This document shows, one piece after another, positions 1 through 64,000 of a stretch of 64,000 bases of DNA (position 1 is the first letter of the stretch; the number at the start of each line of letters is the position of its first letter). Where the stretch lies: the NCBI GenBank assembly GCA_965223575.1, contig CBDCWZ010000010.1:1-64000 (forward strand), read 5' to 3'. The translations under genes were made by a program, and so were the position numbers. The stretch is from Kofleriaceae bacterium. GTDB lineage: Bacteria > Myxococcota_A > Polyangia > Haliangiales > Haliangiaceae. The notes beneath the pieces were generated by a model. The model was given only the letters and a program-made list of their open reading frames with translations. It was not told the origin of the DNA and made no database searches.

Positions 1-37
1 AGTAGGCCTACTTCATGCATCGCGTACAGCGTCTTAC

Positions 38-71
38 GGGATTCGAACCCACGACCTCCAGCTTGGGAAGC
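38..71 (-). repeat. Partial tRNA-Gly copy (anticodon stem to T arm); direct repeat of 11503-11536
   Basis: The 34 nt gggattcgaacccacgacctccagcttgggaagc is identical at both sites. The acceptor/CCA part to the left has diverged. Confidence 0.7.
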
Positions 72-147
72 AGCAACTGCATAGTTATAGTTGTCGAGAA
101 CAACTGCGATTTTTAACTATTACAAAATGATAGCTGTGACCTGCCGT

Positions 148-186
148 GGCAGCAAAGGTCCCAAAGTGACGGACAAAGGGGGTGAA
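148..186 (+). repeat. 39-bp repeat, partner in inverse orientation at 26802-26840
   Basis: ggcagcaaaggtcccaaagtgacggacaaagggggtgaa versus the reverse complement of 26802-26840 (gacagcaatggtccaaaagtgacggaaaaagggggtgaa), about 85% identity. Confidence 0.5.
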
Positions 187-327
187 ATAGGGGGTGAAAT
201 TTCTGTAGCGCAACGATACGACCAAATTCTTGCGCAATTGGCCCTCAGGAATCAAACTGAACGGGCGTTATGAACTGGGAACAAGTTAGACAAGAATAAT
301 CCAAACCAGTGGCTTCTGATTGAAGCA

Positions 328-531
328 GTGGCGGCGCATACAGACAATGGTACGCGCGTTGTTGAAGAGATTGTCGTCATCTCCTCATTTGATGACTCCA
401 AACAAGCGCTACAAGCGTACCTTGCTAGTCATAAACAAAATCCAACGCAAGAGCTTTATGTTGCTCACACGAGCAGAGAAGCTCTGGATATCAAAGAGCG
501 TAAGTGGGCTGGTGTCCGAACAGCCGCATGA
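328..531 (+). CDS. Small hypothetical protein (67 aa) preceding the aspartic protease
   Basis: ORF track. Its stop overlaps the ATG of the next ORF (ATGA at 528-531). Confidence 0.4.
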   Translation: MAAHTDNGTRVVEEIVVISSFDDSKQALQAYLASHKQNPTQELYVAHTSREALDIKERKWAGVRTAA

Positions 532-918
532 CACCAATAAAGCTCACTCTCCAAGGTGGTTTACCCTTCGTCTCTGCAACAATTGTCCATCGTGGGCAAC
601 AGATTCACGTTAAAAACGTTCTGGTCGACACCGGCTCTGGTGGAACGGTCTTTGCTGCTGATGACCTAGTAGAAATTGGCATTCTTCCTGAGCCCCGCGG
701 ATGAATTGCACCGTCTTTCCGGGATTGGTGGGACCGAGTACGTTTACAGCAAGACCATCGAAAACCTTGCCGTGGGTAGACTGTCCGTTGACAAATTTTG
801 CATCGAGATTGGAGCACTCGACTACGGGTTCGCTATTCAAGGCATTCTTGGCGTTGACTATCTGAGAGCTGTTGACGCTGTCATTGACCTAGAGCAGTTA
901 ACCCTGCATGCCAACTAG
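528..918 (+). pseudogene. Retropepsin-like (clan AA) aspartic protease, frameshifted near 695
   Basis: VLVDTGSGG active-site motif in frame 1 (528-704). The C-terminal half (GILGVDYL...VIDLEQLTL) is in a second frame (676-918). The frame changes at the ccccgcgg run. Confidence 0.6.
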
Positions 919-1774
919 GGGGTGTCCTCATTAGATCCAGAGGATGGCGCAGGCCAGGAGAAGGAAACCGAGGTAACTTGTTGCCGTTTTTTCATAGCGT
1001 GTTGCGATCCGTCGCCAGCGCTTGATGGTGTGAAAGAAGCATTCCACAAGATAACGCTGCTTGTACATCTCCTTGTCATGCCGGCGTTTCCTCTTCCTTG
1101 ATTTGCCTGATGGAATTACCGGTTTCAGGCCGCGCTCTTTGAGTTCACTAATGATTCGGTCCGAATCGTACGCTCCATCTGCGAGAACAGCTTCACCGTG
1201 AACATAGTCGATCAGTTCCTCGGCCACGGTGGAATCGTGCTGCTGTCCTGGGGTAACAAGGATATGGATAGGTCGTGCTTTCATGTCGACCGCAACATGG
1301 ATCTTCGTGGAGAAACCGCCCCTTGAGCGACCTATTTCGTTTTTTTTGGACCGCCCTTTCCACCCGAAGCATCCTGATGAGTGCGAACAACGGAACCATC
1401 TAGGATCGCACCGATCTCATCATCGTTCAGGCACAAGGCGCGAAATATGTCACGCCAACGGTCCTTGTTCGCCCAGCGCCAGAATCGATTGTACACAGTC
1501 TTCCACGGACCAAATCGCTCAGGAAGATCTCTCCACGGTGCACCCGTTTTTCCAATCCAGTGCACTGCGTTGATAAAACTTCGGTCTCCCCTTTTCGACG
1601 TTTGACCGTGTGGGGGCGGAAGGAGTCCCTCTATCTTGTTCCACTGTTCATCACTGAGTTCGTGGCGCCTCATATAGTGATGTTGATCAATGATCAGTTC
1701 CCGGCGCCAGTTTTTGAACCAACGGCCGGCTAACCGATCGAAATGATCCAGTTTCTAATAGGGACATCCCCTAG
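915..1774 (-). mobile_element. IS5-family (IS427-like) insertion sequence, about 860 bp
   Basis: Imperfect terminal inverted repeats CTAGGGGGTGTCCTCATTAGA (915-) and the reverse complement of 1774- (CTAGGGGATGTCCCTATTAGA). CTAG is present at both ends. Two-ORF transposase inside. Confidence 0.8.
931..1673 (-). CDS. IS5-family DDE transposase, orfA (1332-1673) and orfB (931-about 1340) joined by a -1 frameshift
   Basis: orfA has the DUF4096-type N terminus (GAPWRDLPERFGPWKTVYNRFWRW). orfB has the DDE C terminus (YDSDRI...YKQRYLVECFF..KRWRRIATRYEK). A slippery A8 run (T8 on the + strand, 1340-1347) lies in the overlap. Confidence 0.8.
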
Positions 1775-2454
1775 TACTTGTCTACCAGTCTACAAAGCGC
1801 GCATAGCCATACCAACGGACCAAAACGCATGATATCTGACCAGCTAGGTATAATTCGCAGGAAGTATTTTCCCACGAAAGTGTTGCAGTCCATCAGCCGA
1901 AATCGGGTAAGAGAAAATCCGGGCCAATTAGAAAACTATGTTCGGGCCCGTCACTTACTGTTATCAGGTGATCCGAACATCACGAGTATCGCCCAAGCTC
2001 AATGTGCAAAATGGTTAAAATGGATTCAATATTGCGATGGGAAAGGACTGATCAGCGAGGCAGCAGTCCCCCGGGGACGTTCTCAGCATCTGCCGACAGT
2101 CTGTCTACCTCGCTCTGAAGCAGTGAGCAGAAGTTTCAGTCTGGCGCGGTTAAAAGCCGTTCCCGCGCCCAGGTTGGACGCCGGTGTTGTACCGGTCATC
2201 CGAGCCCCGTCCCCATTCCTGCGTCACGACTCCCAGAAGCGGAGGGCGATGGGGTAATCGACGGGTCGCCGCCTGTGAAGCGAACGCTGGCGCTGACAAC
2301 GGGGGCGCGGACTGGGACGAGGACGGGAACAACACTGACCACACGTACTACGACCCCAATGTACTTTGAGTTCGTGCAGCGTGGCGGCGACGCGCATTGG
2401 GTCTGACTATTTGCCGCGCACCAACAGTATTTGCTGTCGTCAAGAACTATTCTT

Positions 2455-2463
2455 TGCTATAAT
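2455..2463 (+). promoter_or_regulatory. Candidate extended -10 promoter (TGcTATAAT)
   Basis: tgctataat at 2455-2463 with no good -35. It lies upstream of a 59-codon ORF (2487-2666) and the hairpin terminator at 2692. Confidence 0.25.
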
Positions 2464-2691
2464 CGTTTTCACGAACGAGACGAACAATGACTCGCATGTT
2501 TGACATAGCCGCGACACAACCAGCGCCGAGAAAACATCTCGAGCGGCAGGGTACGTGCGCGCGCTTTAGCGATTCCGGGTTATCAGCCAGGCCAGTAGAA
2601 AGTTCGCGTATTTATCTCGCCGGCAACCTGATCTGGAATCCAGAAAGTGGGGCGGCTATGTCATGAAGCTAGTCAAATAGCACCGAGACAC

Positions 2692-2724
2692 AGCCGTCCC
2701 AGGAAAACCTCGGACGGCTTTTTC
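2692..2724 (+). terminator. Rho-independent terminator-like hairpin
   Basis: Stem agccgtcc/ggacggct (8 bp, 12-nt loop) followed by ttttt; 9 nt upstream of the first tRNA. Confidence 0.45.
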
Positions 2725-2732
2725 GTGTTTCG

Positions 2733-2874
2733 GGGGGCACTCCACGGGTTGGTTGCCGCGGCTGTAAACCGCTTGCACGAGGGTTAACTAGGGTCCTTCG
2801 GACCCGTTGCCAGGGCCGAAAAATTCCATTGCATGGAATTTGTTCACCAACCTGGTCGAGTCCTTCTGCCCCCA
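2733..2874 (+). tRNA. tRNA-Tyr(GUA)-like, split in the T-loop by a 71-nt element (2786-2856)
   Basis: Acceptor gggggca/tgccccc. Anticodon loop ctGTAaa. T arm gaggg-TT[insert]CGAGT-ccttc. D arm poorly paired, short variable loop, no CCA. Confidence 0.55.
2786..2856 (+). repeat. T-loop element copy 1 (71 nt, subfamily B)
   Basis: Starts AACTAGG. P1 gggtcc/ggaccc, P2 ccagg/cctgg, P3 gaaaaattcca/tggaatttgttc. Flanks gagggTT|CGAGTcc. Confidence 0.85.
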
Positions 2875-2983
2875 CGACGGGAGACGTGCGCCCAGAAAAT
2901 GGCGCACACGAAAAACAATGACAGCGAAGCGAAAGGAAAAACGATGACGATGACAAAACGAAAACGGATGTGCGGACAACTTC

Positions 2984-3127
2984 TGCCTCCGTGACGCAAC
3001 GGTAGCGTAACCGACTTTTAATCGGAAAGTTGGGGGTTAACTAGGATGCTTCGCATCCGTTGACGCCACGGTATAAATCCAGCGAACTGGATTTATACCG
3101 TAAGGCGGACGATTCCCTCCGGGGCAC
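2984..3127 (+). tRNA. tRNA-Lys(UUU), split in the T-loop by a 71-nt element (3039-3109)
   Basis: D arm acgc/gcgt. Anticodon loop ctTTTaa. T arm ggggg-TT[insert]CGATT-ccctc. Acceptor halves (tgcctcc / cggggca) pair imperfectly. Confidence 0.55.
3039..3109 (+). repeat. T-loop element copy 2 (71 nt, subfamily A)
   Basis: AACTAGG start. P1 ggatgc/gcatcc, P2 cgcc/ggcg, P3 ggtataaatccag/ctggatttatacc. Flanks gggggTT|CGATTcc. Confidence 0.85.
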
Positions 3128-3128
3128 G

Positions 3129-3221
3129 ACCGCGTTGCTGAAGATTTTGCAGAGCGTAGTGGACGCAGTCCACGGAGCTGCAAAAGTTCAGGCGCGTTAA
3201 CGGTCCTGTAGGGACCCAGTT
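3129..3221 (-). repeat. T-loop element copy 3 (93 nt, long subfamily C, reverse)
   Basis: The reverse complement starts AACTGGGTCC and ends ...CAGCAACGCGGT. Flanks on the element strand are gaTT|CGtg. Lies between tRNA-Lys(UUU) and tRNA-Gln(CUG). Confidence 0.75.
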
Positions 3222-3227
3222 AATCAT

Positions 3228-3298
3228 TCGGAGATCGTCTAACGGTAGGACGACTGGCTCTGGACCAGTAAATCGGGGTTCGAATCCCTGTCTCCGAC
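3228..3298 (+). tRNA. tRNA-Gln(CUG)
   Basis: Acceptor tcggaga/tctccga. D arm gtct/ggac. Anticodon loop ctCTGga. T arm cgggg-ttcgaat-ccctg. The 3' end is abutted by reverse element copy 4. Confidence 0.8.
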
Positions 3299-3367
3299 CG
3301 CGTTGCTGAACAAATTCAACGAAGTGGAATTTTTCAGCCGCGATAACGGGTCCGAAGGACCCTAGTT
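3297..3367 (-). repeat. T-loop element copy 4 (71 nt, subfamily B, reverse)
   Basis: The reverse complement reads AACTAGGGTCCTTCGGACCCGTT...GCAACGCGGT. P2 cgcg/cgcg. Element-strand flanks ctggTT|CGgaga. Excising it restores tctccgaACCA. Confidence 0.85.
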
Positions 3368-3502
3368 AACCAGAACGAAACTGCGGTGTTCGCGACACGA
3401 GTGCCTTGAGTGGCCAGGGTGAACGACATCATCGGTGGATTCGCGATCTTTGACAACTGAATAGCGACGACGACAACGCGGGGCGTTTCCCGACGCCCCA
3501 TT

Positions 3503-3578
3503 TCCCACTTTGGCGTAGGTGGTCCGCGCGCCGGTCTGAAGAGCCGGAGGACCTGGTTCGATTCCAGGAGGGTGGGAC
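3503..3578 (+). tRNA. tRNA-Phe(GAA)-like, aberrant acceptor/T junction
   Basis: Anticodon arm ccggt-ctGAAga-gccgg. T arm cctgg-ttcgatt-ccagg. tcccact/ggtggga pair only if 2 extra nt follow the T stem. Confidence 0.45.
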
Positions 3579-3584
3579 TTTTGC

Positions 3585-3737
3585 GGGTTCGTGGTGAAAC
3601 AGGATCATACCGGGTTCTTACCCCGTGAGTGAACTGCGCGCGGCCGAAGGCCGTGCTCGTTACCGCGGTTGAAAAATTCCAGTTTGTACTGGAATTTGTT
3701 CAACAACGCGGTGAGCGTGCAAATCGTTCCGGACCCA
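3585..3737 (+). tRNA. tRNA-Lys(CUU), split between the variable loop and the T stem by an 81-nt element (3632-3712)
   Basis: Acceptor gggttcg/cggaccc. D arm gtga/tcat. Anticodon loop ttCTTac. T arm gagcg-tgcaaat-cgttc. Confidence 0.6.
3632..3712 (+). repeat. T-loop element copy 5 (81 nt, hybrid: GC-rich P1 plus B-type P3)
   Basis: AACTGCGCGC start. P1 gcgcggcc/ggccgtgc, P2 cgcg/cgcg, P3 gaaaaattccag/ctggaatttgttc. Atypical flanks gagTG|GAgcg. Confidence 0.75.
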
Positions 3738-3749
3738 CTACTCGCGTTT

Positions 3750-3893
3750 GCCCCTGGAAGCATCTGGGCGAGGCTAGCCGGCTGTCTACCGGCCGAGGAG
3801 GGTTAACTAGGATGCTCCGCATCCGTTGACGCCACTGTACAAATCCAGCGAACTGGATTTGTACAGTAAGGCGGACGATTCCCTTCAGGGGCG
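3750..3893 (+). tRNA. tRNA-Asp(GUC), split in the T-loop by a 71-nt element (3805-3875)
   Basis: Acceptor gcccctg/caggggc (perfect). Anticodon arm gccgg-ctGTCta-ccggc. T arm gaggg-TT[insert]CGATT-ccctt. Confidence 0.65.
3805..3875 (+). repeat. T-loop element copy 6 (71 nt, subfamily A)
   Basis: AACTAGG. P1 ggatgc/gcatcc, P2 cgcc/ggcg, P3 tgtacaaatccag/ctggatttgtaca. Flanks gagggTT|CGATTcc. Confidence 0.85.
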
Positions 3894-3933
3894 CTTTGGA
3901 AGCGCAAGCCAACTGGCGATGGCACCCGATTCG

Positions 3934-4027
3934 ACCGGGTTGCTAAACTTTTGCGAAGCAGAGCGGATGTTCGTCCGCGGAGCTGCAACAAGTTTAGACG
4001 CGGTGACGGGTCCGAAGGACCCTAGTC
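3934..4027 (-). repeat. T-loop element copy 7 (94 nt, subfamily C, reverse) in an anticodon loop
   Basis: The reverse complement starts GACTAGGGTCCTTCGGACCCGTCACCGCG and ends ...CAACCCGGT. Element-strand flanks cccgagTT|CGAAtcggg. Confidence 0.75.
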
Positions 4028-4042
4028 AACTCGGGGCAGGTT

Positions 4043-4117
4043 AACTGCGCGCGCCTTCGGCGTGCTCGTTAACGCCGCTGTACAACTCCAGTTGCTGGAT
4101 TTGTACAGCAAGGCGGA
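4043..4117 (+). repeat. T-loop element copy 8 (75 nt, hybrid: GC-rich P1 plus A-type P3)
   Basis: AACTGCGCGC. P1 gcgcgcc/ggcgtgc, P2 cgcc/ggcg, P3 ctgtacaactccag/ctggatttgtacag. Flanks gcaggTT|CAACTcc. Confidence 0.8.
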
Positions 4118-4140
4118 CAACTCCTGTCGCTTCCGCCGAT

Positions 4141-4223
4141 GGAAGGTAATCAGGCTGCGGAGCCTGGCCCGGCTGCTACCCGGTGCGCGCCAACAGCGTC
4201 TGGCTCGACTCCAGTGCCTTCCG
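4141..4223 (+). tRNA. tRNA-Ser(GCU), class II
   Basis: Acceptor ggaaggt/gccttcc. Anticodon loop ctGCTac. Long variable arm. G73. T-loop ctcgact. Confidence 0.7.
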
Positions 4224-4227
4224 CAAT

Positions 4228-4302
4228 GGCCCGGTCGTCTAATGGTCAGGACACGAGGCTTTCAATCTCGGAATCGGAGTTCGATTCTCCGTCGGGTCAC
4301 CA
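4228..4302 (+). tRNA. tRNA-Glu(UUC)
   Basis: Acceptor ggcccgg/tcgggtc. D arm gtct/ggac. Loop ctTTCaa. T arm cggag-ttcgatt-ctccg. Encoded CCA. Confidence 0.85.
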
Positions 4303-4303
4303 C

Positions 4304-4375
4304 GGGCTGATAGTGATAGTGGGAACACGCTGCTTTCGCACGGCAGAAAGCCGGGTTCGAATCCCGGTCGGTCCA
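4304..4375 (+). tRNA. tRNA-Ala(CGC)
   Basis: Acceptor gggctga/tcggtcc with G3:U70. Loop ttCGCac. T arm ccggg-ttcgaat-cccgg. Begins 1 nt after the preceding tRNA. Confidence 0.8.
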
Positions 4376-4391
4376 CTTTAGCTCCTTCAAT

Positions 4392-4467
4392 GGGCACGCA
4401 TGTACCAAGGGGGCGAGCTGGCCTTGCAAGCCGGCTGTGGTCGGTTCGATTCCGACCGTGTCCACCA
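4392..4467 (+). tRNA. tRNA-Ala(UGC), D arm poorly paired
   Basis: Acceptor gggcacg/cgtgtcc with G3:U70. Anticodon arm ctggc-ctTGCaa-gccgg. T arm gtcgg-ttcgatt-ccgac. CCA. Confidence 0.6.
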
Positions 4468-4474
4468 TCCAATA

Positions 4475-4620
4475 CCAGGTGTAAGTCAGCGGCAGACGGC
4501 ATCGTTTGGGACGATGCAGACGGAGGTTAACTAGGATGCTCCGCATCCGTTGACGCCACTGTACAAATCCAGCGAACTGGATTTGTACAGTAAGGCGGAC
4601 GATTCCTCCAGGGGGCACCA
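4475..4620 (+). tRNA. tRNA-Pro(UGG), split in the T-loop by a 71-nt element (4529-4599); acceptor halves non-complementary
   Basis: Anticodon arm catcg-ttTGGga-cgatg. T arm ggagg-TT[insert]CGATT-cctcc (perfect). 5' ccaggtg versus 3' agggggc do not pair. CCA present. Confidence 0.5.
4529..4599 (+). repeat. T-loop element copy 9 (71 nt, subfamily A)
   Basis: Nearly identical to copy 6. Flanks ggaggTT|CGATTcc. Confidence 0.85.
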
Positions 4621-4634
4621 CACGCATCGATCTT

Positions 4635-4708
4635 CCGCCGGTAGTTCAACGGGAGAACTGTCGCCTGATAAGCGGCCAATGGTGGTTCGATTCCACCCTG
4701 GCGGACCA
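4635..4708 (+). tRNA. tRNA-Ile(GAU)
   Basis: Acceptor ccgccgg/ctggcgg. D arm gttc/gaac. Loop ctGATaa. T arm ggtgg-ttcgatt-ccacc. CCA. Confidence 0.85.
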
Positions 4709-4709
4709 T

Positions 4710-4784
4710 GGTGATCGTAGCTCAAAGGTAGAGCACTCGGCTGTGACCCGAGCGGTGGGAGTTCGATTCTCCTCGATCACCCCA
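4710..4784 (+). tRNA. tRNA-His(GUG) with G-1
   Basis: G-1 opposite C73. Acceptor gtgatcg/cgatcac. D arm gctc/gagc. Loop ctGTGac. CCA. Confidence 0.85.
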
Positions 4785-4796
4785 ACTTCCTTTTCA

Positions 4797-4870
4797 GCGG
4801 GCTTGGCGTAACAGCAGCGTATCAGGCTTCCAACCTGAGGGTACGGGTGCAATTCCCGTAGCCCGCACCA
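4797..4870 (+). tRNA. tRNA-Gly(UCC)
   Basis: Acceptor gcgggct/agcccgc. Anticodon arm tcagg-ctTCCaa-cctga. T arm acggg-tgcaatt-cccgt (unusual T-loop). CCA. Confidence 0.75.
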
Positions 4871-4872
4871 AC

Positions 4873-4943
4873 GCCTTCGTAGCACAGGGGCAGTGCACTG
4901 GTTTCGTACTCCAGGGACGTGGGTTCGATTCCCGCCGAAGGCT
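4873..4943 (+). tRNA. tRNA-Thr(CGU)
   Basis: Acceptor gccttcg/cgaaggc. D arm gcac/gtgc. Loop ttCGTac. T arm gtggg-ttcgatt-cccgc. Confidence 0.75.
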
Positions 4944-4947
4944 CCGC

Positions 4948-5018
4948 TTCGGTGTCGTCCAACGGCAGGACAGCGGTCTTTGAAGCCGACGACCGGGGTT
5001 CGAATCCCTGCACCGGAA
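4948..5018 (+). tRNA. tRNA-Gln(UUG)
   Basis: Acceptor ttcggtg/caccgga. D arm gtcc/ggac. Loop ctTTGaa. T arm cgggg-ttcgaat-ccctg. Confidence 0.75.
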
Positions 5019-5022
5019 CTGC

Positions 5023-5096
5023 GCCTCTCGTAGCCATCTGGGAAGGCACCTGCCTTGTAAGCAGGCTAGGCGGTTCGATTCCGACGAGGGGCTCCA
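5023..5096 (+). tRNA. tRNA-Thr(UGU)
   Basis: Acceptor gcctctc/gaggggc. Anticodon arm cctgc-ctTGTaa-gcagg. T arm ggcgg-ttcgatt-ccgac (1 mismatch). CCA. Confidence 0.65.
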
Positions 5097-5101
5097 TCTA
5101 T

Positions 5102-5173
5102 TCCTCCGTGGCTTAACGGTAGAGCACCCGGCTGTTAACCGGGGATGTGCAGGTTCGACTCCTGCCGGGGAGC
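5102..5173 (+). tRNA. tRNA-Asn(GUU)
   Basis: D arm gctt/gagc. Anticodon arm cccgg-ctGTTaa-ccggg. T arm gcagg-ttcgact-cctgc. One C:A mismatch in the acceptor. Confidence 0.7.
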
Positions 5174-5176
5174 TAT

Positions 5177-5329
5177 GTCGCTATCGTCCAGTTGGCGAGG
5201 ACGCCGGTCTCTCAAGCCGGAAACGGCGGGTTAACTAGGATGCTTCGCATCCGTTGACGCCGCTGAACAAATCCAGCGAACTGGATTTGTTCAGCAAGGC
5301 GGGCAAGTCCCCCTCCCCTAGCGACGCCA
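5177..5329 (+). tRNA. tRNA-Glu(CUC), split in the T-loop by a 71-nt element (5233-5303)
   Basis: Acceptor gtcgcta/tagcgac (perfect). D arm gtcc/ggac. Loop ctCTCaa. TT[insert]CAAGT. The 3' T-stem side carries 5 extra nt. CCA. Confidence 0.6.
5233..5303 (+). repeat. T-loop element copy 10 (71 nt, subfamily A)
   Basis: AACTAGG. P1 ggatgc/gcatcc, P2 cgcc/ggcg, P3 ctgaacaaatccag/ctggatttgttcag. Flanks gcgggTT|CAAGTcc. Confidence 0.85.
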
Positions 5330-5340
5330 TGCGATCGTCG

Positions 5341-5416
5341 ACCGCGTTGCTGAACAAATTCAACGAAGTGGAATTTTTCAGCCGCGGTAACGAGCACGCC
5401 GAAGGCGCGCGCAGTT
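5341..5416 (-). repeat. T-loop element copy 11 (76 nt, hybrid, reverse)
   Basis: The reverse complement starts AACTGCGCGCGCCTTCGGCGTGCTCGTTACCGCGG and carries a B-type P3. Element-strand flanks ttgTT|CGacga. Confidence 0.8.
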
Positions 5417-5443
5417 AACAAGAGCTATTGAGGCCAAGGGGTT

Positions 5444-5514
5444 GACTAGGGTCCTTCGGACCCGTCACCGCGGCTGTAATCCTCCAGTAAACTGGATGAT
5501 TACAGCAACGCGGT
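5444..5514 (+). repeat. T-loop element copy 12 (71 nt, B-like variant)
   Basis: GACTAGG start. P1 gggtcc/ggaccc, P2 cgcg/cgcg, P3 ctgtaatcctccag/ctggatgattacag. Flanks aggggTT|CGATTcc. Confidence 0.8.
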
Positions 5515-5535
5515 CGATTCCCACCGTCGGCTCCA
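5515..5535 (+). tRNA. Orphan tRNA 3' fragment (half T-loop, T stem, acceptor, CCA)
   Basis: cgatt-cccac-cgtcggc-t-cca follows copy 12. Only about 25 nt lie upstream between copies 11 and 12, so the 5' two-thirds of the gene are missing. Confidence 0.4.
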
Positions 5536-5543
5536 ATCACTAT

Positions 5544-5615
5544 GCCTCCACCCAAGGATGGGACGCGGCGCTACGAACGCTGTCGATGAAGGTTCGAGTC
5601 CTTCTGGAGGTGCCA
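5544..5615 (+). tRNA. tRNA-Arg(ACG)-like with a compact D arm
   Basis: Acceptor gcctcca/tggaggt. ccca-agga-tggg hairpin directly after the acceptor. Anticodon arm cggcg-ctACGaa-cgctg. T arm gaagg-ttcgagt-ccttc. CCA. Confidence 0.55.
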
Positions 5616-5617
5616 AT

Positions 5618-5687
5618 ACCACCGCACGTGGACTCGTGGCCTGGGGTTCCGAACCTTGGTGAAGCAGTTCGATTCTGCTCGGTGGAC
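5618..5687 (+). tRNA. tRNA-Arg(CCG)-like with a compact D arm
   Basis: Acceptor accaccg/cggtgga (6 of 7 paired). cacg-tggact-cgtg hairpin. Loop ttCCGaa. T arm agcag-ttcgatt-ctgct. Confidence 0.5.
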
Positions 5688-5785
5688 CGGGTTGCTGTAG
5701 TTATGCAAAGCGGAGCGGACGGAAGGTCCGCGAAGTTGCAGAACTACAGGCGCGATAACGGGTCGAGCGTAGCGAAACCCTAGTT
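5686..5785 (-). repeat. T-loop element copy 13 (100 nt, subfamily C, reverse)
   Basis: The reverse complement starts AACTAGGGTTTCGC and ends ...CAGCAACCCGGT. Element-strand flanks aagTT|CCaccg. Abuts the tRNA-Arg(CCG)-like 3' end. Confidence 0.7.
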
Positions 5786-5793
5786 AACTTCAT

Positions 5794-5860
5794 GGGCGAC
5801 GATCTGGGATCAGCTTGGGCTCCAAATCCGAGCAGCGGGGTTCAATTCCTCGGTCGCCTG
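5794..5860 (+). tRNA. tRNA-Trp(CCA)-like with a compact D arm
   Basis: Acceptor gggcgac/gtcgcct. gatc-tgg-gatc hairpin. Anticodon arm ttggg-ctCCAaa-tccga. T arm cgggg-ttcaatt-cctcg. 67 nt. Confidence 0.5.
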
Positions 5861-5870
5861 CAACTCTTGC

Positions 5871-5943
5871 AGTCGCGTAGCCCAACGGAAGAGGCGGCAG
5901 GCTTAGAACCTGTGTGTTGGGGGTTCGAATCCTCCCGCGACTA
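5871..5943 (+). tRNA. tRNA with Leu anticodon UAG but a class-I (5-nt) variable loop
   Basis: Acceptor agtcgcg/cgcgact. Leu-type D arm gcc-caacggaaga-ggc. Anticodon arm gcagg-ctTAGaa-cctgt. T arm ggggg-ttcgaat-cctcc. A73. Confidence 0.6.
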
Positions 5944-5946
5944 CTG

Positions 5947-6091
5947 CGGTACGTAGCCCAATCGGCAGAGGCATCCAGTTTAAGCCCGGACCAGTGAGGG
6001 TTAACTAGGATGCTTCGCATCCGTTGACGCCACTGTACAAATCCAGCGAACTGGATTTGTACAGTAAGGCGGACGACTCCCTCCGTACCGA
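5947..6091 (+). tRNA. tRNA with Leu anticodon UAA, class-I variable loop, split in the T-loop (6003-6073)
   Basis: Acceptor cggtacg/cgtaccg (perfect). D arm gcc-caatcggcaga-ggc. Loop ttTAAgc (1 stem mismatch). T arm gaggg-TT[insert]CGACT-ccctc. A73. Confidence 0.55.
6003..6073 (+). repeat. T-loop element copy 14 (71 nt, subfamily A)
   Basis: Same P1, P2 and P3 as copy 6. Flanks gagggTT|CGACTcc. Confidence 0.85.
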
Positions 6092-6098
6092 CCTTCGA

Positions 6099-6243
6099 GC
6101 CAACGTAGCCCAACTGGCAGAGGCACCGGATTCAAATCGCGGACAGTATCGGTTAACTAGGATGCTCTGCATCCGTTAACGCCGCCGAACAAATCCAGCG
6201 AACTGGATTTGTTCAGCAAGGCGGACGACTCCGATCGTTGGCA
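6099..6243 (+). tRNA. tRNA with Leu anticodon CAA, class-I variable loop, split in the T-loop (6155-6225)
   Basis: Acceptor gccaacg/cgttggc (perfect). D arm gcc-caactggcaga-ggc. Loop ttCAAat (2 stem mismatches). T arm atcgg-TT[insert]CGACT-ccgat (perfect). A73. Confidence 0.5.
6155..6225 (+). repeat. T-loop element copy 15 (71 nt, subfamily A)
   Basis: AACTAGG. P1 ggatgc/gcatcc (loop tct), P2 cgcc/ggcg, P3 gaacaaatccag/ctggatttgttc. Flanks atcggTT|CGACTcc. Confidence 0.85.
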
Positions 6244-6249
6244 CAAAAC

Positions 6250-6408
6250 GCGGACGTGGTGGAACGGGATACACGCAACGTTGAGAGCGTTGTGAGCCAC
6301 GTGCTCAATGCCGGTTAACTCGGGGCCTTTGGACCCGTTCTCGGGGCTGAAAAATTCCACGATGTGGAATTTGTTCACCAACCCGGTCGAATCCGGCCGT
6401 CCGCACCA
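6250..6408 (+). tRNA. tRNA-Leu(GAG), class II, split in the T-loop by a 71-nt element (6317-6387)
   Basis: Acceptor gcggacg/cgtccgc (perfect). Anticodon arm caacg-ttGAGag-cgttg. 17-nt variable arm. T arm gccgg-TT[insert]CGAAT-ccggc (perfect). A73 and CCA. Confidence 0.75.
6317..6387 (+). repeat. T-loop element copy 16 (71 nt, subfamily B)
   Basis: AACTCGG start. P1 ggggcc/ggaccc, P2 cggg/cccg, P3 gaaaaattccac/gtggaatttgttc. Flanks gccggTT|CGAATcc. Confidence 0.85.
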
Positions 6409-6441
6409 TCCAGAAACATCAACCCTCAACGAAAGGCAGCC

Positions 6442-6972
6442 ATGACGGCTCAAACACTGTTGTTGTCCGCGGGCTATGAGCCGATCAAGGTCGTCTCTTG
6501 GCAACGCGCGATAACCTTACTCACGCTCGGCAAGATCGAAGTTCTGGAAGAGTATGATCGCGAAGTTCGATCCCCGACCATTGCGTTTAAGATGCCTGCG
6601 GTCGTTCGACTTTTGCAGGTACTCAAGCGCAACAAGAAGGCAGTCAAGTTCTCGCGCATCAACATCTATGCGCGGGATAAGTACCGGTGCCAATACTGCT
6701 GTCGAAAGCTACCCATCGCCGAGTTGACCTACGACCACGTCGTTCCGCGCGCGAAGGGTGGCAAGACGATTTGGCAGAACATCGTGACCGCATGCGAAAC
6801 GTGCAACAGCCGCAAGGGGAACCGGACGCCGGAGCAAGCGCACATGGCGTTGCTCAACCGGCCAACACGGCCGACTTGGGTCCCGGTCATGACGCTTCGG
6901 GTAAACCGCAACACGGCGCCCGATGCCTGGAGAGACTATCTCTACTGGACCGGTGAACTGCAAAGCGGCTGA
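6442..6972 (+). CDS. HNH endonuclease (McrA/COG1403-like, 176 aa) embedded in the tRNA array
   Basis: Motif YRCQYC...LTYDHVVPRAKGG....N.VTACETCNSRKGNR. ATG at 6442 with gaaagg 8 nt upstream. Starts 34 nt after the CCA of tRNA-Leu(GAG). Confidence 0.8.
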   Translation: MTAQTLLLSAGYEPIKVVSWQRAITLLTLGKIEVLEEYDREVRSPTIAFKMPAVVRLLQVLKRNKKAVKFSRINIYARDKYRCQYCCRKLPIAELTYDHVVPRAKGGKTIWQNIVTACETCNSRKGNRTPEQAHMALLNRPTRPTWVPVMTLRVNRNTAPDAWRDYLYWTGELQSG

Positions 6973-7029
6973 CCGCACACCGAATGCCACGGGCCACAGA
7001 TCGGATCCGCGAGCCCGCCGGCATTCACT

Positions 7030-7117
7030 GGAGAGACAAACCGATTGGCGACGGTGCTCGGCTTGAACCCGAGTGAGCGTAACTGCCTTAGGGGTTCGAC
7101 TCCCCTTCTCTCCGCCA
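7030..7117 (+). tRNA. tRNA-Ser(UGA), class II
   Basis: Acceptor ggagaga/tctctcc. Anticodon arm ctcgg-ctTGAac-ccgag. Long variable arm. T arm agggg-ttcgact-cccct. G73 and CCA. Confidence 0.85.
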
Positions 7118-7118
7118 T

Positions 7119-7203
7119 GGAAGGCATCCGAATGGTGAGGACCCCGGTTGGAAGCCGGGCGGGCGACAACGTTGCCTTGAGGGTTCGAGTCCCTCGCCTT
7201 CCG
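7119..7203 (+). tRNA. tRNA-Ser(GGA), class II
   Basis: Acceptor ggaaggc/gccttcc. Anticodon arm cccgg-ttGGAag-ccggg. Long variable arm. T arm gaggg-ttcgagt-ccctc. G73. Confidence 0.8.
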
Positions 7204-7207
7204 CTGC

Positions 7208-7276
7208 GCCTCGCGGGACGGATCCCAGCTGGGTCTTCTAAACCCGGCGCTCCAGGTTCAATTCCTGGGCGAGGTA
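7208..7276 (+). tRNA. tRNA-Arg(UCU)-like with a compact D arm
   Basis: Acceptor gcctcgc/gcgaggt. ggga-cgga-tccc hairpin directly after the acceptor. Anticodon arm tgggt-ctTCTaa-acccg. T arm ccagg-ttcaatt-cctgg. Confidence 0.55.
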
Positions 7277-7277
7277 C

Positions 7278-7345
7278 GGCTCCTCTGATGGACCAGTCCC
7301 GGCTCTTCTAAAGCTGGAGAGAGCGTTCGATTCGCTCAGGAGCCA
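7278..7345 (+). tRNA. tRNA-Arg(UCU)-like (second copy) with a compact D arm
   Basis: Acceptor ggctcct/aggagcc. ctg-atggac-cag hairpin. Anticodon arm cggct-ctTCTaa-agctg. T arm gagcg-ttcgatt-cgctc. Confidence 0.55.
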
Positions 7346-7538
7346 CTTCGCGCCCCGAACACGCGAAGACTCCTACAGCTTCGCGCGTATTTCGCCACCT
7401 CAACCGTACTGGTCATTGATCCGGGTGGATGTCCGCCCATCGCACGCCGAACTTCGCAAGGTACTTGCGAACACGATCTGAATCGTTGGCGCTCGAGACT
7501 TGGGCGAAATCGATACGTTTCGAAATACGGCGAAATAA

Positions 7539-7580
7539 GGGGTCAGACTGAAGTTATAACTTCAGTCTGACCCCACTTTT
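7539..7580. terminator. Perfect 16-bp hairpin, terminator-like, downstream of the tRNA array
   Basis: ggggtcagactgaagt-tataa-cttcagtctgacccc followed by actttt. Confidence 0.5.
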
Positions 7581-7659
7581 CCCGTCAACCAATTCTCACG
7601 GCTTACTCCAGATTGTTGCCAGCATACGGTTCTCCCGCTATCTCTACTATAATCAATCA

Positions 7660-8850
7660 ATGCTCTGCGTGTTTTGCAATTCTCTGTTGCCTTCGAAGAA
7701 GCCCGAACATGTAGTGAGCGCCTTCCTCGGTGGAAGACGAAGCTCAAGGAATCTGCTCTGTGATCTCCACAATGAAACGTTCGGCGGCTCATTTGAACGC
7801 CACGCGGCCAAAGGACTAGCCTCTCTGGCGAACATGCTTGGTGTCAGGAGCGGTCGCCGGCGAGCACCGCCACAAATTCAGGGCATTAAGGGACCAGACA
7901 AGTCTGAGACTTACACGCTCTTGCCAGGAGCAAAGATCATTCAACCCAAAGCGAAGGTCGAGATCGACGAGTCGGAGAACGGGCAGGTTCGAATACGCAT
8001 CAGAGCTGATGCAACCAAAGGCCATCAGATCCATAAGATTCTGGAGAGTTTCGCAGCCAAGTACGGAACCACGCTAGACGAAACGATTTTAGCCCAAGCC
8101 AACGTTACACAGATTCAACTCCCATCGCCCATTGAACTTGATATCACCCTAGGGCCGGACCTGCTGCGTTCACTCTCAAAAATCTCGTTACTACTTCTCG
8201 CTACCAAGACCGGTACAGTCGCGGTTCGAGGCTCCGCCTTTGAGGATGTTCGCAGGTTCATCGAGATCGGCGGACCAAGCAGTGAGTTCATTCGGATGAA
8301 TTCGGCAGCAAAGCTACCAACCATAGTAGGTCTGCACGAACCAGCAGTAGCCGTGCATCGTTTTTTGGTGTACGCAACTCGCGAATTCGGCTGTTTTGCG
8401 ACAATCGAACTGTATGGATGTTTTCTATTCACAGGCCTTCTTTCCAAGGAGTGGAACTCTGAAAATATTAGCGTTGGCCACTCGGTCAACCCCATCACCG
8501 AGCAACACTTCGTAGCTTATAATTTCAGTTCATCACCAATTTCGATTGACCAATTTGCTACTATCAAAGGCGATCAGGTAGCCACCAATGGCCGGCTGGA
8601 CAATCTGTTGAGCTTCGCAATAAGGCGTATGCAACAGCAAGCTCTTGAAGAAATGGTCGCACGATGTATTAATGAAAGCATTGGTAAGAGCGAGGATGTC
8701 ATTACTGAGGAAATGATCGCCAAATTGACCATGTCCTTTGCCGAGCAGTTCGTTGCTACGCAGAAGGGATACGTTCTAGAGCGACAACTCACCATTGACG
8801 ACGTTATTCCTCGAACTCCGACAGGAGAGCCCGACGGCCCTGATGAGTGA
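7660..8850 (+). CDS. HNH_5-type nuclease-domain protein with an uncharacterised C-terminal region (396 aa)
   Basis: N terminus CVFCNS...KPEHVVSAFLGG...LCDLHN matches the CxxC...EH..P..LGG...C..CN pattern of HNH_5 endonucleases. I do not recognise the rest. Confidence 0.55.
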   Translation: MLCVFCNSLLPSKKPEHVVSAFLGGRRSSRNLLCDLHNETFGGSFERHAAKGLASLANMLGVRSGRRRAPPQIQGIKGPDKSETYTLLPGAKIIQPKAKVEIDESENGQVRIRIRADATKGHQIHKILESFAAKYGTTLDETILAQANVTQIQLPSPIELDITLGPDLLRSLSKISLLLLATKTGTVAVRGSAFEDVRRFIEIGGPSSEFIRMNSAAKLPTIVGLHEPAVAVHRFLVYATREFGCFATIELYGCFLFTGLLSKEWNSENISVGHSVNPITEQHFVAYNFSSSPISIDQFATIKGDQVATNGRLDNLLSFAIRRMQQQALEEMVARCINESIGKSEDVITEEMIAKLTMSFAEQFVATQKGYVLERQLTIDDVIPRTPTGEPDGPDE

Positions 8851-9122
8851 TATGGGGATGGTCGCGGTAGGAATGGCCCTTAGCACTCAAGGGTTCGGGC
8901 CACCCCCCGCACAGATCCCGGCGTGCACTACCAATGCACCGGGCTCCTGCCTCGGGTCAAACGCACAAGCGCTCGTTTGGATAAGGATGTGTGATGCGGA
9001 CTGTGGGGATCCATTTGTCTGCCAACCGATACATTCGCTTCCAGGTCATCCTGGTTTTGTCGCTTCGCCGCCTCAGGCTACGATACCACAAGTGGAGGGA
9101 ATGGGGACGCGTTTCGACGGGA

Positions 9123-9190
9123 ATGGGGACGCGTTTCGGAAGTTCGGAACTTCACAATTAGATTTCCGAACTTTCGAAACACGTCCCCAT
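9123..9190. repeat. 68-bp palindromic repeat, copy 1 (plus a half-copy at 9101-9117)
   Basis: atggggacgcgtttcggaagttcggaac...ttccgaactttcgaaacacgtccccat; 27-nt imperfect arms. Confidence 0.8.
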
Positions 9191-9251
9191 TGTTCTATAT
9201 GGTCTGCCAATATTGGATCCTGGTTTTCGTGGGGTGCGAGGGACTGGTGCC

Positions 9252-9746
9252 CTACGCAGCGAAATCTTCTTCAACTACCCAGCCTTTTTTAGCTGAACGG
9301 AACCCAAGCCTGAGTGGTATTGCTTCTTCTTCGATTTCTTGCAGTCGATCGATAGGATATTGCTGAATTGGGTCAAAGGTGGTTGCTGCGAGTCGAAGAA
9401 GTCTATCTGCAGTCGAGTTCATTTTTTGCGATCCCGACTCCCATCGCGAAACCGTCTCACGCTCGACGCCAAAGTGTCGGGCGAAGTCAGTCCCAGACCA
9501 ACCGAGTGATTTTCTGAGGAATCGGATTTCCTCCGGTGTGAGACGAGCTGATTTGGTACTAATGGCATAGACGATGACCCGATGAAGTTCCTCGACTTTG
9601 GGAATCCCAACAAACGATTCACCGCACGCACCACAACGCTTTACATTCACACCAATCAAGGTGACGCGAACTCCTTGGGCGTCGTACAGGTGATTTTCTC
9701 TCGCTGACTTGAGTTGCCCACCACAATGTATGCACTTCATGTCCAT
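9252..9746 (-). CDS. MqsA-like antitoxin (YgiT zinc finger plus XRE HTH)
   Basis: CIHCGG...CGACGE zinc ribbon. LTPEEIRFLRKSLGWSGTDFARHFGVERETVSRWESG HTH. Confidence 0.7.
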   Translation of the reverse strand: MDMKCIHCGGQLKSARENHLYDAQGVRVTLIGVNVKRCGACGESFVGIPKVEELHRVIVYAISTKSARLTPEEIRFLRKSLGWSGTDFARHFGVERETVSRWESGSQKMNSTADRLLRLAATTFDPIQQYPIDRLQEIEEEAIPLRLGFRSAKKGWVVEEDFAA

Positions 9747-9755
9747 CTCCTTGAT

Positions 9756-10076
9756 TCAGCGGCCCATACGCCATGCTGTAACGGCCACAAGCTCCAGCTC
9801 ACTCCAGAAAGCAACCACAACAGTGATGCGCTGCGTTCGGACCTGATATCTCCAGGAACCATTTTCCCATTCGCCCTCGCCGACAACGCCGCCACGCATG
9901 ACGTTGCTACAATCAATTTCCGACAAGTTGTCGTTCGCCATTTCCTGCCGTGCATGCTTTGAGTAATAGACGGTTCCATTGGTGATGATTTCTCGGATGA
10001 GCCGTTTTGCGTCCGAACTACTGAGTGGCTCATCCATATGTGATCTTATATCACATATTGACTTATAGTCAAACAC
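9756..10076 (-). CDS. DUF4258-like toxin partner
   Basis: SKHARQEMANDNLSEIDCSNVMRGG pattern. 9 nt upstream of the antitoxin gene on the same strand. Confidence 0.55.
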   Translation of the reverse strand: MFDYKSICDIRSHMDEPLSSSDAKRLIREIITNGTVYYSKHARQEMANDNLSEIDCSNVMRGGVVGEGEWENGSWRYQVRTQRITVVVAFWSELELVAVTAWRMGR

Positions 10077-10168
10077 TGAATCGAATGCCCCCTACTGATT
10101 GAAATATCAACAATTTCGATCGATTGGGAACTAGGGGGAACGGGATGGGAACGGGATGGGGAAACGGG

Positions 10169-10236
10169 ATGGGGACGCGTTTCGGAAGTTCGGAACTTTG
10201 CAATTAGATTTCCGAACTTTCGAAACACGTCCCCAT
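10169..10236. repeat. 68-bp palindromic repeat, copy 2
   Basis: Same sequence family as 9123-9190. Preceded by degenerate tandem acgggatggg units. Confidence 0.8.
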
Positions 10237-10748
10237 TGTTTCTTCCTCATTGTTTCTCTCTTTCTGAAAAAAGGGGGTGAAACGAATAGACGTTTGTACC
10301 GAGGACCTTAATACATTGATCTCTGAGCAACTAAATATTGTTCGAAGAAAGTTTTTTCCTGCAAAACGTATTGAGGAACATCAGCCGAGGGCGAGTAGAA
10401 ACGAATCCAGAACAGTTGGAAGACTCCTCAACGACCCATTCTTTCTTAGCTGCACGAAACCCAACCCCCCATAGGTATCGCTTCCTCTTCGATCTCTTGC
10501 CGGTCAGGATCTCACCCGTCCGCTGAATGTTCCAGAGTGGCCGGCTTGAAGAACCTGGAAAGGGCGGGTGACGTACCGGACGTTACAGGGATCTGGGGTA
10601 CAAGCATCCGGATATTTGGGTTCCTGGGCATGACGGTAGTATTCTTCACTATGAACCCAACGAGTAGACTGGAGCGAACGCCCTCTTCGCGATAGAATGT
10701 GTGGATTGACCTGGGTATTGCAGTTTGGGAACAAAGGGGGGCATTTCT

Positions 10749-11273
10749 ATGGTTCGTAAAGTTCTCATTGGACTGGCAGGATTAGCTGGTGTACTTGCCA
10801 CAGTTGCCTGGTTTACAACTTCGTCTCCCAATCAAAACGAGCTGCGAATGATCAATATTAAGAACGCCAAAAATTATTTGGGAGTGTTAGTCGGCGGGCA
10901 GCCCAGCGATGAGGAGCTGAGGCATGCCGCAAAGTCCGGCTATCAGACGATTATTAACTTGCGTACGGCTTCTGAACCGGGGAGCGCTGAAGAAAAAGTA
11001 CTCGCGGAAAAGCTCGGCCTTGTTTACGTTTCGATCCCGACAGCAGGGGAGGCCGGATTGACTCGGGAAAATGCAACAGCTTTGCACGAGGCACTCAAGG
11101 CGGCATCAGGGCCAGTCATGCTTCATTGCGGTAGTGGAAACCGCGTCGGTGGTCTGATTGCTTTGCGCGCACACTATTTGTTAGGAATGCCCGCCAACAC
11201 TGCGCTAGAGGAAGGCAAGAAAGCGGGTCTCACAGGACTCGAACCCGCTGTGACACGCATCCTCGGCCTGTAA
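10749..11273 (+). CDS. DUF442/beta-lactamase-hydrolase-like protein phosphatase-fold protein, exported
   Basis: HCGSGNRVG (HCxxGxR) motif. N-terminal hydrophobic anchor. ATG at 10749 after aaagggggg. Confidence 0.6.
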   Translation: MVRKVLIGLAGLAGVLATVAWFTTSSPNQNELRMINIKNAKNYLGVLVGGQPSDEELRHAAKSGYQTIINLRTASEPGSAEEKVLAEKLGLVYVSIPTAGEAGLTRENATALHEALKAASGPVMLHCGSGNRVGGLIALRAHYLLGMPANTALEEGKKAGLTGLEPAVTRILGL

Positions 11274-11295
11274 CGGAACGACCAACTCAGGGGGG

Positions 11296-11363
11296 ATGGG
11301 GACGCGTTTCGGAAGTTCGGAACTTCGCAATTAGATTTCCGAACTTTCGAAACACGTCCCCAT
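11296..11363. repeat. 68-bp palindromic repeat, copy 3
   Basis: Same family. Followed by tandem cattgtt(t)tc units. Confidence 0.8.
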
Positions 11364-11489
11364 TGTTCCATTGTTTTCCCATTGTTTTCTTCGGGCTCGA
11401 TTAGGGGCGAACATCCTCACCGGAGCTGAAATGGAAAACGCCCGACCAGGAATGGAAACCTAACCGGCCGTCTTCAAACTGCTTTCGCG

Positions 11490-11567
<78 letters not shown>

Positions 11568-11739
11568 TGCGTTGTAAGTTACTGCAATACTTAAAGTTGT
11601 CAAGAGGCAATCCGGCATCGTTTCATTCATAAGTGCCTAGTCCCCGGTTTGGTCTCCGGTTTTTGGCAACAAACATCGGCACAATTTGGCGAATCCGATG
11701 CTACTGCTTTTCATCAAGCCCAACATTTGAATAGTGCTC

Positions 11740-11835
11740 TTGCATCTCGACGGTGACATGACCGGTCAACGCCCGCCGAACGACGGGGTCAATCTTCGCC
11801 CTTCGAATCATATCCGAAAACACGCACACGCTACG
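11740..11835 (-). pseudogene. Tyrosine-integrase C-terminal fragment
   Basis: About 80% nt identity to 20950-21040 inside the integrase ORF (..[15 protein letters not shown]..). Confidence 0.4.
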
Positions 11836-11929
11836 CTAAAGGTTCGCCAACAGCTACCAGTCAGGTGGTCGGATTCGCCCCAGGGCTTCGTCGGTTGCGA
11901 GTTCAAGTTCGGCTAACTCGGTTACGGCA

Positions 11930-12008
11930 CCACGACTGGTCGTCTGCCCGTTTGCTCAAGTGGACGATGGGCTCCTAGGTCCGCCCACCAGATTTCACCG
12001 CACTTCAT
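11930..12008 (-). pseudogene. MazF/PemK-like toxin, N-terminal fragment only
   Basis: MKCGEIWWADLGAHRPLEQTGRRPVVV, then homology to the full copy at 32299-32562 ends. Confidence 0.6.
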
Positions 12009-12053
12009 CTAGCATCTTCTTCATCTAGCATCTTCTTCATCTAGCATCTTCTT
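12006..12053. repeat. 16-bp tandem repeat x3 (catctagcatcttctt)
   Basis: Three perfect units. The paralogous locus at 32.56 kb has one unit. The unit spans the antitoxin stop and toxin start junction. Confidence 0.85.
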
Positions 12054-12267
12054 CAGCCAGCATCTCGCACCACTCATCTATTCCTTGATCGGCAAGGGCA
12101 AGATCTTCTTCCTCGCCGGTATTAGCGAGCCTATTTAGGTCCCACCGCGCGGGGTCGGGATGACGGAGCACAATCACAGAGACATGCTCGCCTTGGCGAA
12201 GATCTAGACGTTGGCTGGGTTTGAGCACACCGTCACTGTATTCAGCTTCGATCGGCTTCACATTCAA
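12037..12267 (-). CDS. DUF104/AF2212-type antitoxin (76 aa)
   Basis: MNVKPIEAEYSDGVLKP...L..GE.V.V pattern. Paralogue at about 32.56-32.79 kb. Confidence 0.55.
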   Translation of the reverse strand: MNVKPIEAEYSDGVLKPSQRLDLRQGEHVSVIVLRHPDPARWDLNRLANTGEEEDLALADQGIDEWCEMLAEEDAR

Positions 12268-12341
12268 TAGATTAGCACGTTCGGCAACTATGGGCTATCG
12301 CCGTGATTTTAGCCCTAGAAAAAGCAACAAAAGCGAGAATT

Positions 12342-12471
12342 TCAAACAGATCGAGCGGTGTCTTCCCAAGAGGTTCCTTCGTCGGGATCCCGTTCGTACT
12401 CTGCTAGCCGTTCGTCCAATACTTCGCGGTGCGACCGGCTCGTAGAGCTTATCGATCTCGGTGGGACTCAT
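12342..12471 (-). pseudogene. Addiction-module-component-like small gene, frameshifted
   Basis: C-terminal HREVLDERLAEYERDPDEGTSWED is in a different frame from the N-terminal MSPTEIDKLYEPV. Confidence 0.35.
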
Positions 12472-12676
12472 CGCATGTCTCCGCGCAAGTTCGTTGCTCT
12501 CCTGCGCAAAGTTGTGACCTTTGAGCGTTGTCGCCGATCCTCGACGTGCTGGTTTAAACCCCACGAGTCACCGCATATGCACTATCACTTGGCCAGCCGC
12601 TCAACAGCTGCCCCCGAGGCCGCGGTTACTCCGAGTGCAGAAGGCCAGACACTCGGAAAGAATTGTCCTGCGCAGC

Positions 12677-15600
12677 TCATTGCCGTTCGTCCAGTTCGGC
12701 AAGCAGCTTGGCCAGCACTTTGCTGCGCTCTGGATCGCGCAGTAGTGTTTCACACGCTGCAAGTAGCTCTGCGCGGTTGCCCAAGTAGGCATCGGTTGTC
12801 TTCTCCAGGTACCGCGCTACGCGGAACAAGTCTGAGATCGGGACGGCACTTTTCCGTTTGCGGGAAGCCCGAACTGGCAACCAGCGTGGTCTCTGTGCGG
12901 GCTTGCCGGTCGGGGCAGGCGCCTTCCACGGACCAGGAGGCCTTGGGCCGACACGGAGGGGGCGACCCTCGCGGGTTGACGCCGCGTCCACAGGTAGCCA
13001 GCGCGAACCGTCGTTTGTTTCAACCAGCGCCATTGCCCACAGGTGATCCGGCTCGTCTACGAAACCGCGGTCAAACGTCCAACCCGTAGCGACAACAGCG
13101 GGAATGCCGGCGCGCCGGAGCAGTTCGCAAGCCAGTGCGTTGAGCTCATAACAGACGCCACGCCCCAGGGTGTCGGCGTCACTGCTTGCGTGCAGCGCCG
13201 CGACGTGTACATTGGAACGGCCGCGGCTTCGCTGCCGGAGCCAGGCTGCAACAGAAGGATCTTCGAGATAGGTGGGATCGTAAACGTAGCGCTCTCGAAT
13301 GAAGGAACGCACCGTTTCGGCCGCTGTGAGTACATCGGTCTCGTTGCGCGCGCTCGCCGCAATATCGTGCACTTCGTCCGGTAATTCCGCGTCCGCCACC
13401 GTGGGTTCCAGAAGTGCTCTGGGCGCACGACGCGGTCGGTCGCCGTTTTCCATGTTGGGCGGTTCAAAGAGCTCAACCTCGACAGTCACGACGGCGTCCT
13501 CTTTGTTAAGCCAAACAGAAAGCCCAGCGGCGTCAACCAGATGATCGAGACCATTCCCCATACCGTCGGCCTGTAGGAGAGACACTTGACCAAATAGGGG
13601 CACGGGTATCACCGCCTCTCCACCAGGCAACTTACCCCGCAAACGGACTCGACCCACAGAATCGGTGCCACGAAACCACGATCCATCGCCCACGAAACGC
13701 TGCCAGCTCTGACTCCAGGAGCTAAAGCCCGCGTAGAGGACTTGTGGCGCGTACTGGTATGGAAGTGGCAGCGACGCGGGCGAGTGGGCGAGACCGAAAG
13801 TTCCCGCCCGCTGGCGGTCAGCAAGCCAGCCTGTTCCGTCGGCTAGTTGTTCCTCGAGATTGCTCCGCGATCGAAACCAGCGGCGATCGCGCTTGGGGTC
13901 ACGACGCGCTGGGGGCGGACGTCTTTGCGACCTCGACCCAGACGGACCGCCAGCTGGCGGCGGAGCAAAAGAGCTTGGCTCGGACTTCGTGGAGTCCCGG
14001 CGGTCTGGCCGCGGCTTGGTCTCCTCATCTTGTTTGTCGTTTCCACGCAGCCATTGCCGCATGCGTGTCAAGAACCCTGGGCCCTCTTCCCCTTTGGGTG
14101 GGCTGGGCTCGCTCGGCTTCGGCTTGGCGGACTCTTCTGGCTCTGCGCCATGCTGGAACGTCTCCTGGATTGTGGGGCCGGTTGCGTTCTCCACAACGCT
14201 TGGGGGGCGACTGGTTTCTCTCGCTCCAATGCTGCTTACTACGCCGTAATGAGCTAGGTAGCTGGCCCAGGCAGAATGTTGCGCACCGTCAGCGAGTACA
14301 ATTTCGAACTCGCCTACGCCTTCATCCCCTGCGAATCTAATCCGCGCCGCTGCTTCTGGTAGCAGGCATACGTACAATTCCTCGTGCCTGTGGCATGCTA
14401 CAGCAAGTTGAGGAGGCTTGTGGCCACCACTGTCTACCAGAAGATCGAGGCACCGCGGCAGACGTTCGGCCCAAAGTTTCCCTTCGGCCTTGGCGACGCC
14501 ATCGGCCCAGTCCACGGTTGCACACAATTCTGAAATAAAGGAGACCACGTCGCGCTTTCCGGGCCGGCGTGCGATGCGCAAGGCCGACGCGAGGCGCCCG
14601 AGCTGTGCTCCCCGTGACCAATCGCCTCGTTGGTCTCCGAACCGGTAGCGGGCACCTTCGATGACAACCTCCCCGGGTCGCCGGAGCACGCCCAGGTCGT
14701 CAACGAGCATTGGAACATGACTGAGCGCATCGCGTAACTTGGTGCCGTCGATGCTGCCGGATGTGAGACCGGCATTGAGCCATGCCAGTACCTCGCTGCT
14801 CGCAGGCGGCTGAGCGGCGATGGTGGCCAGCACGTCCTCGAGGTCCGCGCTGGCACTATCTCGGGTGCCGATCCATTCATGTGCGTTGGGCACCCGATGA
14901 ACGACTTCAGGATGCACGAGACGATCTTCGCGTTCCCCGATGAGATCAGTGAGGTTATCCGAGGGCCAGTACAGTGCCTCGGGACGATGGGGTGTGCCAT
15001 TCTGATCGACGAGCCACGTGCGGTCACGAAGGGCCAGGGCATTTCGCAACTCCGGAATGCGGTGACCCAACCCCGCTACGTAACACGCAAGAGCGACTTT
15101 GGCGTCCGGGCCCGGTTTCAGCGCATTGCCGTCGAGAAATGAGCGTAAAGCATCTTCGCTGAGTTCTGCATCGGCTCCCGCGGCGACAAGCAGCGCTACC
15201 GTTTCGGCGGCCTCGTAGCGGCGAGACACCCGCTGGGGCATCGGGTCGGCGAAGCGCGCAATCAGATCACCATCGTGCGGCGTAGACGCCAATAGGGTTC
15301 TGGGCCGCTTAAACTCGCCGCTGGCACTTTCGACTCGGAGACGTTTTCGCAGCTGCAAGCGGCGCACACGATCACCGAACCCCTCTTGGTCGGGCCGCAG
15401 CGCCCGCGCGAGATGAGCAATGATCGACGCGAGCCTGTCGCCATCACGAGCGTCAATCGCCGCATCGGCGGCATCTAGCAGCTTGTCGCTCAGGGGGCGT
15501 AGCTGTTTGGTTGCGGGTCGATAGGCTGCGCGTAGCCATGTGACAAGCCGACTGGGCAGCTCGTCGGCGGGATTCCAATCGATGCCCAGGTCGGGCAGCT

Positions 15601-17248
15601 CGCGATCAAACAGCAACTCTGTTGGCGCGCGCTGGGCCCCCTGCCCTGAACGGACAAACGCGATCTTTCCCAGTAAGCCACGACTCTGCTCATCGTCAGC
15701 AAATGCATCGCACCGCGCCTCGAGCCACTGATAGAAAGCACGGCGGATTTCGCCGTCGGCAAAAACGGTGCTGGCGTGGCCGGGAGTATCGACCAGCGCG
15801 GCGAGAACCTGCCGCGGATTGGCTTTGCCGACCGCATCCGCGTCGGCGGCATGGACGATCGCCGACCATCGCGGATGTCCGATCCTTTTGGCGAATGGAA
15901 GCTCGGCGCAGAATACAAGCTCATGTTCATCGCCGAGGAGCAGATCGCCCGGCACGAGTTCACCGACGAGATTGACTCCAACCGGCAGAGTTTCAAGAGT
16001 TGGACAGGACTCCGCAGCTCGGCCACGAACGAAGGCGACGGCAACCGCTGCTGCTCGCTCCGGTGTCGCCAGGAGCTCGGCCTGTTCGGCTACCGGGGTT
16101 CCCACCTTGGCGATGCGTGATAGTGCTCGCTCAAACGCAGTCAGAGGATTCGAGAAAGTGAGCCACGGCTCGAGTTGCTCAGCCTGCACGTCAGCTTCCG
16201 CCAAGAGCAAGCTCGCTTCGTCGTCATCGAGCGAACTTGACCACAACACGAAAGTATCGTCCTCAACCCAGCGAGTGATGTCCCGGCGGCGAAGGACTTT
16301 TGAGGCGGGCAACAGACCTTGTCGTGTCGGCCAGATCGGTAGTGCGTGCAACGCATCGACGTGCTCTTCCGCCAATCCCGGTAGTTGGTCGCGACTGTTG
16401 ATGAGGGCTTGGCGCAACGCCCATGGATCTGCATCGGGCGCTAGGCCGCCCCCCGCCACCTTGAGTAGATCCACAAAGCTCGCCGGCGGGCGACCAGCCG
16501 CTGCAAGAAAGACTTCCAGTCGGCGAGCCTCTGTCTCGGAAAGCAATGGTAATGCGGTGCCAGCAAACGCTTCGCGCAACTCCGCCGGCACGTGATGCGC
16601 AGAGTTAGCGGCCGGTGCGTCCCAACTGGCCAGTGGCCTGAATACACTGTCGTCACATTGAAAGATCGCAGCGTCGCACACACGGGCCAGGCGTACGCCG
16701 GGAAGATGGCGGCCCGCAGCCGCGAGCAAGTCCGCGATCGCGGACCGTACGTCAATATCCGCGACCGGTAGTGTAGACGTGGCATCACGGTTCTTGGCAG
16801 CGGGCTGCGTCGTCGCAGCGACGAGATCGTCCAAGGCAGTACCGAAGTTCGGGATAACGACCAAATGATCGAGAGCAAGAGCGCGCGCCAGATGCTGAGG
16901 ACTGCCAGGCTCAGTTCCTTCGGTAATGGTGGGCCGATAAGGCCAGCGCTCGTAGAGCGCAGCTACGGCGGGCTCTGTACTGGAATGGCGAAGCTGATGG
17001 ATCGGATAACGACTGCCATCCTCGCTCCGCCAGATCGGCGCAGCCGCCAGTGCCGCGATGGTTGTGGGACTGAGCGCCTCGCGGTGCGTTGCGAGATAAG
17101 CAAAGGCGGCATCTTGGAAGCGAACGTCTTCCTCGCCACCCAAAAGGGCGTTTGCCACTGAGTCGGCATCGACGATCTTGACACCAAGTTTTGCGACGTA
17201 TGGTAGTTCGGCAATGTCGCGGCGGACCCACGCACGCTGGGGCCACAA
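12677..17248 (-). CDS. Giant protein (1523 aa) with a C-terminal transglutaminase-like cysteine-protease domain
   Basis: GRGVCYELNALACELLRRAGIPAVVATGW...PDHLWAMALV....WLPVDA (Cys/His/Asp core). Probably continuous with the upstream ORF via a frameshift. Confidence 0.6.
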   Translation of the reverse strand: MWPQRAWVRRDIAELPYVAKLGVKIVDADSVANALLGGEEDVRFQDAAFAYLATHREALSPTTIAALAAAPIWRSEDGSRYPIHQLRHSSTEPAVAALYERWPYRPTITEGTEPGSPQHLARALALDHLVVIPNFGTALDDLVAATTQPAAKNRDATSTLPVADIDVRSAIADLLAAAGRHLPGVRLARVCDAAIFQCDDSVFRPLASWDAPAANSAHHVPAELREAFAGTALPLLSETEARRLEVFLAAAGRPPASFVDLLKVAGGGLAPDADPWALRQALINSRDQLPGLAEEHVDALHALPIWPTRQGLLPASKVLRRRDITRWVEDDTFVLWSSSLDDDEASLLLAEADVQAEQLEPWLTFSNPLTAFERALSRIAKVGTPVAEQAELLATPERAAAVAVAFVRGRAAESCPTLETLPVGVNLVGELVPGDLLLGDEHELVFCAELPFAKRIGHPRWSAIVHAADADAVGKANPRQVLAALVDTPGHASTVFADGEIRRAFYQWLEARCDAFADDEQSRGLLGKIAFVRSGQGAQRAPTELLFDRELPDLGIDWNPADELPSRLVTWLRAAYRPATKQLRPLSDKLLDAADAAIDARDGDRLASIIAHLARALRPDQEGFGDRVRRLQLRKRLRVESASGEFKRPRTLLASTPHDGDLIARFADPMPQRVSRRYEAAETVALLVAAGADAELSEDALRSFLDGNALKPGPDAKVALACYVAGLGHRIPELRNALALRDRTWLVDQNGTPHRPEALYWPSDNLTDLIGEREDRLVHPEVVHRVPNAHEWIGTRDSASADLEDVLATIAAQPPASSEVLAWLNAGLTSGSIDGTKLRDALSHVPMLVDDLGVLRRPGEVVIEGARYRFGDQRGDWSRGAQLGRLASALRIARRPGKRDVVSFISELCATVDWADGVAKAEGKLWAERLPRCLDLLVDSGGHKPPQLAVACHRHEELYVCLLPEAAARIRFAGDEGVGEFEIVLADGAQHSAWASYLAHYGVVSSIGARETSRPPSVVENATGPTIQETFQHGAEPEESAKPKPSEPSPPKGEEGPGFLTRMRQWLRGNDKQDEETKPRPDRRDSTKSEPSSFAPPPAGGPSGSRSQRRPPPARRDPKRDRRWFRSRSNLEEQLADGTGWLADRQRAGTFGLAHSPASLPLPYQYAPQVLYAGFSSWSQSWQRFVGDGSWFRGTDSVGRVRLRGKLPGGEAVIPVPLFGQVSLLQADGMGNGLDHLVDAAGLSVWLNKEDAVVTVEVELFEPPNMENGDRPRRAPRALLEPTVADAELPDEVHDIAASARNETDVLTAAETVRSFIRERYVYDPTYLEDPSVAAWLRQRSRGRSNVHVAALHASSDADTLGRGVCYELNALACELLRRAGIPAVVATGWTFDRGFVDEPDHLWAMALVETNDGSRWLPVDAASTREGRPLRVGPRPPGPWKAPAPTGKPAQRPRWLPVRASRKRKSAVPISDLFRVARYLEKTTDAYLGNRAELLAACETLLRDPERSKVLAKLLAELDERQ

Positions 17249-19992
17249 CGACTCGATTTCTTTATCGGCGGCAATCTCAGCAGCCCTTCGCCCCGCAACG
17301 GGCAGAGCTTGGCTGTCGCGGTCGGAAAAATGTCCGCGGCCGCGACCCGCTCAAACAGGGCTGCACTGATCTCACTCGCTTGCTCGTCGATGGCTCCATG
17401 AAGTAGGGCCACTTGCTCATGGGCGAAAGCGAGCTCGCCCCGCTCGAGGAGTGCAAGCGCTGCACGTAAATCCAGCAAAGGCGTACCGAGATCCGACAGC
17501 CCCGGACCCCACCGGTCTTCGATCTCCCGGCTCACCAGTGGAGGCCGCGTTTCAGCGTCGCGTACAAGATCTGCCAACGCGCCTTCGCCAGTCAGAAACG
17601 CGAGACCAACGCGGGCCCAATCGGCGCGGTCTGTGGGCACGAGAACCGCCTGATCGATACCAGACCGTTGGCCCAGAGGGGCAGCCAAGACGAGTTCCAT
17701 GATCGGATCGAGACCAGCAGCTTCGACCGCGGCGAGCGCCGCTTTCGGATCGGCAAGTCGCGAAATGAGATCCGCCACGGTTGCGCGTGGAACGCCAAGT
17801 CGCCTGACGAATGGTCGACACTCGGACGTGTCGAGTTCAGGCGCAAGCATTGGGCACAAGGGGCGCAGAGCGCTGGCGAGCACGCCACTTCCACGCAGAA
17901 GCTCGGTGGGGGAGCGTGCGCGGCCGGCGTGATCGGGTAAGCAGGGAAGTAACCGTAGGGGGGCGAGGTCGATGTCGGTAGCGCCGAGAGCGACAGCAAG
18001 CTCTGGAAGGTGCTCACGCCAGGGCGCCGAAAAGGCCGCACCAGATACTTGCGCTTCTGCTTCTCGGGCGAGCAACGCAACAACGCTGGACCAAGCGAGA
18101 TCCCGTGCACCCAGTTCTTTCGCGACTTGTTGATGGCGCGCACTGAGTACGTCAACAAGTCGCCTTTCATCCGCGATAACCAGCCCAGCAAGCGCACGCA
18201 CCACACCAGTATCGGCGCAGAGCAGAGCCTCCAACGGCGCGAGCCATCCGCCCCCAGCTGCGGGCAAGAACGCCACGGGCGCAACCTTGGCGGCGATTGA
18301 CTCATAAGCCGGATCTCCAAGCTCCGAGGGTAAGGAGAGGAGGTCGAGCAGTGAACTCGAACCTTGTTGCTCCTGATTGGTGAGCGTGGAAATGAGCTCG
18401 GCGAAGAGCTCGCCCGCTTGGTCGATTGCCCAGCGGTTCCACGGAGATGAAAGGTCCAGTCTCTCTCGATCTACGGGCAGGTCGAAGTGCGCGTGTAACA
18501 GCATTCGCAGGCCCGAGCGTTCGTTGGTAGGAAGGTAGCTGTACACGGTGGGCCGATCGCCCAAAGGCTCCGGCGTACCATCACCGGCCAACGCAATTGC
18601 GACCAACACAGGTGTGGCCGTTGTGCGGCTGGCATCGCGGGGGCCCTCGTAGCGGCATTCTCGTGAGCCAAGAAAGTAGGAGCGAGCGGCGTTGTTGTCG
18701 CGCAGGGTCACGTACTGATCATCCGCACCATGGCGAACGACGGAGCGTCTGCGACTGCCGTACCGTACATGAATCTCTCGCAACGAGTTTAGAGTTAGGA
18801 GCACTTCCGCTGGCAAATCTGCCATTCGTCCGAATAGGCGTTCTCCAGAGCGAGTCTCGTCAGTTGGGTCGCGTAGAGGCAGAATCAGCAACGTACGGTC
18901 CGGTGCGAGACCCGAGCGAGCTTTGAGCGGACGGGGAATCGAGACATCCGCAATCTCGAAGGCGTAGGCGCCAGAGTAGACCTGGGGACGCTCGCAAATC
19001 TCGTAGACCGACTTGAATCCGACACCGAAGAAACCGATTTGGTCTTTGCTCTTCGTCGTCTGGCCAATGGAAAGGAGACCGACAACGTCGCGAGCGTCAA
19101 AGGGGGCGCCGTCGTGCTCGACCTCGACGCGATCCTCTTCGAGACGCAGGTGCCACACACGAGCGCCCGCGTCGTCGGCGTTTTGTAGAAGCTCGATGAG
19201 AAAGTGCCCGGGGTCGGTATAGATCTGACGTGAGAGAAGCTGCTCTGCGTTGGCCTGGCTCAAAGACTTGGGTTGCGCCTCTAGTGTGTCTAGCAGTTCT
19301 GCCGCGAAACTAGCCAGTCGCGCGTTCCACGCTTCACTCACGTCCGCGTTCGCGGCTATTGCTGCCAGCTCGACAGTGTTTGCGCCGGGTATGCGCATAA
19401 GCTCGCGATCGCCAATTCTGTCTAGGGCCCCGGTACCCAGTGCTTCGCGACAGATGTTCAAGGCCCCGTCCACCATAGAACTGCGTGCCGATGGCGCGAC
19501 GTTCTTGAGCCACCGATCGATGACGGCAAAGGCCGTGATGCGCGTGGCCGGCAGTTCTGCAGCACACCGCACGAGAGCTTCAGCGAATTCAATCACAGCC
19601 GGCGCCCCCTCGAGCGCGCGCAAAACCCTCCGAAGGCCAGTGTCGGGTAGTGCTGTAACCACGCTCGCGATTGAGTCCGCTGAGCCGACGAGCTCGCCGC
19701 TAACCGCGAGATTCGCCAGCATCCGTGCCAGGGGTTCGTGATCGCGAAAGGAGGCAAGTTCAGTGACCAGATCGGGTCCACGCCCCTGGCGAAGAGCTTC
19801 GTCAATGGCGACAATCTGCTCGGGAAACGGCAACCGCCGTAGTGCTGATGGCTCGCTGGTCAACTGGGCCAATCTACCAGCATGATCAGAGTAAGGCCAT
19901 ACCGGCAGCCACAGGCGTATTGTCACCCAAAGGGGCCGCTCGAAAGACGCGATCCGCGGCGTATTCGTCGGGCGATCACCATGCTGTTCCAT
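16963..19992 (-). CDS. Sacsin-like GHKL (HATPase) domain protein (1009 aa)
   Basis: FLIELLQNADDAGA...DGAPFDARDVVGLLSIGQTTK...IGFFGVGFKSVYEI motif. The last 100 or so codons look out of frame, while the frame of the next ORF is already open. Confidence 0.6.
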   Translation of the reverse strand: MEQHGDRPTNTPRIASFERPLWVTIRLWLPVWPYSDHAGRLAQLTSEPSALRRLPFPEQIVAIDEALRQGRGPDLVTELASFRDHEPLARMLANLAVSGELVGSADSIASVVTALPDTGLRRVLRALEGAPAVIEFAEALVRCAAELPATRITAFAVIDRWLKNVAPSARSSMVDGALNICREALGTGALDRIGDRELMRIPGANTVELAAIAANADVSEAWNARLASFAAELLDTLEAQPKSLSQANAEQLLSRQIYTDPGHFLIELLQNADDAGARVWHLRLEEDRVEVEHDGAPFDARDVVGLLSIGQTTKSKDQIGFFGVGFKSVYEICERPQVYSGAYAFEIADVSIPRPLKARSGLAPDRTLLILPLRDPTDETRSGERLFGRMADLPAEVLLTLNSLREIHVRYGSRRRSVVRHGADDQYVTLRDNNAARSYFLGSRECRYEGPRDASRTTATPVLVAIALAGDGTPEPLGDRPTVYSYLPTNERSGLRMLLHAHFDLPVDRERLDLSSPWNRWAIDQAGELFAELISTLTNQEQQGSSSLLDLLSLPSELGDPAYESIAAKVAPVAFLPAAGGGWLAPLEALLCADTGVVRALAGLVIADERRLVDVLSARHQQVAKELGARDLAWSSVVALLAREAEAQVSGAAFSAPWREHLPELAVALGATDIDLAPLRLLPCLPDHAGRARSPTELLRGSGVLASALRPLCPMLAPELDTSECRPFVRRLGVPRATVADLISRLADPKAALAAVEAAGLDPIMELVLAAPLGQRSGIDQAVLVPTDRADWARVGLAFLTGEGALADLVRDAETRPPLVSREIEDRWGPGLSDLGTPLLDLRAALALLERGELAFAHEQVALLHGAIDEQASEISAALFERVAAADIFPTATAKLCPLRGEGLLRLPPIKKSSRCGPSVRGSAATLPNYHTSQNLVSRSSMPTQWQTPFWVARKTFASKMPPLLISQRTARRSVPQPSRHWRLRRSGGARMAVVIRSISFAIPVQSPP

Positions 19993-20473
19993 GCATGGGC
20001 GAGTGCATCGACCTGGTCGTCGTAGCGATCACGAACGCCGGGGAAGGCGTTGAGTTCGGCGAGGAAGTCGGGTAGCCAAGGCGCTGCAGTCGGGACATAG
20101 ACGCGCCCGTCGTTCCACCGAGCGGGTCATTGCCCTCGGCCAGCGCGGGCAGGTTGATGACCTCCCAGGAGCCCGTCTGTTCGAGGCGACCGATGAGGTC
20201 GTCTTGATGCCACCGGGTCTGGATGACGATCACGGAGGCGCCTTAGAGCCTGGTGAACACGACTTCGTTGAACCATTGCCAAACGGTCTCGCGACGCAAG
20301 GCGCTGTCAGCTTCCTCGCGGTTCTTGAGCGCGTCGTCCACGACCATCAAGCCCGACACACCCTGCCCTGTGAGTCCGCCACCGGCGCCACCCGCAAGGA
20401 GGCCACCGCTATGGAGGGTTCGCCACTCGGAGAGATTGTGAGAGTCACTGGCCAACTCGACACCAGCATCCAA
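19976..20473 (-). pseudogene. Phage terminase large-subunit fragment, frameshifted
   Basis: IVIQTRWHQDDLIGRL...INLPALAE and MVVDDALKNREEADSALRRETVWQWF...TRL lie in two frames. Confidence 0.5.
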
Positions 20474-20513
20474 AGCCAGCCGGCGAGCAATACGTGACTT
20501 CGACTTGGCGAGG

Positions 20514-20870
20514 TCATCGTTGTAGATTGCCGGCTACATAGAGTTGCGAGGAATCGTCAGTCGACCTCCGGTACCGCCGTTTGCGAAAGGCATAGAGGCC
20601 CATTTCTCGCATGATTCGAGCGACGCGGTGACGACCAGCAATGCAGCCTCGCTCTCGCAGCGCGTGAGTCATACGCGGGCTCCCATAGCTGTGGCGGGTT
20701 TCTTCGAAGATTTCCTCGATGTGCTCGCGCAGGTCTGCGTTTTGCTCGTCTCGGTTACACGGGCCTCGCGTGAGCCATGCGTAGTACCCGCTCCGTGAAA
20801 CTTCAAGAGCGTCGCATAACGCACGGATGCCGTATTTTGCCTTCTGCGCGTGAACGAATGCATATCTCAC
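20514..20870 (-). pseudogene. IS3-family transposase OrfB N-terminal fragment
   Basis: YGIRALCDALEVSRSGYYAW...SYGSPRMTHALRERGCIAGRHRVARIMREMGL; the catalytic domain is absent. Confidence 0.65.
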
Positions 20871-21412
20871 TCGTTTTCGCTCGCACAGAAGGCCGCGAAC
20901 TTTTTTAGAATTTCACGCTCTGTCTCAAGTTTTGCCACCCGCTTGTGTGTCCCCTGTTCTACGGTGACGTGACCGGTCAACGCCCGCCGAACGACTGGAT
21001 CAATTTTCGCTCGGCGAATTATATCGGAAAACGTGTAGCTTAATCCATTGGGCGTAAATCGCTTGGCAGGATGCTTGGCGTCCTCAGGGTGCCCACGCTT
21101 GATGGGAACATCCAACCCGTCTGAATACCAGCGGATTGTTGTTTTGATCATTGCACGTCGATGTTCACGGAGAATATCAGCAACTTCCGACTCCACTGGA
21201 TACTCTTTGGGGGCTCTTTTTTTGTTTGTAACTTTTCCAATTCTACCACGCACTTGTTTGCGTCTAATGTGCAACACACTATGCTCATCATCCCAGTCCT
21301 CCCAGCGCAGAGCACTCGCGTGACAAAATCTCAACCCGGTATAGGCAAGCACCACCACCAAGGCAAAATGTTGCGGAAACCGATCTCGCATCGCCACAAG
21401 AAACTGCATCAA
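20867..21412 (-). pseudogene. Tyrosine recombinase/integrase catalytic region, degenerate and truncated by the IS3 fragment
   Basis: VVLAYTGLRFCHASALRWEDWD, ..ALTGHV.. Box residues are partly lost and no N-terminal domain is present. Confidence 0.55.
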
Positions 21413-21425
21413 CTCATCGGCTGTC

Positions 21426-21470
21426 AGAGTGTTCGGTTCTTTGTTCTTGTTAGAGTGTTCGGTTCTTTGT
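21426..21470 (+). repeat. 19-bp direct repeat x2 (agagtgttcggttctttgt) next to the integrase start
   Basis: 21426-21444 and 21452-21470 are identical. Confidence 0.7.
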
Positions 21471-21896
21471 CAACTTGGTTAGTGTCGGGTACAACAACAC
21501 CGACCGTCGGATCTCCTTCAAGTCGAAATTTCTTGACTGCATCCTTTGTCATCGTCCGAGTCCCCTGGTTTATTCAGGAAGCTTATCAAAATGAAATGCG
21601 CCAGGGCGAATGCGGTAACTGGCAGAATAACTTTCGAGTTGCAAGGTACTAAGAGTCGTCAGAGATTTTCTGATGGTTGTTGCGAAGCTAGTTGGCCAGG
21701 GGCAGATTTCTGGATTGCCGATCAATATGATGCCAGACGTGCAGTGTCGTGCATCCGTAGTTTACTGACAATGCTTTGTTGGCACCTGATTCACTCAAAC
21801 TACGGATTTTTGTGAAGTAGAATTGGCCATTTTTGAGGGTAACGGGTTAGTTTGGAAGTATACTATACGGATAGACCATAGAATGAGATCCATGAA

Positions 21897-22662
21897 ATGA
21901 ATGTTTGTTTTAGGAATGACATAGTAAGATTTGCGGTTCTTGGATGGCTAGTTATGGGATGTGGAGGAGGTGGGGACGGATGAGGTTGGTGACTGTGGCG
22001 AAATCAAATGCCATGAGCCGTTCGTCTGTTTGGAATGCCAAGATGCATCTGAGTGCATCGAGGAAAACTTAGGGGAGTCAAGTTGCATGAGTCCTTCGAG
22101 TAAGCGACCCGACTGTCAGGGCACTCCCGATGGACAGCTGGTACCTTTCCAAATCGTAGGAAATCGACCCCTACATTGGCCTCTTGAAGCCGGTTGTATC
22201 GCTACTTCATACCACTCTAATATCGCAGATCGGGTTGATGCCATTACTGCCGCTCTTCAAGCTTGGGAGGATATATCGTGTAGTCAAATTTGTTTTGAGG
22301 ATTTGGTTCAGAGGGACGATGCCCCGGATGTTCCTTCAGCCGAAAGACGAATTCACTTTTATGTTGGCGACATTTCAGTAGGAGATGTTCCTGCTCTTAC
22401 CGAGCTTAAGCACGAAACAAAGCCTAACACTGGATGGATTCTCAATGCGCATGTGATTATTCGCTCCAAAGACGATCCGAAGTACGAGCCTATTAGTGAT
22501 TTGCTGTTTCTCACATATGTTGGTTTTGCGATTGGGTTGGAAACTACCTTTGAGACAGAAGACAGTATCATGTCTGTCCTTCGTTCGTCTGAAACCATTA
22601 CTACAAATGACGAGACAGCAGTCTGTACGCTTTATGGAACCCCCTCTTACTGTGGGGATTAG
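21897..22662 (+). pseudogene. Putative lipoprotein, signal peptide out of frame with the body
   Basis: MNVCFRNDIVRFAVLGWLVMGCGGGG lipobox ORF (21897-) stops in the run ggaggaggtggggacgg. The body ORF 21961-22662 is in another frame. Locally AT-rich. Confidence 0.4.
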
Positions 22663-22951
22663 AAAAAGGTCTTCCACTTCTTCTTCGTTACTTTGGCCCC
22701 ATTGACTATCATGCCCGGAGCTTCACCCACGTGTATAGTCATGTTCCTCGTTTTTGGGCGGACCTTACCTGCGTGCGTAATGTTACGAGTTGGACGATGT
22801 TAGAAACGGGGCCACAGCTCCAGCGTCTACCCTCGCGGGACTCCATGCGTAGGGAGGCTAGTCGAGCAAGCATAATTTTTCACCCATTACCAGATTGAGA
22901 TTGCGAGATTTGAAATGCCAAAGCGACTGATGTTTCAAGACCATCATCCTC

Positions 22952-23300
22952 GTGACCGGTCGGCGGCGAATCGGCAAAACTACTTTGATTCAGAAGGCCC
23001 TCGGGTCTGAACGGAAACACGGGGTTTTTTACATCCAAATTCCCGACTCAGGTCCTGCTGGTGTTCTGTCTGGAATTGCAGACGCTATGGATACTTTTGC
23101 GATTAATGAGGACGCCTTTCCTCGGCCAACGAATCTATCGCAGCTCGCCAGCATAGTGGGCCAACTGGCGCGCGCGGGCTATATTGTAGCGCTCGATGAG
23201 TTTCAGTATTTCAATCGTGCGAGACTGAAGGACTTCTGCTCACTGCTTCAGAGCGAGGTCGACAGACTATCGTCAGATGCCGAGAAGTATGCGCCCAATG
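22952..23300 (+). pseudogene. AAA ATPase (Arch_ATPase/DUF234 type), 5' part, interrupted by IS66
   Basis: Walker A GRRRIGKTTL and Walker B VALDEF. The reading frame ends at the IS66 boundary. Confidence 0.65.
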
Positions 23301-23377
23301 CGCCCCATGTAGCATGAATCATCTGGCGGCAGTATTGTCGCTACATGGAACCATGCGGTTCAACAAACTCGATCGGT

Positions 23378-24973
23378 TTATTCCTGATCGACAATCTTCT
23401 CAGCGAGCCATTGAGCAGGGGTAGCGGTTCTCAGCTGGTTGGCGGAGATGCCGGCGGCGATTCTGTGAAAGATGTCTCTGAGATACTCGTAGGGGTTGGC
23501 GCCGACAAGGGTGCAGTTGAGCACAGCAGTCATGATGGTGGCGTAGCGTTGTCCTGCTTCGCGAGAGCCGACGAAGAGTGCATTTTTGCGAACCAGCGTA
23601 ACGATCCGGAGCGCACGCTCGACATGGGCATTGGAGATCGGCACCGAACCGAACTGCAAAAACAGGCCCAGGGCTTCGCGCTGCCGAGTCCAGTAGGTAA
23701 GCGCTTTGGCCAAGGGGGTACGAGATTTCCTCTGTTGGGCAAACTTGGCAACATAAGCATCGATGTCCGCAATCATGGCAACAGAATGTTGTTGACGAAG
23801 CGCGAGGCGTTGTTCGTCAGTCATCTGGTTGTCCTGGGCGTAACGCTCCACCTGATACAGTCTTGCCATCAAATCGATGACTGGTGCAGCTCGTTTGTCA
23901 CCACTGTCGAGCGCATGAACAAATTTTCTACGCGAATGGTCCATACAGCCAGCCTGCCGTGGTGGGGCCAATCCTCGATAGAGTTTTTTGATTCCCGCAT
24001 ATCCATCATGTTGCGTGTTGCCCTGAAATTCGGCGAGAAGTTTACAAGGGTAAATCCCTTTCCAGTCCGGCGAAAATTCACAATACGCGGTCCGCCCGCG
24101 ATCGCCCAAATAGATCCAAAATCGCCCACGCTGAATGTTTTTGGGATGGGCAGGATTTTGCATTGGCATGGGGGTATCGTCAAAGCTGATCAGTGCGCTC
24201 TTGAGTAGGTCTGTCTTGGCGCCTGGGTTAAAAACGGATAACAGCTCGGCCCCTTGCGCATACCACTGTCCCAATGTTTTGTCAGATAGCTCGATCCCGC
24301 GTCGCAGCAATGCGGTGCTTTGACGATACAGAGGCATCGCGTCGCAGACTTTGCTCGTCATGATTTGCGCCATCAGGCTGGGGGTTACCACGGAGCCTGG
24401 GATCAGTTTGGGCGTTAAATTCCCGCTGACAATGCCGTCTTTGCAGTCACGACACGCGTATTTATGAGCGCGTTCTTCGCGGACGAAGGCATGTTGCTGG
24501 TTCAAATTCTAGGTGCACTGTTTTGTCGAAACCAATGTGGTCCTTTTCGCGATTGCAGCCATTACAGTGGCGTTCCGAATCAGGGGGATGTTTGTCGTCG
24601 ATCACTCGCTCGAGATTGTCTAAATTTGTGGTCCGCTTCTTACGCTTTTTTCTCTTGTGAGCAGGAGTCTTCGATCGTTTCCTTTGGTAAGTCCGAAGGC
24701 CCCCTCGGCCACCATGTATTCTAGGAGCGCGAGTGACAACTGAGCCGGGGAGATTTTTTCTGAGCTCGGACGATATTTCGACGCAATCTGCCTCCGCATA
24801 CCATCGATTTCTTGTTTCATGCGCTCAATGATCGGCATGGCTTCGGCAAGAACTTCTTGGCCGGCTTCACGCTCCTTGTCCGTTGCCAGATTGGCAGTGA
24901 CCGAAACAAGAAATTCGTGAATCGATGCCGTATCGATAGAGCCTTCCCACGTCCCCACACCTCCTTGTATCAC
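23378..24973 (-). pseudogene. IS66 TnpC transposase, at least 2 frameshifts
   Basis: Catalytic part 23378-24505 (..MPLYRQ...DDTPMP..GRFWIY..). N-terminal coiled coil 24620-24973. The zinc-finger segment between them is in another frame. Confidence 0.7.
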
Positions 24974-25734
24974 GCGTGTCCGACATTCTCACCTTTACGA
25001 AACTCTTGATTGCGATTGTTTTTCCGCGAAGAAGTTTCGCCAAATCCTCTGCTTTGATCTCGATCGTGTTCCTGATCTTGTTTGGGAATCGGAAATGTCC
25101 CAGACTCAAGTCGCTTCGCCAAAATGCAATATCCCTGCTGATCAAAAAACAAAATCTTGAGCAGATGACGCCGACGATTGGCAAATACGTATAGATGGCC
25201 GGTTTCTGGATCTGCGTCCAGCGCTTCACGAACAACCTTCGCAAGACCATCAAACTGTTTCCTCATGTCAACAGGATTCACTGCCACAAAAACGCGGACC
25301 TTCGTCGGTAGCGTTAACATGAGCCATCCAGAGAGTTTGCCCACTCGCAGACATTCTCGCCGATCCGACTTGGAACAAAACAATAAACGCCTGCCGTTTT
25401 TGAGAACGAGCTCGTAGCGGGGTTCTCCGCTCAAAGCAATCTCGTCACGAACCTTTACTTCAACAAATTCTGTCTGGCCAGATTGTTTTTCACGCCTCTG
25501 CCAACTCCATAACGCAGACGCCGAGATCCCATGATGTTTGCCAAATTCTACCGCAGACCGATTGCTCTTCTGCCATGCGCGGAGAATCTTTCGCTGCTCT
25601 GCACGACTTCTTTGAATCCGTTTTTGCATTCCATGCGGTTTAACTCGACAGGCTGCTGCGCGAAACATGGGGCTCACGGGGCGCATACGCCGAGAACGTC
25701 TCTGGGGGGACTGCTCGTTCTGGGATCCATTCAC
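24970..25734 (-). CDS. IS66 TnpA (HTH) and TnpB (Orf2) read as one frame
   Basis: AVEFGKHHGISASALWSW (TnpA), then LPTKVRVFVAVNPVDMRKQFDGLAKVV...LYVFANRRRHLLKILFFD (TnpB). Confidence 0.7.
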   Translation of the reverse strand: MNGSQNEQSPQRRSRRMRPVSPMFRAAACRVKPHGMQKRIQRSRAEQRKILRAWQKSNRSAVEFGKHHGISASALWSWQRREKQSGQTEFVEVKVRDEIALSGEPRYELVLKNGRRLLFCSKSDRRECLRVGKLSGWLMLTLPTKVRVFVAVNPVDMRKQFDGLAKVVREALDADPETGHLYVFANRRRHLLKILFFDQQGYCILAKRLESGTFPIPKQDQEHDRDQSRGFGETSSRKNNRNQEFRKGENVGHA

Positions 25735-25739
25735 ACCGA

Positions 25740-26743
25740 GATGTCCACGCTTCTAGAAGATCGGAGCGCTCCGTTATTCAATCGCACCACCGACGAAATC
25801 GCGCTATCTCACCTGGACGTTGGTTCCCTAATCAAATTGCTGGACGCGCATACTGATTCGACGCCAGAGCGACTGTTATTTCTTTGGAATATGTTCGAGG
25901 GAGTGCCGAAGTTTTATCGCGACTGTTACGAACAAGGAGTAATAGATGAGGATCGCAACAAACTGCTAAAGCGGGTTTTCTTTCAGAGTTCGTCTCCACT
26001 CAGAACCGAAGCCGATAACTGGTTCTTGAAAGAAATCCACGGACGCTATGATGTGGTGCTCAAATTCATCCGCGCGAAATGGTGGTTGCAGCCATGGAGA
26101 ACTCGTAACCCACGTTCGTAACGTTAGTGGCGAAGAAAGTGAACAGGTTGGCGGCTATCTGAAGGGGTTGATAGAGAAGTATGGACTAATCGAGAAGAAG
26201 CTACCCATCTTTGCAAAACCAAAAGCACGCAAGGGTCGATATTACATTTCCGATAACTTCCTGCGCGCATGGCTGGCGGCTATTGCAAATCAGGTGGCTG
26301 CACTCAATTTCGTTCCGGCGGACAAACTCATTGCAACAACAAATGATCGCCTTGCGGAAGTTGAAGGATTCGCTTTGGAGAAACTGGTTGGGCAGATCTA
26401 CGAGGAATGTAGCCGCAAAGGAGTGGGCGATTTCCTTTTGTCCGACCGAGTTCAAGGTTTTTGGGATCGCAATGACACGGAAATCGATCTCGTGGCTCTC
26501 AATGAAACAGAGCGTCGGATCAGATTTGGCAATTGTAAGCGATCAGCCACAAGACTCGTTGCTGATTTCACAAAATTCGACGGCCATGTCGCACGATTTC
26601 TTAAAGCTCACAAAAAGTACCAAGATTGGACTGTAGAAAAAGCGGCTATCGCACCGACTATCCCGCCGGGAATCCGAGAAGTCATTCTGTCTCACCAGTA
26701 CCTTGCTCAGGATCTAAATGATTTAACTCGTCCGTTACGGTAG
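25740..26743 (+). pseudogene. AAA ATPase (DUF234 type), 3' part, with an additional frameshift near 26.08 kb
   Basis: ..RYDVVLKFI.., then GGCSHGELVTHV...KGRYYISDNFLRAWL...TEIDLVAL in a second frame. Confidence 0.6.
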
Positions 26744-26801
26744 ATTCCTATCGCCATCGGTTTTAGCGAACTTGTTTAGAACCCAGTGACACCAAGAGAA
26801 C

Positions 26802-26840
26802 TTCACCCCCTTTTTCCGTCACTTTTGGACCATTGCTGTC
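26802..26840 (-). repeat. 39-bp repeat, partner of 148-186
   Basis: See 148-186. Confidence 0.5.
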
Positions 26841-26999
26841 ACACAGGGTCTCGTTGCAACTTAGCGAAGTATTTGACCCCTGATGTGAAATTAGAAAGCT
26901 AACGTCGTCTGCTTTCAACGTAGATCGGCACCTGCGCCTCCTTTCTTGCTTGGGCGCTCCAGGGTCACGAGCTCGATGCGATCGAACAGGTGGCGCAGT

Positions 27000-28024
27000 T
27001 CATCGGCTTCCTCTCGAATAATCGCAAAACGCTTGGGTGCACCCAAATCCTCCGCTCCCAGCTCCGAGCAGCGGAAGCGCCACCGTCCGTGCTCCCAACC
27101 AGTGTGCCAGGCGAAGGGATGACTGCGCCGCTTGTCTGATCGATTGCTCCGACGCTCGCCACGCCAGATCAATCGCGTCGGCGTGGATCACCCACTTCGC
27201 CGCAAGCTGGCCGGCGTTTGTTTCCATGGCGTTGCCCAGCGGCAGTGGGCCTGCTCTGCCGGCGGCCGCAATGACTGCCCGCCCGCCCGCACTGCGGATC
27301 GCCCGCGCCACTCCCTGGGGTATGACAAGCCACGGAGGGATGAGATTTCGATTCCACGCGTTCACGATGGCATCGACTTCGCGAGCGGCGATATCTCCCT
27401 CAACCTCGATGATCTCGGCCCGGGTGGCGCTCACCGCCTCCTGAACGGCGAGTCGATCTGCCAGCCAGACGAGGGAATCGCGATGCTGAACTGTGCCCGC
27501 CCACTTCTCAGGGAGGGCTAGGACTCCGATTTGGGCGCCGATGCACGCCGCTACTGTGGCACCAATGCTGTCGGTATCTCCGCCTGCGCGGAACACTGCA
27601 TTCATCGCAGCCTGAATATCCGTGCCGTGATCGAGGAGAGTGTGAACCACGGCCGACATGCAACCGCAATGGTAAGCTGTGTATCGTCGGATACATCTCC
27701 GGGACGGCGCAAGAAACGAATTAGGCCCCGCCGCATTCGTACTGCACCAGGATAACGAAGTCGAGTCATCCAACGCGGTAGGCTCTCCGCTGGCAGGTTG
27801 AGCGCATCACCGACACCCAGGCCAACCAAGCAACCACGGCATCGATCGATGCGCTCACTCACCTCGCGAGAATCGGTTGGTTCAAGCTCCGGGTAGGCGT
27901 GTCGAGCCCAGCGAATTCGGCACGCCGCCACGAAAGCTCTCCAAACAAGATACCCGGCGCTGACGATCCACAGCGCCGTGAAGGCGAAGCGCACCAAGTC
28001 CACCGTCATTGTGCTCCCTCCCAA
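27000..28024 (-). pseudogene. ADP-ribosylglycohydrolase (ARH/DraG-like) fused to a macro domain, frameshifted near 27.65-27.77 kb
   Basis: N-terminal CLVGLGVGDALNLP...SDDTQL (frame of 27602-28024). GGDTDSIGATVAACIG, then macro motifs NAWN...GNAMET...LPLLGAGSGGF (27000-27773). Confidence 0.65.
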
Positions 28025-28154
28025 CGCCTGATGCCCAGGCGCTCGCTCGTTTTCCGATCCGATATCGGAAATACGCTCGGTCGCCCGGACTTTGGCCAGT
28101 GATCATGCAGCTCTACATACTTTTCCGTGCGGAGGTTCATTTGGATCTTGCCTT

Positions 28155-28194
28155 TGTGTACTTGGTACATTAAGCTATGTGTATAGAGTACACA
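28155..28194. promoter_or_regulatory. Two candidate operator palindromes TGTGTA-N5-TACA(C/T)(A/T) in the divergent intergenic region
   Basis: tgtgta-cttgg-tacatt (28155-28171) and tgtgta-tagag-tacaca (28178-28194); 11 nt upstream of the NrtR-like ATG. Confidence 0.4.
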
Positions 28195-28204
28195 ATAAGA
28201 AACC

Positions 28205-28894
28205 ATGACTGTTACCTACAAATATCCGCGCCCCGCTGTCGCGGTCGATTGTGTGGTCTTTGGTGTCGATGATGAGGACCTAAAGGTACTCCTGATTCAA
28301 CGAGATCTGAAACCATTTGAGGGCTCGTGGGCGCTGCCCGGCGGCTTCGTTCACATGGACGAAGGCCTCCCCGATGCTGCTCGTCGCGAACTCAAAGAGG
28401 AGACGGGCCTCGGGCGTGTGTTCCTGGAGCAGCTCTTCACCTTCGGCGCCGTCGACAGAGATCCGCGAGGCCGCGTCGTGTCGGTCGCCTACTACGCGCT
28501 GGTGCGGCTTATGGATCATAAGGTTCAGGCCGCCACGGATGCCCGCGACGCGAAATGGTTCCCCGTCTGGGACACGCCATCACTGGCGTTCGACCACGAG
28601 CGGATCCTGCAAACAGCTCTCGACAGGCTCAAGGGCAAGGTGCGTTATCAGCCCATCGGCTTCGAGCTCCTGCCCAAAAAATTCACCTTGAGTCAACTCC
28701 AAGGCCTCTACGAAACCATCCTGGAGCGCGAGCTCGATCGGCGGAACTTCCGCAAGAAAATCCTGTCCATGGACATTTTGGAGGAGCTCGATGAGGTTCA
28801 GGAAGGCGTCGCCCACCGTGCGGCTCGCCTCTATCGCTTCAACGAGCGCAAATACAAGAAGCTCGTCAAAGCGGGCTTCGACTTTCAAATTTGA
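28205..28894 (+). CDS. NrtR-like regulator (Nudix domain plus C-terminal winged helix)
   Basis: Nudix box [25 protein letters not shown] terminus ..[28 protein letters not shown].. Confidence 0.75.
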
Positions 28895-28903
28895 GGAATC
28901 AAC

Positions 28904-29401
28904 ATGTCGCAGATTTTATACAAGACAGGTGACGCAACTCAGCCCACGACCACCGGTTGCAACATTATCGCCCACATCTGCAACGACCTTGGTGGCTGGG
29001 GGAAGGGGTTTGTCGTAGCAATTTCTCGGCGTTGGCCTGGGCCAGAGAAGGAGTATCGACGGTGGCATGCAGAGAAGTCGCCTGCGTTCGAGCTTGGGGC
29101 GATGCAACTCGTAGCGGTCAGCTCCACACTTGCCGTGGCGAATATGATCGCGCAGCGAGGAATCCGTAGCACATCGGATGGTCCTGCCATTCGGTACGCG
29201 GCCCTTCGAACATGCCTCGAGACGCTAACAGATCACGCACAGCGTCTCCGTGCCAACGTGCACATGCCCCGCATCGGGTGTGGTCTTGCTGGAGGAAAGT
29301 GGGAGCAGATCGAACCGATCATCAAAGATACGCTAATCGCTGGGGACGTCTCGGTGCATGTCTATGACTTCGCACCATCCGGTCCCGCGAGAAAGGAGTA
29401 G
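28904..29401 (+). CDS. Macro-domain protein (ADP-ribose / O-acetyl-ADP-ribose processing)
   Basis: GDATQP...[16 protein letters not shown]...[12 protein letters not shown] pattern. 10 nt after the previous stop. Confidence 0.7.
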
Positions 29402-29404
29402 ACA

Positions 29405-30430
29405 ATGGCAGAGATCAGAGACTTCGGGATTGTTCGGCACCTTCGGGCGGATCCGACTTCGCACATCATCAAGTACAAGAAGGGCCAAGTGCATCGAGCG
29501 GGTCGTGGTGGCGCCCTGTGGTTCTTGCCGATGTCTACGGCCCTGGCGGAAGTGCCGGTCGATGATCGCGAACTGTCGTTCCTGTTCCATGGTCGGTCTT
29601 CGGACTTCCAGGACGTCACGACCCAGGGTGTCATCACCTACCGGATCGCAGCGCCTGAGACAACGGCCGACCGGATTGACTTCAGCATCGACCTCCGCTC
29701 GGGGGTTCACCGGAAACAACCGCTAGAGAAGCTGGCGCTGTTTCTCAATGAGCTGGCCCAACAGTTTGCCTGGGCCTACGTGGTGCGAACTCCGGTTCGC
29801 GAGCTGCTCGTAAGCGGCCAGGAAAAAGTTCGCCAGGACATCATGGCCGGCTTTGCGCAAGAAAATGGGCTGGCGGACCTGGGCATCGAGATCGTCTCGA
29901 TCCGCGTGTCATCCATCAAGCCAACCGCCGACCTGGAGAAGGCCTTGGAGACCAAGACGCGGGAAAAGATCCAGCAAGAGGCCGACGAGGCGATGTTCGA
30001 GCGCCGCGCCCTGGCTGTGGAGAAGGAGCGTGCCATTGCCGAGAACGAGCTACAAAACCAGATCGAACTCGCGACTCGAGAAGAGCAGCTCATCGCCCAG
30101 CAGGGACAAAACGAGAAGCGACGCATCGAAGAGGGGGCCGAGGCCAAGAAGATCGCGGCGCAGGCGGAGGCGGAGCGAACAGAGATCCAGTCTCGCGCCA
30201 AAGCTGGAGGGATCCGGTTCGTGGAGAGCGCAAGAGTTGCGGGCGAGCGCGAGCGCATGGAGATCTACCGGGACTTGCCACCCGCCGTAACCATGGGGCT
30301 CGCGGCCCGCGAGCTTGCCGGCAAGCTCCACAAGATCGAGCATCTCAACCTGTCGCCGGATCTGCTCGGACCGTCGCTGCTGAACCTCATGAACCTCGGC
30401 GCCAAGAAGCTAGATCCGGCAGACGGGTAG
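29405..30430 (+). CDS. SPFH/band-7 family protein
   Basis: Band-7 core (..[20 protein letters not shown]..) and a long Glu/Ala/Arg coiled-coil tail. Confidence 0.65.
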
Positions 30431-30437
30431 CCAAAGG

Positions 30438-31337
30438 ATGAAGGGAAACAAGGCGCCCAGGGTCGTGGTAGTGACGCGGCCAACTCAATACGACGAGTTG
30501 ATCGCTCGCCACGCGACTCGGCAGCAGGCGGAGTTCTTCCTCAAAGGCCGGGGACAATCGCTGGAGTCCGTGGACCGTGCCCACCAGCTCTGGCTCTCTG
30601 CTGTCGAAGCCATTTCGCAGGCGATACCTGTGTCGTGGCGGAGGTCTGCGGTTTCCCGCCTTGACCTCAATCGGTTCGTCTTCGAGCCCAGCGACCTTGT
30701 TGTCGCTGTCGGCCAGGACGGCCTTGTGGCTAACGTCGCTAAGTATCTCAGCGGACAGCGGGTCGTCGGCATCAATCCAGATCCTGAGACCTACGATGGC
30801 ATCCTGGTTCCGCACCAGCCCAGTGCCCTCAAGCGGCTGTTTAGGTCGGTGAAGGATGAGCGATGCGAGATCGAGGCGCGGTGCATGGTCTCTGTGACCG
30901 TCGATGACGGCCAGAAGCTCCTTGCGCTCAATGAGCTCTTTCTCGGGCATCGCACTCACCAGTCGGCGCGATACCGAATTGGCTGGGCAGGAACCGAGGA
31001 AGTACAATCATCCTCGGGGCTCATTGTCACAACCGGGACCGGCGCCACAGGCTGGGCTCGGTCCATTTGTCTGCGGCGCATCGATCCACCACGGTTGCCA
31101 ACACCGACAGAAGCGAGTCTCGCCTTCTTTGTGCGTGAAAGTTTCCCAAGCGTTGGCACAGGGATCGCAATCCAAGACGGACTGATCCCGCAACCCGAGC
31201 AACTGAACGTCGTCTCGCAGATGAACGACGGCGGAGTCATCTTCGGCGACGGGATCGAGAACGACCGAATTGACTTTCACTGGGGCATGACGGCCAACAT
31301 TCAGGTGGCGGATGTACGCCTACAACTCGTGCGCTAG
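30438..31337 (+). CDS. NAD-kinase-like (ATP-NAD kinase fold) protein
   Basis: VVAVGQDGLV (GGDG-like), NELFL, SSGLIVTTGTGATGW (GSTAY-like) motifs. Confidence 0.6.
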   Translation: MKGNKAPRVVVVTRPTQYDELIARHATRQQAEFFLKGRGQSLESVDRAHQLWLSAVEAISQAIPVSWRRSAVSRLDLNRFVFEPSDLVVAVGQDGLVANVAKYLSGQRVVGINPDPETYDGILVPHQPSALKRLFRSVKDERCEIEARCMVSVTVDDGQKLLALNELFLGHRTHQSARYRIGWAGTEEVQSSSGLIVTTGTGATGWARSICLRRIDPPRLPTPTEASLAFFVRESFPSVGTGIAIQDGLIPQPEQLNVVSQMNDGGVIFGDGIENDRIDFHWGMTANIQVADVRLQLVR

Positions 31338-31344
31338 GAGAACC

Positions 31345-32283
31345 ATGCTGCTGCAGCCAATATCAACCCAACTATCAAAGGCTCGCCGGATTTTGCTTGC
31401 GGGCTGTGGCGGCGGATACGATGTGATGGGAGCGGTTCCACTGTTGGTGGATCTTCTAGCGGCCGGGCACGATGTCGCGCTGGCCAACCACTCATTCTCC
31501 AATCTGGCGGATCTGCCGCGCGTACTCCAGGACGCCGAAGTTGATTGTCTGTATGAGGTGCCACCGTCAGCCGCCACGTCGGACAGGTATTGCCCGGAAG
31601 CTTGGCTTGCGCGATGGTGTGCGGAGAGACTTGGGAGGGAGGTCCAGTCGTGGGCCTTCGCCAAGAAAGGCTCGCGACCATTGCACGCTGCCTACCAACG
31701 GCTTATCTTCGAGCATGACTTCGATGCCATCGTTCTCATTGATGGAGGCATTGATGCAATTTTGCGCGGCAATGAGTCCTCTCTTGGGACACCCGCAGAG
31801 GATCTCGCTTCTCTCGCGGCGGTTTCACGACTCGATGTGCCCATCAAACTCATCGGGTGCGTTGGGTTTGGCGGCGAGATGCGCGATGGGATCTGCCACG
31901 ACCAAGTGTTCGACCGCATCGCCGAACTTACGGCACTCGGCGCGAACCTAGGCAGTGCCACGCTCCTCGCACAGACCTTGGCGGGACAGCGCTACCTCGA
32001 GGCGGTGGATTACGTGTTCGCCAACCAACAGGGCCAGCGCACCAGCCACATTCACAAGGTTGTGAGTGCTGCCGTCCGTGGCGAATCGGGCAGTCGCGGC
32101 GAGCATGTCTGGCTCTCGCCACTCCTCAATCAGTTTTGGTTCTTCGACCTCATGGGCGTCACCGGCAGTCATCTGTTCCTAGAGCATCTCTGGGACACGC
32201 AGGAGAGCTGGGACGTCTCGGCTCGTATCGAAGGACTCCGCAAAGGCGTGGACATCTTGCCTCGATCGAGGATTCCGATCTGA
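31345..32283 (+). CDS. DUF1152-like protein
   Basis: ILLAGCGGGYDVMGAVPL N-terminal motif. taggag RBS overlaps the previous stop. Confidence 0.45.
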   Translation: MLLQPISTQLSKARRILLAGCGGGYDVMGAVPLLVDLLAAGHDVALANHSFSNLADLPRVLQDAEVDCLYEVPPSAATSDRYCPEAWLARWCAERLGREVQSWAFAKKGSRPLHAAYQRLIFEHDFDAIVLIDGGIDAILRGNESSLGTPAEDLASLAAVSRLDVPIKLIGCVGFGGEMRDGICHDQVFDRIAELTALGANLGSATLLAQTLAGQRYLEAVDYVFANQQGQRTSHIHKVVSAAVRGESGSRGEHVWLSPLLNQFWFFDLMGVTGSHLFLEHLWDTQESWDVSARIEGLRKGVDILPRSRIPI

Positions 32284-32298
32284 TGAATCAGCACCATC

Positions 32299-32562
32299 CT
32301 AGATCCCTAGCGCTACGCATTGGAGCGCGGATTTGAAACGCCAATGCGACGAGGTTTCAAGACCATCATCTTCGTGGCCGTCAATCACGGCGATTCCGGC
32401 TAGATGGGCACGATCGAGATTCGTCGTAAGCGGCACGACTAGAACCGATTGTAGTGCTCGGATGAGGGCATCACTCTGCCATACCACCACTGGGCGTCTG
32501 CCTGTTTGCTCAAGTGGACGATGGGCACCGAGATCAGCCCACCAGATTTCGCCGCGCTTCAT
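32299..32562 (-). CDS. MazF/PemK-family toxin (full length)
   Basis: MKRGEIWWADLG....EQ.GRRPVVV.QSD....L..V.VVPLTT. Confidence 0.7.
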   Translation of the reverse strand: MKRGEIWWADLGAHRPLEQTGRRPVVVWQSDALIRALQSVLVVPLTTNLDRAHLAGIAVIDGHEDDGLETSSHWRFKSALQCVALGI

Positions 32563-32790
32563 CTAGCATCTTCTTCAGCCAGCATCTCGCACCACTCATC
32601 TATTCCTTGATCAGCAAGGACCATATCCTCTTCCTCACCAATCTTGGCGAGACGATTTAAGTCGCGGGATCGGGACGGCGAAGCACGATCGAAGAGACAC
32701 GCTCTCCATGGCTAAGATCTAGACGTTTGCCGGGCTTGAGCACACCGTCACGGTATTCAGCTTCAATTGGCTTCACAGTCAATAGGTTAC
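32559..32790 (-). pseudogene. DUF104-type antitoxin paralogue, frameshifted
   Basis: VKPIEAEYRDGVLKPGKRLDLSHGERV.., then the C-terminal EDMVLADQGIDEWCEMLAEEDAR in another frame. Confidence 0.5.
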
Positions 32791-32939
32791 CATGTTCCCA
32801 AACTGCGGGCCATCGCCGTGATTTGGCCCTAGAAAAAGCAACAAAAACGAGAGGTTCAAACCGTCTCCGAAAGCGGCGCAGAGCGTGATTTTTCCGGGCT
32901 AGTCCTCGATTGGGCATAGACGGGGAATTCCAACAAACG

Positions 32940-33075
32940 ATTCGCCACACACACTACAACGCTTTACGTTCACACCAATCAAGGTAACGCGAACGCCCTG
33001 GGCATCGTACAGATAGTTTTCTCTTGCAGACTTCAACTGCCCGTCACAATGTATGCACTTCATGTCCATCTCCCC
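32940..33075 (-). pseudogene. MqsA-like antitoxin N-terminal fragment
   Basis: nt similarity to 9620-9746 (MDMKCIHCDGQLKSARENYLYDAQGVRVTLIGVNVKRC..). Confidence 0.55.
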
Positions 33076-33542
33076 AAACTAGCGATGCGTCCGCCATACT
33101 GTGACGATGACAAGCTCGAACTCACTCCAGAAGCAACCACAACGGTGGGCAACACGCCGAATAATAATGCGTGTCATTGCTCAGACGCGTGGTCTGCCGG
33201 TAGCTCTTCCTGAAAATCTTCCCAAGAAGTTCCTTCGTCGGGATCTCGTTCGTACTCTGCTAGCCGTTCGTCTAATACTTTGCGGTGCCAGTTGGGAACT
33301 TCAACTTGCTCTGATTTATGGCCGAAATCCTGCAATTTTTCTCAGTGGACAGGGTGCTCGCCGACGCGCCCGCTTCGCGATGAGGCCCAAGCATTTCCGG
33401 CAAGTCACGGCTCGAAGATCGTCGGTTGCAATACCCTCGACCTCAGCTCGATGGGCAGCCTCGAGATCCCTGGGATTACACAACACCATGTCTTCTGCGT
33501 TGAGAGCATGTAGATCGCACGTTGTTCTCCTGTCGGCCATGT

Positions 33543-34661
33543 TCATGTCCCCTTGTAGACCAGCACTGGTTCCAAACGCCGGACGATGCGTGTAAGCGTT
33601 TTCTGTGCCCGCATTACTTTGTTGATGTTCTTATAGGCCCCGGGAGCCTCGTCTCGCAGACGGCCCGCGATGCGGTGATCGAACCAGATGCCAGTCATCT
33701 GCTCGACCAGTTTATTAATGCTGATTGCTCTTCGAGCCTCGGTTCGGCTGAGGCAGCGACCAGCACCATGAGAGCTTGAACACAAAGACTCGACATCGCC
33801 CCGGCCCTCAACGTGAAAGCTGGCACTACCCATTGATCCGGGGATAATCCCCGGTTCTCGTAAACGGGCTGAGATAGCCCCTTTGCGGTGAACCCACAGC
33901 AGTCGATCTTGGTGTTTCTCCTGTCTAACGAAGTTGTGATGACAGTCAAAGTACGACTCCCACCGTGCAACGCTGCCGGTGACGTCTTCCAACCTGCGTG
34001 CGACGACCTCGGCCATGCGCCGTCGACTCAGCCGCGCATAATCAAGAGCCCACTTGAGATCGTGCAAATAGGCTTGCCCAAGCGACGAATTCGCAGGCAT
34101 CGAGCGTAGACCTCCGTCGGCACCACCATGATGTTCACGGATACCCTGGCCGATCCCACGGGATCCGCTGTGCACCATCAACCACAGCGCGTTCTCGGCA
34201 TCGCGTTGAAATTCGATGAAGTGATTTCCGCGCCCCAGTGTTGCGAACTGCGTCCTAGCGATTTTGGTTTTCTTCTTTTCCAGAGACGACACCGACAGTT
34301 TTCGACTGGCTAGCTCGTCGGGAAGCCTTGCGTTGACTGATCTGTGACTCGACGTAGGCACTTGATTCGCCAGCATCGTGAGCACGCGAGCCGCCATAAT
34401 TCGGTCGTTTAGAAGGTTCGCGTCAGTATCAAATCGCAGCGCCGACATCCCACAACCAATATCGCCTCCCACGGCATCGGGAAAGAGATGGCTGTGCGTT
34501 GCGACGACGGTACCAACGCACACCGCTTTGGCAAGATGTACATCGGGCATCACTGCGACCACAGCGACGTCCTGCAACTCCGCGATCCTATCCAGCGCCC
34601 TGCGAACGTCCGCTGGTAGCGCGTCATGGGTCCACGTTCGGACAGGCATGCGGCTACTCAT
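33543..34661 (-). CDS. rtcB: RtcB RNA 3'-phosphate/5'-OH ligase
   Basis: MPDVHLAK...GGDIGCGM, GRGNHFIE, HSGSRG.G, GSMG..S, SSSHGAGR motifs. ATG at 34661 with GGAGG 8 nt upstream. Confidence 0.85.
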   Translation of the reverse strand: MSSRMPVRTWTHDALPADVRRALDRIAELQDVAVVAVMPDVHLAKAVCVGTVVATHSHLFPDAVGGDIGCGMSALRFDTDANLLNDRIMAARVLTMLANQVPTSSHRSVNARLPDELASRKLSVSSLEKKKTKIARTQFATLGRGNHFIEFQRDAENALWLMVHSGSRGIGQGIREHHGGADGGLRSMPANSSLGQAYLHDLKWALDYARLSRRRMAEVVARRLEDVTGSVARWESYFDCHHNFVRQEKHQDRLLWVHRKGAISARLREPGIIPGSMGSASFHVEGRGDVESLCSSSHGAGRCLSRTEARRAISINKLVEQMTGIWFDHRIAGRLRDEAPGAYKNINKVMRAQKTLTRIVRRLEPVLVYKGT

Positions 34662-35082
34662 TGCCAACCTCCTGTTCCCAATTCCCGTCACTCATCGCCT
34701 TCGCTGGAACAACCGTGAAGCGCAGCATCGGGACGCGCTTACGGTTGATGGCCTTGGCAACTTCGCTGCGAAAATAGCCGGCTGCTCGATCCAATATCTG
34801 ATGCATCCCCTCATAGTCATAGTCTCCTTCTGATGTGACCAGCACCCGCAACTGTGCAGCACCTCCCTGTGGTTCCACGGAGGCGACGTAGACACCCCTA
34901 AGAAATGGATTGGCGGAGCACGCGAGAGCGATCGCAATGGCCTCTTCTACCTGCCTGCAGAGCTGGATTGTTTTGGTATCTACCCTGTGAGGGTCAGAAA
35001 ATACGGATTCTTCTTCGTTACTTGAGCCAACAAGGCCCTCATACGCGCAATCATTTCTGCGCCGTTTCTTGCGTGAAGTCAT
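34654..35082 (-). CDS. RbfA-like (ribosome-binding factor A fold) protein with a basic N-terminal extension
   Basis: R....LCRQVEEAIAIAL......L.GVYV.SVE......L.V.V.....D.......L..A.GYFRSEVAKAI..KRVP.L.F pattern. Its stop overlaps the rtcB start (ATGAGTAG). Confidence 0.5.
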   Translation of the reverse strand: MTSRKKRRRNDCAYEGLVGSSNEEESVFSDPHRVDTKTIQLCRQVEEAIAIALACSANPFLRGVYVASVEPQGGAAQLRVLVTSEGDYDYEGMHQILDRAAGYFRSEVAKAINRKRVPMLRFTVVPAKAMSDGNWEQEVGNE

Positions 35083-36177
35083 GCTTCTCCCATTGCGTGG
35101 CAGGCAGACGCCAGCCACACGTCATCAATCAGACGTTTTCAAACGGGTCTCAAATCCGGCGTCAACCCTCTCAGGGACACCGTGAGAGCTAGAAGACGCG
35201 GGAAGTAAAACCCACGAACGAAAGCATGTTGGCAAGATCGGACATGATGGCCTCCTGTGGTTCTTTTAAGATACCGGCACATCGCCGATTTGGCAAGCAG
35301 ATTCTACTAGTGCGATCAGATCTCGACTGGTCTCGGCAAACAGATGTACCCGTGGCCGGGTCCGATAAGAGCGTTAGCGAGCCGGCAGGCGAAAACCGTA
35401 GCGGTAACCCTGGTCAGAATAGCGTAAGGATTCGACCTGGAATCGAGCTGGAAAGTCAGTTTCCAGCCGTTTTAGAAACTCGGTCAGGCGAGGCCCGTTG
35501 CGGTCAGCGAGGCGGCGATTGTCACCGGGGGGCAATAAACGATTTGGAAATGTCAAAATCACCTTTTTTTAGTCCTAGTTGGGTTAAGTGGAGCTAAAAC
35601 TGGTAGCGTTGATTGAGTTTTTGAGGATGAACAAGTCAAGAACTACATTGAGATCGAGCGTATTCCGTACATACTTGTTAGTCTTATCGCTTGCATGGAT
35701 CTCGTGTGGGCGAGTTGGCTTTGATGCTACGGCAATAGACGATCGTAGCAACCGCGATGCCGGAGACACGAATATTCAAGTCACGGATGGCCTGGTTGCC
35801 CGCTACTTGGTTGCGGGAACGGGACTCACCGACGAATTTGGCGATGGCCCTACCGGAACAAATCCTAGAGCAGGCATCCTTAGGACGACGCACCCATAAG
35901 TTACGAGAAACTTCTTGCGTTTTGCGTCGATTTCGCTAACCTAATTGAATCTCCATTGTCGGGGAGCCAAAGAACATGATTGCTTCGTACTTCATTTAAT
36001 CCCTCCTGCCAAAGCGAACTGTCCAGTTTGATTTAGGCGTCGGCATCACGAGCACAACGTGCTCATTGTTGGTGGCGACATGAGGTTCAGCGGATTCATC
36101 GTTGCAACGCGCGCATGTTTGATCGCAGGTGCGCAAACGCCGAGATGTGTCTGCTGGCGCAGGAGAAGGATAAGCAG

Positions 36178-37551
36178 ATGAAGTTTAAGTCAAAACCGAT
36201 AGAAGAGCATCTCGAAGTACCGCTTCCCGACGATGGTCGTTGGGAGGAAATCGTCGCCCATTGGGCACGACGAGACGGCTCCAGGGCCACAACAAACAAC
36301 GAAAACAATTTGTGCTACGTCGTTGCCGTCGCGCTGCGAGATGAGCTTGAACCACGCGGAAGTCTCGCCGAGCTCATGAGTCTTGTGCGCACCCAGGGTG
36401 ATGCCATCGTAGGTCATGAGACCCACCGCGTAAGCAAGCCCAATCCTCGCTTGCTTGTCGGTGTCGGGACCGCCAAGGATATCGGCCAAAGGGCTACCGA
36501 ATGTGGCGCAGATATGCTCGTGATTGACGCCGAGCTCAGTCCCTCACAAACGCGCAACCTCGAAGACGCGACCGGATTTGCAGTCTGTGATCGTGAGGCG
36601 GTCATCCTCAATGTATTCCAGCGCCATGCAAAAACGCAGAAAGCTCGGATTCAGGTTGAGATTGCACATCTCGAATATCTCCGACCGAGGATCCGTGGCA
36701 TCGGATTGGTGATGGACCAACAAGCAGGTGGAATGGTGAACAGCCGAGGGTCAGGCGAGACCGCCTCCGAGCTCCTGGCCCGGCGGCTCGACGGCCGATT
36801 GGCCGTGCTGCGTAAGGCATTCAGCAAGCTGGCTAAATCTGGAACCGTTCAACGCCAAAAGCGCACGACGTGCAAACGAATCGTCTTGGTCGGGTACACA
36901 AACGCTGGAAAGACCTCACTGATGAACACCATGACCTGTGCTGGGCTGTCCGCAGCCGACCGACCGTTCGAAACATTGGACACTACCTCGCGCTGCTTAA
37001 CGCGGCACGGTGGAGATGTCCTCGTCAGCGACACGGTTGGTTTCATCCGCAATTTGCCTGATCGTCTATTCGCCAGCTTCGAATCGACCCTGTCTGAGAC
37101 ACTAGAGGCATCGCTACTCGCGCTGGTTGTCGATGCTTCTGATCCAGAACGCGAGTTGCATTTGCGAACCAGTGAAGAGCTCCTGGCCCGACTCGGTGCC
37201 GATAAAATCCCTCGGCTGTATGTGTTTAATAAGATCGACCGTCTCAACCTTCAACCTTATCAGGACAGCTTAGATAACCTGAGTCGAGGTCACGAGCACA
37301 TTGCCGTTTGCAGCCACGAGGCTGGAGATGTCGCACGACTCAAGGAGACGCTGTTGCGGCTGGCCCGGCAAGAGCAACAAGTCTGTCGCGTATTCCTCTC
37401 GTACGCATCGACAAAGGCGATTGCCACCGTCTATGCCAAGTGCCGTGTGATCTCGGTAAAGTCAACACAGGACGGGCTTCAGTTCACGATCGCCGGAGAA
37501 CCACACGTCGTTGCCAAGATTCGGTCAGCGAGCGAGGAGATACAACAATGA
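36178..37551 (+). CDS. hflX: HflX GTPase
   Basis: LSPSQTRNLE, VILNVFQRHAKT..A..QVE.A.L.Y..PR, GYTNAGKTSLMN, DTVGFI..LP..L...F..TL. Confidence 0.85.
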   Translation: MKFKSKPIEEHLEVPLPDDGRWEEIVAHWARRDGSRATTNNENNLCYVVAVALRDELEPRGSLAELMSLVRTQGDAIVGHETHRVSKPNPRLLVGVGTAKDIGQRATECGADMLVIDAELSPSQTRNLEDATGFAVCDREAVILNVFQRHAKTQKARIQVEIAHLEYLRPRIRGIGLVMDQQAGGMVNSRGSGETASELLARRLDGRLAVLRKAFSKLAKSGTVQRQKRTTCKRIVLVGYTNAGKTSLMNTMTCAGLSAADRPFETLDTTSRCLTRHGGDVLVSDTVGFIRNLPDRLFASFESTLSETLEASLLALVVDASDPERELHLRTSEELLARLGADKIPRLYVFNKIDRLNLQPYQDSLDNLSRGHEHIAVCSHEAGDVARLKETLLRLARQEQQVCRVFLSYASTKAIATVYAKCRVISVKSTQDGLQFTIAGEPHVVAKIRSASEEIQQ

Positions 37552-39161
37552 AAGTCACAAACCGAAAAGACTCCGGGCAATTGCTACTGCAAGCCAGACG
37601 ACTGGACATCCATGCGCCCGGTGGAAGACCTCTGTTTCGCGACTTGAACATCAACCTGGAGAGAGAACGTGTTGCTCTAATCGGTCGAAACGGCGCGGGC
37701 AAGTCGTCGCTCCTCGAAGTTCTTTCCAAACAAGCGAATCCACGTGCCGGTGAGGTTGTCGTGAATGTCGATTCCGTTCTCGTTGGGCAGCACCTAGATC
37801 CGGTGTGGATCTCAGAGATGGTGCGTAGCCGTTGGGGCGGATGCACTGAAGTTTGGGCGGATGAAGTATCCGGTGAACTTGCAGAAGCAGGCCTACCACT
37901 ATTGCCTCCGCTGTCCGAGATTCCGCGTTGGAGCCGAGGAGAGATGAGAAAGGTCTGCCTTGTGACGGCCAAGACTGCTAGGCCCGAGTTGCTGTTTCTG
38001 GACGAGCCCTCACAAGATCTGGATGACGCTGGTCTCAACTGGCTGACAACGTGGCTGGCCGATTTTCGCAGCGGCCTGATGCTCGTTTCTCATGACAGAA
38101 GACTTCTGCGATACTTTTCCCACTTCTTCATCGTGGCCGAGTCGGGCTGCGATTACTTTCGCGGGTCCCTGGCCAATCTTGAGCGAGAACTGGTGCGGCG
38201 AAGTACGGATGAGCAAGCGCGCTATGTCCGCAACCTCAACGTTCTTATGGAGCGCGAACAACACAATGAGAGAGTGAACAGTCGACGTCGCCGCAAAAAG
38301 AATCTTGGCCGCATCCATGAGATTCGGCGTGCTCCGTCGCGAGCGAAACTCAACGAAAACCGCGGCTACGCCCAAGAGAGTCAAGGCAAGCGCAGTCGCA
38401 TACGCAAACAGCGAATCGGAGCGGTACGAACCTGGGCCAAGGCAACGCGGCGGGCGCTCGCGGTGACGCTACCGTTACAGGCCGTGATGCCACGCTTACC
38501 GGATAGTGATAGCCGTGACAATATCGTACTTGAGGGAGTGAGTGCGACGGTAGGTGGGCGCAGGCTGTTTGCGGCACTCGACTTGCGCATTCGGCGCCAT
38601 CGAGTTGCGGTGATGGGAGCCAATGGGGTCGGGAAAACAACCTTGCTAAGGATGATGTTGGGACACACCGCTCCGAATGCTGGAGCAGTCAAGCTCCGCT
38701 CGCAACAGATCGGCTCGATCGCCCAGGGAGCGACAGACTGGATGTTGGAGGAGAGTCTGTTGTCGTGTCTGCTGAAATGCGGACAAGAGAATTCTCCAGA
38801 GACCCTGGCTCAACTCCTTGTTGGCCACAGGTTTCCGCTTGCCCTCGCCGAACGCTCACTTCGTTCTCTAAGTCCGGGCGAGCGACTTCGCGCAGCGCTG
38901 ATATGTTTGTTCCAACGTTTCCCACCGATCGAGCTCCTCGTGCTAGACGAACCAACCTACAGTCTTGATTTTAGTGGAGCCGTCGCACTGCGTGCGGTTC
39001 TCAGCGAATGGCGGGGGGGTCTGGTCGTTGCCACCCACGATTACGACTTCGTAGCGTCTATTGGGATCGAAAAACGAATCTGGTTCGACGGAAATGGGAG
39101 CCACGAGATTTCTACTTTGACTGCGGCGGAATCGTGTCCCAACCTCGCCGACCACGCATAA
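37548..39161 (+). CDS. ABC-F family ATPase (two ABC domains, Arg/Lys-rich interdomain linker, no TMD)
   Basis: Walker A GRNGAGKSS and GANGVGKTT. Signatures WSRGEMRK and LSPGERLR. Walker B LLFLDEP and LLVLDEP. The ATG overlaps the hflX stop (ATGA 37548-37551). Confidence 0.75.
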   Translation: MKVTNRKDSGQLLLQARRLDIHAPGGRPLFRDLNINLERERVALIGRNGAGKSSLLEVLSKQANPRAGEVVVNVDSVLVGQHLDPVWISEMVRSRWGGCTEVWADEVSGELAEAGLPLLPPLSEIPRWSRGEMRKVCLVTAKTARPELLFLDEPSQDLDDAGLNWLTTWLADFRSGLMLVSHDRRLLRYFSHFFIVAESGCDYFRGSLANLERELVRRSTDEQARYVRNLNVLMEREQHNERVNSRRRRKKNLGRIHEIRRAPSRAKLNENRGYAQESQGKRSRIRKQRIGAVRTWAKATRRALAVTLPLQAVMPRLPDSDSRDNIVLEGVSATVGGRRLFAALDLRIRRHRVAVMGANGVGKTTLLRMMLGHTAPNAGAVKLRSQQIGSIAQGATDWMLEESLLSCLLKCGQENSPETLAQLLVGHRFPLALAERSLRSLSPGERLRAALICLFQRFPPIELLVLDEPTYSLDFSGAVALRAVLSEWRGGLVVATHDYDFVASIGIEKRIWFDGNGSHEISTLTAAESCPNLADHA

Positions 39162-39172
39162 AACTGCACCCG

Positions 39173-39532
39173 TTACTTTTCTCTGTTGAGCGCAAGCGCC
39201 TGCTTCAAATAGTATTTGATGGCGGCTTTGTTCATCTTTTTGAGAGGTACGACTCTCATTACTTTTCCGTTTCCGGTCAGCAACCCGTATTTGTCCTCCA
39301 TCCGTGCGCCTTTCAAAAAACCGATATCAATTCCATACTTCATCGTCCGCATGTGACAAATTCCAGCTTCTGAATCGGAGTAGGTCGTGATTCTGTCTTT
39401 TTTGATTTCGACGATTCCTTTAGTCCCAAGCAGCAATTTTCGTGCTTCGAGGAACAGTTCCTTGTGTTCTGATTTTATATCCTTGTTGAATTGCATGTTT
39501 TCCTCAATGGAACGTGAACTGAAAACTTTCAT
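39173..39532 (-). CDS. DUF1801-like protein
   Basis: Size and pattern (..ITTYSD...ICHMRT.KYGIDIGFLKGA..) resemble the YdhG/DUF1801 family. Low certainty. Confidence 0.4.
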   Translation of the reverse strand: MKVFSSRSIEENMQFNKDIKSEHKELFLEARKLLLGTKGIVEIKKDRITTYSDSEAGICHMRTMKYGIDIGFLKGARMEDKYGLLTGNGKVMRVVPLKKMNKAAIKYYLKQALALNREK

Positions 39533-39566
39533 GAAAGTACAGCCAACTGAAAACACTAGAGCTTAT

Positions 39567-40373
39567 CTAAAACTCTATCGGCAAAAGTACCTCCGTCTGC
39601 AGCTTCTCGGGGGGGACGTCCGCCGGGTCGTTTAGATAAATCTCTCGCATTGAATCGCGTTGGACGTGGCCTCGTTCTTGTGCCCATGCAAATAGTGCGT
39701 GATAGGCGACCCCCAGCTGATCGTAGCTACCGCTATGGGTAAGCCACGCCACTGGTCCTCCAGTGATCGTATCAATGTCTGCTTTTTCGAGTTTAGGAAA
39801 GGGAGCTCGAACCCCAACACATGCGTGGACAATGACTTTCCCATCGGGCCGTGGATCCTCGTTAATACACATCACCGGAAGCTCAAAGCTTCGGCTGGCC
39901 TTCTCCAACTCAGCAAGCACATCGTAGATCAGAGCACCTGACTCGTCGACCATTCGATCAAATGATGTAATGCAACTTCGCTTTGCAACTGTGTAGTCGG
40001 GCTCGGTTCGAATTGCTGCGCTGTACGGGGCAAGGTTACCTGCCTCAGCCAGTTTCTCAATCGATCGCAGGGCATGCTTCTTTTTGCTTAGCTCACGCGC
40101 AACACGCTGCTGTTCTTCTTGCAACAGTTGACGGAGCGTATCTCCTTGGGCATGAATCATGGCGCGAACGGAACTGACCGGCACGTCCAAGGAGCGAAGC
40201 ATGCCGATCATCACCGCAGTCCGGGCCTGCTCTCTGGAATAGTAGCGGTAGCCGGTTTGCGGATCGACATGAGCTGGCTCGAGCAATCCCTCCTTAGCGT
40301 AGTGGCGCAAAGCTTTGATGCTCAATCGACAGGATTTCGAAAACTTTCCTATAGGCATCAAGGATTTCGCCAT
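39567..40373 (-). CDS. MerR-family regulator with a GyrI-like effector domain
   Basis: IGKFSK.C.LSIKALRHYAKEGLL.P..VDP.TGYRYY HTH, plus a GyrI-like C-terminal half. Confidence 0.75.
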   Translation of the reverse strand: MAKSLMPIGKFSKSCRLSIKALRHYAKEGLLEPAHVDPQTGYRYYSREQARTAVMIGMLRSLDVPVSSVRAMIHAQGDTLRQLLQEEQQRVARELSKKKHALRSIEKLAEAGNLAPYSAAIRTEPDYTVAKRSCITSFDRMVDESGALIYDVLAELEKASRSFELPVMCINEDPRPDGKVIVHACVGVRAPFPKLEKADIDTITGGPVAWLTHSGSYDQLGVAYHALFAWAQERGHVQRDSMREIYLNDPADVPPEKLQTEVLLPIEF

Positions 40374-40381
40374 TTTTTCTC

Positions 40382-40792
40382 CTAGCCCTCAAGATGATAC
40401 TTGCGAGCAAACTCTGGTGAGGGTGGGATCATCTTAACAACATCAACCAATAATCCATTGGGGTCAACTGTCATAAAGTGTCGCTGACCCCACTCTTCGT
40501 CGCGAAGCGGGCAAACAATTTTGTATCCGACCTCTTGTGCCTTTTGATACACCGAGTCCACATCATCTAGCTCAATAGTAATCACCACGCCCTGCGGAGA
40601 ATCCTGGAACTCCACCGGCACACTGGAATGACGTCTCTGAACAAACGCAATCTGAAGATTTTCATCCGTGGGGGACCGTAGTTGAATGTACCAGTCGATC
40701 TCAAACACGAGTTCAAAATTCAGGAGCGACGTATAAAATTCTTTAGACTCTATTAGATGGTCTGAACAAATATCGGGAAACAGACTTTTCAT
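40382..40792 (-). CDS. VOC (glyoxalase/bleomycin-resistance) family protein
   Basis: Size and ..FY...L.F......DWY.Q......L.I.F..., ..WGQRHF...DPNG.L.D pattern. AAGGAG RBS before the ATG at 40792. Confidence 0.6.
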   Translation of the reverse strand: MKSLFPDICSDHLIESKEFYTSLLNFELVFEIDWYIQLRSPTDENLQIAFVQRRHSSVPVEFQDSPQGVVITIELDDVDSVYQKAQEVGYKIVCPLRDEEWGQRHFMTVDPNGLLVDVVKMIPPSPEFARKYHLEG

Positions 40793-40824
40793 CGCTAACT
40801 CCTTGGGTTGATGGAAGTGTTTCC

Positions 40825-42606
40825 ATGGTCGAGTCTCCCCTAAGAGGAGAGTCAAGGCTAGGAACTGTCCCAGAATGCGAATTTTCGCGAACGGTGTGGC
40901 ACATCGGCAGGGAACAGGGCCCCACGGCCCCGGGTAGGGTTCAAGTCAGCTTTTGCAAAGTGGTACGAAATGATAACTTCGGCCATACTGCATGGGTGAT
41001 AGGGCCTGGAGATCACAAACACATTTTGCTTTCGAAGCATGCAGAGGCAAAAGCAGCACTTGTTTGCCTCACTCATCCCTGGTCCATCGCAGCGGTGATG
41101 ATTCTCGCATTGAATGATCATGTCTTTAAAGGATTTTGGCCGGGCTGGACGACTGGAAAGTTGAGCGACTTTGCGGGTTTGTTTTTCTTTCCATTTATCG
41201 TGATTACTTTGGCGGGAATTTTCTTTTCCGCTCGGCACCGGTCCCCCCTACGGGTAGGCCGAGTGGCATTTTGCATTGTCGCTGTCTGGTTTGCTGGCGC
41301 AAAGGCGATCCCGTTTATTCATATGGCGACGACCGGCGCTGTTTCGACATTTTTGGGGCCAGTGCAAATTGTCCGTGATCCGACCGATATCATTGCGCTC
41401 CTCTCACTATGGCCTGCATGGCGACTGTACAAAGAGGTTGTTGTTCGCCCTACCGGGCGAAGTCTCAACTCTCTTCGCTTCCTCGTCGTAGGGGCAACCG
41501 TCCTTGTGACTGGCGCCACCCAGCCGCCACCACCACCACCTGCGATTGGGGCCCTTATCACCCACGATCAAAAGCTGTTCGCACCAACCACCAGGGAGCT
41601 CTACTCCACTACTGACGGAGAGAACTGGAGTTCGCAAGGATCCGTGATCGAGTTAGACGGAAAAATTGGCTACGCACAAAATGTACTACCTGAGGAAGTT
41701 GAGAAGGCACATATAAAACGCAAGCAACTGATTGTTCCTGGCCAACCTCCACGTACATACAAACTCGATGGACGCAAAATCCTCCAAGAAAAGGACGGGC
41801 GGTGGGAAGCAGTTTGGGAAGTGTCCATTTCGCGCCAGGAGTATATGCGTGTGGCCGGGGCACACGATTGGGAGTTGGTCGACATCGCCGTGGTGCCACA
41901 AAAACCGGATACGGTCGTGGTCGCGGCACTGACCCAGGGAATCATCATCGGCAGCCCCGACGGCACTTGGAGTTGGGATGGGTCAATGGTTGGTGGCCGT
42001 CCACCGCGGGCTGGTATTGCAGAGCTCGGCGCGCTTATATTGCCAGGCCAGCTCTTGTTCGCGATATCTGCCGCTTTTTTGGCGTGGATCCTTGGCAGCC
42101 TGTTTATTTGGATGCAGCCCAATCCATCTACGATTGCGAAAGCCACATCGCTTCTACCCAAACGCGGACTCCGCGCCAGACTCTGGCACCGTTGGGTACG
42201 CCTGTGTGATCGACTGAGAAACTTACAAGTTGATATTGGACTATTCTTCTTGGCCTTAACCTCACTTATCGTTCCGGGCTTAGTGTTTGCTGGCTTTTCC
42301 CAACCATTTCAGTTGGTCAGTTCATATAGTGCGGTTCCCCTCGAACTGTTTGCAGGTGTCGTGTTTGTAGCCCTATTGCTGTCCTATCTGGTTGCCAATC
42401 ATGGCTGGAAGCGATTTTCTCGTCTCTCCTCGGCTCGGAGTAATATTCGCAAGGGGCGCAGCGAAGCTCTCATGGCCGGCGCGACTGCACTCGCGGCCAT
42501 GTGCCTTTGGGATCTAGGGGTGATTGGCTTCCTTCGCAGCGCCTTTTCACTGGCGTGTTTTGGCATTTTCGCGGCGGTGGTATTGCGACTCACGAGTGAC
42601 ACGTAG
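40825..42606 (+). CDS. Integral membrane protein of unknown function (start uncertain)
   Basis: Multiple hydrophobic segments at both ends and a soluble central region. No family recognised. Confidence 0.4.
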   Translation: MVESPLRGESRLGTVPECEFSRTVWHIGREQGPTAPGRVQVSFCKVVRNDNFGHTAWVIGPGDHKHILLSKHAEAKAALVCLTHPWSIAAVMILALNDHVFKGFWPGWTTGKLSDFAGLFFFPFIVITLAGIFFSARHRSPLRVGRVAFCIVAVWFAGAKAIPFIHMATTGAVSTFLGPVQIVRDPTDIIALLSLWPAWRLYKEVVVRPTGRSLNSLRFLVVGATVLVTGATQPPPPPPAIGALITHDQKLFAPTTRELYSTTDGENWSSQGSVIELDGKIGYAQNVLPEEVEKAHIKRKQLIVPGQPPRTYKLDGRKILQEKDGRWEAVWEVSISRQEYMRVAGAHDWELVDIAVVPQKPDTVVVAALTQGIIIGSPDGTWSWDGSMVGGRPPRAGIAELGALILPGQLLFAISAAFLAWILGSLFIWMQPNPSTIAKATSLLPKRGLRARLWHRWVRLCDRLRNLQVDIGLFFLALTSLIVPGLVFAGFSQPFQLVSSYSAVPLELFAGVVFVALLLSYLVANHGWKRFSRLSSARSNIRKGRSEALMAGATALAAMCLWDLGVIGFLRSAFSLACFGIFAAVVLRLTSDT

Positions 42607-42635
42607 CTTCCTCGCGCCGCGGGCCCGTGCATGTC

Positions 42636-43967
42636 CTATCTTAGGACAATGTTGTTGGGGTCGGTGTCCTCAATCGAGGTCGTGACATTGGGCCCGGTTG
42701 AGAAGATCAACTCCGCCCCACCAATGGCGCCCTCTCCATTGCCCGAATAAAACAAGAATACTTTGCCATCGTTGTCGACAAACACCGCTGGGTCCCGAAG
42801 TTGATTCGCCCCGACGGCATCGCTTCCTTGCGAGGCCTCAAGTGGGTACTCCGATCCTTCCCAAGGGTGCTCTGGCTTTAGAATTACCTTTTGCCCGACT
42901 GGCTTCCAGTTTTCTGGAACAAGGCGCTGATTTCCGTCGAGGCCGCTGAGGCTAAAGCGAGTGAGATAAATCTGCTCGGGTTTGTCACCCTTTGACGTCC
43001 AAAACACAAAGAGACTGTCTGGATCGTCACATGCGGTGAGTACCGCAAAGTGTCTGGGGTCGCGTGGGTCGCGATGCTTTGCGTACATCTTTCCGATCGG
43101 AGAGGCGATGCTGCGCCACGGTAGTTTGCGATCGGGTTTCTCTGGATCTTTCTTCCAAGCGTCATTGTCGGTAGGTCCGGCGCCGAGGATCGGAACCTGA
43201 TACATGCGACCTGTGTTGGTAAAGCCAAACATTTGGCCATCGACTGTGAACGCCCGCGAATATGCATCGCCCAGTGCACCCGCTTGAGTCGTAAAATTGA
43301 GACCCGTCTTTGAGGTCGCGACAAACGTGACCTGCCCCCCCTGGTTTTTAAACTCACGACCATCCTCCCGAAAGGCGGGTTTCCCATGAAAGTACATCAC
43401 GATGCGCTTGTTTGTGTTATCCACAAAAACGTCGGGAGAAGCGATATGATCTCTTGCTTTCCAATCTGGTCCCACTTGGAGCTCACCATCGTTGCCGAGC
43501 GCCAATACGCCTTTGCCGTCATTATAAAGTTTCCAGGGCCCCTCGAGCGAAGATGCCCATGCAAGGCGAATGTAACTGCCTTTGTGGTGGGCAAAATACA
43601 TAAAGTACACGGCCTCCGGTGCGGGCTTGGTCGCAAAATCTGGGATTCGAATTACGCTCGGGCCGTTAATGTTTCCTCCATCGGACGGATTGCTAAACAT
43701 GCCCCAAGTGATAAGTGGCGCAGAATTGTTAATCCGAACCGCATCAAACGTTCCATCTTTGGTTCCAGGAACACAGGTTTTTCCCGCCGGTTTTGGTCCC
43801 CGCTCTGGGACCTCACCGACCGGGGAGCCTTCCTCGGTTACTGTATCGTCGTCGCCATTGGCACCCGTATCATCGGTATCGGTATTGGCATCACACCCCG
43901 ATAGGGTTCCTATGACAAGCAGAACTGTAGCGGTCAAAAATAGGCGATTAATGAATTTCACATACAA
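42636..43967 (-). CDS. Lipoprotein, possibly a beta-propeller glycoside-hydrolase-like fold
   Basis: Signal/lipobox LLVIGTLSGC. The family assignment is tentative. Confidence 0.4.
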   Translation of the reverse strand: MYVKFINRLFLTATVLLVIGTLSGCDANTDTDDTGANGDDDTVTEEGSPVGEVPERGPKPAGKTCVPGTKDGTFDAVRINNSAPLITWGMFSNPSDGGNINGPSVIRIPDFATKPAPEAVYFMYFAHHKGSYIRLAWASSLEGPWKLYNDGKGVLALGNDGELQVGPDWKARDHIASPDVFVDNTNKRIVMYFHGKPAFREDGREFKNQGGQVTFVATSKTGLNFTTQAGALGDAYSRAFTVDGQMFGFTNTGRMYQVPILGAGPTDNDAWKKDPEKPDRKLPWRSIASPIGKMYAKHRDPRDPRHFAVLTACDDPDSLFVFWTSKGDKPEQIYLTRFSLSGLDGNQRLVPENWKPVGQKVILKPEHPWEGSEYPLEASQGSDAVGANQLRDPAVFVDNDGKVFLFYSGNGEGAIGGAELIFSTGPNVTTSIEDTDPNNIVLR

Positions 43968-44377
43968 TCAAACTGCAAAGAGCATTCCAGCGCGCACCTC
44001 TATCCGAAGTAGACCGTCCAGTGACTGTAGACAACGCATTTTACCGGACTTTTTGGCGAGCCATGTTCTTAGGTGTATTGATATCGCTGCAGCGGCTCGT
44101 CCTATGTATGGGAGGTGTATTCCGCAAGTTGTGTACCACCCTCCCAGGCTTGAGTATCGCGCAAACAAACAACGCCTCCCAAGAAGGGGGTGTCGCTGCA
44201 TCTATCAGAAAAAACTGTACTGTGGACAACTAATCACGCAACTTCGGTAGTTCAGTGTATTAAAACAGTTCGCATCGTAATCAAGGCTGCACTGTTTTCT
44301 TCACAAGATGAATGCGCCCACAAACCCCAACGTCCATATGCAATCGACCAGGCCGTCGAGAGATAAGAAGAAGCTTA

Positions 44378-45463
44378 ATGTTTGTGAAAACAAAGATAAC
44401 CGTATTGGGACTGTCCGTTTGCGCCGTTTTCCTCGGAGGCTGCGGCCCAAAGTATTCAAAACTCAAAACCAAGTCTGCCAAGGAGATCAAACTCGATTTG
44501 GCTGCAGGTGGACTGTGGTATTGCGCCAGGCATTTGCCACCGCAGCTGCGTGTGCAAGTCCGGTACGAAAACGGTGAGGTCGTCAAAACCTGGCAGCGGA
44601 ACCAGCCACGACGCGGGACATTAAAATTCAAAAACTTTCAGTGGCGGACCAACTTTGGCGAGGTCGACATCAGCCGCGGCGTATTACGGCTTCCTGCCGA
44701 TCATCTCGCTTGGATGAACAAGCCAGCCAAGGTCGCAGTCAAAATCCCGGGTCGCGATGACTTGCAAACCGAGGCACTACTTCGCCCACGCTATGATTGT
44801 GGTGGAACTGTTTACGTTCAGGGTGATGACGGTTCGCACGGTTCGAGGGGCACCGATGGTGGAGCGGGTGCCGACGGTCCTGACGTCGATGTTGCGCTCG
44901 CGTATGTCGCAAACAACGACAAGCGGCTCATTGTCGTGCGAGTCCGTTCCAGCAACCTTTCTGAGCCGCGAACCTTTTTGACAAGCGCCACTCCCAAAAA
45001 CTTCTTTTACGTCGATGCAAGCGGCGGAGACGGTGGTATCGGCGGTATGGGACAGGCAGGATACAACGGCAAAGACGGCAAAAGCGGCGTTCGTGGCCGC
45101 TGCAATGGGCAAGACGGATACGAAGGCGGTCCTGGTGGCAACGGCAGCAACGGTGGCAATGGCGGCAATATTGTAGTGCGCTACGACGCAGCACACCCTG
45201 AGTTGCCAACGCTCGTGCGCTTTGTCGCCAACGGTGGCAAGCCAGGACAAGCTGGGACTGGTGGAAACGGCGGAAGCGGTGGCTATGGCGGCAAAGGATG
45301 TCGCAATGGTCTCAACGGCCGTAAAGGGCGACGTGGCCCCGATGGAGTCGACGGACAACCGGGCTACGGCGGACAACCGGGCAGTATTCGCGAAGTCCCG
45401 ACGCCCGTTGGACAACTATTTCCCGAGGAGATCAAACGCGGGGTGATCATCGTTCGCAATTAG
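44378..45463 (+). CDS. Lipoprotein with a glycine-rich GGxGG repeat C-terminal region
   Basis: MFVKTKITVLGLSVCAVFLGGCGP lipobox. C-terminal GGDGGIGGMGQAGYNGKDG...GGNGGSGGYGG repeats. Confidence 0.5.
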   Translation: MFVKTKITVLGLSVCAVFLGGCGPKYSKLKTKSAKEIKLDLAAGGLWYCARHLPPQLRVQVRYENGEVVKTWQRNQPRRGTLKFKNFQWRTNFGEVDISRGVLRLPADHLAWMNKPAKVAVKIPGRDDLQTEALLRPRYDCGGTVYVQGDDGSHGSRGTDGGAGADGPDVDVALAYVANNDKRLIVVRVRSSNLSEPRTFLTSATPKNFFYVDASGGDGGIGGMGQAGYNGKDGKSGVRGRCNGQDGYEGGPGGNGSNGGNGGNIVVRYDAAHPELPTLVRFVANGGKPGQAGTGGNGGSGGYGGKGCRNGLNGRKGRRGPDGVDGQPGYGGQPGSIREVPTPVGQLFPEEIKRGVIIVRN

Positions 45464-45503
45464 ATAGTGAGGAGTATCGCCAACTCTCGCCGGCGATCTT
45501 GCA

Positions 45504-46130
45504 TCAATGCGCACGGCGGCGGCGAGTGGCGAGCATGCGTTTGACCATGACATCAAGCACCGACTCGAGTGCAGTTTGTACCGATGGGCTCTCGAGGATG
45601 CCCAATGCGCGAGCGATGGCTTCGAGGGTTGCCACTCGGTCGGGCTTGATATTTTTCCGCAGCCGGTAGTTTGACACCGGCCCCGGGGGCAAAGTGACGT
45701 GAATCGACTGTGACAGCTCGGGAACCCGGCGGACCGACCGCTTGGCTTGGCCCCAATTTCCGTCGGGAACAACGAGGGTCACGGGCCGATCGGACGCGAT
45801 GATGTCGCGACTGAGGGGAATGCTTTTCTCAGATGGATACAGGACAAAGCGTTGGGGATTCCCATGGAGCAGCGAGGAAGCATCCAGCGGCCGATCTTTC
45901 GCCCCACGAATCAGCAGCTGCGAGTTGGTCAGGCAACGCAGGGCGAGCCGTCCAGTGTTGCTCGATCGGCGGTATTCGTTGTAGTGCATAATGACTGCGA
46001 CTCGAGTCTTGAGCGCGAGCTTGGGCATCAGCGGGCACATACAGGTCGCTGGGCCCAACCGGCAGCCGATGCACCAGAGCCCGGAAACGTCACGCTCTGC
46101 GCTCGCTCTCACCAGGGTCCTTGTTCCCAT
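45504..46130 (-). CDS. DTW-domain protein (tRNA acp3U transferase family)
   Basis: N-terminal C.GC....C.C cluster. VVPDGNWGQAKR (DTW-like) motif. Confidence 0.6.
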   Translation of the reverse strand: MGTRTLVRASAERDVSGLWCIGCRLGPATCMCPLMPKLALKTRVAVIMHYNEYRRSSNTGRLALRCLTNSQLLIRGAKDRPLDASSLLHGNPQRFVLYPSEKSIPLSRDIIASDRPVTLVVPDGNWGQAKRSVRRVPELSQSIHVTLPPGPVSNYRLRKNIKPDRVATLEAIARALGILESPSVQTALESVLDVMVKRMLATRRRRAH

Positions 46131-46276
46131 ACGGTCATTCTGCCCTGTTCATAACTTTATTTGCCGGCGATTGACAGAGCAAACCCGGGCGAGTAATTAG
46201 GGGGTGTCCCGACTATGAATGTACCACCAGATAATCCCCTGAAACAGCAGGGGGCGTTGCTCGTTGGTCACCGCCT

Positions 46277-47209
46277 ATGAGCGTCCCTTTTTCGATTCTG
46301 ACAGGATATCTCGGAGCTGGGAAGACAACAGTGCTGAATCGCGTGCTGGCCAACGCTCAGGGGCGGCGCATCGCGGTGCTGGTCAACGAGCTGGGCCGAG
46401 TCGCGATCGACAGCAAATTAATCCTGTCGCGGGGAAGCGACGTCCTAGAACTCGCCGGTGGATGCATCTGCTGTTCGCTCGATCTCAAAAACGATTTGTG
46501 GGACGGCATCGTCGATGTTGTCAAACGCTCAAAGCCAGACCATGTCGTGCTCGAGACAACCGGGATTGCCGAGCCGCAAGCGATTGTCGATGGGCTCGGG
46601 AGATTGCCGGCCGAACATCAGGGAGTGGTTGATCTCGCTGGCGTCATTGCCGTTGTCGATGGGGTTGTCGGCAAGGCAACATTGCAGGACCGAGAAGAGG
46701 CATCGGAGCAAGTCATCACCGCAGATCGCGTGCTGTTTTCAAAGCTGGATATTGCGGGTCCAGAGCTAGTTTCAGCTATTCACAGTAGCGTATCGGCTCT
46801 AAACAACGATGCCGAGCGCGCTGCGTTTCCGCACACGCCTGACGGTGACCGCGCATTGGTCCCTTGGCTGCTCAATCATCGGCGACAAGCAAAAAAAGCG
46901 GCGAGGTCTCATCACCATTCGCACCAAGTTTCGGCAGCTGTATTTTGCGAACAAACGCCACTGCATTCGGTTCCGCTCATGAAATTATTTGAAGAGCTCG
47001 CACCGACACTGTTGCGCGTGAAGGGCTGGGTCCATATTGCCAATGAACAGCGGCGCGCATATCTCGAACTTGCAGGAGACACACTGTCGCTGCGATATGA
47101 CAAACCGTGGGGAGAAACGCGGCCAGAAACCGAGTTGGTCGTCATCGGCGACAACCTCGATGAGGCAGCGTTACGCCGCCGGCTATGGGCCTGCCGAACC
47201 TCGACCTAA
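46277..47209 (+). CDS. CobW/G3E-family GTPase metallochaperone
   Basis: TGYLGAGKTTVLN Walker A, GGCICCS motif, C-terminal CobW_C-like region. Confidence 0.75.
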   Translation: MSVPFSILTGYLGAGKTTVLNRVLANAQGRRIAVLVNELGRVAIDSKLILSRGSDVLELAGGCICCSLDLKNDLWDGIVDVVKRSKPDHVVLETTGIAEPQAIVDGLGRLPAEHQGVVDLAGVIAVVDGVVGKATLQDREEASEQVITADRVLFSKLDIAGPELVSAIHSSVSALNNDAERAAFPHTPDGDRALVPWLLNHRRQAKKAARSHHHSHQVSAAVFCEQTPLHSVPLMKLFEELAPTLLRVKGWVHIANEQRRAYLELAGDTLSLRYDKPWGETRPETELVVIGDNLDEAALRRRLWACRTST

Positions 47210-47241
47210 CCCCAGAGACCACTTGACATAATGGCATAATT

Positions 47242-47261
47242 ATTTGATTTCTTTATCAAAT
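47242..47261. promoter_or_regulatory. Candidate ArsR operator ATTTGAT-N6-ATCAAAT in an AT-rich promoter region
   Basis: Perfect 7-bp inverted repeat. TTGACA at 47223-47228. 44 nt upstream of the arsR-like ATG. Confidence 0.4.
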
Positions 47262-47304
47262 ATTAATAATTTGCATAAATGTGCAACTATGCTAATGTGT
47301 ATTT

Positions 47305-47796
47305 ATGTTGCTCGAAACACTACTTCGTCCCGACTTCTTCAAAGCACTGGCAGACCCCAATCGGATCAAACTCCTGTGCAAGCTATGCCAGTGCAAAGCT
47401 GGATGTTGTGTGCAAGAAGCCGCTGACTGCTGCGATGTCGACCTATCGGTCGTATCTCGGCACCTGGCACAACTGTGCGACGCAGGACTGCTCTGTAAAC
47501 AAAAACGCGGAAAACAAGTCCACTATAAAATCGACTGCACAGCCATCGTGAAAACCTTGCGCGAGATTGCCACAGAAATTGAGAACTGTTGTTCCCCACA
47601 AGGCGCCGATGGTGGCTGCTGCGGGGAAACGCCAAACCACCCCAACCAAAGGAGAAGACCAATGAGTTGTGCACCCAAACGCGACTGCTGCTGCAATTGT
47701 TCGTGCTGTAACTGCTGCTCGTGCTGCTGCTGCACCGATAGCGGCAAAGAAAGCCCAAAAAACGATAGCGGCTGTTGCGAACCCAAGCAGGACTAA
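47305..47796 (+). CDS. ArsR/SmtB-family metalloregulator fused to an extremely Cys-rich tail
   Basis: ADPNRIKLL...VSRHL..L..AGL HTH. Tail CCCNCSCCNCCSCCCC. Internal AAGGAG-N7-ATG at 47649-47663 in the same frame. Confidence 0.7.
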   Translation: MLLETLLRPDFFKALADPNRIKLLCKLCQCKAGCCVQEAADCCDVDLSVVSRHLAQLCDAGLLCKQKRGKQVHYKIDCTAIVKTLREIATEIENCCSPQGADGGCCGETPNHPNQRRRPMSCAPKRDCCCNCSCCNCCSCCCCTDSGKESPKNDSGCCEPKQD

Positions 47797-48058
47797 CTCC
47801 TGACAAACTCGGGACACTCGAGTGTCTCGCACCCGGTGTCCCGAGGTTTGTCCGTCGCCCAATTACGCCCGTTATTTGTCCGTCCGGTCGAACCCCCGCG
47901 TCAGGGGCGATTCCCATAACCCCAACCGATCTCCCTCCGAGGTCCTCAGTCACGTATTTCTATAACGTTCCTGGGGACTTCTCGCCCACGCCTCGCCCGG
48001 TACGCGCCTCGCGAGCCAAGCTCGGTCCGGCGTTTTGATAGACCAGTTGAGATGAGCT

Positions 48059-49549
48059 CTAATCCGCAGTCGCTTTCAGGATATTTTCGAGCGTCAAAAC
48101 CCTGTCAAAGTAGGGGAAGTCCTGTAACTGTTCATGATACTCGTTGGCGGTGATAAGCACTTTCTGCACGCGGTAACGCTGTGGGATATCAAACGCCTCG
48201 AGTTTACGATTAAAGGTTTCACCTACGTTGGCGCTGAGTTTTTTGTCTACATATTTTACTTCACATATGGTGTACGTTTTGTCTGCACGGTGAAAAATGA
48301 GATCGAGTTGATATCCGGGATCTCCAGCCTGTGTGCTTCTGTTGAAGAAGGGTCCGACTTGGTAATCCACATCTTCGAATCCTAGCGCTCGTGCAATAAC
48401 AAGGGAATTTGCTCTACACCAGCGCTCAAAAGCATAGCCATACGCCTGGGACAAGCGATGCAATGGCAACGCGGCTGTTGGTTTGCGTTTGTATTTTCCC
48501 TCCTGTATCGATCGTCGCTGTGGTTTTACGAAACGATAATACGAATTGAGATAAGCATCGCTAATTTCATACCGGCTGAGTTTACTATCCTCTGACTTAT
48601 TTATAGGCGTATAACGGTTCACAAAACCACATTGCTCAAGGTCTTCCAGAAAGGTAGTAGTCGTTCCCCCTGAAGATAAGCGGAGATGTTTTAAAATTTG
48701 GCTGCGCGTAGCGAATTTTCTCTTGCTGAGAAATTCCACTGTCTTTCTGTAATTTGGGTTTTTGGCAAGGACAGAGAGAAATATTTTGTCGACCTCAGTC
48801 GAGAAGTATCCATTGGGCACAAATGTATTCTTGCAAAAACCAAGATAGACCGAAGATTCTCTCTCCAATCGCTTTAGATAGGCTGGAATGCCGCCAACCA
48901 GCAGCGCCGCGTTAAAAGCTTCATGTGCAGAGTTGTTGCCAAGAAACTCCTGTATTGTGCGAATTCCAAATGGCTTCAATGCAATTTCATGCATCGATCG
49001 GCCATATAATGCGCGGGAAAGAACCACCTTTTCAACCATAAAAGAAGGCGATGACCCACATAGAATCAACAGCAATTGCGGATTCCGGCGCAGTAGGTCA
49101 TCCCATACTGGCTTCAGTCCGGAGAGCAGCCGGCTATCGTAGCTCGCCATCCATTGGAGTTCTTCGAGAAAGATCGTCCATGCCCCCTTTGCGGTTGCCT
49201 GTGCAAGTAACTCGAATACATGCCGCCAGCTTTTTGGGGTAATTTCCGAGTACAAGGGATTTTCAGTATATTGTCCAAGCTTCCGCAGAAACTCGTGCTG
49301 TTGAACGGTCTCGTTTTGTTCTTCCAGTCCTTCGAACTTGATCAATCGTCGCTTGCGAAAGGTCTGCTCGATAAGCTCGGTTTTCCCAATTCGTCTGCGA
49401 CCGTGAACCACAATAATTGCGGACTCAGGCTCGCTTGCGATCTCCTTAAGACGCTCAACTTCGTACCTTCGCCCAATAAATCTATTATTGGCTGGGATAT
49501 TAGGGAGATTCACAGCCAATAGTGTTACACTTTGTACACTATTGGACAA
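48059..49549 (-). CDS. AAA ATPase (Arch_ATPase plus DUF234 type), intact paralogue of the IS66-disrupted gene
   Basis: FIGRRYEVERL...VVHGRRRIGKTELI Walker A. FLEELQW Walker B. C-terminal nuclease-like/DUF234 region. Confidence 0.65.
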   Translation of the reverse strand: MSNSVQSVTLLAVNLPNIPANNRFIGRRYEVERLKEIASEPESAIIVVHGRRRIGKTELIEQTFRKRRLIKFEGLEEQNETVQQHEFLRKLGQYTENPLYSEITPKSWRHVFELLAQATAKGAWTIFLEELQWMASYDSRLLSGLKPVWDDLLRRNPQLLLILCGSSPSFMVEKVVLSRALYGRSMHEIALKPFGIRTIQEFLGNNSAHEAFNAALLVGGIPAYLKRLERESSVYLGFCKNTFVPNGYFSTEVDKIFLSVLAKNPNYRKTVEFLSKRKFATRSQILKHLRLSSGGTTTTFLEDLEQCGFVNRYTPINKSEDSKLSRYEISDAYLNSYYRFVKPQRRSIQEGKYKRKPTAALPLHRLSQAYGYAFERWCRANSLVIARALGFEDVDYQVGPFFNRSTQAGDPGYQLDLIFHRADKTYTICEVKYVDKKLSANVGETFNRKLEAFDIPQRYRVQKVLITANEYHEQLQDFPYFDRVLTLENILKATAD

Positions 49550-49648
49550 CTGCGATTGTAGTAATTAAGCCAAATCGTAGCTATTTGTGTCATAGTTGGC
49601 TCACTGGCTGCTACGATGTTAGCCAATATGCCGAGACAGACAAAAAAG

Positions 49649-50794
49649 CTATTCCTCAAAACAATACACAGGCAGTGATTGGTTGCACAATCCGTTAGAG
49701 CTTGTCTCCCACGAGGTTGACCAATTTGCTACGTTTCCTACTGCTGCTTCGTCGAGACCTGATGATTTCCAGTCGAAGCAATTTGAGACAGAGTTCCCTG
49801 TCCAGACAACCTCTCTACCCGATGCGCGATAGAGCGAGCCATCCGCATGCAAGGCCAGCGGTGTATCTAAGGGGTTGCGTCCGAGGTCACTCGCTTGCTC
49901 GACGAGCCGGACGCCATCTGCCCGTACCCAAGCTGGCTTGGTTGTATCAAAGCGACCCTGGCCAGGTTGCTGTGATGTCGTAAGCATTGCCCGAAACGAG
50001 CGCGATGGCCACAAGGGCTTGCCCTCGGTGTTGCAGATCGAATCGGCACCATCGAGGCCTTCGCCGCCCGTCATTTTGCCTTTGCTTATAAAGGCGATTC
50101 GAAAACCATCTGTGCTGGAGTGCGGGACCTCTCGATCGAGATCGATACCCAAGCAATACAGGGAAGCCGACCCTTCACAGGAGAGTGTCAACGCCTCGGT
50201 ATATCGGCTGTGAATCGTCGCACCAATGCCAATGGTGCTCATCCCGGTATTACTTGTATAGCCAGAGCAATTGCTGAGCGTCGCCATACCAGACGGAAAC
50301 GTCCCGGTGTGCACGACAAACTTCTTTACATCGCCAAATTCATCTACGTTGAGCGGATAACGAGGCCCATGCGCAATAAAGTCAGAAATGGTATCAGCGA
50401 CCGGTTTGCCATCGACCCGATGCCACCCTCGCGCACCGTCAAAACGATCTTTTGCGGCTTCGGTGGCGCTCGATAACCACGCGCGGTAGGTCCCGGCGAG
50501 GCCGGCAGTATTGGCGCGCTCTTGGCATTTTGCATCGGCGCCAAGAAGACCACCAAGATCCCCTTTATATCTTGTTGATGTAACAAACACCCTGTTGGCA
50601 CAGGGGCCACAATCTAGGGTGTCCCCACCGCTGATGATCGAGCCGCAACGGCCAGCGCAACGTGCCACGGTGTCATCATCGTCCTTTTGTTGGGGGCCCG
50701 CATCGGGTTTGATATCTAGCTCTTCAGGACCGTCGTCGCCACACGCGAGCATCAATGCAAAAACAACCGACAAACTCGCAACGAAGGCCCTCAT
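49649..50794 (-). CDS. Secreted DUF1554-like protein
   Basis: Signal peptide/lipobox MLAC. VFVTSTRYKGDLGGLLGADAKC..RA..AGL.G.YRAWLS motif. Confidence 0.5.
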   Translation of the reverse strand: MRAFVASLSVVFALMLACGDDGPEELDIKPDAGPQQKDDDDTVARCAGRCGSIISGGDTLDCGPCANRVFVTSTRYKGDLGGLLGADAKCQERANTAGLAGTYRAWLSSATEAAKDRFDGARGWHRVDGKPVADTISDFIAHGPRYPLNVDEFGDVKKFVVHTGTFPSGMATLSNCSGYTSNTGMSTIGIGATIHSRYTEALTLSCEGSASLYCLGIDLDREVPHSSTDGFRIAFISKGKMTGGEGLDGADSICNTEGKPLWPSRSFRAMLTTSQQPGQGRFDTTKPAWVRADGVRLVEQASDLGRNPLDTPLALHADGSLYRASGREVVWTGNSVSNCFDWKSSGLDEAAVGNVANWSTSWETSSNGLCNQSLPVYCFEE

Positions 50795-50812
50795 AGCAAC
50801 AACAGCCGTTGT

Positions 50813-52284
50813 CTAGCGGCCGCCGAAGTGCTGGTGGATCCCACGTGATGGTAGCCACGCGGTCGATCCCGTGCGCAGGGCAATATCGATCTCGCGCGCT
50901 GCTTCGCGGCCTTCGGAGATGGCCCAAACGATCAAGCTTTGGCCCCGATTCGCGTCTCCTGCGCAGTAGACGCCCTCCACATTTGTGGCAAAGCAATCGT
51001 CGGTCTTGACGTTTCCACGTGGATCGAGCTCGACCCCAATCTGGTCGACGAGACGACAGGTATCTGGCCCGGTAAATCCCATCGCCAAAATGAGCATATC
51101 AACGGGAATCGTAAACTCGCTTCCCGGTTGCTCCTCAAACAATAAGCCGCCGCCTTCTTTTGGTTTGATCTTGATCCGGACGGCGTGCAGCGTTGTCAGT
51201 TTACCATTTTCGCCAGTGAGTTTTTTGGTGAGCACAGCAAAGTCGCGATCGCCCCCCTCCGCTTGGCTTGATGAGGTACGGAAAATCAGCGGCCACTGCG
51301 GCCACGGATTCGATCCGGCCCGCGCCTCCGGGGGTGCGGGCATCAGCTCGATCTGGTCAACCTTGGCAGCTTTTTGACGCAGGGATGTGCCAACGCAATC
51401 TGACCCTGTATCGCCGCCGCCAAGGATGATGACGCGCTTGCCCGCAGCGTCAAGCTCTGGTGCATGAGCCGGATCTCCGGCGTTGATTTTGTTTTGTCGC
51501 GTCAAAAAGTCCATAGCAAAATGGACACCGTCTAGATCTCGCCCTGGGACCTGTAGATCCCGTGCCCGCCTCGCTCCGGTGGCGATGAGAAGCGCATCAT
51601 AGGCTTGATGCAACTCGGACCAGGTCGGATCCGTGCCAACATCTGCGTTGGTGACAAATTCGATACCCTCTGCTCGCATGACGTCAAGGCGACGATCGAG
51701 CACCCACTTTTCCATCTTAAAGTCGGGAATCCCGTAGCGTAAAAGGCCCCCGATGCGGTCTGCAGCCTCGTAGACCTTTACGTGATGACCAACCGAGTTG
51801 AGTTGCGCGGCGGCAGCAAGACCAGCGGGGCCACTGCCAACAATCGCAACGCGTTTGCCGGTGCGCGCAGATGGGGGACGTGGCTCCACCCATCCTTCTT
51901 TGAAGGCCCGCTCGATGATCTCTTGCTCGATCTGCTCGATGGTTACCGGATCAGTATTAATGGCAAGCACGCAGGCACCCTCACATGGTGCCGGGCAAAG
52001 GCGTCCGGTAAACTCGGGAAAGTTATTCGTCGATTCGAGGCGATGGTGAGCCTCTTGCCATCGATCTTGATAGACAAGGTCGTTCCAGTCCGGAATTTGG
52101 TTGCCTAGCGGGCAACCTTGTTGGCAAAATGGAATCCCGCAGTCCATACAGCGACCGCCTTGTTCGCGCGCTTGCTCTACTGTTTGCAGCTCGTAGACTT
52201 CTTGCCAATCCTCGAGGCGGCCCTTTGGGTCGCGCGGTTTGGGCATTTTGCGTTGCCACTCCAAAAACCCTGTTACTTTGCCCA

Positions 52285-52285
<1 letters not shown>
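50813..52285 (-). CDS. gltD: Glutamate synthase small subunit (NADPH)
   Basis: CMDCGIPFC..GCPLGN, VAIVGSGPAGLAAA, CAGD motifs. The start overlaps the gltB stop. Confidence 0.9.
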
Positions 52286-56895
<4,610 letters not shown>

Positions 56896-57003
56896 CGCCG
56901 GCCATCATACGGATCGCGACGCACCGCAGCAACCCCTTTTATGGGGGACCTCACGGGGACACGTGGGGGGACACGTTCCTCACATGGGGGACACGTTCCT
57001 ATC

Positions 57004-57147
57004 ACATGGGGGGACACGTTCCTAGGTGATAAGCATTTAGAATCGTAGGGTTTTTTGCACCACTCGTTGAATCTATGAGTTCAACGAGTGGTGCAAAAAA
57101 CCCTACGATTCTAAATGCTTATCACCTAGGAACGTGTCCCCCCATGT
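57004..57147. repeat. 144-bp perfect palindrome (68-bp arms, 8-nt centre) preceded by tandem copies of its outer 20 bp
   Basis: acatggggggacacgttcctaggtgataagc...cgttgaa / tctatgag / ttcaacg...ccccccatgt. Partial direct copies at 56960-57003. Confidence 0.85.
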
Positions 57148-57164
57148 GTACCAATAGATGAAAA

Positions 57165-60100
57165 CTACTTCAACTGGGCGATTCGCTGCAGGACATCGCG
57201 GAATTCGCGATCTTGGTTTGTGACCAAGGTATAAAAGCGTTTTGCGTCGGTGGGCTTGTTCATCGCCTCATAGGTAAGGCCAAGCTCATAGTAGAAGCCG
57301 ATCTTTTCAAGGTCACTGATTTCTGGGACCGACAAGGCTTGCTCAAAGTAGTCGATTGCCTCGTCTGTGTTCCCCTGATCGCGATGGCACAGGCCAAGCA
57401 TCAACCGCGACTGGATTCGCCGGCCCGAAACATTGAGCACCTTCTCAAAGGCCTGCATCGCCTCGCCGTGTAGACCCATCTCTCGATAGGCCAGGCCTAA
57501 GTCGTAGTGCGAATCGGCATCTTCATCATCGATGGGTTCTTCCAGCATCACTTGTGGTGCGCGACTGGGCACCGGTGCAGATTCCACCCCCTGCTCGGTT
57601 GCACCAGCGTCCGCGCTGTGCTCTTTGCGAAGCGCATCGAGCTTGGCAACTAGGCTCGGGTGATCTGGATAGGTCTTGAGTAGCTCTTCAAGCGTTTCGA
57701 CCGCTTCTTCAAAAAGCCCTTGCGAAGCGTAAAACTCAACCTCATCCAGTTCGTCTTCAAACACAGAGTCGTCAACAAATGACGAGTCTTTCACCGATGA
57801 AGAGCTGTTCGCGAAATTGGCTTCGGGCTCCAGGGCCAGCTGTGGTTGGGGATCGGGGGCAACCGCTTCCGGTTCCAAATCCGCGAGCTCCGGCTCTAGC
57901 TCCGGCTGTACCACAGTCTCGGGAACAAACTCCGGTCCCCGAGCGGCGAACGCAATCCCTGGAGCGACAAACTCGGGTTCGGCAGTGGCCTCAGGTGTCG
58001 GCGCAAACTCAGGACCTGGTATTGAGTCTCGAACCGGGGATCCGTTATCAATCAAATCCAGCGGGGGAAACTCCGTCTCCACCGGCTCATCCGGCGCCGG
58101 TGCGGCAGTAGGTGCAGCTGTAAACGCATCGATCAGCGGGGAGCTCGAACCGAACGAAGACTCTAGCGTCCACTCACTTTGTGCTCGCTGTGGTCCAGAG
58201 GGCTCCTGTTTGGGCCAAACCGCCGCAGTCAACTCCTCATCGCCCGGCAAATCAAAACCAGAATCGAGTCGATTGGTTCCGATCGGCCCGACGCCAAGTT
58301 CTTGGGCGACTTGATCTAATTTTTGAGAATGGTGCAAAGGATCTCCAGCAACGAGTGCTGTATCCGTCAAAGGCTCATCAGTAAGGAGCGGCTCACCGAC
58401 CAGCAACGGATCATCGGCGACCAGTGGATCTCGGGCGAGATGGCCAAAGGTCTCCTCTTCTATGTCGCTTGTCGGATTGGGCGGAAAATTCGTCGGCTCG
58501 AGATCGACGTCAAATCCTGTAAGCCCCGCCCCGGAAACTCCGGTAACGGACTCGATATCATCGATCTGCTCCGGCATGATCTCTTGAGTGGGGCGCCGAG
58601 GATAGTCGCCAGACCCTACCTGGCTGATCTCTCCCGTAAAATCACCCGGTGACAGGAGCTCGGCCGACAACTCATCCAGATCGAATTCTTCTAAGGCCTC
58701 TACGTCCACATCAAGATGCTGCGCGTTGTCAAAAGGCATTGAGCGGGAGGCAGAGGAATCACTGATATTCCAACTTGGATCGGAAGGAAGATCTTCAGAC
58801 TCATCCACAATCACAACGCCCCCATCAGAACCTTGAGTCCCCGCAGTGTGTCCGGGAATATGCAAATCATGTTGCTCTGCAAGCAAGAACGCCGGTTGGT
58901 AGGTACCGTTGAGAGCGAGAAGATCTTTGAGCCACGCCTCCGCCTGTCCAGGATCGATGGGCGCCAATTGTCTTGCCAGATGCATGAGCTCGCGAACCGC
59001 ATCGTCCCGACGTCCCTGGGACAAATAGACATCCTTGAGTTGCTCGCGTGCCTCGATATTGTCAGGGTCCAGCGCAAACACACCTTGGAGATGATCCGCG
59101 GCCTTTTGGTGGAGTCCATACTTCACATACACGTCGGTTTCCGCGAGAATTTTGACGATCTCTTGCTCGTGGAGCTCGCCGGCCAAAGTGCCCTCGTTAT
59201 CTGCGAAGGTGACATCCTCGTCCAACGAGATATCCGCGGCAAGGGTCTCCGATTTCGGATTCGATCCAAGCTGCGTCGATGGCTGTCTGGCCGGCCGGAT
59301 ACTCTTTGCTTTCGGCGCAACCGGGACTCTCACCGACGTTGCGGTTGCCTCTCCTGGATGATCATCAGGACGATCTAGCGGGACGGCGCCCGTCGCATTA
59401 GAGGGCGATTTCCCGTAGGACCCCAGCGTTATCGCGCGCGGAGGCCTTTGGGGCGGACCAACGCGAGATCCAACCGACACCCTCGCACTCGGTGCCTTCC
59501 CTGGATTGCTCGCGCTGGGATTGATATAGGCCAAGGAATCGGCGTCTTCGGGAGAATAGCGAAGAATGTCCTCGTGGACCTCTTTGGCTCGCTGTTTTTG
59601 GCCATCTTCGTCATAAATTCGTGCCAGCTCTTTGAGCACCGAGACTGTTTTTGCCTTCTGGTCTAGCTCCTGAAACGCCTGGGCCAAAAGTGCGAGCGTC
59701 TCGACATCGCGCGAATCTGCTTTGAAACAGACTTGCAATTTTTGTAGGGCACGTCGCGGATCTTGTTTGTCCAAATATATCGTCGCAAGCTCTCGACTCA
59801 GCGCAAGGTCGTCGGGTTTTGTGCCAAAGCAACCTCTCTGCCACTTTAATAAAATCCTCTGGCCGATCTTTCGAACGCAAAAAGTCGCAGGCGTATGCAA
59901 ACTCTTTGGTCGCCTCTTCTTTCATGTCTTCTTTTGAATATAACTCTGCGAGTTTGATCCGAGTCGCGATATTGTCTGGGTCCAAATCAACCAGTTGCCT
60001 AATGGTCGCCAACGCTTCGTGGGTTTTACCCTCCTGGTGAAAGTGAGCGGCCACCGCTTCGAAGTGCTGCATCGCGTCAGAAAGCAGTCCGAGCTGCCGA

Positions 60101-60408
60101 TACAGCTCCGCTAACTTTAGATTGACCTCTACCATTCGAGCATCAAGCTTTAAGATCTGCTTGTAGACAGCGACAGCCTTCAGGTAGAAGCCCTGCTCGC
60201 TATAAAACTTGGCCACCTTTAGGTAAGTCTCGCTTGCCTCGCGTTTCGACCCCTTCTTTGCATAGAGATCTCCAATCTTGAGCCAAACGCGAACATCATT
60301 TGAATCTTGACCAACAATGCGGAGATATTCCTTGATCGCGCGGTCGGTCTGCCCTTTGTCCACATACTTACGGGCGACTTCCATGACTTTGCTTTTGTTA
60401 AAGGCCAC
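57165..60408 (-). pseudogene. Long TPR-repeat protein, single frameshift near 59.82 kb
   Basis: N-terminal TPR ORF (60408-59611) and the 911-aa ORF (59900-57165) overlap in different frames. TPR sequence continues across the junction. Confidence 0.6.
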
Positions 60409-60782
60409 CGCTTGTGCCTCCCCGCAAAATCATCAACGATTCAGATCGTCTACCCATCCCCGCTTTCCGCGACACCCGTCGGTTGCATCCATTGGCAGCT
60501 GGCCGACGCTTGTCCCGCAGGATATACGGAACTTTTTGTCGTGGCTCGGCATGCGAATTCATCTGCTTACCGATCATCCTGGCGATCGCTCCTGCGCAAC
60601 TCGTTATGATTTCCGCGAGGAAGCACTCGTTATTCCTCAAGAACACCGCCGAAATACACGTTCATCGCCGCGTTGCACGGATTGATGGTGCTGGATCCAG
60701 GCCACAATCTTCAGCTTACGGGGGCGGTAGAGACCCGGTCAAGCTAGCAATTCTAAGAAAACCAGAAAATTTCCGGGGAGTT

Positions 60783-62157
60783 CTACGACGACTCGCTAAG
60801 CATGCGACCGACAAAGCCAGTATCAAAGTCACCGCTTTGAAAGGCCCGATTGCTAACGAGTTTTTTGTGAAACGGAATACTCGTACGAACCCCCTCAATA
60901 ACGAACTCGTCCAGACATCTCCGTACACGTCGCATCGCCGCCTCCCTTGTATCATCATGGACGATGAGCTTTGCCAGAAGTGAATCGTAGTTTGGGGGAA
61001 CCACATATCCCTCGTAAATGTGGGTGTCGACGCGGACCCCCTGGGCCGCACGGGAATATTGAGACCCGTGATCTTGCCGAGGCCAAGGGGACAAAGGTGC
61101 TCGGGGTCCCTCGGCGTTTGATTCGAAGCTCTACTCTCGAAGTGACCGCGCGCAGATCGCGGCTGCCGAAACGACATCTTGTCGCCCCGCTGCGATGAGG
61201 ATTTTGCTCGCGGACCAAATCGAGCCCGGTAACCATCTCGGTAACTGGTGGTGCTCGACTCTGCAGGCGCGTATTCATTTCCATGAAATAAAAGCCTGCC
61301 ATCCTGATCGAGTAAAAACTCGTACCGTTCCCAGATTGACGTAGCCGATGCTGCGCGCCGCCGATACAGCCGCCTGGGTCAGTTTGGTGCGTATAGAATC
61401 TTCAAGCGCTATAGATGGTGCCTCTTCGGCGACCTTCTGGTGGCGGCGCTGAATCGAAGCACTCACGCTCGAGCTCGATATGAACACAATTGCCGTGGGT
61501 TATCGGCGACAATCTGGATCTCAATTATGGCGGGGCCCGCTCGCACCAATAGCGCTCCATGTACATATCCGGGTTGCCAAAACGCAGCGGTTGCCTCAGC
61601 GCGTGCCGTTCGTCCAATCCTGAACCAGACGGTCGGGCTCTTGTACGATCTTCATGCCCCGACCACCACCGCCAGCGGCCGCCTTCAAAATGACCGGAAA
61701 CCCGATCTCATTTGCCGCCTGGGATAATGCGCTCTCACTCTCGATCACGCCCGAGCCAGGCAGGACGGGAACGTTGGCATCGTCCATCGCCGCACGAGCG
61801 CGGATCTTGTCGCCCATGAGACGCATCGCTTCGGGCGAGGGGCCAATCCACTGGATGTCGCATTTTTGGCAAACCTCGGCAAACTCGGCGCTCTCCGAGA
61901 GGAATCCATATCCGGGATGGATCGCGTCGGCGCGGGTAATTTCGGCGGCGCTAATAATCGAGGGAATATTGAGATAGCTCTGACTGGCAGCAGCGGCGCC
62001 AATGCACACGGCTTCGTCGGCAAACTTCACGTGGAGCGCGTTGGCATCAATTTCAGAATAGACGGCGACCGACTGAATGCCAAGCTCGCTCGCGAGCGCG
62101 CGGATAATCCGGAGCGCAATTTCTCCCCGGTTGCGCGACAAGGACTTTTCGAAACAC
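60783..62157 (-). pseudogene. accC: Biotin carboxylase, multiple frameshifts
   Basis: [12 protein letters not shown]..., GGGGRGM, FMEMNTRLQ, EHPVTEM-like and C-terminal segments are spread over at least 4 frames. Confidence 0.7.
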
Positions 62158-62165
62158 AGCGATTC

Positions 62166-62911
62166 CTAACTCGGGACGATCCGAAACAGCGGCTGTCCGT
62201 ATTCTACAGGTTTGGCGTCTTCAACCAATACCGCCCGTTGATGACGCCCGAGACATCCGCCTCGATTTCGTTCATGAGTTTCATCGCCTCGACGATGCAC
62301 AACATGTCGCCTTTTTGCACAGTCTGGCCGACGTCGACATAGGGATCTGCATCTGGAGTCGGGACGACGATAAAACGTGCCCACAAACGGACAGGTCACA
62401 AGATGGTGCTCTTCTTCGTCGGGAGCTAGCGGTCCGCTACCTGAGGCGCAGATACAGGCGCCGGCGTGGTTGCTTTCGACCGCAGCCGGGGGGGCGACCC
62501 CTGGTGCTACCAAATTTGTCGGGGCTGCCCATGACGACCTGGCCTGATGCGGCCGCGCCACGCCGAAGTGGTCACCGTAGCCTCGGCATTCTCGACGATG
62601 AGCTCACTCAGCCCACGCCGCTCGGCAATCGCCGCGAGCTCACGAACCATGGTGACAATCCCAGCACGCCTCGGCTCGGATCTTGGCAACAACTGCCGCG
62701 GACTGTCCCCGAAACGAGCCGACTCTTCGCAGGTTGAGGACTCCCGTTCTTTTTTGGGAATCGCCGCTTTCTTGACCGTCTTTGCTCTGGGTGCGGGCCG
62801 AGAGCTTTGGCCGCGCGGGGCTTGGACACTTTTGCCTTGCCTGTCGTTCTTGGTCGACGCCTTGCTTGCCTTACTCGCTTTGGTCTTCGTAGAACTCTTC
62901 TGCTTAGCCAC
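62166..62911 (-). pseudogene. accB: Biotin carboxyl carrier protein, frameshifted
   Basis: [14 protein letters not shown] biotinyl motif (62204-62386), the C-terminal ..[11 protein letters not shown].. and the N-terminal region lie in different frames. Confidence 0.65.
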
Positions 62912-62971
62912 TCGTTCTCCTAAAGTAGGTTCTCCAAAATCAGGGGCGCCTCCCCCAAATATCAGGAGAGC

Positions 62972-63420
62972 TTATTGCGCGAGGCTTCCACATGGGCAAG
63001 TACTGCGTCTAGCCCGAGATAGTAGCTTTGTGCTCTGAAACCCCGTGATTTGCCCTACGCACCGGGAGGCTGTCAATGACGATATGGCGAAACTCCTCAC
63101 GCGCATATGAACATTTGACAAGTGGACCTCGACAGTCGGCAAACCGACCGCTTCAATCGCATCGCGAATTGCTACGCTCGTATGCGTATACGCGGCCGGA
63201 TTGATAAACAATGGCGTCATGACGCAGTGCGGCGTCCTGAATATGAGTGACGATCTCCCCCTCGACATTGCTCTGCACCGCCGTGACCTCCGCCCCCCGC
63301 AACGCTGCACGTTTGGTCAGCTCGGCGTTGATGTCATCCAGGGTCGTCGTGCCTGTAAATCGATGGCGCACGCGTCCCCAGCAGATTCAAATTGGGGCCG
63401 TGCACAACAAAGACGCGCAC
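62972..63420 (-). pseudogene. aroQ: Type II 3-dehydroquinate dehydratase, frameshifted
   Basis: [33 protein letters not shown] and VEVHLSN.H segments lie in at least 3 frames. Confidence 0.6.
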
Positions 63421-64000
63421 AGGAGTCTTCAACCTGCCGGGAGTCGTTTCAGCCGGTGCTTCTGACTGTTTCTCGGACATCGTTCCCTTTCTTCTCGCGA
63501 ACTACGAGGCGGGAAACTATAGTTTCGTCGACGAGTTTAGGAGTAGCCATCCGCATCAGAAATCGGCACTTGCCCAGATTCCCCTGCTGGCTCAGCAAGA
63601 TCGCGAAAAAGTACTCATCGCTCAGCATCCGCATCACCAGCGTCAGCTTCTCGGCATTGAGGGCCACCTCACCCAGCGACCCCACCTCCAAAATGTCCGG
63701 CCGCTTTTTTGACCTGCCCCAAAATGAACGAGAAACTCCATACCAATCGTATTGGGATCGATATTCTGGCCTTCGCGGATATAGGTCTCGACGGCAATGC
63801 CATCCAACCCCATAATCAACCCGCCGAAGCCCCCTCGACATTATCAACGACCTTTTTGAGTACCTGTGCAAACACGATAGAGTCCTTACAATCTTATAAC
63901 ACAGGTCAAACCTTGGTGACAAATTTAGCAGCTGAACATGCCTGGTTTCGCAAAAACGATTCCTGCCCGGATCAGCGTGAAACCGCACTCGGCCAGGTCC

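Follow-up and report, generated by a model that had tools for sequence, protein, structure and literature searches.

Five tRNA genes in a 64,000-nucleotide stretch of a Kofleriaceae bacterium (here called the window) are probably members of a conserved compact-core tRNA family that can be charged and can decode. This class is carried by accessory arrays of Myxococcota (Kofleriaceae/Haliangiales and relatives) and by some phage-like contigs. All five genes have a shortened D arm, and the same geometry recurs with covarying stems in related arrays, where it is nearly restricted to Arg, Trp, and Met (CAU) tRNAs. Outside organelles and the tRNA-Sec, tRNA-Pyl, and allo-tRNA families, few structures in biology are, to our knowledge, as invariant as the tRNA core. 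A literature search found no published description of this compact fold in Arg, Trp, or Met tRNAs of bacteria or phages. The array, its five compact genes, and its endonuclease gene are as follows.

2743..7345, + strand: tRNA array holding the five genes, with about 35 tRNA or tRNA-like genes, many interrupted
5544..5615, + strand: tRNA-Arg(ACG), compact core (ARAGORN relaxed/mitochondrial modes, own cloverleaf scan); D hairpin 5551-5562 (CCCA-AGGA-TGGG), connector 5563-5565, anticodon 5573-5575, encoded CCA 5613-5615; D region 15 nt
5618..5687, + strand: tRNA-Arg(CCG), compact core (own cloverleaf scan, ARAGORN); acceptor 5′ strand ACCACCG, D hairpin 5625-5638 (CACG-TGGACT-CGTG), connector 5639-5641 (GCC); D region 17 nt
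5794..5860, + strand: tRNA-Trp(CCA), compact core (own cloverleaf scan, ARAGORN, MFE fold); acceptor 5′ strand GGGCGAC, D hairpin 5801-5811 (GATC-TGG-GATC), connector 5812-5814 (AGC), discriminator G; D region 14 nt
6442..6972, + strand: HNH endonuclease gene within the array (Pfam HNH_5, 3.6e-17; HNH, 6e-15)
7208..7276, + strand: tRNA-Arg(UCU) copy 1, compact core (own cloverleaf scan, ARAGORN); acceptor 5′ strand GCCTCGC, D hairpin 7215-7226 (GGGA-CGGA-TCCC), connector 7227-7229 (AGC); D region 15 nt
7278..7345, + strand: tRNA-Arg(UCU) copy 2, compact core (own cloverleaf scan, ARAGORN); acceptor 5′ strand GGCTCCT, D hairpin 7285-7296 (CTG-ATGGAC-CAG), connector 7297-7299 (TCC); D region 15 nt

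The sequence and the cloverleaf scan agree with the original prediction that these five genes have normal acceptor, anticodon, and T arms. They also agree on the coordinates and on an acceptor and an anticodon stem only 14-17 nt apart; this distance is 18-21 nt in the other tRNAs of the array, and 18-20 nt in the canonical ones parsed by the cloverleaf scan. The body of Arg(ACG), at 5544-5612, reads GCCTCCA / CCCA-AGGA-TGGG ACG / CGGCG CTACGAA CGCTG / TCGAT / GAAGG TTCGAGT CCTTC / TGGAGGT G. When folded individually by MFE, each gene forms a four-arm cloverleaf with a hairpin directly after position 7, and the fold of Arg(UCU) copy 1 has a z-score of -3.7. The D stem spans 3-4 bp, the variable loop 4-5 nt, and the acceptor/T branch is 7/5. 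The genes and their homologues share a 7-bp acceptor stem, a 5-bp T stem, a 7-nt T loop with T54-T55-C56...A58, and an anticodon loop, also of 7 nt, that has U33 and R37. The GG is the one canonical core feature retained; the U8/N9 connector, the 7-11 nt D loop, A14, R15, and A21 are absent. In Trp(CCA), the anticodon stem can be extended to 7 bp. Arg(CCG), the most divergent member of its family, carries an A1/A72 mismatch and does not encode CCA.

We compared the genes with 28 related tRNA arrays from Kofleriaceae/Haliangiales MAGs, located with the HNH endonuclease gene as a marker, and with two IMG/VR contigs. Nearly all Arg tRNAs and most Trp and Met (CAU) tRNAs in this set adopt the compact layout. 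On the acceptor side, it comprises a 0-1 nt connector, a covarying 4-bp D stem, a very small loop of 3-6 nt (N-G-G-N), and a 2-nt connector. These are followed by an anticodon stem of 6 bp, or 7 bp in Trp, a variable loop of 3-4 nt, and a normal T arm with a TTCRANY loop. The homologue search yielded 72 distinct sequences that share the geometry, spread over about 25 independent assemblies whose HNH marker is only 62-73% identical. By identity, a D region of 15-16 nt was found at the related loci in 19 of 21 Arg(ACG), 12 of 12 Arg(CCG), 3 of 3 Arg(CCU), and 5 of 5 Arg(UCU) genes, and one of 14-17 nt in 16 of 20 Trp and 15 of 18 CAU genes. The other isoacceptors at these loci have D regions of 18-23 nt, save for about 12 isolated short calls that include two compact Tyr; the compact form occurs occasionally in Tyr, Val, and Gly. 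The only apparent lone tRNA-Trp, in L150, was discarded as an ARAGORN false positive within a coding sequence.

A common origin of the compact tRNAs through anticodon switching gained no support. By core-sequence identity, the three Arg CGN/CCU families cluster at 0.65-0.67 and UCU joins at only 0.57-0.59; Trp groups with long-D-stem Trp tRNAs, Met stands apart, and the compact tRNAs of the three amino acids are not grouped. A 6-bp D stem with a TGGT loop is seen in some Trp tRNAs of the arrays. Anticodon loops (CTACGAA, CTCCAAA, CTCATAA) and discriminators are family-specific. Orthologues of the window Arg(ACG) lie at 9022 in L113, the closest relative, and at 9564 in L114. The L113 orthologue of Arg(UCU) copy 2, at 10916, has the anticodon CCU in the loop CTCCTAA.

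The D hairpin carries compensatory changes. Double changes occur at all four pairs of the Arg D helix, and 94% of cells across 48 distinct sequences are paired; none of 500 shuffles reached the observed score, and slid controls paired at 33-50%. The Trp and Met D hairpins show compensatory changes like those of the Arg set. Throughout the stems, 94-100% of cells are paired with compensatory changes, the exception being the 1:72 mismatch of the window Arg(CCG). Together with the homologues in about 25 assemblies, the covarying D hairpin supports the proposal that the compact arm is a selected architecture and not random decay.

The alignments also refine the description of the segments flanking the hairpin. 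The original prediction had no U8/N9 linker between the acceptor and D stems, which is true of the five window copies but not of the class: the 71 of 72 compact tRNAs with a parsable hairpin have a connector of 0 nt in 45 cases and 1 nt in 26. The proposed 3-nt linker on the other side is present, but it reads better as a 2-nt connector followed by a sixth anticodon-stem pair. Of 22 Arg sequences, 20 form this pair, with six double changes, and CG, GC, AU, UA, and GU all occur. In the Trp alignment (A4), the sixth pair is found in 9 of 11 sequences and a seventh in 11 of 11; the sixth pair is weaker in the Met set (9/15). Overall, this position is Watson-Crick in 58% of the 72 compact tRNAs compared with 20% of 235 canonical array tRNAs.

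Standard tools largely overlook these genes. In its default mode, ARAGORN called one of the five, in another acceptor register (7203-7277), and its relaxed or mitochondrial modes recovered all five. None reached the Rfam RF00005 gathering threshold of 29 bits: Arg(ACG) scored 25.4 bits with its D arm unaligned, the other four were not reported as tRNA, and the best Rfam match of Trp(CCA), at 25.9 bits, was tRNA-Sec, whose threshold is 47. A covariance model (R1) was built from homologues. It gave 77.4 bits for Arg(ACG), 56.4 for Arg(CCG), 73.6 for Arg(UCU) copy 1, and 79.9 for copy 2, with E-values from 1e-10 to 1e-16. Because R1 scores the four Arg genes at 56-80 bits, their compact geometry is not a product of chance. 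Because the Rfam tRNA model misses such genes, the tRNA complements of these arrays are under-counted, an annotation blind spot.

Sub-threshold Rfam scores are also what would be expected of decaying pseudogenes in a dispensable array, with the short D arms being deletions tolerated for want of any reliance on the genes. Insertions and rearrangements pervade the window and L113 arrays, Arg(CCG) has its A1/A72 mismatch, and a 4:69 mismatch occurs in 15 of the 48 compact Arg sequences (8 of 22 in set A2) and is frequent in the CCG family. We nonetheless consider decay improbable. The geometry recurs in about 25 independent genomes despite the low identity of the HNH marker, and all four D-stem pairs show compensatory changes. 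The GG and the A20 equivalent stay invariant, as do the anticodon loops and discriminators, and the feature is limited to three identities while the neighboring tRNAs are canonical. The compact D arm looks like a working structural variant of tRNA, judging from these sequence patterns.

Retention of the GG and of the A20 equivalent departs from the original prediction, which held that the five genes lack the G18G19 elbow contacts and that the Arg genes lack A20. GG is present in all 72 compact D regions, at invariant or near-invariant D-loop columns of the three aligned sets: both positions are invariant in Arg and Trp, and in Met the first G is invariant and the second at least 90% conserved. 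An A comes next in at least 90% of the Arg set, such that the Arg loops AGGA, CGGA, or TGGA(C) contain the equivalent of G18-G19-A20. TTC occurs in every T loop. A 4-bp stem with a 4-nt loop may, however, be too short for the GG to reach the T-loop.

Alternatively, the genes could encode tRNA-like RNAs that do not decode, acting as decoys or sponges for tRNA-directed nucleases, or as ligands of Ro60/Rtc RNA surveillance in the manner of YrlA-type Y RNAs. Some related arrays contain a Ro60/Rsr gene, L113 adjoins RtcR and RtcB, and bacterial Y RNAs are reportedly tRNA mimics, as attributed to Chen et al. in 2014. We regard this explanation as very improbable, given that the anticodon arms are complete, the loops are isoacceptor-specific, and one amino acid is served by several anticodons (ACG, CCG, CCU, UCU). 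The anticodon even switches between close relatives, from UCU in the window to CCU in L113, and the nucleotides that aminoacyl-tRNA synthetases use for identity are kept. The compact genes also occupy Arg, Trp, and Met slots that would otherwise be vacant in the arrays, the window array has no Ro60 gene, and Rfam gave no Y-RNA match. Lastly, sequencing or assembly indels that shortened normal D arms have essentially no chance of being the cause: apart from the probable metagenomic origin of the assembly nothing points to them, and the independent assemblies L113, L114, and L117 have nucleotide-identical D regions, with sequence-diverged versions in dozens of others.

Among known folds, the compact tRNAs appear closest to mammalian mt-tRNA-Ser(UCN), the best structural analogue, and to tRNA-Pyl. 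The type I mt-tRNA-Ser(UCN) has fewer than two connector nucleotides, a small D loop, an anticodon stem of 6 bp, and a variable loop of 3 nt, and it retains G18G19 and T-Psi-C and forms an L-shape (PMC7609411). The compact tRNAs resemble it in their connector of at most 1 nt, 6-bp anticodon stem, variable loop of 3-4 nt, and GG plus TTC. However, mt-tRNA-Ser(UCN) is an organellar, A/U-rich, single gene of serine identity, whereas the compact tRNAs belong to G+C-rich bacterial or phage-like arrays, serve Arg, Trp, and Met, often have a 0-nt connector, have a D loop of only 3-4 nt, and in Trp have a 7-bp anticodon stem. The tRNA-Pyl of M. barkeri and D. hafniense combines a 1-nt connector and a 5-nt D loop with an anticodon stem of 6 bp and a variable loop of 3 nt, and that of M. 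alvus has a 0-nt connector and a 4-nt D loop; like mt-tRNA-Ser(UCN), these are functional tRNAs (PMC7609411). Neither G18G19 nor T-Psi-C is present in tRNA-Pyl, whose anticodon is CUA and which depends on a dedicated PylRS; the compact tRNAs keep GG and TTC and bear sense anticodons (ACG, CCG, UCU, and CCA in the window). The likeness to tRNA-Sec lies in the 4-nt D loop, the sub-threshold Rfam match of the window Trp gene, and the long D stem of some array Trp tRNAs; none of the five has its 8/5 or 9/4 acceptor/T branch, 6-bp D stem, long variable arm, or UCA anticodon. Allo-tRNAs, reportedly mined from bacterial genomes and metagenomes (delta-proteobacteria included) by Mukai et al. in 2017, and other non-canonical bacterial cloverleaves (PMC7609411) are conserved non-standard architectures. 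Their departure lies in the acceptor/T branch (8/4 or 9/3), and their variable arms are long, whereas the compact tRNAs keep the canonical 7/5 branch and deviate in the D arm and core.

By analogy with mt-tRNA-Ser(UCN), a decoding compact tRNA would fold to an L-shape, with the lengthened anticodon stem and shortened connectors compensating for the tiny D loop and the GG docking on the T-loop. Host ArgRS, TrpRS, or MetRS would charge these tRNAs through retained identity nucleotides, namely C35 with G36 or U36 plus the A that follows GG in Arg, CCA and G73 in Trp, and CAU and A73 in Met. On the ribosome, they would then decode as members of a reserve set of tRNAs that is nearly complete. Most arrays have no Arg, Trp, or Met genes other than the compact ones, and the full decoding set therefore needs them. 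The reserve may serve when host tRNAs are damaged or depleted, a reading suggested by the Ro60/Rsr genes of related arrays and the RtcR-RtcB neighborhood of L113. As for why Arg, Trp, and Met in particular are compact, our guess is that they thereby evade an enzyme recognizing the D arm or tRNA core. An extended version seems unlikely to us: a naturally evolved "orthogonal" set, common to Myxococcota and large phages as a mobile, Ro60/Rtc-linked back-up, whose remodelled D arm and core evade enzymes that recognize the canonical core or elbow, such as tRNA-directed ribotoxins, defence nucleases, and host modification or quality-control factors, while the tRNAs stay chargeable and thereby sustain translation.

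If correct, the decoding interpretation would mean that the solution seen in mt-tRNA-Ser(UCN) and tRNA-Pyl has also been adopted by bacteria and phage-like elements for routine decoding, and for three ordinary identities, one of them an initiator-like CAU family. Such tRNAs could offer natural scaffolds for orthogonal tRNA engineering. Our work also raises the question of which selective agent, be it a nuclease, a modification enzyme, or a synthetase, singles out the Arg, Trp, and Met tRNAs of accessory arrays.

In tRNA array units, 20-40 tRNA genes that together serve most amino acids are densely packed on one strand; such units are mobile or accessory and often include HNH endonuclease genes. 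The window array is likewise dense, one-stranded, and HNH-bearing, covers most amino acids, and varies in presence between related genomes. ARAGORN finds 16 tRNAs in the window, and more once inserts are removed. The array is homologous to those of L113, L114, and 26 genome loci, but no other array locus is syntenic with the flanks of the window. Exact-protein look-ups for the HNH and HflX of the window, and for the proteins P0005 and P0121, gave no match. Array size at the related loci ranges from 13 to 35 genes, and the IMG/VR contigs with the same architecture carry 35-tRNA arrays. For arrays of phages, mycobacteria, cyanobacteria, and Acidithiobacillus, a back-up or anti-defence tRNA supply has been proposed (PMC12803027). 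In our literature search, no known tRNA array was reported to have members sharing a conserved compact D arm, to contain a Ro60 gene, or to host a T-loop-targeting mobile element.

Separately, we observed a structured mobile element of 71-100 nt that inserts at GTT^CG, mostly in T-loops. No published description of it was found in a literature search. Among viral contigs, the first search pattern gave only single chance matches, and later patterns and a second model (R2) detected no copy. We considered whether the insert might be a Y-RNA-like Ro60 binding module, prompted by UUGACUAG in the insert and GGUCCGAAGG in its complement, both of which we take to be strings of human Y1 RNA. This idea was rejected: the two strings are not placed as two strands of one helix, Rfam returned no Y-RNA hit, the element-bearing arrays (window, L113, and L135) lack Ro60, and the Ro60 arrays lack the element. 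Insertions and rearrangements are abundant in the window and L113 arrays. The element interrupts at least 10 tRNA genes of the window array and sits in the T-loop of the L113 orthologue of the window Arg(CCG). Because it is eroding the array, selection on the window's copy may be relaxed. One Ser gene of the window array has lost its variable arm.

A cloverleaf scanner written for the purpose, together with direct reading of the sequence from 5000 to 8000, recovered the five proposed tRNA genes at exactly the coordinates of the original prediction. D-region length is counted here from the 5′ strand of the acceptor stem to the 5-bp anticodon stem.

5544-5612 (CCA at 5613-5615), + strand, tRNA-Arg(ACG); D region 15 nt, CCCA-AGGA-TGGG + ACG
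5618-5687, + strand, tRNA-Arg(CCG); D region 17 nt, CACG-TGGACT-CGTG + GCC
5794-5860, + strand, tRNA-Trp(CCA); D region 14 nt, GATC-TGG-GATC + AGC
7208-7276, + strand, tRNA-Arg(UCU) copy 1; D region 15 nt, GGGA-CGGA-TCCC + AGC
7278-7345, + strand, tRNA-Arg(UCU) copy 2; D region 15 nt, CTG-ATGGAC-CAG + TCC

By cloverleaf scan, D regions measure 18-20 nt in the array's ordinary tRNAs, which confirms that the 14-17 nt of these five genes are short. Their other arms are normal, as proposed: each has a 7-bp acceptor stem, a 5-bp anticodon stem with U33 and R37, and a 5-bp T stem with a TTCRANT loop. Folded singly, every gene gives a minimum-free-energy four-arm cloverleaf in which the compact hairpin abuts the acceptor stem. 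With default settings, ARAGORN called one of the five, in a worse acceptor register, and the Rfam tRNA model reported none at its gathering score. In a focused Rfam search, Arg(ACG) scored 25.4 bits against the threshold of 29, its D arm remaining unaligned; the best model for the Trp(CCA) gene, also below threshold, was tRNA-Sec. The relaxed and mitochondrial modes of ARAGORN recovered all five.

The genes lie in a dense plus-strand tRNA array (approximately 2743-7345), and the DNA is part of a bacterial chromosome. Housekeeping genes elsewhere in the window include those for glutamate synthase and HflX. The best named relatives of HflX (58-62% identity) come from Enhygromyxa, Nannocystaceae, and Polyangiaceae, which places the organism in Myxococcota. 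An endonuclease gene within the array served as a handle for finding related arrays.

6442-6972, + strand, HNH endonuclease gene (176 aa)

Its nearest homologues, at 96% and 86% identity, reside on two ENA contigs (L113 and L114, respectively), both of which carry homologous arrays. Scanning one genome per GTDB species gave 80 HNH loci, nearly all from Kofleriaceae, Haliangiales, or Myxococcales MAGs. In 26 of these, a plus-strand array of 6-35 tRNA genes was present, and the order of the genes surrounding HNH was conserved; the other 54 had no array within 10 kb. The HNH family is unusually conserved, with the best 120 of approximately 1,900 homologues at least 63% identical. This conservation, and the presence of the gene both inside arrays and without one, suggest that the family does more than serve as a homing endonuclease.

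Across the related loci, the compact D region proved to be conserved and identity-specific. It measures 15-16 nt in 19 of 21 Arg(ACG) genes and in every Arg(CCG) (12/12), Arg(CCU) (3/3), and Arg(UCU) (5/5) gene, and 14-17 nt in 16 of 20 Trp genes and 15 of 18 CAU tRNAs (the window has no CAU gene). The remaining isoacceptors have D regions of 18-23 nt, save approximately 12 isolated short calls. With a covariance model built from 22 compact Arg sequences, compact Arg tRNAs scored 55 bits or more (51 matches) and every ordinary tRNA scored under 52 bits, which separates the two groups. Compact Arg(ACG) also occurs on two phage-classified IMG/VR contigs. The first (L195, IMGVR_UViG_3300025536_000012, 137 kb) carries 35 tRNAs in 9 kb, including compact Arg(ACG), Arg(CCU), Trp, Val(UAC), and Gly(GCC); the second (L196, IMGVR_UViG_3300049044_000033, 462 kb) has a very dense array in which Arg(ACG) is the only compact tRNA. 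The architecture is therefore also present in phage-like elements and, with Val and Gly included, not strictly confined to three amino acids. Gene order on these contigs partially resembles that of the Kofleriaceae arrays. Sequence clustering gave no sign that a single compact ancestor had spread by anticodon switching. Among close relatives, one isoacceptor switch was observed: the Arg gene at 7278-7345 (UCU) and that at L113 10916-10983 (CCU) are otherwise nearly identical.

Compensatory changes in the D helix across the homologue sets argue for a selected architecture, as first suggested, rather than random decay.

Pairing in the compact D helix, by homologue set
Arg, 48 distinct sequences: both partners changed at 4 of 4 pairs; 94.3% paired cells
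Trp, 11 distinct sequences: 2 of 4 pairs covary; 100% paired
CAU, 15 distinct sequences: 2 of 4 pairs covary; 91.5% paired

For the whole Arg structure, none of 500 shuffles matched the observed values, and slid-partner pairing reached only 33-50%. The three nucleotides described as a linker after the hairpin are present, but they are not all unpaired, as in 20 of 22 Arg sequences the last one forms a pair with the nucleotide that opens the variable loop (CG 14, GC 3, and AU, UA, and GU one each). This sixth anticodon-stem pair is Watson-Crick in 58% of 72 compact tRNAs versus 20% of 235 canonical array tRNAs. A seventh pair forms in all 11 Trp sequences and, among the Arg tRNAs, in the UCU subfamily only. 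The consensus geometry of the compact tRNAs reads 7 / 0-1 / 4-(3..6)-4 / 2 / 6-7-6 / 3-4 / 5-7-5 / 7. In the acceptor stem, pair 4:69 is non-standard (C-U, U-C, or A-C) in 8 of 22 sequences of one Arg alignment (A2) and 15 of 48 of the larger one (A9), with the other acceptor pairs intact. The compact CAU tRNAs (L113 7579-7647 and the family in alignment A5) include initiator-like members: 7 of 15 sequences show a 1:72 mismatch, an initiator-like trait, and in some the anticodon stem has three G-C pairs at its base.

Two features reported as missing were instead found to be retained. The original prediction held that the G18G19 elbow contacts were absent, yet GG occurs in all 72 compact D regions; neither G varies in the Arg or the Trp alignment, and in the CAU alignment the first never varies and at least 90% of sequences have the second. 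Likewise, A20 was said to be lacking from the Arg genes, whereas the base following GG is A in at least 90% of Arg sequences, whose D loops (AGGA, CGGA, or TGGA(C)) correspond to G18-G19-A20. The elbow nucleotides and the D-loop determinant of ArgRS are therefore kept. So, too, are the identity features of Arg (C35 with G36 or U36), Trp (CCA anticodon with discriminator G), and Met (CAU with discriminator A), and the anticodon loops are typical of each family.

Several known tRNAs offer structural precedents (PMC7609411). Mammalian mitochondrial tRNA-Ser(UCN) keeps G18G19 and T-Psi-C and a near-canonical L-shape; M. barkeri tRNA-Pyl is similar without GG and T-Psi-C; M. alvus tRNA-Pyl has a zero-length connector and a 4-nt D loop; and in tRNA-Sec a D stem of 6 bp carries a 4-nt loop. 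By analogy, the compact array tRNAs may work in the manner of mt-tRNA-Ser(UCN), although they fall outside the mt-Ser(UCN), tRNA-Pyl, and tRNA-Sec families in identity, anticodon, host, and base composition. The literature searched, coverage of which is incomplete, yielded no account of Arg, Trp, or Met tRNAs with a compact core from bacterial or phage arrays.

The window array is also being disrupted by a structured element of 71-100 nt, present in 16 copies between 2786 and 6387 (11 plus, 5 minus). Its form is AACTAGG-hairpin-CCGTTRAC, followed by CGCS-long hairpin-AA-SGCG-G.

2786-2856, 3039-3109, 3805-3875, 4043-4117, 4529-4599, 5233-5303, 5444-5514, 6003-6073, 6155-6225, 6317-6387, + strand, element copies
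3629-3712, + strand, variant copy
3129-3221, 3297-3367, 3934-4027, 5341-5416, 5686-5785, - strand, element copies

Read along its own strand, the element is nearly always inserted at GTT^C(G/A), without target duplication. Most plus copies separate T55 from C56 in a tRNA T-loop; one minus copy interrupts a Ser(CGA) gene at its anticodon loop, the palindrome TTCGAA, and others lie at gene ends. The same genes are uninterrupted on L114 (for instance, 6003-6073 is absent between L114 9869 and 9870). On L113, one copy interrupts the T-loop of Arg(CCG), a site that is empty in the window, and another lies in a Ser(UGA) anticodon loop with an accompanying deletion. Removing the element in silico yielded seven ARAGORN-detectable canonical tRNAs: Tyr, Lys, Gln (with CCA), Asp, and three Leu. 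Comparison of the copies shows covariation in each of the two hairpins (compensatory changes at 12 of 25 pairs). The element's covariance model found it in the window, L113, and one genome locus (L135), with no match in the other 79 genome loci or 50 viral loci, and no Rfam family matched. It behaves as lineage-restricted, target-specific mobile DNA; the two readings are a mobile element of MITE or IS200/IS605-like type and a tRNA intervening sequence of a new kind. The Ser(CGA) remnant (3899-4137), with a minus element in its anticodon loop and a plus element in its T-loop, is without the 16-nt variable arm present in its L114 orthologue (L114 8145-8235) and is probably inactivated. The window Tyr(GUA) gene (2743-2875) contains the copy at 2786-2856; array Tyr(GUA) genes (also L114 4886, L194 11380, and L145 6930) have a 5-nt variable loop versus the long arm usual in bacterial tRNA-Tyr, and those of genome loci L194 and L145 have a compact, Trp-like D arm (ATTC-AGG-GAAT).

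This disruption lends some weight to the view that the compact genes are decaying tRNA genes, as does the window Arg(CCG), which looks impaired given its A1/A72 mismatch and interrupted L113 orthologue. With the D-helix covariation set against it, we regard decay as unlikely, and the suggestion that these RNAs are non-decoding tRNA mimics, in the face of the retained identity features, as slightly less likely still. We instead favor, with reasonable confidence, functional decoding tRNAs. The compact RNAs would adopt an L-shape, accept their amino acids, and take on Arg, Trp, and Met decoding within an accessory tRNA set that is nearly complete; most arrays have no genes for these amino acids besides the compact ones. 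As speculation, the compact core could represent an escape from a nuclease or modification enzyme that reads the tRNA core or elbow.

Neighboring genes link the arrays to RNA repair and quality-control loci. Many related arrays contain an orthologue of Ro60/Rsr (TROVE and Ro60-vWA domains, E-values of 1e-45 to 1e-67), located between Thr and Asn tRNA genes in four genome loci.

L154 5957-7642, Ro60/Rsr orthologue
L126 6329-8098, Ro60/Rsr orthologue
L145 1202-2791, Ro60/Rsr orthologue
L192 6027-7715, Ro60/Rsr orthologue

The L113 array, the closest to that of the window, is followed by RtcR and RtcB (L113 11051-16655) and preceded by a large serine recombinase; the window array itself has neither Ro60 nor Rtc genes. 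Based on this Ro60 and Rtc neighborhood, the accessory set may act as a reserve tied to RNA-damage surveillance.

The surroundings of the window array, which share no flank synteny with the other array loci, look like a genomic island.

934-1284, - strand, DDE transposase fragment
7539-7574, perfect 16-bp hairpin
7660-8850, + strand, ORF of 396 aa, weakly matching HNH_5 at its N terminus
9255-9746, - strand, MqsA-like antitoxin
11493-11564, - strand, canonical tRNA-Gly(CCC)

The hairpin lies approximately 200 nt past the final gene of the array and could act as a terminator in both directions.

Follow-up and report, generated by a model that had tools for sequence, protein, structure and literature searches.

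Results

Four adjacent leucine tRNA genes

In textbooks, bacterial tRNA-Leu belongs to class II. Within the 64,000-nucleotide stretch of Kofleriaceae DNA analyzed here (the window), four adjacent tRNA genes at positions 5871-6408 carry the Leu anticodons UAG, UAA, CAA, and GAG, and a long variable arm (>10 nt) was found in the fourth gene only. The question raised by this locus is what the three short-arm genes are: working leucine tRNAs or, as a sequence-only reading of the locus had suggested, decoys, recoding tRNAs, or decay products. Direct reading upheld the description behind that suggestion, namely, four consecutive genes within these boundaries, Leu-type D arms, A73, and 5-nt variable loops in genes 1 to 3, and a 17-nt arm in gene 4. 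The genes are as follows.

5871-5943/5944, plus strand: gene 1, tRNA-Leu(UAG), short-arm, uninterrupted, every stem intact
5947-6091, plus strand: gene 2, tRNA-Leu(UAA), short-arm, T-loop interrupted, A30.C40 anticodon-stem mismatch
6099-6243, plus strand: gene 3, tRNA-Leu(CAA), short-arm, T-loop interrupted, two anticodon-stem mismatches
6250-6408, plus strand: gene 4, tRNA-Leu(GAG), class II, CCA encoded, T-loop interrupted

Gene 1 has the acceptor strands AGTCGCG/CGCGACT, the anticodon loop CTTAGAA, the 5-nt variable loop GTGTT, and A73; it was called as tRNA-Leu(tag) by ARAGORN, scored 57 bits with the Rfam tRNA model, and shares 83-85% identity with annotated tRNA-Leu genes of Streptomyces phages. 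The variable loops of genes 2 and 3, which also have A73, are CCAGT and ACAGT (5 nt each). The D arms of genes 1 to 3 share the stem G10-C11-C12/G23-G24-C25, C13.A22, and the loop AAYYGGNAG. Gene 4 has the 17-nt variable arm TGAGCCACGTGCTCAAT, and its ortholog in the related array L052 (9877-9964) is intact and 88 nt long. Two anticodon stems are weakened, as had been noted: that of gene 2 (TCCAG/CCGGA) by the single mismatch A30.C40 and that of gene 3 (CCGGA/CGCGG) by G30.G40 and A31.C39. The L052 ortholog of gene 2 has a perfect stem (TCCGG/CCGGA), relative to which the window copy carries G30>A, and since C40 is kept in the loci L053 and L055, G40 of gene 3 (C40>G) is a private substitution.

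Genes 2, 3, and 4 each contain a 71-nt insertion in the T-loop (6003-6073, 6155-6225, and 6317-6387, respectively); the L053 ortholog of gene 2 is uninterrupted. The insertions, which the sequence-only reading had missed, explain the gene lengths of 145-159 nt. All three genes escaped both ARAGORN and the Rfam tRNA model on the unexcised sequence, and after exact in silico excision ARAGORN returned Leu(taa) at 76 nt, Leu(caa) at 75 nt, and Leu(gag) at 88 nt. Gene 1 is the sole clearly intact Leu gene of the four. The doubt over the function of genes 2 to 4 comes from the T-loop insertions, not from the short arm, and these genes are most likely inactivated or decaying rather than specialized.

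The array, the HNH gene, and the genomic setting

The Leu genes lie within a larger array.

2733..7346, plus strand: L-array, all on one strand, comprising about 30 tRNA genes and pseudogenes plus the embedded HNH gene
6442..6972, plus strand: HNH endonuclease gene, 176 aa, Pfam HNH_5 (3.6e-17) and HNH

ARAGORN found 17 genes in the native sequence and 22 (2733-7277) once the inserted element was excised; a relaxed threshold added 5 further genes and several pseudogenes, for a span of about 4.6 kb. The array has 20 or more same-strand tRNA genes, no fewer than 2 per kb, with a conserved HNH gene inside it, and so fits the published definitions of the L-array (tRNA array unit), HNH association included (PMC8421152, PMC4758250, PMC5966550, PMC12803027). 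It is collinear with the arrays of L052 and L053. Two related arrays come from sample ERZ25072999. The HNH start codon lies 34 nt past the end of the Leu block, and HNH relatives occupy the same position in L052 (96% identity) and L053 (86% identity); a more distant HNH adjoins the arrays of L136 and L137, and the HNH of the window shares 42% identity with the one located after a short tRNA-Leu in Myxococcus phage Mx1. Directly upstream of the orthologous HNH gene, the Leu sets are tag-taa-caa in L053, tag-taa-caa-gag in L052, and cag-caa-gag and similar elsewhere; because the Leu block recurs there in related arrays, its arrangement is not due to chance. In 13 metagenomic loci a tRNA lay no more than 250 nt upstream of HNH; it was a short Leu in nine of them and a long Leu in one.

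Genes for GltB, GltD, HflX, an ABC-F protein, and the RNA ligase RtcB (33543-34691; RtcB is also encoded beside the L052 array) lie in the window and place it in a bacterial chromosome. A phage genome was rejected on account of the same chromosomal housekeeping genes. Exact-match lookups of window proteins returned no record. The arrays of L052 and L053 lie beside large serine recombinases, flanks differ between related arrays, and IS5 and IS66 genes occur inside the window; the housekeeping tRNA genes of the host lie outside it. Induction of L-arrays under translational stress has been reported. The locus thus resembles published L-arrays in its dozens of same-strand tRNA genes at >2 per kb, its conserved HNH gene, its rtcB linkage, and its mobile-element context (the serine recombinases of L052 and L053 and the IS elements of the window). 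It differs from them in two respects, since the literature found neither mentions array tRNA-Leu lacking the long arm nor reports arrays colonized by a T-loop-specific insertion element. The four genes are probably the Leu portion of a chromosomal bacterial L-array that moves horizontally, with the HNH gene following directly.

A constrained short-arm tRNA-Leu family

Among the HNH-linked loci examined, 30 of 34 Leu tRNAs were short (74-78 nt), with all six Leu anticodons covered. The family was defined by a length of 73-78 nt, a 5-nt variable loop, T8-A9-G10-N-C-C13-A14-A15, A22-G-N-C25, and A73; genes 1 to 3 align to it without gaps, D-loop length excepted. Gene 1 matched 65 phage records, and the annotated matches among the 40 listed were all tRNA-Leu. 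The search for similar tRNAs that the sequence-only reading had proposed succeeded in arrays, plasmids, actinophages, and myxophages, the design also being present in plasmid arrays of Mycobacterium and Nostoc and in the phages Stella (Streptomyces) and Mx1 (Myxococcus). The view that class I-shaped Leu isoacceptors are unusual does not hold in the array context. Phage tRNA-Leu genes of 74-78 nt (from Streptomyces, Mycobacterium, Gordonia, and Thermobifida phages and Mx1) have the same cloverleaf as those of the window, with the D arm GTAG(C/A/T)CCAA..GG.AGAG(G/T/A)C, a 5-nt variable loop ending in U48, and A73, and their identity to gene 1 is 77-86%; the short tRNA-Leu of Mx1 lies 13 nt upstream of the homologous HNH gene. 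The phage copies are uninterrupted, whereas three of the four Leu genes in the window carry a T-loop insertion and two have stem mutations. Nothing on short-arm tRNA-Leu in arrays turned up in full-text literature searches.

Across 34 distinct short-arm sequences, pairing held for 97.6% of stem cells, against at most 47.5% in slid controls, and compensatory change was seen in 19 of 20 pairs. The D-stem pairs 10:25, 11:24, and 12:23 all covary, with C-G, A-U, and U-A at 11:24. By these values the family does not consist of decay products; for genes 2 and 3 of the window, with their private stem mutations, inactivation or decay is likely. Positions A14, A15, G18, G19, and A73 were invariant and U48 was nearly so, and pair 3:70 was C-G, G-C, or U-A in every sequence, never the G3:U70 of Ala identity. 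The combination of G73 and a long arm (Ser identity) was likewise absent, position 73 always being A. With the anticodon masked, the nearest neighbor of 24 of 31 short Leu tRNAs was a short Leu with another anticodon (identity up to 90%), which bears out the proposal that the family diversified by duplication and anticodon change. D-arm identity was nondiscriminating, at 0.8-0.85 to many other isotypes. By its covariation and distribution, short-arm tRNA-Leu is an established, structurally constrained class I-format family and the usual form in such arrays, and the format is routine in mobile tRNA arrays and many phages.

Leucine identity and likely function

The identity set read by LeuRS in Escherichia coli comprises A73, A14, A15:U48, G18G19, and a D arm with a 3-bp stem and unpaired 13.22; for E. 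coli LeuRS specifically, the long arm is dispensable. Asahara (1993) and Larkin (2002) reportedly described minimalist E. coli tRNA-Leu substrates without a variable arm, and tRNA-Leu has the class I format in animal mitochondria. As in those cases, where leucylation proceeds without the long arm and identity comes from A73, D-arm, and tertiary features, the short-arm family (34 sequences) contains the E. coli set. A15:U48 and A73 occurred together in 30 of the 31 short Leu tRNAs and in all 5 of the long ones, a combination that is shared with Gln and some Ile tRNAs of these arrays and is not Leu exclusive. The known cases are organellar or engineered, in contrast to the window format, which is natural, bacterial or phage borne, and widespread. 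Because the features read by LeuRS are kept and only the long arm, dispensable for the E. coli enzyme, is missing, the family most likely performs ordinary Leu decoding by supernumerary, mobile-element-borne tRNAs.

In these arrays Leu, and sometimes Tyr, lacks the long arm, and Ser keeps it. SerRS needs the long arm, so this distribution fits the needs of the synthetases. In an Anabaena array, 23 of 26 tRNAs were charged in vivo, with Leu species not named in the text of that report (PMC8421152).

A T-loop hairpin element

The insertion in genes 2 to 4 is a 71-nt element with two hairpins that sits exactly between T55 and C56. A covariance model detected 16 copies in the window and 20 in L052, and none in L053, in 80 further metagenomic HNH loci, or in 47 pattern-matched loci. 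Copies range from 71 to 100 nt, some with an extra hairpin. Those of the window are as follows.

2786..2856, plus strand: element in the T-loop of a short tRNA-Tyr(GTA)
3039..3109, plus strand: element in the T-loop of tRNA-Lys(UUU)
3129..3221, minus strand: inverted element, 93 nt with an extra hairpin, between the Lys(UUU) and Gln(CUG) genes; L053 site empty
3297..3367, minus strand: inverted element at the 3' end of tRNA-Gln(CUG)
3632..3712, plus strand: element in the variable region of tRNA-Lys(CUU); window only, L052 site empty
3805..3875, plus strand: element in the T-loop of tRNA-Asp(GUC)
3934..4027, minus strand: inverted element in the anticodon loop (TTCG^AAC) of a tRNA-Ser(CGA) pseudogene; L052 and L053 sites empty
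4043..4117, plus strand: element in the T-loop of the tRNA-Ser(CGA) pseudogene
4529..4599, plus strand: element fusing a Pro(UGG) 5' half to a Val(UAC) 3' half
5233..5303, plus strand: element in the T-loop of a degenerate tRNA-Glu(CUC)-like gene
5341..5416, minus strand: inverted element
5444..5514, plus strand: element in a T-loop-like site of a degenerate tRNA
5686..5785, minus strand: inverted element, 100 nt with an extra hairpin, upstream of tRNA-Trp(CCA)
6003..6073, plus strand: element in Leu(UAA), between T55 and C56; covariance model R1, 102 bits; L053 empty site GAGGGTT^CGACTCCCTC
6155..6225, plus strand: element in the Leu(CAA) T-loop; covariance model, 99 bits; L053 site empty
6317..6387, plus strand: element in the Leu(GAG) T-loop; covariance model, 77 bits; window only; L052 empty site gccggtt^cgaatccggcc

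Where one array is occupied at gtt^cga and the orthologous site is empty, the difference is exactly the element, and target duplication is absent. Many sites are occupied in one array and empty in the other when the window is set against its closest relative, and the element is polymorphic between arrays that are 94-99% identical. The DNA target is GTT^CGA on either strand, within the fuller T-loop motif GGTT^CGAnTC, and the left flank in element orientation is GTT in 34 of 36 copies. Antisense copies make up 5 of 16 in the window and 6 of 20 in L052; they lie where the minus strand reads GTT^CGA, as in the Ser(CGA) anticodon loop. The hexamer GTTCGA was rejected as a sufficient target, all 36 of its sites outside the array being unoccupied. 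In the predicted fold, 90.8% of cells pair and 20 of 29 pairs show compensatory change, almost wholly from one Watson-Crick pair to another with very few G:U pairs, and the element folds equally well from both strands.

The tRNA-Ser(CGA) pseudogene has taken two insertions and no longer has its 16-nt variable arm, and the Pro/Val chimera at 4529..4599 marks recombination between two copies with the loss of about 0.8 kb. Stem integrity did not differ clearly between interrupted and uninterrupted genes, most interrupted genes having perfect stems after excision; this would be explained if the insertions were recent or, alternatively, if the element were spliced out. Rfam over 2800-7600 at E values up to 1 gave no ribozyme or intron match, and its mir-4703 matches were merely the long hairpin of the element. 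DNA-pattern scans of viral and genome contigs returned single chance matches, none confirmed by the covariance model, and the best candidate, L027, proved unrelated on reading. Neither blastn against plasmids nor full-text literature searches uncovered a relative or a described T-loop-targeting element.

The element looks like a DNA-level mobile element more than an intron. It resembles PATEs derived from IS200/IS605 and REP/BIME sequences with RAYT, which are moved by HUH (Y1) enzymes: like them it is small, has subterminal hairpins kept by compensatory change, lacks terminal inverted repeats and target duplication, and has a fixed short target and a fixed orientation. It differs from PATEs and IS608 in that no Y1 (HUH) or other element-moving transposase was found among about 57 window ORFs (Pfam) or the called genes of L052, nor a Y1 transposase among those of L053; in its hairpin-to-end distances, which are unlike those of IS608; and in its target, a tRNA T-loop motif that was not found in the literature as the target of such elements. 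We propose that it is a site-specific, nonautonomous mover acting at the DNA level, which would aim at GGTT^CGAnTC on either strand and promote deletions by recombination between copies.

Alternative explanations

We consider it probable that these parts belong together, the locus being the leucine block of a mobile array, built from a constrained short-arm Leu family, with genes 2 to 4 split by a DNA-level element. The short-arm genes might instead be decoys or replacements that escape toxins or defense nucleases reading the class II long arm, an unlikely reading that draws on the naming of tRNA arrays as a putative antidefense system (PMC12803027), on the carriage of the family by phages and mobile arrays, and on the loss of the arm in Leu and sometimes Tyr but not in Ser, whose SerRS needs it. 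However, no nuclease or toxin was identified here, the anticodons are ordinary Leu anticodons, and a decoy role is compatible with ordinary Leu charging rather than a replacement for it; a decoy and a working tRNA look alike in sequence. Charging with another amino acid, so that Leu codons are recoded, has a precedent in the class I tRNAs of yeast mitochondria that have a UAG anticodon and carry Thr or Ala (PMC7609411), yet it is very unlikely here. G3:U70 was found in none of the 34 sequences, and without a long arm or G73, Ser identity is ruled out. Most other synthetases recognize the anticodon and so would not accept a Leu one, and the representation of all six Leu anticodons is consistent with plain Leu decoding. 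Neither decoys nor recoding tRNAs, as raised by the sequence-only reading, thus gained evidence. That the three short genes are recently decayed class II Leu genes, their arm lost in this genome, is scarcely credible. A variable-arm deletion did occur in the same array, in Ser(CGA), and the anticodon stems of genes 2 and 3 are weakened, but the Ser deletion left a 0-nt variable loop, whereas the Leu family has a conserved 5-nt loop with U48; the short form also recurs in L052 and L053, in distant arrays from metagenomes, in plasmids of mycobacteria and cyanobacteria, and in phages, and all four of its stems show compensatory evolution.

The insertions themselves could be a new kind of bacterial tRNA intron, cut from the T-loop RNA by two endonucleolytic or self-cleavage events and followed by RtcB ligation, in which case all four Leu genes would be functional. 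This is rather unlikely, although several observations agree with it: excision restores canonical T-loops and, at the inferred boundaries, yields six more tRNAs by ARAGORN; most interrupted genes keep perfect stems; the first helix pairs two exon T residues with element bases, often with U.G at the junction; and RtcB genes lie both within the window and beside the L052 array, in line with the published coregulation of rtcB with an L-array (PMC8421152). RtcB linkage is, however, found in element-free arrays too, and the doubly interrupted gene is visibly decayed. The antisense copies, which include ones inside an anticodon loop and an anticodon stem, could not give the same RNA structure from the tRNA transcript, what defines the target is a motif in the DNA, on whichever strand it lies, and the covariation is nearly all between Watson-Crick pairs. 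Rfam matched no ribozyme or intron family, and by inspection the junctions lack bulge-helix-bulge geometry. A group I intron was rejected, 71 nt being too small for the catalytic core and Rfam being negative, as was archaeal-type splicing, for which TT^AAC and GGA^CGA form no 3-4-3 bulge-helix-bulge. In Thermoproteales, archaeal tRNA introns at noncanonical positions are said to transpose between tRNA genes (Fujishima, 2010). They are similar to the element in being related short insertions at one position in many tRNA genes, T-arm included, and different in having a bulge-helix-bulge cut by EndA, neither motif nor enzyme being evident in the window; antisense and intergenic copies further set the window element apart. 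A new class of intervening sequence, spreading as DNA and removed from the transcript at TT^AAC and GGW^CGA with RtcB ligation, is unlikely.

Implications

The class I format of tRNA-Leu in arrays and phages departs from the textbook class II rule. Loss of the arm may help tRNAs evade factors that recognize class II tRNAs, an effect that no paper found describes. Were the element spliced through RtcB, bacteria would have their first T-loop intron, working tRNAs would still come from the interrupted Leu genes, and array expression would be coupled to Rtc RNA repair. Because of the T-loop element, standard finders overlook at least six tRNA genes of the window, three of the four Leu genes among them, and the element also erodes tRNA arrays through insertion and recombination.

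Leucine tRNA genes of the window

Direct reading of window positions 5400-7000 disclosed four head-to-tail cloverleaves with leucine anticodons. This reading, together with ARAGORN, bears out the sequence-only description of four adjacent tRNAs, three of them lacking the long arm and having a 5-nt variable loop in class I format (short-arm tRNAs).

Leucine tRNA genes and associated features of the window
2733-7346, one strand: dense tRNA array
5871-5943: gene 1, UAG; acceptor AGTCGCG/CGCGACT; D arm GCCC-AACGGAAG-AGGC; anticodon arm GCAGG-CTTAGAA-CCTGT; variable loop GTGTT; T arm GGGGG-TTCGAAT-CCTCC; A73
5947-6091: gene 2, UAA; D arm of the gene 1 type; variable loop CCAGT (5 nt); A73
6099-6243: gene 3, CAA; D arm of the gene 1 type; variable loop ACAGT (5 nt); A73
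6250-6408: gene 4, GAG; class II D arm; variable arm of 17 nt
6442-6972: HNH endonuclease gene, directly downstream of the leucine block
33543-34691, minus strand: RtcB RNA ligase gene, 27 kb away from the array

Gene 1 was identified as tRNA-Leu(tag) by ARAGORN and scored 57 bits with the Rfam tRNA model; neither tool matched genes 2 to 4 in their native form. These three genes reach 145-159 nt because 71 additional bases sit inside each T-loop, in the arrangement GGTT[AACTAGG...GGCGGA]CGAyTCC. After exact in silico removal of 6003-6073, 6155-6225, and 6317-6387, ARAGORN returned Leu(taa) of 76 nt, Leu(caa) of 75 nt, and Leu(gag) of 88 nt. The two weakened anticodon stems noted earlier are real: gene 2 (TCCAG/CCGGA) has one mismatch, A30.C40, through a G30>A change, and its counterpart in L052, a metagenomic locus with an orthologous array, has a perfect stem; gene 3 (CCGGA/CGCGG) has two mismatches and carries C40>G, the C being kept in the orthologous metagenomic locus L053 and in L055, another locus with Leu(CAA). 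Among the four genes, gene 1 alone is clearly intact. Genes 2 to 4, split by a mobile element that targets the T-loop, are probably inactive unless some RNA-level excision exists.

Genomic setting and related arrays

A phage origin of the window was rejected, as its chromosomal genes place it on a bacterial chromosome. It encodes the large and small subunits of glutamate synthase, HflX, an ABC-F protein, a DTW-domain protein, and RtcB, as well as transposases of the IS5 and IS66 types; the best named relatives of GltD (63-72% identity) were from Kofleriaceae, Haliangium, and other Myxococcota. The array fits the description of "tRNA array units" or "L-arrays" in earlier publications. Such arrays are supernumerary and horizontally transferred, accompany a conserved HNH gene, and share their regulation with rtcB; in Anabaena, in vivo charging was recorded for 23 of 26 tRNAs of the array (PMC8421152, PMC4758250, PMC5966550, PMC12803027).

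The HNH protein of the window had very close relatives, two of them, in L052 (96% identical) and L053 (86%), from a single metagenome; in both loci, arrays orthologous to that of the window lay beside large serine recombinases. The L052 array is immediately adjoined by a cluster of RtcR, a 721-amino-acid protein of unknown function, and RtcB (11051-16655). The window and L052 arrays were collinear, with 94-99% identity and breakpoints precisely at the element ends. In L053, the Leu(tag), Leu(taa), and Leu(caa) genes immediately before the HNH gene were free of interruptions and measured 75-77 nt. In L052, Leu(taa) was interrupted and Leu(caa) doubly so, alongside Leu(tag) and an intact Leu(gag) of 88 nt.

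Several further features were observed in the window. Default ARAGORN settings missed four atypical tRNA-like genes: Arg(ACG) (5543-5614), one with a CCG anticodon and an aberrant D region (5622-5690), Trp(CCA), whose D arm is short (5792-5858), and a second Arg(UCU) (7278-7346). A split IS5-family transposase (931-1673, minus strand) lies immediately upstream of the array, and IS66 TnpB and transposase genes (23378-25734, minus strand) and an HTH_21 open reading frame (ORF) adjoining a weak integrase-like ORF (20514-21412, minus strand) lie elsewhere. Downstream of the array, an MqsA-like antitoxin with an HTH domain adjoins a small ORF that matches DUF4258 weakly and below threshold (9252-10076, minus strand), and the two may form a toxin-antitoxin pair. 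At 27000-29401, an NrtR-type Nudix regulator has a macro-domain protein on each side, one of them fused to a fragment of an ADP-ribosylglycohydrolase, and pattern-search output included a short tandem repeat of GGGAACGGGATGG-like units (~10126-10180).

The T-loop element

Multiple alignment of the element copies with RNAalifold gave two domains: a short helix, in which the flanking TT and AAC pair with GTTRA around a 6-bp hairpin, and a 4-bp closing helix bearing a hairpin of 13-15 bp. Some copies were 92-100 nt long, with an additional hairpin at the tip. A covariance model found 16 copies in the window, all within 2781-6393, and 20 in L052, and none in L053, 80 other HNH loci, or 47 pattern-matched loci; among everything searched, the element was seen only in these two arrays. 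Across the 36 copies, 90.8% of cells were paired, versus at most 40% in slid controls. Compensatory changes occurred at 20 of 29 pairs, almost all from one Watson-Crick pair to another, and G:U was seen at only two pairs, at the junction in 13 of 27 distinct copies and at another pair in 3 copies. The two strands folded equally well.

Comparison of orthologous sites indicated that the element moves as DNA. Four copies (3632-3712, 3934-4027, 4043-4117, and 6317-6387) were found in the window and not in L052, and at least five in L052 and not in the window; the element was the sole difference between filled and empty sites, at gtt^cga, with neither duplication nor loss. In element orientation, the left flank ended in GTT in 34 of 36 copies, and the right flank usually started with CGA or CAA. 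Five inverted copies in the window were sited where the minus strand supplies a GTT^CGA-type motif, most clearly in the anticodon loop of tRNA-Ser(CGA), where TTCG^AAC corresponds to GTT^CGAATC on the opposite strand. The hexamer is insufficient as a target, since 10 of 29 GTT^CGA sites were occupied within the array versus 0 of 36 in the rest of the window; the extended motif GGTT^CRAnTC occurred 25 times in the array and just 4 times outside it. A search of ~57 scanned window ORFs and of the genes called in L052 and L053 revealed neither a HUH/Y1 transposase nor any other plausible one. In anatomy the element most resembles IS200/IS605-derived PATEs and REP elements, which have hairpin ends, cause no duplication, and are orientation specific; this likeness is offered as an analogy, not as an established membership.

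The element has also damaged tRNA genes. The tRNA-Ser(CGA) gene at 3898-4133 is a pseudogene: one element copy is inserted in its anticodon loop in inverted orientation and another in its T-loop in forward orientation, and the 16-nt variable arm of the intact L052 ortholog (6370-6456) has been lost. At 4470-4620, the 5' half of Pro(UGG) and the 3' half of Val(UAC) form a chimera across one element copy, where ~0.8 kb of L052 (Pro-GGG, Gly-GCC, Met, Ile-UAU, and Pro-CGG) is missing, implying a ~0.8-kb deletion by recombination between copies.

If the element were excised at the RNA level, genes 2 to 4 would be active. RtcB, encoded near the array, favors such excision; against it stand the copies in antisense orientation, a target defined in DNA, and covariation of Watson-Crick pairs only, and we regard it as improbable. 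The majority of the other interrupted tRNA genes were otherwise intact, as expected if the insertions are recent, and their integrity is by itself no argument for splicing.

Extent, constraint, and identity of the short-arm leucine tRNAs

The survey covered 83 loci, namely 80 metagenomic loci with HNH relatives, L052, L053, and the locus of Streptomyces phage Stella. ARAGORN detected 34 tRNA-Leu genes in them, 30 of which were 74-78 nt long and together represented all six leucine anticodons; tRNA-Ser kept 83-94 nt. As 63 of the 80 metagenomic loci had no tRNA, the HNH family occurs outside arrays too. In the 13 metagenomic loci with a tRNA within 250 nt upstream of HNH, that tRNA was short Leu in nine, long Leu in one, His in two, and Asp in one. 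A Mycobacterium plasmid array also carried short genes for tag (78 nt) and taa (77 nt), a Nostoc plasmid array one for taa (75 nt), and phage Stella a 75-nt gene of short-arm design annotated as tRNA-Leu. Gene 1 matched 65 phage records, and all 39 annotated ones among the 40 matches listed were tRNA-Leu. In Myxococcus phage Mx1 (L138, 2495-3469), a 74-nt tRNA-Leu(UAA) is followed 13 nt downstream by an HNH gene (42% identical to that of the window), a small ORF, and a short Leu(CAA). This minimal module suggests joint movement of short tRNA-Leu and the HNH gene, for which homing is a possible route. Class I format was also seen in a second isotype that is normally class II: tRNA-Tyr(GTA) (2733-2875) is just 72 nt after element excision, with a comparable gene at L053 4886-4957; Tyr genes in other arrays are 86-88 nt.

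In an alignment of 34 distinct short-arm sequences, T8, A14, A15, G18, G19, A73, and the T-loop were invariant, and U48 was nearly so. Cloverleaf pairing held in 97.6% of cells versus at most 47.5% with slid partners, and compensatory changes were found at 19 of 20 pairs, the 3-bp D stem included. These patterns point to constrained, working-type molecules rather than debris; the proposal that the tRNAs are decay products applies at most to the stem mutations private to genes 2 and 3. When the anticodon was masked, the nearest neighbor of 24 of the 31 short Leu tRNAs was a short Leu of another anticodon (identity of at most 0.90), supporting the suggested expansion by duplication followed by anticodon change.

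Escherichia coli LeuRS reads A73, A14, A15:U48, and G18G19 in a D arm with a 3-bp stem and unpaired 13.22, and the long arm is dispensable for it. To our knowledge, AlaRS, SerRS, and LeuRS alone ignore the anticodon. Leucine identity is favored because the short-arm family keeps all of these LeuRS elements; because A15:U48 and A73, although not exclusive to Leu within these arrays, are shared by 30 of 31 short and 5 of 5 long Leu tRNAs; and because neither G3:U70 (0 of 34) nor a long arm with G73 was found in the 34 sequences. D-arm similarity to other isotypes was non-discriminating. Ordinary leucine decoding is therefore the most probable function as judged from these elements, and the proposed decoy and recoding roles found no support.

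The short variable arm is no peculiarity of this locus. On the sequence evidence, mobile tRNA arrays, like many sets of phage tRNAs, have class I-format leucine tRNAs as a general and conserved feature, which appears to be previously undescribed.

Follow-up and report, generated by a model that had tools for sequence, protein, structure and literature searches.

An NrtR-headed five-gene operon with a conserved SPFH and NAD-kinase-like gene pair in a Kofleriaceae bacterium

Among the operons assigned to NrtR in 2008 is nrtX-nrtY, which was listed with a question mark for its pathway and as of "unknown function", the products that the two genes encode not being stated (Rodionov, 2008; PMC2330246). 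The same work gave GT-N7-AC as the core of NrtR-family sites and nrtR<#>nrtX-nrtY as the arrangement in Proteus mirabilis. A literature search found no later study of nrtX or nrtY. Related systems are the ARG-centred, Nudix- or WYL-regulated de-ADP-ribosylation systems of Iyer, Burroughs and Aravind (2022; PMC9503650); neither Band 7 nor NADK turned up in a term search of the paper.

The locus described here lies in a window of 64,000 nucleotides (the whole stretch of DNA analysed). It shares with the 2008 regulon an NrtR protein and palindromic GT-N7-AC sites, there placed before a two-gene operon, but has nrtR in the same operon as nrtX-nrtY, with an SCO6735-type macro gene added between nrtR and nrtX and a DUF1152 gene at the end. 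It resembles the systems of Iyer et al. in its Nudix-HTH repressor, a type of protein proposed there to turn on erasers when it senses ADP-ribose, and in its variable Macro/NADAR accessories. Theirs, however, have at their centre an intact ARG accompanied by a phosphatase and a chaperone, whereas in the window the ARH is a remnant, both partners are missing and the invariant core consists of the SPFH and NADK-like genes. Because the P. mirabilis arrangement matches that of our locus L093, we infer that nrtX is the SPFH gene and nrtY the NADK-like gene of the 2008 paper; a NUDIX<>SPFH-NADK-like locus is present in P. mirabilis, Moraxella pNP7-1 and R. etli p42f. The first-pass annotation of this DNA had spoken of an uncharacterised module, which is right as to uncharacterised but not as to novelty, the core having been flagged in 2008; the NAD and ADP-ribose theme that it saw in the locus is real.

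Layout of the locus, its regulator and candidate operators

As had been proposed, the locus is a five-gene operon headed by NrtR (Table 1), and it is probably autoregulated. The genes run on one strand with intergenic gaps of 9, 3, 7 and 7 nt (the first had been given as 10 nt; the other three stand), and Pfam recovers NUDIX with NrtR_WHD, Macro, Band_7 and DUF1152, with no match for the fourth gene. The flanks are also as first described: upstream, IS66 interrupts an AAA/DUF234 ATPase gene, and downstream lie a MazF-type toxin gene and an AF2212-like gene.

Table 1. Coordinates of genes, candidate operators and remnants in the window
Feature	Position	Strand	Description	Basis
nrtR	28205-28894	+	Nudix + winged-helix repressor, clade A, Nudix box intact	Pfam, PDB match
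Macrodomain gene	28904-29401	+	SCO6735-type (ALC1-like) predicted ADP-ribosyl hydrolase; variable accessory slot	PDB match 5e3b
nrtX	29405-30430	+	Soluble SPFH/Band 7 protein	Pfam Band_7
nrtY	30438-31337	+	NADK2-type NAD(H)-kinase-like protein	phmmer, NCBIfam, predicted fold
DUF1152 gene	31345-32283	+	Lineage-specific addition	Pfam
Candidate NrtR operator 1	28155-28171		TGTGTACTTGGTACATT; imperfect palindrome, GT-N7-AC core	
Candidate NrtR operator 2	28178-28194		TGTGTATAGAGTACACA; perfect 6+5+6 palindrome	
N-terminal ARH-macro remnant	27602-28024	-	Hydrophobic leader + ARH profile positions 1-59	
219-aa ORF	27000-27659	-	ARH C-terminal remnant + intact-looking macro domain; other frame than N-terminal remnant	
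257-aa ORF	27000-27773	-	ARH profile positions 234-286 + macro domain; different frame from positions 1-59	

NrtR scores 77 bits for NUDIX and 104 bits for NrtR_WHD, and its Nudix box (GX5EX7REUXEEXGU) is complete. In the PDB it is closest to BtAraR (5bs6, E 5e-60), followed by Shewanella NrtR (3gz5, E 9e-34). Alignment read against PMC4666351 showed the ribose-binding triad R33/R85/H131 to be conserved and R88 to be the equivalent of Arg98, which contacts ADP-ribose in Shewanella NrtR; the phosphate contacts Asn43 and Lys76 of that protein are Leu and Glu in the window. By sequence, the regulator stands nearer to BtAraR, an arabinose sensor, than to the Shewanella protein, which senses ADP-ribose, and two phosphate contacts of the latter are replaced; ADP-ribose is therefore a putative effector here. 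The recognition helix, RRNFRK, differs little from the one with which BtAraR reads GTGT (PMC4666351).

The two palindromes upstream of nrtR are spaced 23 bp apart, and the second ends 11 nt before the NrtR ATG. They are the only matches to GTGTA-N5-TACAC (at most one mismatch) in the whole window; this count alone is not rare, because at least two matches were reached in 9/100 shuffled sequences, and the significance of the palindromes comes instead from their position and cross-species conservation. Tandem GTGT-N7-ACAC pairs, 22-25 bp apart, precede orthologous operons in 11 further loci (L010, L011, L028, L060, L083, L052, L061, L035, L036, L093 and L094), including L011, in which nrtR is not adjacent. 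The motif occurs at 1.43/kb upstream versus 0.141/kb elsewhere; for ATATGC-N5-GCATAT, the palindrome of the majority NrtR clade, the densities are 3.04/kb and 0.008/kb, so that clade-specific palindromes are enriched upstream 10- to 400-fold. Given the family's GT-N7-AC core (PMC2330246), the recurrent tandem layout and the BtAraR-like helix, the two sites are very probably NrtR operators, as the first-pass annotation had suggested from the letters alone.

The nrtX-nrtY pair

Conservation was assessed in 80 species-representative genomes, 76 loci being evaluable for the order of the SPFH and kinase-like genes. The SPFH gene lies directly upstream of the kinase-like gene in all 76, with a median gap of 1.5 nt, and 45/55 fully evaluable loci have an NrtR gene within 3 kb. 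The genomes come from Myxococcota, Planctomycetota, Acidobacteriota, Actinomycetota, Gammaproteobacteria and others. This shows that the conserved core is the nrtX-nrtY pair, which in many phyla is preceded by clade-specific NrtR palindromes. The five genes are not conserved as a unit. The check named in the first-pass annotation, whether DUF1152, NADK-like, SPFH and macro genes stay together in other genomes, comes out negative for the full set: DUF1152 homologues sit elsewhere, and the macro gene is swapped or absent in close relatives. The SPFH gene, initially noted as having no known role in NAD or ADP-ribose chemistry, is the partner most tightly coupled to the kinase-like gene.

NrtX matches Band_7 with 51.6 bits and has a long, charged, helical C-terminal half; no hydrophobic segment was found in it (maximum 19-residue Kyte-Doolittle mean 0.88). 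SPFH genes form pairs with partner genes in HflK/C-FtsH, stomatin-NfeD and flotillin-NfeD2. The tight coupling to the gene of a partner enzyme is alike here, but NrtX is without a membrane anchor and its partner is a predicted soluble kinase rather than a protease or NfeD protein.

The fourth gene had been called NAD-kinase-like from its GQDG and SSGLIVTTGTGATGW motifs; both are present, within a set comprising GQDG, NE, SSSG...TGTGATGW and FGDGIE, and phmmer, NCBIfam and fold agree. The phmmer search against the PDB returned NADK2 (E 2e-9), NCBIfam NAD-kinase matches were weak and under threshold, and the Pfam threshold was not reached either. By profile, NADK2 scored E 4e-16 versus 1e-6 for bacterial NADKs, and the N-terminal 80 residues are shared with NADK2 alone. 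With the predicted fold, the top Foldseek match was human NADK2 (TM 0.78, E 4e-21), and all of the top 50 were NAD(H) kinases. Sequence and modelled fold together place NrtY, a predicted kinase, in the NADK2/C5orf33 branch of this enzyme family. Like human mitochondrial NADK2 (C5orf33) and plant NADK3, its closest relatives in sequence and fold, it has an N-terminal helical segment, the NE motif (kept in 85/88 NrtY sequences) and the GxNxDP motif, and carries the C5orf33-clade signature (PMC3535332) in which Ser and Trp stand where classical NADKs have Asp and Tyr. It differs from NADK2 in lacking the metazoan dimerisation insert (PMC9245612), in being a cytoplasmic protein of bacteria whose gene is NrtR-controlled and coupled to an SPFH gene, with an activity that is predicted, and in its phosphate-binding/catalytic loop. 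This loop reads GQDG in 81/88 homologues, GPDG in 5/88 and GRDG in 1/88; GGDG occurs in 0/87 with the motif found, the second glycine always being replaced, and therefore the substrate or phosphoryl donor of NrtY may differ from NAD or ATP. FGDGIE is an additional invariant motif.

Accessory genes and the divergent remnant

The best PDB match of the macrodomain (5e3b, E 1e-53) is an entry named merely 'Macrodomain protein', which is SCO6735 of Streptomyces coelicolor, a protein that protects against DarT toxicity (PMC9411070). The two are about 60% identical over their full length, and the key and catalytic residues are kept: V25, N27, Q85 and G128 of SCO6735 align with I25, N27, Q84 and G127 (read against PMC9411070). 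By sequence, the window protein is a putative SCO6735-type ADP-ribose eraser, although SCO6735 is a stand-alone, DNA-damage-induced gene, whereas this one lies within an NrtR operon and does not conserve one of the two DNA-binding lysines (D92). In L011, as in the window, the slot between nrtR and nrtX is occupied by a macro gene, whereas NADAR takes it in L007 and DUF4291 in L010; the macro gene is absent in some close relatives. DUF1152 joined the operon, downstream of nrtY, only in the nearest relatives; its homologues (54-67% identity) occur in unrelated contexts, usually alone. Its fold is Rossmann-like and closest to LmbE/PIG-L deacetylases, without their zinc motif.

The divergent gene, described at first as an ARH-macro fusion, is not intact but a deletion and frameshift remnant. 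Full-length homologues have 509-563 aa; of the 509-aa homologue P0242, one piece matches residues 3-124 (52% identity) and the other residues 271-481, with about 146 ARH-core residues missing between them and the frame shifted. The 219-aa ORF (P0241) is 100% identical to residues 39-257 of the 257-aa ORF.

Proposed function and competing readings

We give a probability of roughly 55% to the reading that this is an ADP-ribose-derepressed operon for NAD(P) homeostasis and de-ADP-ribosylation, with nrtX-nrtY as its core, and not a recognised defence system. An NrtR dimer on the two tandem operators, overlapping the promoter, would keep the operon off; NAD+ use by ADP-ribosyltransferases, NADases or sirtuins would yield free ADP-ribose, which would bind the Nudix domain and release the repressor. 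The macrodomain would strip ADP-ribose from DNA thymidines and proteins, the freed ADP-ribose feeding the sensor further, while NrtY would phosphorylate NAD(H) to NADP(H), so that the NADP(H) pool might keep pace with, or be protected from, NAD turnover. By analogy with SPFH proteins and their operon partners, NrtX may be an oligomeric scaffold or regulator of NrtY; DUF1152 might act as a hydrolase or bind a ligand, and the decaying ARH-macro gene probably gives at most a free macro domain. The adaptive value of producing NADP from NAD during NAD depletion is not obvious, and the displacement of macro, NADAR and DUF4291, the SIR2-like neighbours and plasmid carriage lend the locus a conflict-system flavour that speaks against homeostasis.

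We consider it unlikely, if conceivable, that the operon is an anti-toxin or anti-phage module, kept off until ADP-ribose is set free by a foreign ADP-ribosyltransferase or NADase, in which the interchangeable eraser (macro, NADAR or DUF4291) repairs targets and NrtX-NrtY forms the effector arm, which might, for instance, sequester or convert the NAD pool or act on a signalling nucleotide. Close relatives carry functionally analogous ADP-ribose domains in the nrtR-nrtX slot, SIR2_2 genes follow the operon in L007 and L010, TA and IS elements surround the window locus, and homologues occur in 71 records of a plasmid collection, some adjoining tet(H)/tet(J). All this fits such a role, as do the DarT protection by SCO6735 and the counter-ADP-ribosylation immunity proposed for Nudix-TF-regulated eraser operons (Iyer et al., 2022; PMC9503650). 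Against it, NrtX and NrtY evolve slowly (55-60% identity across phyla), whereas conflict systems typically change fast; in L028 the pair is embedded in Nudix-pncA-nrtX-nrtY, adjoining nrtR-pncB-nadE, with operators preceding both units, an arrangement that also ties it to NAD metabolism; and the flanking genes are housekeeping genes of mixed kinds, among which no defence gene recurs. PADLOC, by which a defence identity was to be recognised, gave no match for SPFH, NrtY or DUF1152, and the kinase-like gene has no homologue in 50,697 phage records.

The replaced glycine, the extra FGDGIE motif, scores under all curated NAD-kinase thresholds, and regulatory and accessory components that every one point to ADP-ribose rather than NAD would suit an NrtY that is not an NAD kinase. 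Its substrate would then be ADP-ribose or a breakdown product related to it, phosphorylated in a salvage or detoxification step like that of phage NARP1, and the Nudix, macro and DUF1152 enzymes would act on this metabolite too. This reading is distinctly improbable given the retained NE motif, the agreement of the Ser/Trp signature, GxNxDP and whole fold with NADK2, a proven NAD kinase, and the NAD(H) kinases that make up all of the top 50 structural neighbours. That five unrelated genes lie together by chance behind fortuitous palindromes is scarcely credible: the usual solitude of DUF1152 and the shuffled-sequence count lean that way, but the gene triad and operators recur across phyla, which already contradicts it, the gaps are 3-9 nt, and the four-gene block from SPFH to DUF1152 recurs, with NrtR upstream, in L007.

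Gene order, flanks and the divergent ARH–macro remnant

The five plus-strand open reading frames described in the first-pass annotation were recovered at the same coordinates, with intergenic gaps of 9, 3, 7 and 7 nt, and its domain calls held for all five genes of the operon, whereas the call of an intact ARH–macro fusion on the divergent side did not, this gene being decayed. Its account of the flanks was also confirmed: upstream lies an AAA/DUF234 ATPase gene interrupted by an IS66-family element, and downstream a MazF-type toxin gene and an AF2212-like gene, beyond which follow RtcB, an RbfA-like gene and HflX. On the sequence evidence, the operon and its predicted operators are real.

Features of the operon and its flanks in the window
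Feature	Coordinates	Strand	Basis or remark
AAA_22/DUF234-type ATPase gene, two pieces	22952-23317 and 26048-26743	+	split by IS66-family element
IS66 transposase	23378-24505	-	inside split ATPase gene (22952-26743)
IS66 Orf2/TnpB	24970-25734	-	inside split ATPase gene (22952-26743)
ARH–macro C-terminal piece	27000-27773	-	ARH profile positions 234-286 and macro domain; other frame
ARH–macro N-terminal piece	27602-28024	-	ARH profile positions 1-59
Operator palindrome 1 (predicted)	28155-28171		GTGTA-N5-TACAC match
Operator palindrome 2 (predicted)	28178-28194		GTGTA-N5-TACAC match
nrtR (NUDIX and NrtR_WHD)	28205-28894	+	ORF, Pfam
macro	28904-29401	+	ORF, Pfam Macro
nrtX (SPFH)	29405-30430	+	ORF, Pfam Band_7
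nrtY (NAD-kinase-like)	30438-31337	+	ORF, PDB phmmer; no Pfam match
DUF1152	31345-32283	+	ORF, Pfam DUF1152
MazF/PemK-type toxin ORF	32299-32562	-	convergent with DUF1152, 16 nt apart
AF2212-like ORF	32657-32950	-	5' of MazF/PemK-type ORF on the toxin's strand
RtcB RNA ligase	33543-34691	-	just downstream of operon region
RbfA-like ORF	34654-35118	-	score under Pfam cut-off
HflX-type GTPase	36115-37551	+	just downstream of operon region

The GC content was 47–54% across 21–27 kb, the IS66/ATPase stretch upstream of the operon, and 56–62% (about 60%) in the operon against a window average of 55%, with no clear difference between the operon and other parts of the window. A sigma-70 promoter scan made no calls in the intergenic region; a weak promoter-like match read by eye, TTGCCT-17-TAAGCT, is common to the window and to L010, a related locus. 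The terminator scan returned 8 sites against 5.1 ± 2.2 expected and is uninformative. RtcB is an enzyme of RNA repair. Phage RNA-repair neighbourhoods (sirtuin, 2H, Nudix, cRec, tRNA ligase) have been treated alongside ADP-ribose systems (Iyer et al., 2022; PMC9503650).

An intact ARH–macro gene was taken to be one uninterrupted ORF of ~510–560 aa in which Macro follows a complete ADP_ribosyl_GH domain, the closest full-length relatives being 509–563 aa. In the window the ARH is split over two frames and its core is lost, with profile positions 60–233 missing. The N-terminal piece aligns with residues 3–124 of P0242, a 509-aa full-length homologue, and the C-terminal piece with residues 271–481 of the full-length relative; from these two alignments ~146 residues of the ARH core have been deleted and the frame shifted. 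The public gene call (P0241, 219 aa) starts at an ATG at 27659. At another locus (L096, 3067-5221) a DUF4291 gene precedes an intact 509-aa ARH–macro homologue with a 17 nt overlap; a recent prediction makes DUF4291 an atypical ADP-ribosyltransferase (PMC12522546). The two genes look like a writer–eraser pair, of which only the decayed eraser is left in the window.

NrtR and its probable operators

The product of the first gene has an N-terminal Nudix fold and a C-terminal winged helix (Pfam NUDIX 77 bits, NrtR_WHD 104 bits), and matched in the PDB the arabinose sensor BtAraR (5bs6, E 5e-60) and the Shewanella ADP-ribose sensor SoNrtR (3gz5, E 9e-34); for the NCBIfam NtrR equivalog its score was 175 bits (cut-off 400). 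Its recognition helix, RRNFRK, is by alignment near-identical to the BtAraR helix K179-R180-N181-F-R-K184, which reads GTGT (PMC4666351). The ribose-binding triad R33, R85 and H131 is retained, and R88 is equivalent to Arg98 of SoNrtR, a position occupied by Gly in AraR; the SoNrtR phosphate contacts Asn43 and Lys76 are replaced by Leu and Glu in the window protein. With the triad, R88 and the Nudix box kept but two SoNrtR phosphate contacts changed, ADP-ribose can reasonably be inferred as the effector.

The two palindromes proposed earlier as operators proved to be the sole GTGTA-N5-TACAC matches within the 64 kb; they are spaced 23 bp apart, with 11 nt from the palindrome end to the nrtR ATG. 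Both conform to the GT-N7-AC core of the ~21 bp palindrome that forms the NrtR family operator (PMC2330246), and they are conserved in orthologous loci. Tandem GTGT-N7-ACAC sites, 22–26 bp apart, precede the operon in every locus with an NrtR at least 50% identical to that of the window (L010, L028 with two pairs, L060 with three sites, L083, L052, L061, L035 and L036). Such sites are also present at L011, where nrtR is not adjacent, and between the divergently transcribed genes of the Proteus and Moraxella loci. The majority NrtR clade (40–50% identical to that of the window) has ATATGC-N5-GCATAT palindromes instead. When motif densities (one mismatch at most) 5' of the first operon gene were compared with those in the rest of the loci, TATGC-N5-GCATA occurred at 3.04 versus 0.008 per kb and GTGT-N7-ACAC at 1.43 versus 0.141 per kb. 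The SPFH–kinase pair is served by two NrtR clades (L013-L092, nrtR upstream regions): that of the window combines a perfect Nudix box with GTGT-N7-ACAC operators, and the larger one a degenerate box (R-V-L-x-x-K) with ATATGC-N5-GCATAT operators.

The kinase-like protein, its SPFH partner and the variable genes

The NAD-kinase-like call for the fourth gene, NrtY, was borne out by a phmmer search of the PDB, which returned human mitochondrial NADK2 (E 2e-9). No Pfam family was matched, the threshold for NAD kinase PF01513 not being reached, and NCBIfam NAD kinase models scored 12–30 bits against cut-offs of 211–470. At structure level, an AF2 model (pLDDT 90.9) had the two-domain NADK fold; Foldseek placed human NADK2 best (TM 0.78, E 4e-21), and all 50 top matches were NAD(H) kinases. 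A family profile likewise scored NADK2 (E 4e-16) ahead of bacterial NADKs (1e-6), and the N-terminal ~80 residues aligned to NADK2 only. The C5orf33 clade is marked by Ser and Trp where classical NADKs have Asp and Tyr, and by GxN(T/S)DP (Ohashi et al., PMC3535332); the NrtY family has the Ser and an invariant Trp (W206) in SSSG...TGTGATGW, and G(I/V)NPDP, with Pro where the clade motif has Thr/Ser. By these motifs and its N-terminal alignment, NrtY is predicted to belong to the NADK2/C5orf33–NADK3 clade. An invariant FGDGIE is a departure from NADK2/C5orf33 kinases. Among 88 family sequences the classical GGDG was never found, its position being taken by GQDG (81), GPDG (5) or GRDG (1) with the Asp kept, and the NE motif was present in 85; with the GQDG substitution, the substrate may be other than NAD.

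The NrtY family is large (a single search matched over 7,800 database clusters), spans many phyla and extends to plasmids; no homologue was found among phages. Twenty-five aligned homologues from several phyla were 58–84% identical to the window protein, and the family is slowly evolving. Its occurrence on plasmids and in Proteus, whose hosts presumably also carry a chromosomal nadK, makes NrtY evidently an accessory enzyme and not the housekeeping NadK.

NrtX, encoded by the preceding gene, has an SPFH/Band 7 domain (Pfam 51.6 bits, cut-off 23.6), no hydrophobic or transmembrane segment in its sequence and no sequence relative in the PDB at E up to 0.01. Scanning one genome per species for NrtY gave 80 loci, to which the window proteins were then compared by tblastn; their hosts are Myxococcota, Planctomycetota, Acidobacteriota, Actinomycetota, Gammaproteobacteria, Sericytochromatia and others. 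An SPFH gene lay directly 5' of the kinase gene on the same strand in all 76 evaluable loci, with a median of 1.5 nt from SPFH stop to kinase start. Of the 55 loci that could be evaluated in full, 45 had an NrtR gene within 3 kb: 37 of these genes were co-directional and upstream, 6 lay downstream, 1 was divergent and 1 was more distant. No other recurrent partner emerged when 136 flanking ORFs were classified by Pfam (methyltransferase families 4, ARH 2, NAPRTase 1); NrtR, SPFH and the NADK-like protein therefore make up the conserved unit. Conservation does not extend to the full set of five, which is a lineage-specific extension of the nrtR–nrtX–nrtY module.

Between loci, one slot varies, holding macro (window, L011), NADAR (L007), DUF4291 (L010) or Nudix plus PncA (L028). 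The window macro protein matched PDB 5e3b, which is SCO6735 (PMC9411070), at E 1e-53 and ~60% identity. SCO6735 removes ADP-ribose that is attached to DNA thymidine in the manner of DarT, and also reverses mono-ADP-ribosylation of proteins (PMC9411070; PMC5087735); it requires V25, N27, Q85 and G128 for activity (PMC9411070), to which I25, N27, Q84 and G127 correspond here; the protein is a predicted SCO6735-type, ALC1-like macrodomain hydrolase. A DarG antitoxin, defined by an adjacent DarT toxin gene and by a toxin-binding domain at the C terminus (about 330 aa), was ruled out: the protein is SCO6735-type and 165 aa long, DarT is absent nearby, the neighbours are nrtR and nrtX, and DarG models cover the macro part only (31–39 bits, NCBIfam cut-off 250).

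LmbE/PIG-L zinc deacetylases carry His-x-Asp-Asp and HxxH zinc-binding motifs. The DUF1152 protein has their Rossmann-like LmbE fold and lacks the zinc motifs, an invariant GCGGGYD following strand 1 and not (A/P)HPDD. DUF1152 was also ruled out as an anchor for the cluster: a homologue search returned 394 matches, and of the six contexts examined, four (54–67% identity) were unrelated. Its link to the operon was kept only in the two closest, L007 (91%; NrtR, NADAR, Band_7, 299-aa protein, DUF1152, SIR2-like) and L008 (79%; [SPFH], 290-aa protein, DUF1152).

In the two closest relatives, L007 (3954-4496) and L010 (5042-8457), SIR2_2-domain genes follow the operon where the window has the MazF cassette, and L010 also has a 556-aa protein without a Pfam match after the operon.

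Probable identity of nrtX–nrtY and proposed role of the operon

Rodionov et al. (2008) listed '#nrtX-nrtY' or 'nrtR<#>nrtX-nrtY' in Streptomyces, Kineococcus, Frankia, Proteus mirabilis and Hahella (Table 1, PMC2330246) as NrtR-regulated genes with pathway '?', the products of nrtX and nrtY not being stated there. The likeness to the present pair is that of two adjacent co-directional genes behind NrtR sites, with nrtR adjacent or elsewhere. In P. mirabilis (L093) we found NUDIX<>SPFH-NADK-like with GTGT-type intergenic sites, the same layout as in that table (PMC2330246), and this layout also occurs on Moraxella pNP7-1 and R. etli p42f, with the kinase labelled 'hypothetical protein' or 'sugar kinase' by RefSeq. 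From the matching P. mirabilis layout we infer that nrtX encodes a soluble SPFH protein and nrtY an NADK2-type kinase. The SEED names are presumably 'OrfX, Band 7' and 'OrfY, PpnK-type kinase'. Literature searches found no paper after 2008 that uses nrtX or nrtY with this meaning, and none on SPFH together with NAD kinase, on NrtR-regulated hypothetical genes or on DUF1152. The ARG-centred erasers under Nudix transcription factors of Iyer et al. (2022; PMC9503650) are related to the window operon in logic but different in content.

As to function, we favour NAD(P) homeostasis and damage control, given the strict SPFH–kinase coupling, the slow evolution of both proteins, housekeeping-like and non-recurrent neighbourhoods, the placing of the pair among pncA, pncB and nadE in L028, and the absence of both PADLOC matches and phage homologues. 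L028 (1-7900, a Myxococcales MAG) has NADAR<>nrtR-pncB-nadE, a second operator pair and then Nudix-pncA(isochorismatase)-SPFH-NADK-like, and is a compact NrtR-controlled NAD salvage cluster with the SPFH–kinase pair inside. A dedicated defence system is less likely: the conflict module entertained in the first-pass annotation gained no support from PADLOC v2, in which the core proteins SPFH, NrtY and DUF1152 match no model and only Nudix (PDC-S07) and macro (DarG) give weak matches. Erasers are nonetheless interchangeable at the accessory slot, SIR2-like genes neighbour the operon in relatives and the module is carried on plasmids, so that at least the accessory genes may have a conflict role.

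We tentatively propose, with a probability of about one in four, that NrtX–NrtY forms a device, widespread in bacteria and induced by ADP-ribose, whose soluble SPFH assembly controls an NADK2-type kinase; the NrtY family would represent the hitherto missing prokaryotic sister group of the mitochondrial NADK2/plant NADK3 clade, and the pyridine-nucleotide pool would be rescued or shielded as ADP-ribosylating toxins, NADases or damage responses consume NAD+, with lineage-specific erasers (macro, NADAR) on the same switch. Independently of that proposal, the genes with pathway '?' since 2008 gain an identity that is concrete and testable, namely an NADK2-type kinase with a soluble SPFH protein strictly adjacent to it, behind two operator types that track the two clades of NrtR. 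Should NrtY prove to be an additional, inducible NAD(H) kinase, ADP-ribose would trigger a bacterial path to NADP(H), which would matter for oxidative stress, toxin defence and immunity based on NAD depletion. Its likeness to NADK2 also gives a starting point for tracing how the mitochondrial enzyme arose, the provenance of the NADK2/NADK3 clade having been left unresolved in a 2019 phylogeny (PMC6675116). In the window, predicted erasers of DNA and protein ADP-ribosylation are recruited to the NrtR switch of nrtX–nrtY.

Window NrtR and NrtY are 92% and 82% identical to those of L010, whose NrtY protein is on record for Haliangium ochraceum too; an H. ochraceum NUDIX hydrolase and the window NrtR share one 90%-identity cluster. 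These identities to L010, and the GC content of the operon relative to the window average, are compatible with lateral transfer of the module. On Moraxella osloensis pNP7-1 (L094, 3115-7862) it lies directly beside tetR(H)-tet(H), and in P. mirabilis (L093, 2163-6849) beside tet(J). Four records with equal tblastn identity (39.5%, E 6e-59; H6-H9), two from uncultured bacteria and one each from M. osloensis and Acinetobacter lwoffii, suggest one common mobile segment.

Follow-up and report, generated by a model that had tools for sequence, protein, structure and literature searches.

Does the RtcB RNA ligase encoded at this locus work together with the RbfA-like protein whose gene overlaps its own, and if so on which RNA? 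A sequence-only reading of the window, that is, the whole 64-kb stretch of DNA analysed here, had suggested that the RbfA-like protein delivers RtcB to damaged 30S subunits. We followed this suggestion through the layout of the locus, the two proteins and their relatives in other genomes, and the leader that precedes the genes.

Layout of the locus

The features of the locus, in the order in which they would be transcribed, are as follows.

35251 to 35256, minus strand: AGGAGG, Shine-Dalgarno sequence of an upstream leader ORF (uORF), read from the sequence; the CAGGAGGC block is conserved among relatives
35189 to 35245, minus strand: the uORF, MSDLANMLSFVGFTSRVF, 18 codons plus stop
35083 to 35188, minus strand: structured 5′ leader from the uORF to the RbfA-like gene, predicted from folding
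35212 to 35229 with 35080 to 35100, minus strand: predicted long-range helix between uORF nucleotides and the Shine-Dalgarno sequence and AUG of the RbfA-like gene (RNAalifold consensus of 6 relatives)
35087 to 35091, minus strand: GGGAG, Shine-Dalgarno sequence of the RbfA-like gene, 4 nt ahead of its ATG
34654 to 35082, minus strand: RbfA-like gene, 142 aa, product begins MTSRKKRRRND
34668 to 34672, minus strand: GGAGG, Shine-Dalgarno sequence of rtcB within the 3′ end of the RbfA-like gene, spacer TTGGCA, read from the sequence
34654 to 34661, minus strand: 8-nt overlap ATGAGTAG, holding the rtcB start and the TAG of the RbfA-like gene (34656 to 34654)
33543 to 34661, minus strand: rtcB, 372 aa, ATG at 34661 to 34659, stop at 33545 to 33543
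33316 to 33546, minus strand: small Cys-containing ORF, 76 aa, its ATG overlapping the rtcB stop (ATGA), read from the sequence

Both genes lie on the minus strand where the sequence-only reading had placed them, the residues it quoted from the RbfA-like protein are all present, and the TAG of the RbfA-like gene does fall inside ATGAGTAG together with the rtcB ATG; the 8 nt that it gave between GGAGG and this ATG needs correcting to a spacer of 6 nt. The equivalent position in relatives reads ATGAGTAG, ATGAGTGA, GTGGCTGA or ATGA, and 72 of 75 loci offer rtcB a start codon that overlaps the RbfA-like gene at its 3′ end. As read from these sequences, the overlap is near-universally kept and the RbfA-like protein and RtcB are made together through translational coupling.

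HflX and an ABC-F-like gene lie divergently upstream of the pair in the window and are conserved in none of the relatives examined. Homologues of the 76-aa ORF, 57–73% identical, stand 3–6 nt past rtcB at three loci (L007, L116 and L009). This ORF is missing at most loci and has no Pfam match; in some members of the clade it may count as a third gene. The same reading had also raised the idea that RtcB rejoins tRNA halves left by "T-loop elements", which the window does not bear out: its 17 tRNA genes are ordinary and uninterrupted, all of them 22 kb or more from the pair, and the pair is linked to tRNA genes at none of the related loci.

The RbfA-like protein, its RtcB and their linkage

The RbfA-like protein matches Pfam RBFA (PF02033) with E = 5.1e-8 and 33.6 bits, 1.1 bits short of the gathering score of 34.7; one relative (L014) reaches 35.2 bits, above that score, and a precomputed PF02033 match is present for most relatives. 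The window protein fails the NCBIfam rbfA equivalogs TIGR00082 and NF001802 (20.2 versus 51.15 and 17.4 versus 142 bits), and the Polyangium and Fimbriiglobus relatives are likewise below the equivalog cut-offs. In the AlphaFold (AF2) model the core, residues 36–125, has pLDDT >90 and the order α1-β1-β2-α2-kink-α3-β3 of RbfA and type-II KH domains, the same fold as canonical RbfA (PF02033, TIGR00082). The RbfA/KH-like fold on which the sequence-only reading had staked its proposal is thus present in the model, and a Foldseek search of the PDB bears this out, ranks 1–15 all being RbfA with target-normalised TM-scores (TMt) of up to 0.82 and the best matches (1jos, 7afq_V and 2dyj) having rmsd values of 2.0–2.5 Å. 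Profile searches also match the family to RbfA chains in the PDB. Residues 1–35 form a disordered N-terminal extension, basic first and acidic after, in place of the long, flexible C-terminal tail of canonical RbfA. The gene also differs from canonical rbfA in lying outside the nusA-infB-rbfA context, in being coupled to rtcB and in being preceded by a leader ORF.

Members of the RbfA-like family are conserved at 82 or more linked loci and carry the subfamily signature QLCxQV ... RxEVAxxIxRKRxP. Residues K37, Q40, C42, Q44, V45, R105, V108, A109, I112, R114, K115 and P118 are invariant across the family and also common to stand-alone relatives without RtcB; when linked and stand-alone relatives were compared, nothing specific to RtcB linkage emerged in the core. 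Within the window's clade the AxG kink and the aromatic residue after it (A100-A-G102-Y103 in the window protein), which in canonical RbfA contact the 16S 3′ end (PMC8177701), are invariant; A100, G102, Y103 and R105 correspond to E. coli A75, G77, F78 and R80. Among the 82 RtcB-linked relatives, the A of AxG is retained in 33% and the G in 45%, and the aromatic position is most often Arg (46%). This loss in many linked members implies either a different binding mode or a conserved function other than RNA binding through the KH cleft.

The window RtcB scores 276 bits against Pfam RtcB (PF01139; cut-off 27), and its DIGCG, GNHF, HSGSRG, HHN and SSSHGAGR motifs align with those of P. horikoshii RtcB, in which C98, H203, H234, H329 and H404 are the metal-binding residues and the His nucleophile. 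The metal, GTP and nucleophile motif residues are invariant across 13 clade relatives, and the active site is, by these motifs, intact. The RbfA-linked RtcBs share 45–77% identity with one another, 35–39% with E. coli RtcB1 and 27–32% with E. coli RtcB2, values by which they form a separate clade. Membership of the window protein in RtcB2 was considered and rejected on this 27–32% identity and on its scores against the RtcB2 models TIGR03073 (158 versus 271.8 bits) and NF007153 (198 versus 407 bits), with which E. coli RtcB2 itself scores 617 and 642 bits. Neither prfH nor any other release-factor-like gene adjoins rtcB in the window or at any related locus. JGI metagenomes contain at least 563 relatives of the clade, which is distributed over Acidobacteriota, Myxococcota, Planctomycetota and others, including a cultured Polyangium, and the RbfA-like and RtcB proteins diverge in step (r = 0.91, 81 pairs).

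In a search from the RbfA-like side, 10 of 16 genome loci have rtcB immediately downstream. These ten, from Myxococcota, Acidobacteriota, Planctomycetota and "Gammaproteobacteria" MAGs, are what the patterns used recovered from 185,579 species genomes, and their number is a lower bound. The same arrangement recurs in Polyangium jinanense and in contig groups L001–L004 (counted as one), L005, L024, L025, L032, L115 and L116. Searched from the RtcB side alone, an RbfA-like ORF lies directly upstream at 68 of 69 evaluable metagenome loci, with the stop/start overlap kept nearly throughout; conserved linkage to rtcB, the other point on which the sequence-only reading had let its proposal depend, therefore holds. 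The flanks of the pair differ between loci, and clustering of flanking ORFs over 23 and then 95 loci yielded no third conserved gene beyond the pair and antisense shadow ORFs; clustering of neighbours found no conserved Archease or other partner near the pair. The linkage of the RbfA-like gene and rtcB is not due to chance and is near-obligate and cross-phylum. Together with the RbfA fold it supports a dedicated RbfA-like/RtcB pair well. Stand-alone members of the RbfA subfamily in Planctomycetota lie in ordinary chromosomal contexts. Neither protein was matched in a PADLOC search for defence systems, and PLSDB held no plasmid-borne copy of the pair.

The leader ORF and leader RNA

A Shine-Dalgarno-led uORF of 14–18 codons is found in 63 of 78 upstream regions of linked loci, compared with 4 of 78 in the reverse complement and 7 of 78 in shuffles. 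Peptides homologous to that of the window occupy the same position at L005, L025, L035, L036, L001 and L009. Within the largest peptide type (MSPIA), variation falls at third positions, at codons 2, 3 and 5, which shows that the peptide is under selection. We know of no leader that matches the peptides beginning MSDLANMLPFVGF or of the form MSPIAHxPMxxSLLAAA. The leader ORF also occurs ahead of a stand-alone RbfA-like gene in at least one case (L033), and an in-frame fusion is seen in Fimbriiglobus, so the regulatory element belongs to the RbfA-like gene and not to RtcB.

The leader of the window folds with a minimum free energy (MFE) of −73.6 kcal/mol (z = −3.83), which none of 200 shuffles equalled. 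In the helix between the uORF and the ribosome-binding site, 92% of cells are paired compared with 38–49% in slid controls; just 4 pairs show a change on both sides, and the pairing is present in the MFE structure of 32 of 64 leaders. A covariance model of the leader matches window-type loci only, and an Rfam search found no family for it even at E up to 1. In window-type leaders the helix is predicted to hide the ribosome-binding site of the RbfA-like gene, and expression of that gene would rise when a ribosome pauses or stalls on the leader ORF. Counting against such a switch, the helix is short of covariation and was not recovered in Acidobacteria-type leaders, whose consensus fold consists of two small hairpins. 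As far as sequence can indicate, the conserved uORF and structured leader suggest control by translation, and this in turn suggests conditional rather than constitutive expression.

Leader-peptide translational attenuators are familiar from ermC, cat/cmlA and the leaders of ABC-F resistance genes. Like them, the present leader has a short Shine-Dalgarno-led ORF about 100 nt ahead of the regulated gene, for which pairing with the ribosome-binding site downstream is predicted in the window's clade. It differs from them in that the pairing covaries weakly and is not seen in every clade.

A putative ribosome repair module and its alternatives

Three lines of published work bear on what the pair might do. 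RtcB2 mends 30S subunits cut at A1493/G1494 and acts with the ribosome factor PrfH (PMC9304027, PMC13166195). E. coli RtcB rejoins the 43-nt 3′ fragment of 16S rRNA cut off by MazF, but binds the ribosome weakly (PMC5416887). In RbfA, the KH domain grips G1530–A1536 of 16S rRNA and leaves the linkers of h44 disordered (PMC8177701).

By analogy with these systems we propose, with moderate confidence, that the locus is a compact, stress-induced operon of three parts, a leader ORF, an N-terminally extended RbfA paralogue and a dedicated RtcB, in which the paralogue directs the RtcB to breaks in the 16S rRNA of the 30S subunit. Translation of the leader ORF would set the exposure of the ribosome-binding site of the RbfA-like gene. 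[quoted passage not shown] A cut 3′ fragment would thereby stay in place and accessible for RtcB, which would reseal the 2′,3′-cyclic-phosphate/5′-OH break in the 3′ minor domain; nucleases of the colicin-E3, CdiA and MazF types make breaks of this kind. We infer that the RbfA-like protein delivers RtcB to damaged 30S subunits and, with it, four particulars: its binding to 30S, the RNA that serves as substrate, contact between the RbfA-like protein and RtcB, and induction by stalling. As an observation counting against canonical binding, the motif that contacts the 16S 3′ end is kept in only about one-third to one-half of RtcB-linked relatives.

The analogy to PrfH-RtcB2, already drawn in the sequence-only reading, is a reasonable one. 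RtcB2-PrfH of E. coli ATCC 25922 and W (PMC9304027, PMC9223846, PMC13166195) is likewise a two-gene, translationally coupled system that joins a short RtcB (about 370–380 aa) to a small protein that descends from a ribosome-binding translation factor. Both systems are sporadically distributed, and the proposed target of both is a break in the 16S 3′ minor domain within the 30S subunit. The partner here has an RbfA/KH fold and is not a release-factor homologue; having no GGQ domain, it could not release peptides. Here the partner gene precedes the ligase gene, the reverse of the order in E. coli W, and a conserved leader ORF precedes the RbfA-like operon.

With the RtcB-RtcA-RtcR operon the locus has RtcB chemistry in common, E. 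coli RtcB1 being a closer paralogue than RtcB2 and able to re-attach the 16S 3′ fragment that bears the RbfA-binding nucleotides (PMC5416887). The RtcB here is about 36 residues shorter, neither rtcA nor the sigma-54 activator gene rtcR was found among the genes examined beside the pair or among conserved neighbours, and control here is apparently by the leader ORF rather than by RtcR. RtcB-Archease pairs occur in archaea, some bacteria and metazoa. Archease too is a small protein (about 140 aa) encoded beside RtcB and presumably acting with it; its fold is unrelated, and the model of the RbfA-like protein matches RbfA, not Archease.

One alternative is that the RbfA-like protein is a cofactor of RtcB, an Archease analogue or RNA-holding subunit that activates the ligase or steers it to non-ribosomal RNA such as cleaved tRNA or mRNA. 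An enzyme-cofactor pair would fit the obligate pairing and coupled translation as well as the lack of a conserved Archease or other partner nearby, and the strongly conserved α1 and α3 helices in linked members, most of which have lost AxG and the aromatic, could mark a protein-protein surface. We nevertheless consider this unlikely: the conserved α1/α3 residues occur equally in stand-alone relatives without RtcB, the RbfA fold is retained whole, basic residues included, and all solved RbfA structures from the fold search are ribosome factors, many in complex with small-subunit particles. That the two genes share regulation only is, in our judgement, quite unlikely; a stress-induced RbfA paralogue would then reactivate or hold idle or immature 30S subunits while RtcB separately repaired tRNAs or mRNAs, both being needed after translational stress. 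The leader ORF at the stand-alone L033 and its fusion in Fimbriiglobus would suit this arrangement, as does the induction of rtcB by translational stress in other bacteria (PMC8421152). Co-regulation does not usually bring linkage as strong as this, however, with 68 of 69 loci linked, stop codons that overlap starts and an RtcB clade of its own that diverges in step with its partner, and the operon holds no other conserved stress gene.

The pair might instead serve normal 16S maturation or quality control, with RtcB joining processing intermediates and the RbfA-like protein holding the 3′ end, a role for which the circularisation of pre-rRNA by archaeal RtcB offers a parallel. RbfA acts late in 30S assembly and fixes the 3′ end of 16S rRNA (PMC8177701), and where the same subfamily stands alone, in Planctomycetota, it may be a housekeeping factor. 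Against this, the sporadic spread over unrelated phyla at 50–70% identity fits an accessory, horizontally moved module and the leader ORF suggests conditional expression, so we regard such a role, as distinct from toxin repair, as very unlikely. Barely credible is a housekeeping rbfA lying by chance beside an unrelated rtcB. Pfam does place the protein in RBFA, and the 64-kb window, the longest stretch covered beside loci of at most about 20 kb, holds no second RbfA-family ORF; yet the linkage statistics, reciprocal over several phyla with variable flanks, already contradict this reading, as do the wide failure of the rbfA equivalog cut-offs and the absence of the nusA-infB-rbfA-truB context. 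The organism of the window is, moreover, probably a myxobacterium, and the canonical rbfA of that group is, as far as is known, of the ordinary type.

Full-text searches returned no relevant paper joining RtcB with RbfA or "ribosome-binding factor", and an earlier mention elsewhere is possible. The RbfA-like/RtcB pairing suggests an undescribed system whose probable role is the repair of cut rRNA. More tentatively, repair of the 30S subunit by this pair could represent a second, PrfH-independent form of ribosome repair, widespread in soils and sediments, in which the leader senses impaired translation, the RbfA paralogue clamps the severed 16S 3′ end and the RtcB that evolved with it reseals the region of the decoding centre or of the anti-Shine-Dalgarno sequence.

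Repair of cut rRNA has been shown only recently and for a single module, RtcB2-PrfH. E. coli K-12 has a defective rtcB2-prfH of its own, and the hypothesis is testable there with existing colicin E3, CdiA and MazF assays. If it is true, a large RtcB clade would gain a concrete, testable substrate hypothesis, the conserved leader peptide would be a candidate new sensor of translational damage, and RbfA, an assembly factor, would have been recruited into repair.

An RbfA-like gene overlapping rtcB

The sequence-only reading had described two ORFs in which the stop codon of an RbfA-like gene overlaps the start of rtcB; exactly this arrangement was found, with both genes on the minus strand. The GGAGG that it placed 8 nt before the rtcB ATG is present, with a spacer of 6 nt. 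The operon and its leader are organized as follows.

35083..35262, minus strand: short upstream ORF (uORF) and structured leader
35245..35189, minus strand: uORF of 18 codons, peptide MSDLANMLSFVGFTSRVF, behind a strong AGGAGG, about 110 nt upstream of the RbfA-like start
35082..34654, minus strand: RbfA-like ORF, 142 aa, N-terminus MTSRKKRRRND, GGGAG 4 nt before the ATG
34672..34668, minus strand: Shine-Dalgarno (SD) sequence GGAGG of rtcB
34656..34654, minus strand: TAG of the RbfA-like ORF, inside ATGAGTAG
34661..33543, minus strand: rtcB ORF, 372 aa, ATG at 34661..34659 within ATGAGTAG
33316..33546, minus strand: Cys-containing ORF, 76 aa, ATG overlapping the rtcB stop (ATGA)

The RbfA-like start was assigned to this ATG and not to the GTG at 35118 because relatives begin the same way, an N-terminal M-S/T-S-R-K-K being common among them. 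The protein matches the Pfam RBFA model with E=5e-8 and 33.6 bits, 1.1 bits below the gathering score, and misses the NCBI rbfA equivalog models widely (20 versus 51 bits). An AlphaFold2 model from eight homologues has a confident core (residues 36–125, pLDDT above 90), in which the elements are predicted to follow one another as they do in RbfA (a1-b1-b2-a2-kink-a3-b3); residues 1–35 are disordered in the model. Foldseek comparison of the model with the PDB returned RbfA at all of ranks 1–15 (target-normalised TM-score up to 0.82, rmsd 2.0–2.5 Å, about 25% identity), comprising free proteins and forms bound to the 30S subunit or mitoribosome, and PDB RbfA chains were also found by a sequence profile. 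The earlier assignment of the small protein as RbfA-like is borne out by this predicted structure; compared with housekeeping RbfA, it has the fold but is not the equivalog. Two further features set it apart from canonical RbfA: an N-terminal extension of 35 residues, basic then acidic, takes the place of the C-terminal tail, and the sequence bears the subfamily signature QLCxQV ... RxEVAxxIxRKRxP. In an exhaustive HMMER search, proteins of this type formed 1,050 clusters (50% identity) at E≤1e-3, and 97 clusters remained at E≤1e-10.

In E. coli RbfA, residues A75, G77, F78 and R80 hold 16S nucleotides 1531–1535 (PMC8177701), and in the alignment the AxG kink, the next aromatic residue and the Arg are retained as A100, G102, Y103 and R105. 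The main caveat to a role on the 30S subunit is that only 33–46% of all RtcB-linked RbfA-like proteins retain the AxG/aromatic motif. These proteins may therefore contact RNA in another way than canonical RbfA does, or their conserved a1/a3 face may be the surface for a different partner.

The downstream protein is, by sequence, unambiguously RtcB (Pfam PF01139, 276 bits). In an alignment with P. horikoshii RtcB, its motifs DIGCG, GNHF, HSGSRG, HHN and SSSHGAGR coincide with the metal-binding residues and the histidine nucleophile. The motifs are invariant in the RbfA-linked clade; judged by them, the active site is intact. RbfA-linked RtcBs share 45–77% identity with each other, 35–39% with E. 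coli RtcB1 and 27–32% with the PrfH-linked RtcB2 of E. coli W. The two NCBIfam RtcB2 models have cut-offs of 407 and 271.8; the window RtcB scores 198 and 158 and fails both, and E. coli RtcB2 itself scores 642 and 617. The models and the low identity rule out RtcB2 family membership, and the RbfA-linked ligases therefore form a separate clade of short RtcBs.

The 76-aa Cys-containing ORF, which has no Pfam match, may encode a small zinc-binding third component. Homologues of 52–61 aa lie 3–6 nt after rtcB in three related loci (L007, L116 and L009), and the ORF is absent in most.

Linkage of the two genes across phyla

A scan of one genome per species with the RbfA-like protein gave 16 loci, 10 of which have rtcB directly downstream, two of them looking degraded. 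These ten loci belong to Kofleriaceae, to Vicinamibacteria and other Acidobacteriota, to Phycisphaeraceae and other Planctomycetota, and to MAGs that bear the label Gammaproteobacteria or proteobacterium. The same pair, with a 4-nt overlap, is present in Polyangium jinanense, a myxobacterium in culture, and it also occurs in contig groups L001–L004, L005, L024, L025, L032, L115 and L116; the L001 contig covers only the first 45 RtcB residues, and the rtcB ORF in L002 and L003 stops after 69 codons. A truncated or frameshift-split rtcB accompanies an intact RbfA-like gene in L002 (2339..2548), L003 (2364..2573), L011 (6231..6833), L022 (10206..11344) and L025 (5562..6688), which could reflect ligase decay or assembly error.

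For an independent sample from the RtcB side, metagenomes were searched with an alignment built from these RtcBs. Among the best 80 of at least 563 relatives (46–71% identity), 69 loci had enough upstream DNA to judge, and in 68 of these the end of a same-strand RbfA-like ORF and the rtcB start lie no more than a few bases apart; the C-terminal end of such an ORF is visible in 7 of the 11 loci that are truncated upstream. The single exception, L111, has no RbfA-like gene and repeat-rich DNA upstream, translations of which (3300..4000) show recurring GGWPRSS and WVAPVI units. In 72 of 75 loci, rtcB has an available start codon that overlaps the 3' end of the gene before it, the curated junctions being ATGAGTAG, ATGAGTGA, GTGGCTGA or ATGA. 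Comparison of the flanking genes of related loci revealed no other gene conserved around the pair. When two loci are compared, identity in one protein tracks identity in the other (r=0.91 over 81 pairs), and the proteins are therefore inherited as a unit. The pairing that the sequence-only reading drew from one locus is recovered from both sides, and these data contradict chance adjacency. The two computational tests named in that reading, an RbfA fold and conserved linkage, thus both came out in favour of its interpretation, which in biochemical terms stays a proposal.

Members of this RbfA subfamily that have no rtcB partner were found in Fimbriiglobus (five MAGs), in a Planctomycetaceae group and in one further lineage, always in ordinary chromosomal contexts. 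The family-wide conserved residues are common to stand-alone and RtcB-linked proteins, and in those planctomycetes the stand-alone genes may encode the housekeeping RbfA. The window is probably myxobacterial: its glutamate synthase small subunit has its best named hits in Kofleriaceae and Haliangium (62–72% identity). Myxobacteria have an ordinary rbfA. No second RbfA-family ORF lies within the 64-kb window; from the sporadic cross-phylum distribution (50–57% identity), the failed equivalog models and the constant rtcB partner, we infer that the RbfA-like gene represents an extra copy.

A leader ORF upstream of the pair

Homologous uORF peptides are found at the same distance in relatives of the window clade, MFDLANMLPFVGLNARVS and MLDLANMLPFVGFVSRVS among them. 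In other clades the peptide takes a different form, most often MSPIA(H/R)xPMxxSLLAAA (29 distinct nucleotide sequences), and the Polyangium peptide is MRPIATMSLAPTSP. Codons 3 and 5 of the MSPIA type vary at the third position only, and codon 2 mostly there, a signature of selection at the peptide level. SD-led ORFs of 9–22 codons are present in 63 of 78 upstream regions, against 4 of 78 reverse complements and 7 of 78 shuffled sequences. In other phyla, too, uORFs related or different in sequence precede most RtcB-linked RbfA-like genes.

The window leader, which matches no Rfam family, has a predicted fold of −73.6 kcal/mol, far better than shuffles (z=−3.8). In a single fold and a six-sequence consensus, uORF nucleotides 35229..35212 are predicted to pair with the SD sequence and AUG of the RbfA-like gene, the same layout as in an ermC-type translational attenuator. 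Covariation is weak, with four pairs changing on both sides and 92% of cells paired versus 38–49% in slid controls. The helix was not recovered in Acidobacteria-type leaders and is therefore treated as a lead.

At least one stand-alone RbfA-like gene (L033) is preceded by a similar uORF. In Fimbriiglobus MAGs (L013, L014, L017 and L018) the stand-alone ORF can begin at an SD-led MRPIHF... start upstream of the RbfA-like core. This segment resembles uORF peptides from other clades, and leader and gene look like an in-frame fusion. Given the uORF of L033 and this apparent fusion, the leader belongs to the RbfA-like gene.

Neighbouring genes and a candidate role in 30S repair

Other features of the window are listed here.

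36115..39161, plus strand: HflX GTPase gene and two-cassette ABC ATPase (ABC-F-like), divergently upstream of the pair
32299..33335, minus strand: toxin-antitoxin-type run just downstream of rtcB
33174..33335, minus strand: 'Unstab_antitox' antitoxin
32657..32950, minus strand: AF2212-like protein
32299..32562, minus strand: PemK/MazF-like toxin
2985..7277, plus strand: 16 tRNA genes, dense array within about 4.3 kb (ARAGORN)
11490..11564, minus strand: tRNA-Gly, 17th tRNA gene (ARAGORN)

The HflX stop overlaps the start of the ABC-F-like gene, whose product has no membrane-domain match. Both belong to ribosome-associated families; this neighbourhood is not conserved in relatives and may be coincidence. 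The MazF-type RNase adjoining RtcB is suggestive, and related loci do not share that arrangement either. Two relatives encode further RNA-repair enzymes close to the pair: a Tpt1/KptA RNA 2'-phosphotransferase 2.5 kb downstream in P. jinanense (L023 11973..12575, minus strand), and an AAA_33 kinase-like gene with a Thg1-like 3'-5' polymerase directly downstream in L025 (7209..8586, plus strand).

The proposal that RtcB rejoins tRNA halves found no support here. All 17 tRNA genes, which lie at least 22 kb from rtcB, are ordinary, uninterrupted ARAGORN predictions, most also called by Rfam, and linkage of the pair to tRNA genes is seen in none of the related loci. Long tRNA arrays are co-regulated with rtcB in cyanobacteria (PMC8421152), whereas the window array lies at least 22 kb from rtcB.

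Full-text searches for RtcB paired with RbfA or 'ribosome-binding factor' returned nothing relevant, and a broad 2016 survey of RNA-repair neighbourhoods may contain an earlier mention. RtcB seals 2',3'-cyclic-phosphate/5'-OH ends. With the help of PrfH, a ribosome factor, RtcB2 repairs 30S subunits that have been cut at A1493/G1494 (PMC9304027, PMC13166195). E. coli RtcB, itself only a weak ribosome binder, can rejoin the 43-nt 3' fragment that MazF removes from 16S rRNA (PMC5416887). RbfA occupies the mRNA exit channel, where its KH surface holds 16S G1530–A1536 and the h44 linkers are kept disordered (PMC8177701).

In the light of these findings, 30S repair by the RbfA paralogue and RtcB is the best-supported model; the data show the anatomy of the operon, and 30S binding, the RNA substrate, RbfA-like/RtcB complex formation and induction are what we infer. 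Its rivals are that the RbfA-like protein is an Archease-like cofactor of RtcB, that two independent stress functions are merely co-regulated, and that the pair works in normal 16S maturation. The pair joins an RtcB to a ribosome-derived accessory protein; it would work like RtcB2-PrfH in outline and lies outside that family. In the repair model, the RbfA paralogue would bind damaged 30S subunits, tether the 16S 3' fragment, which contains its binding nucleotides, and keep the nick accessible; the co-translated RtcB would seal it, and the uORF would tie expression of both proteins to the state of translation.
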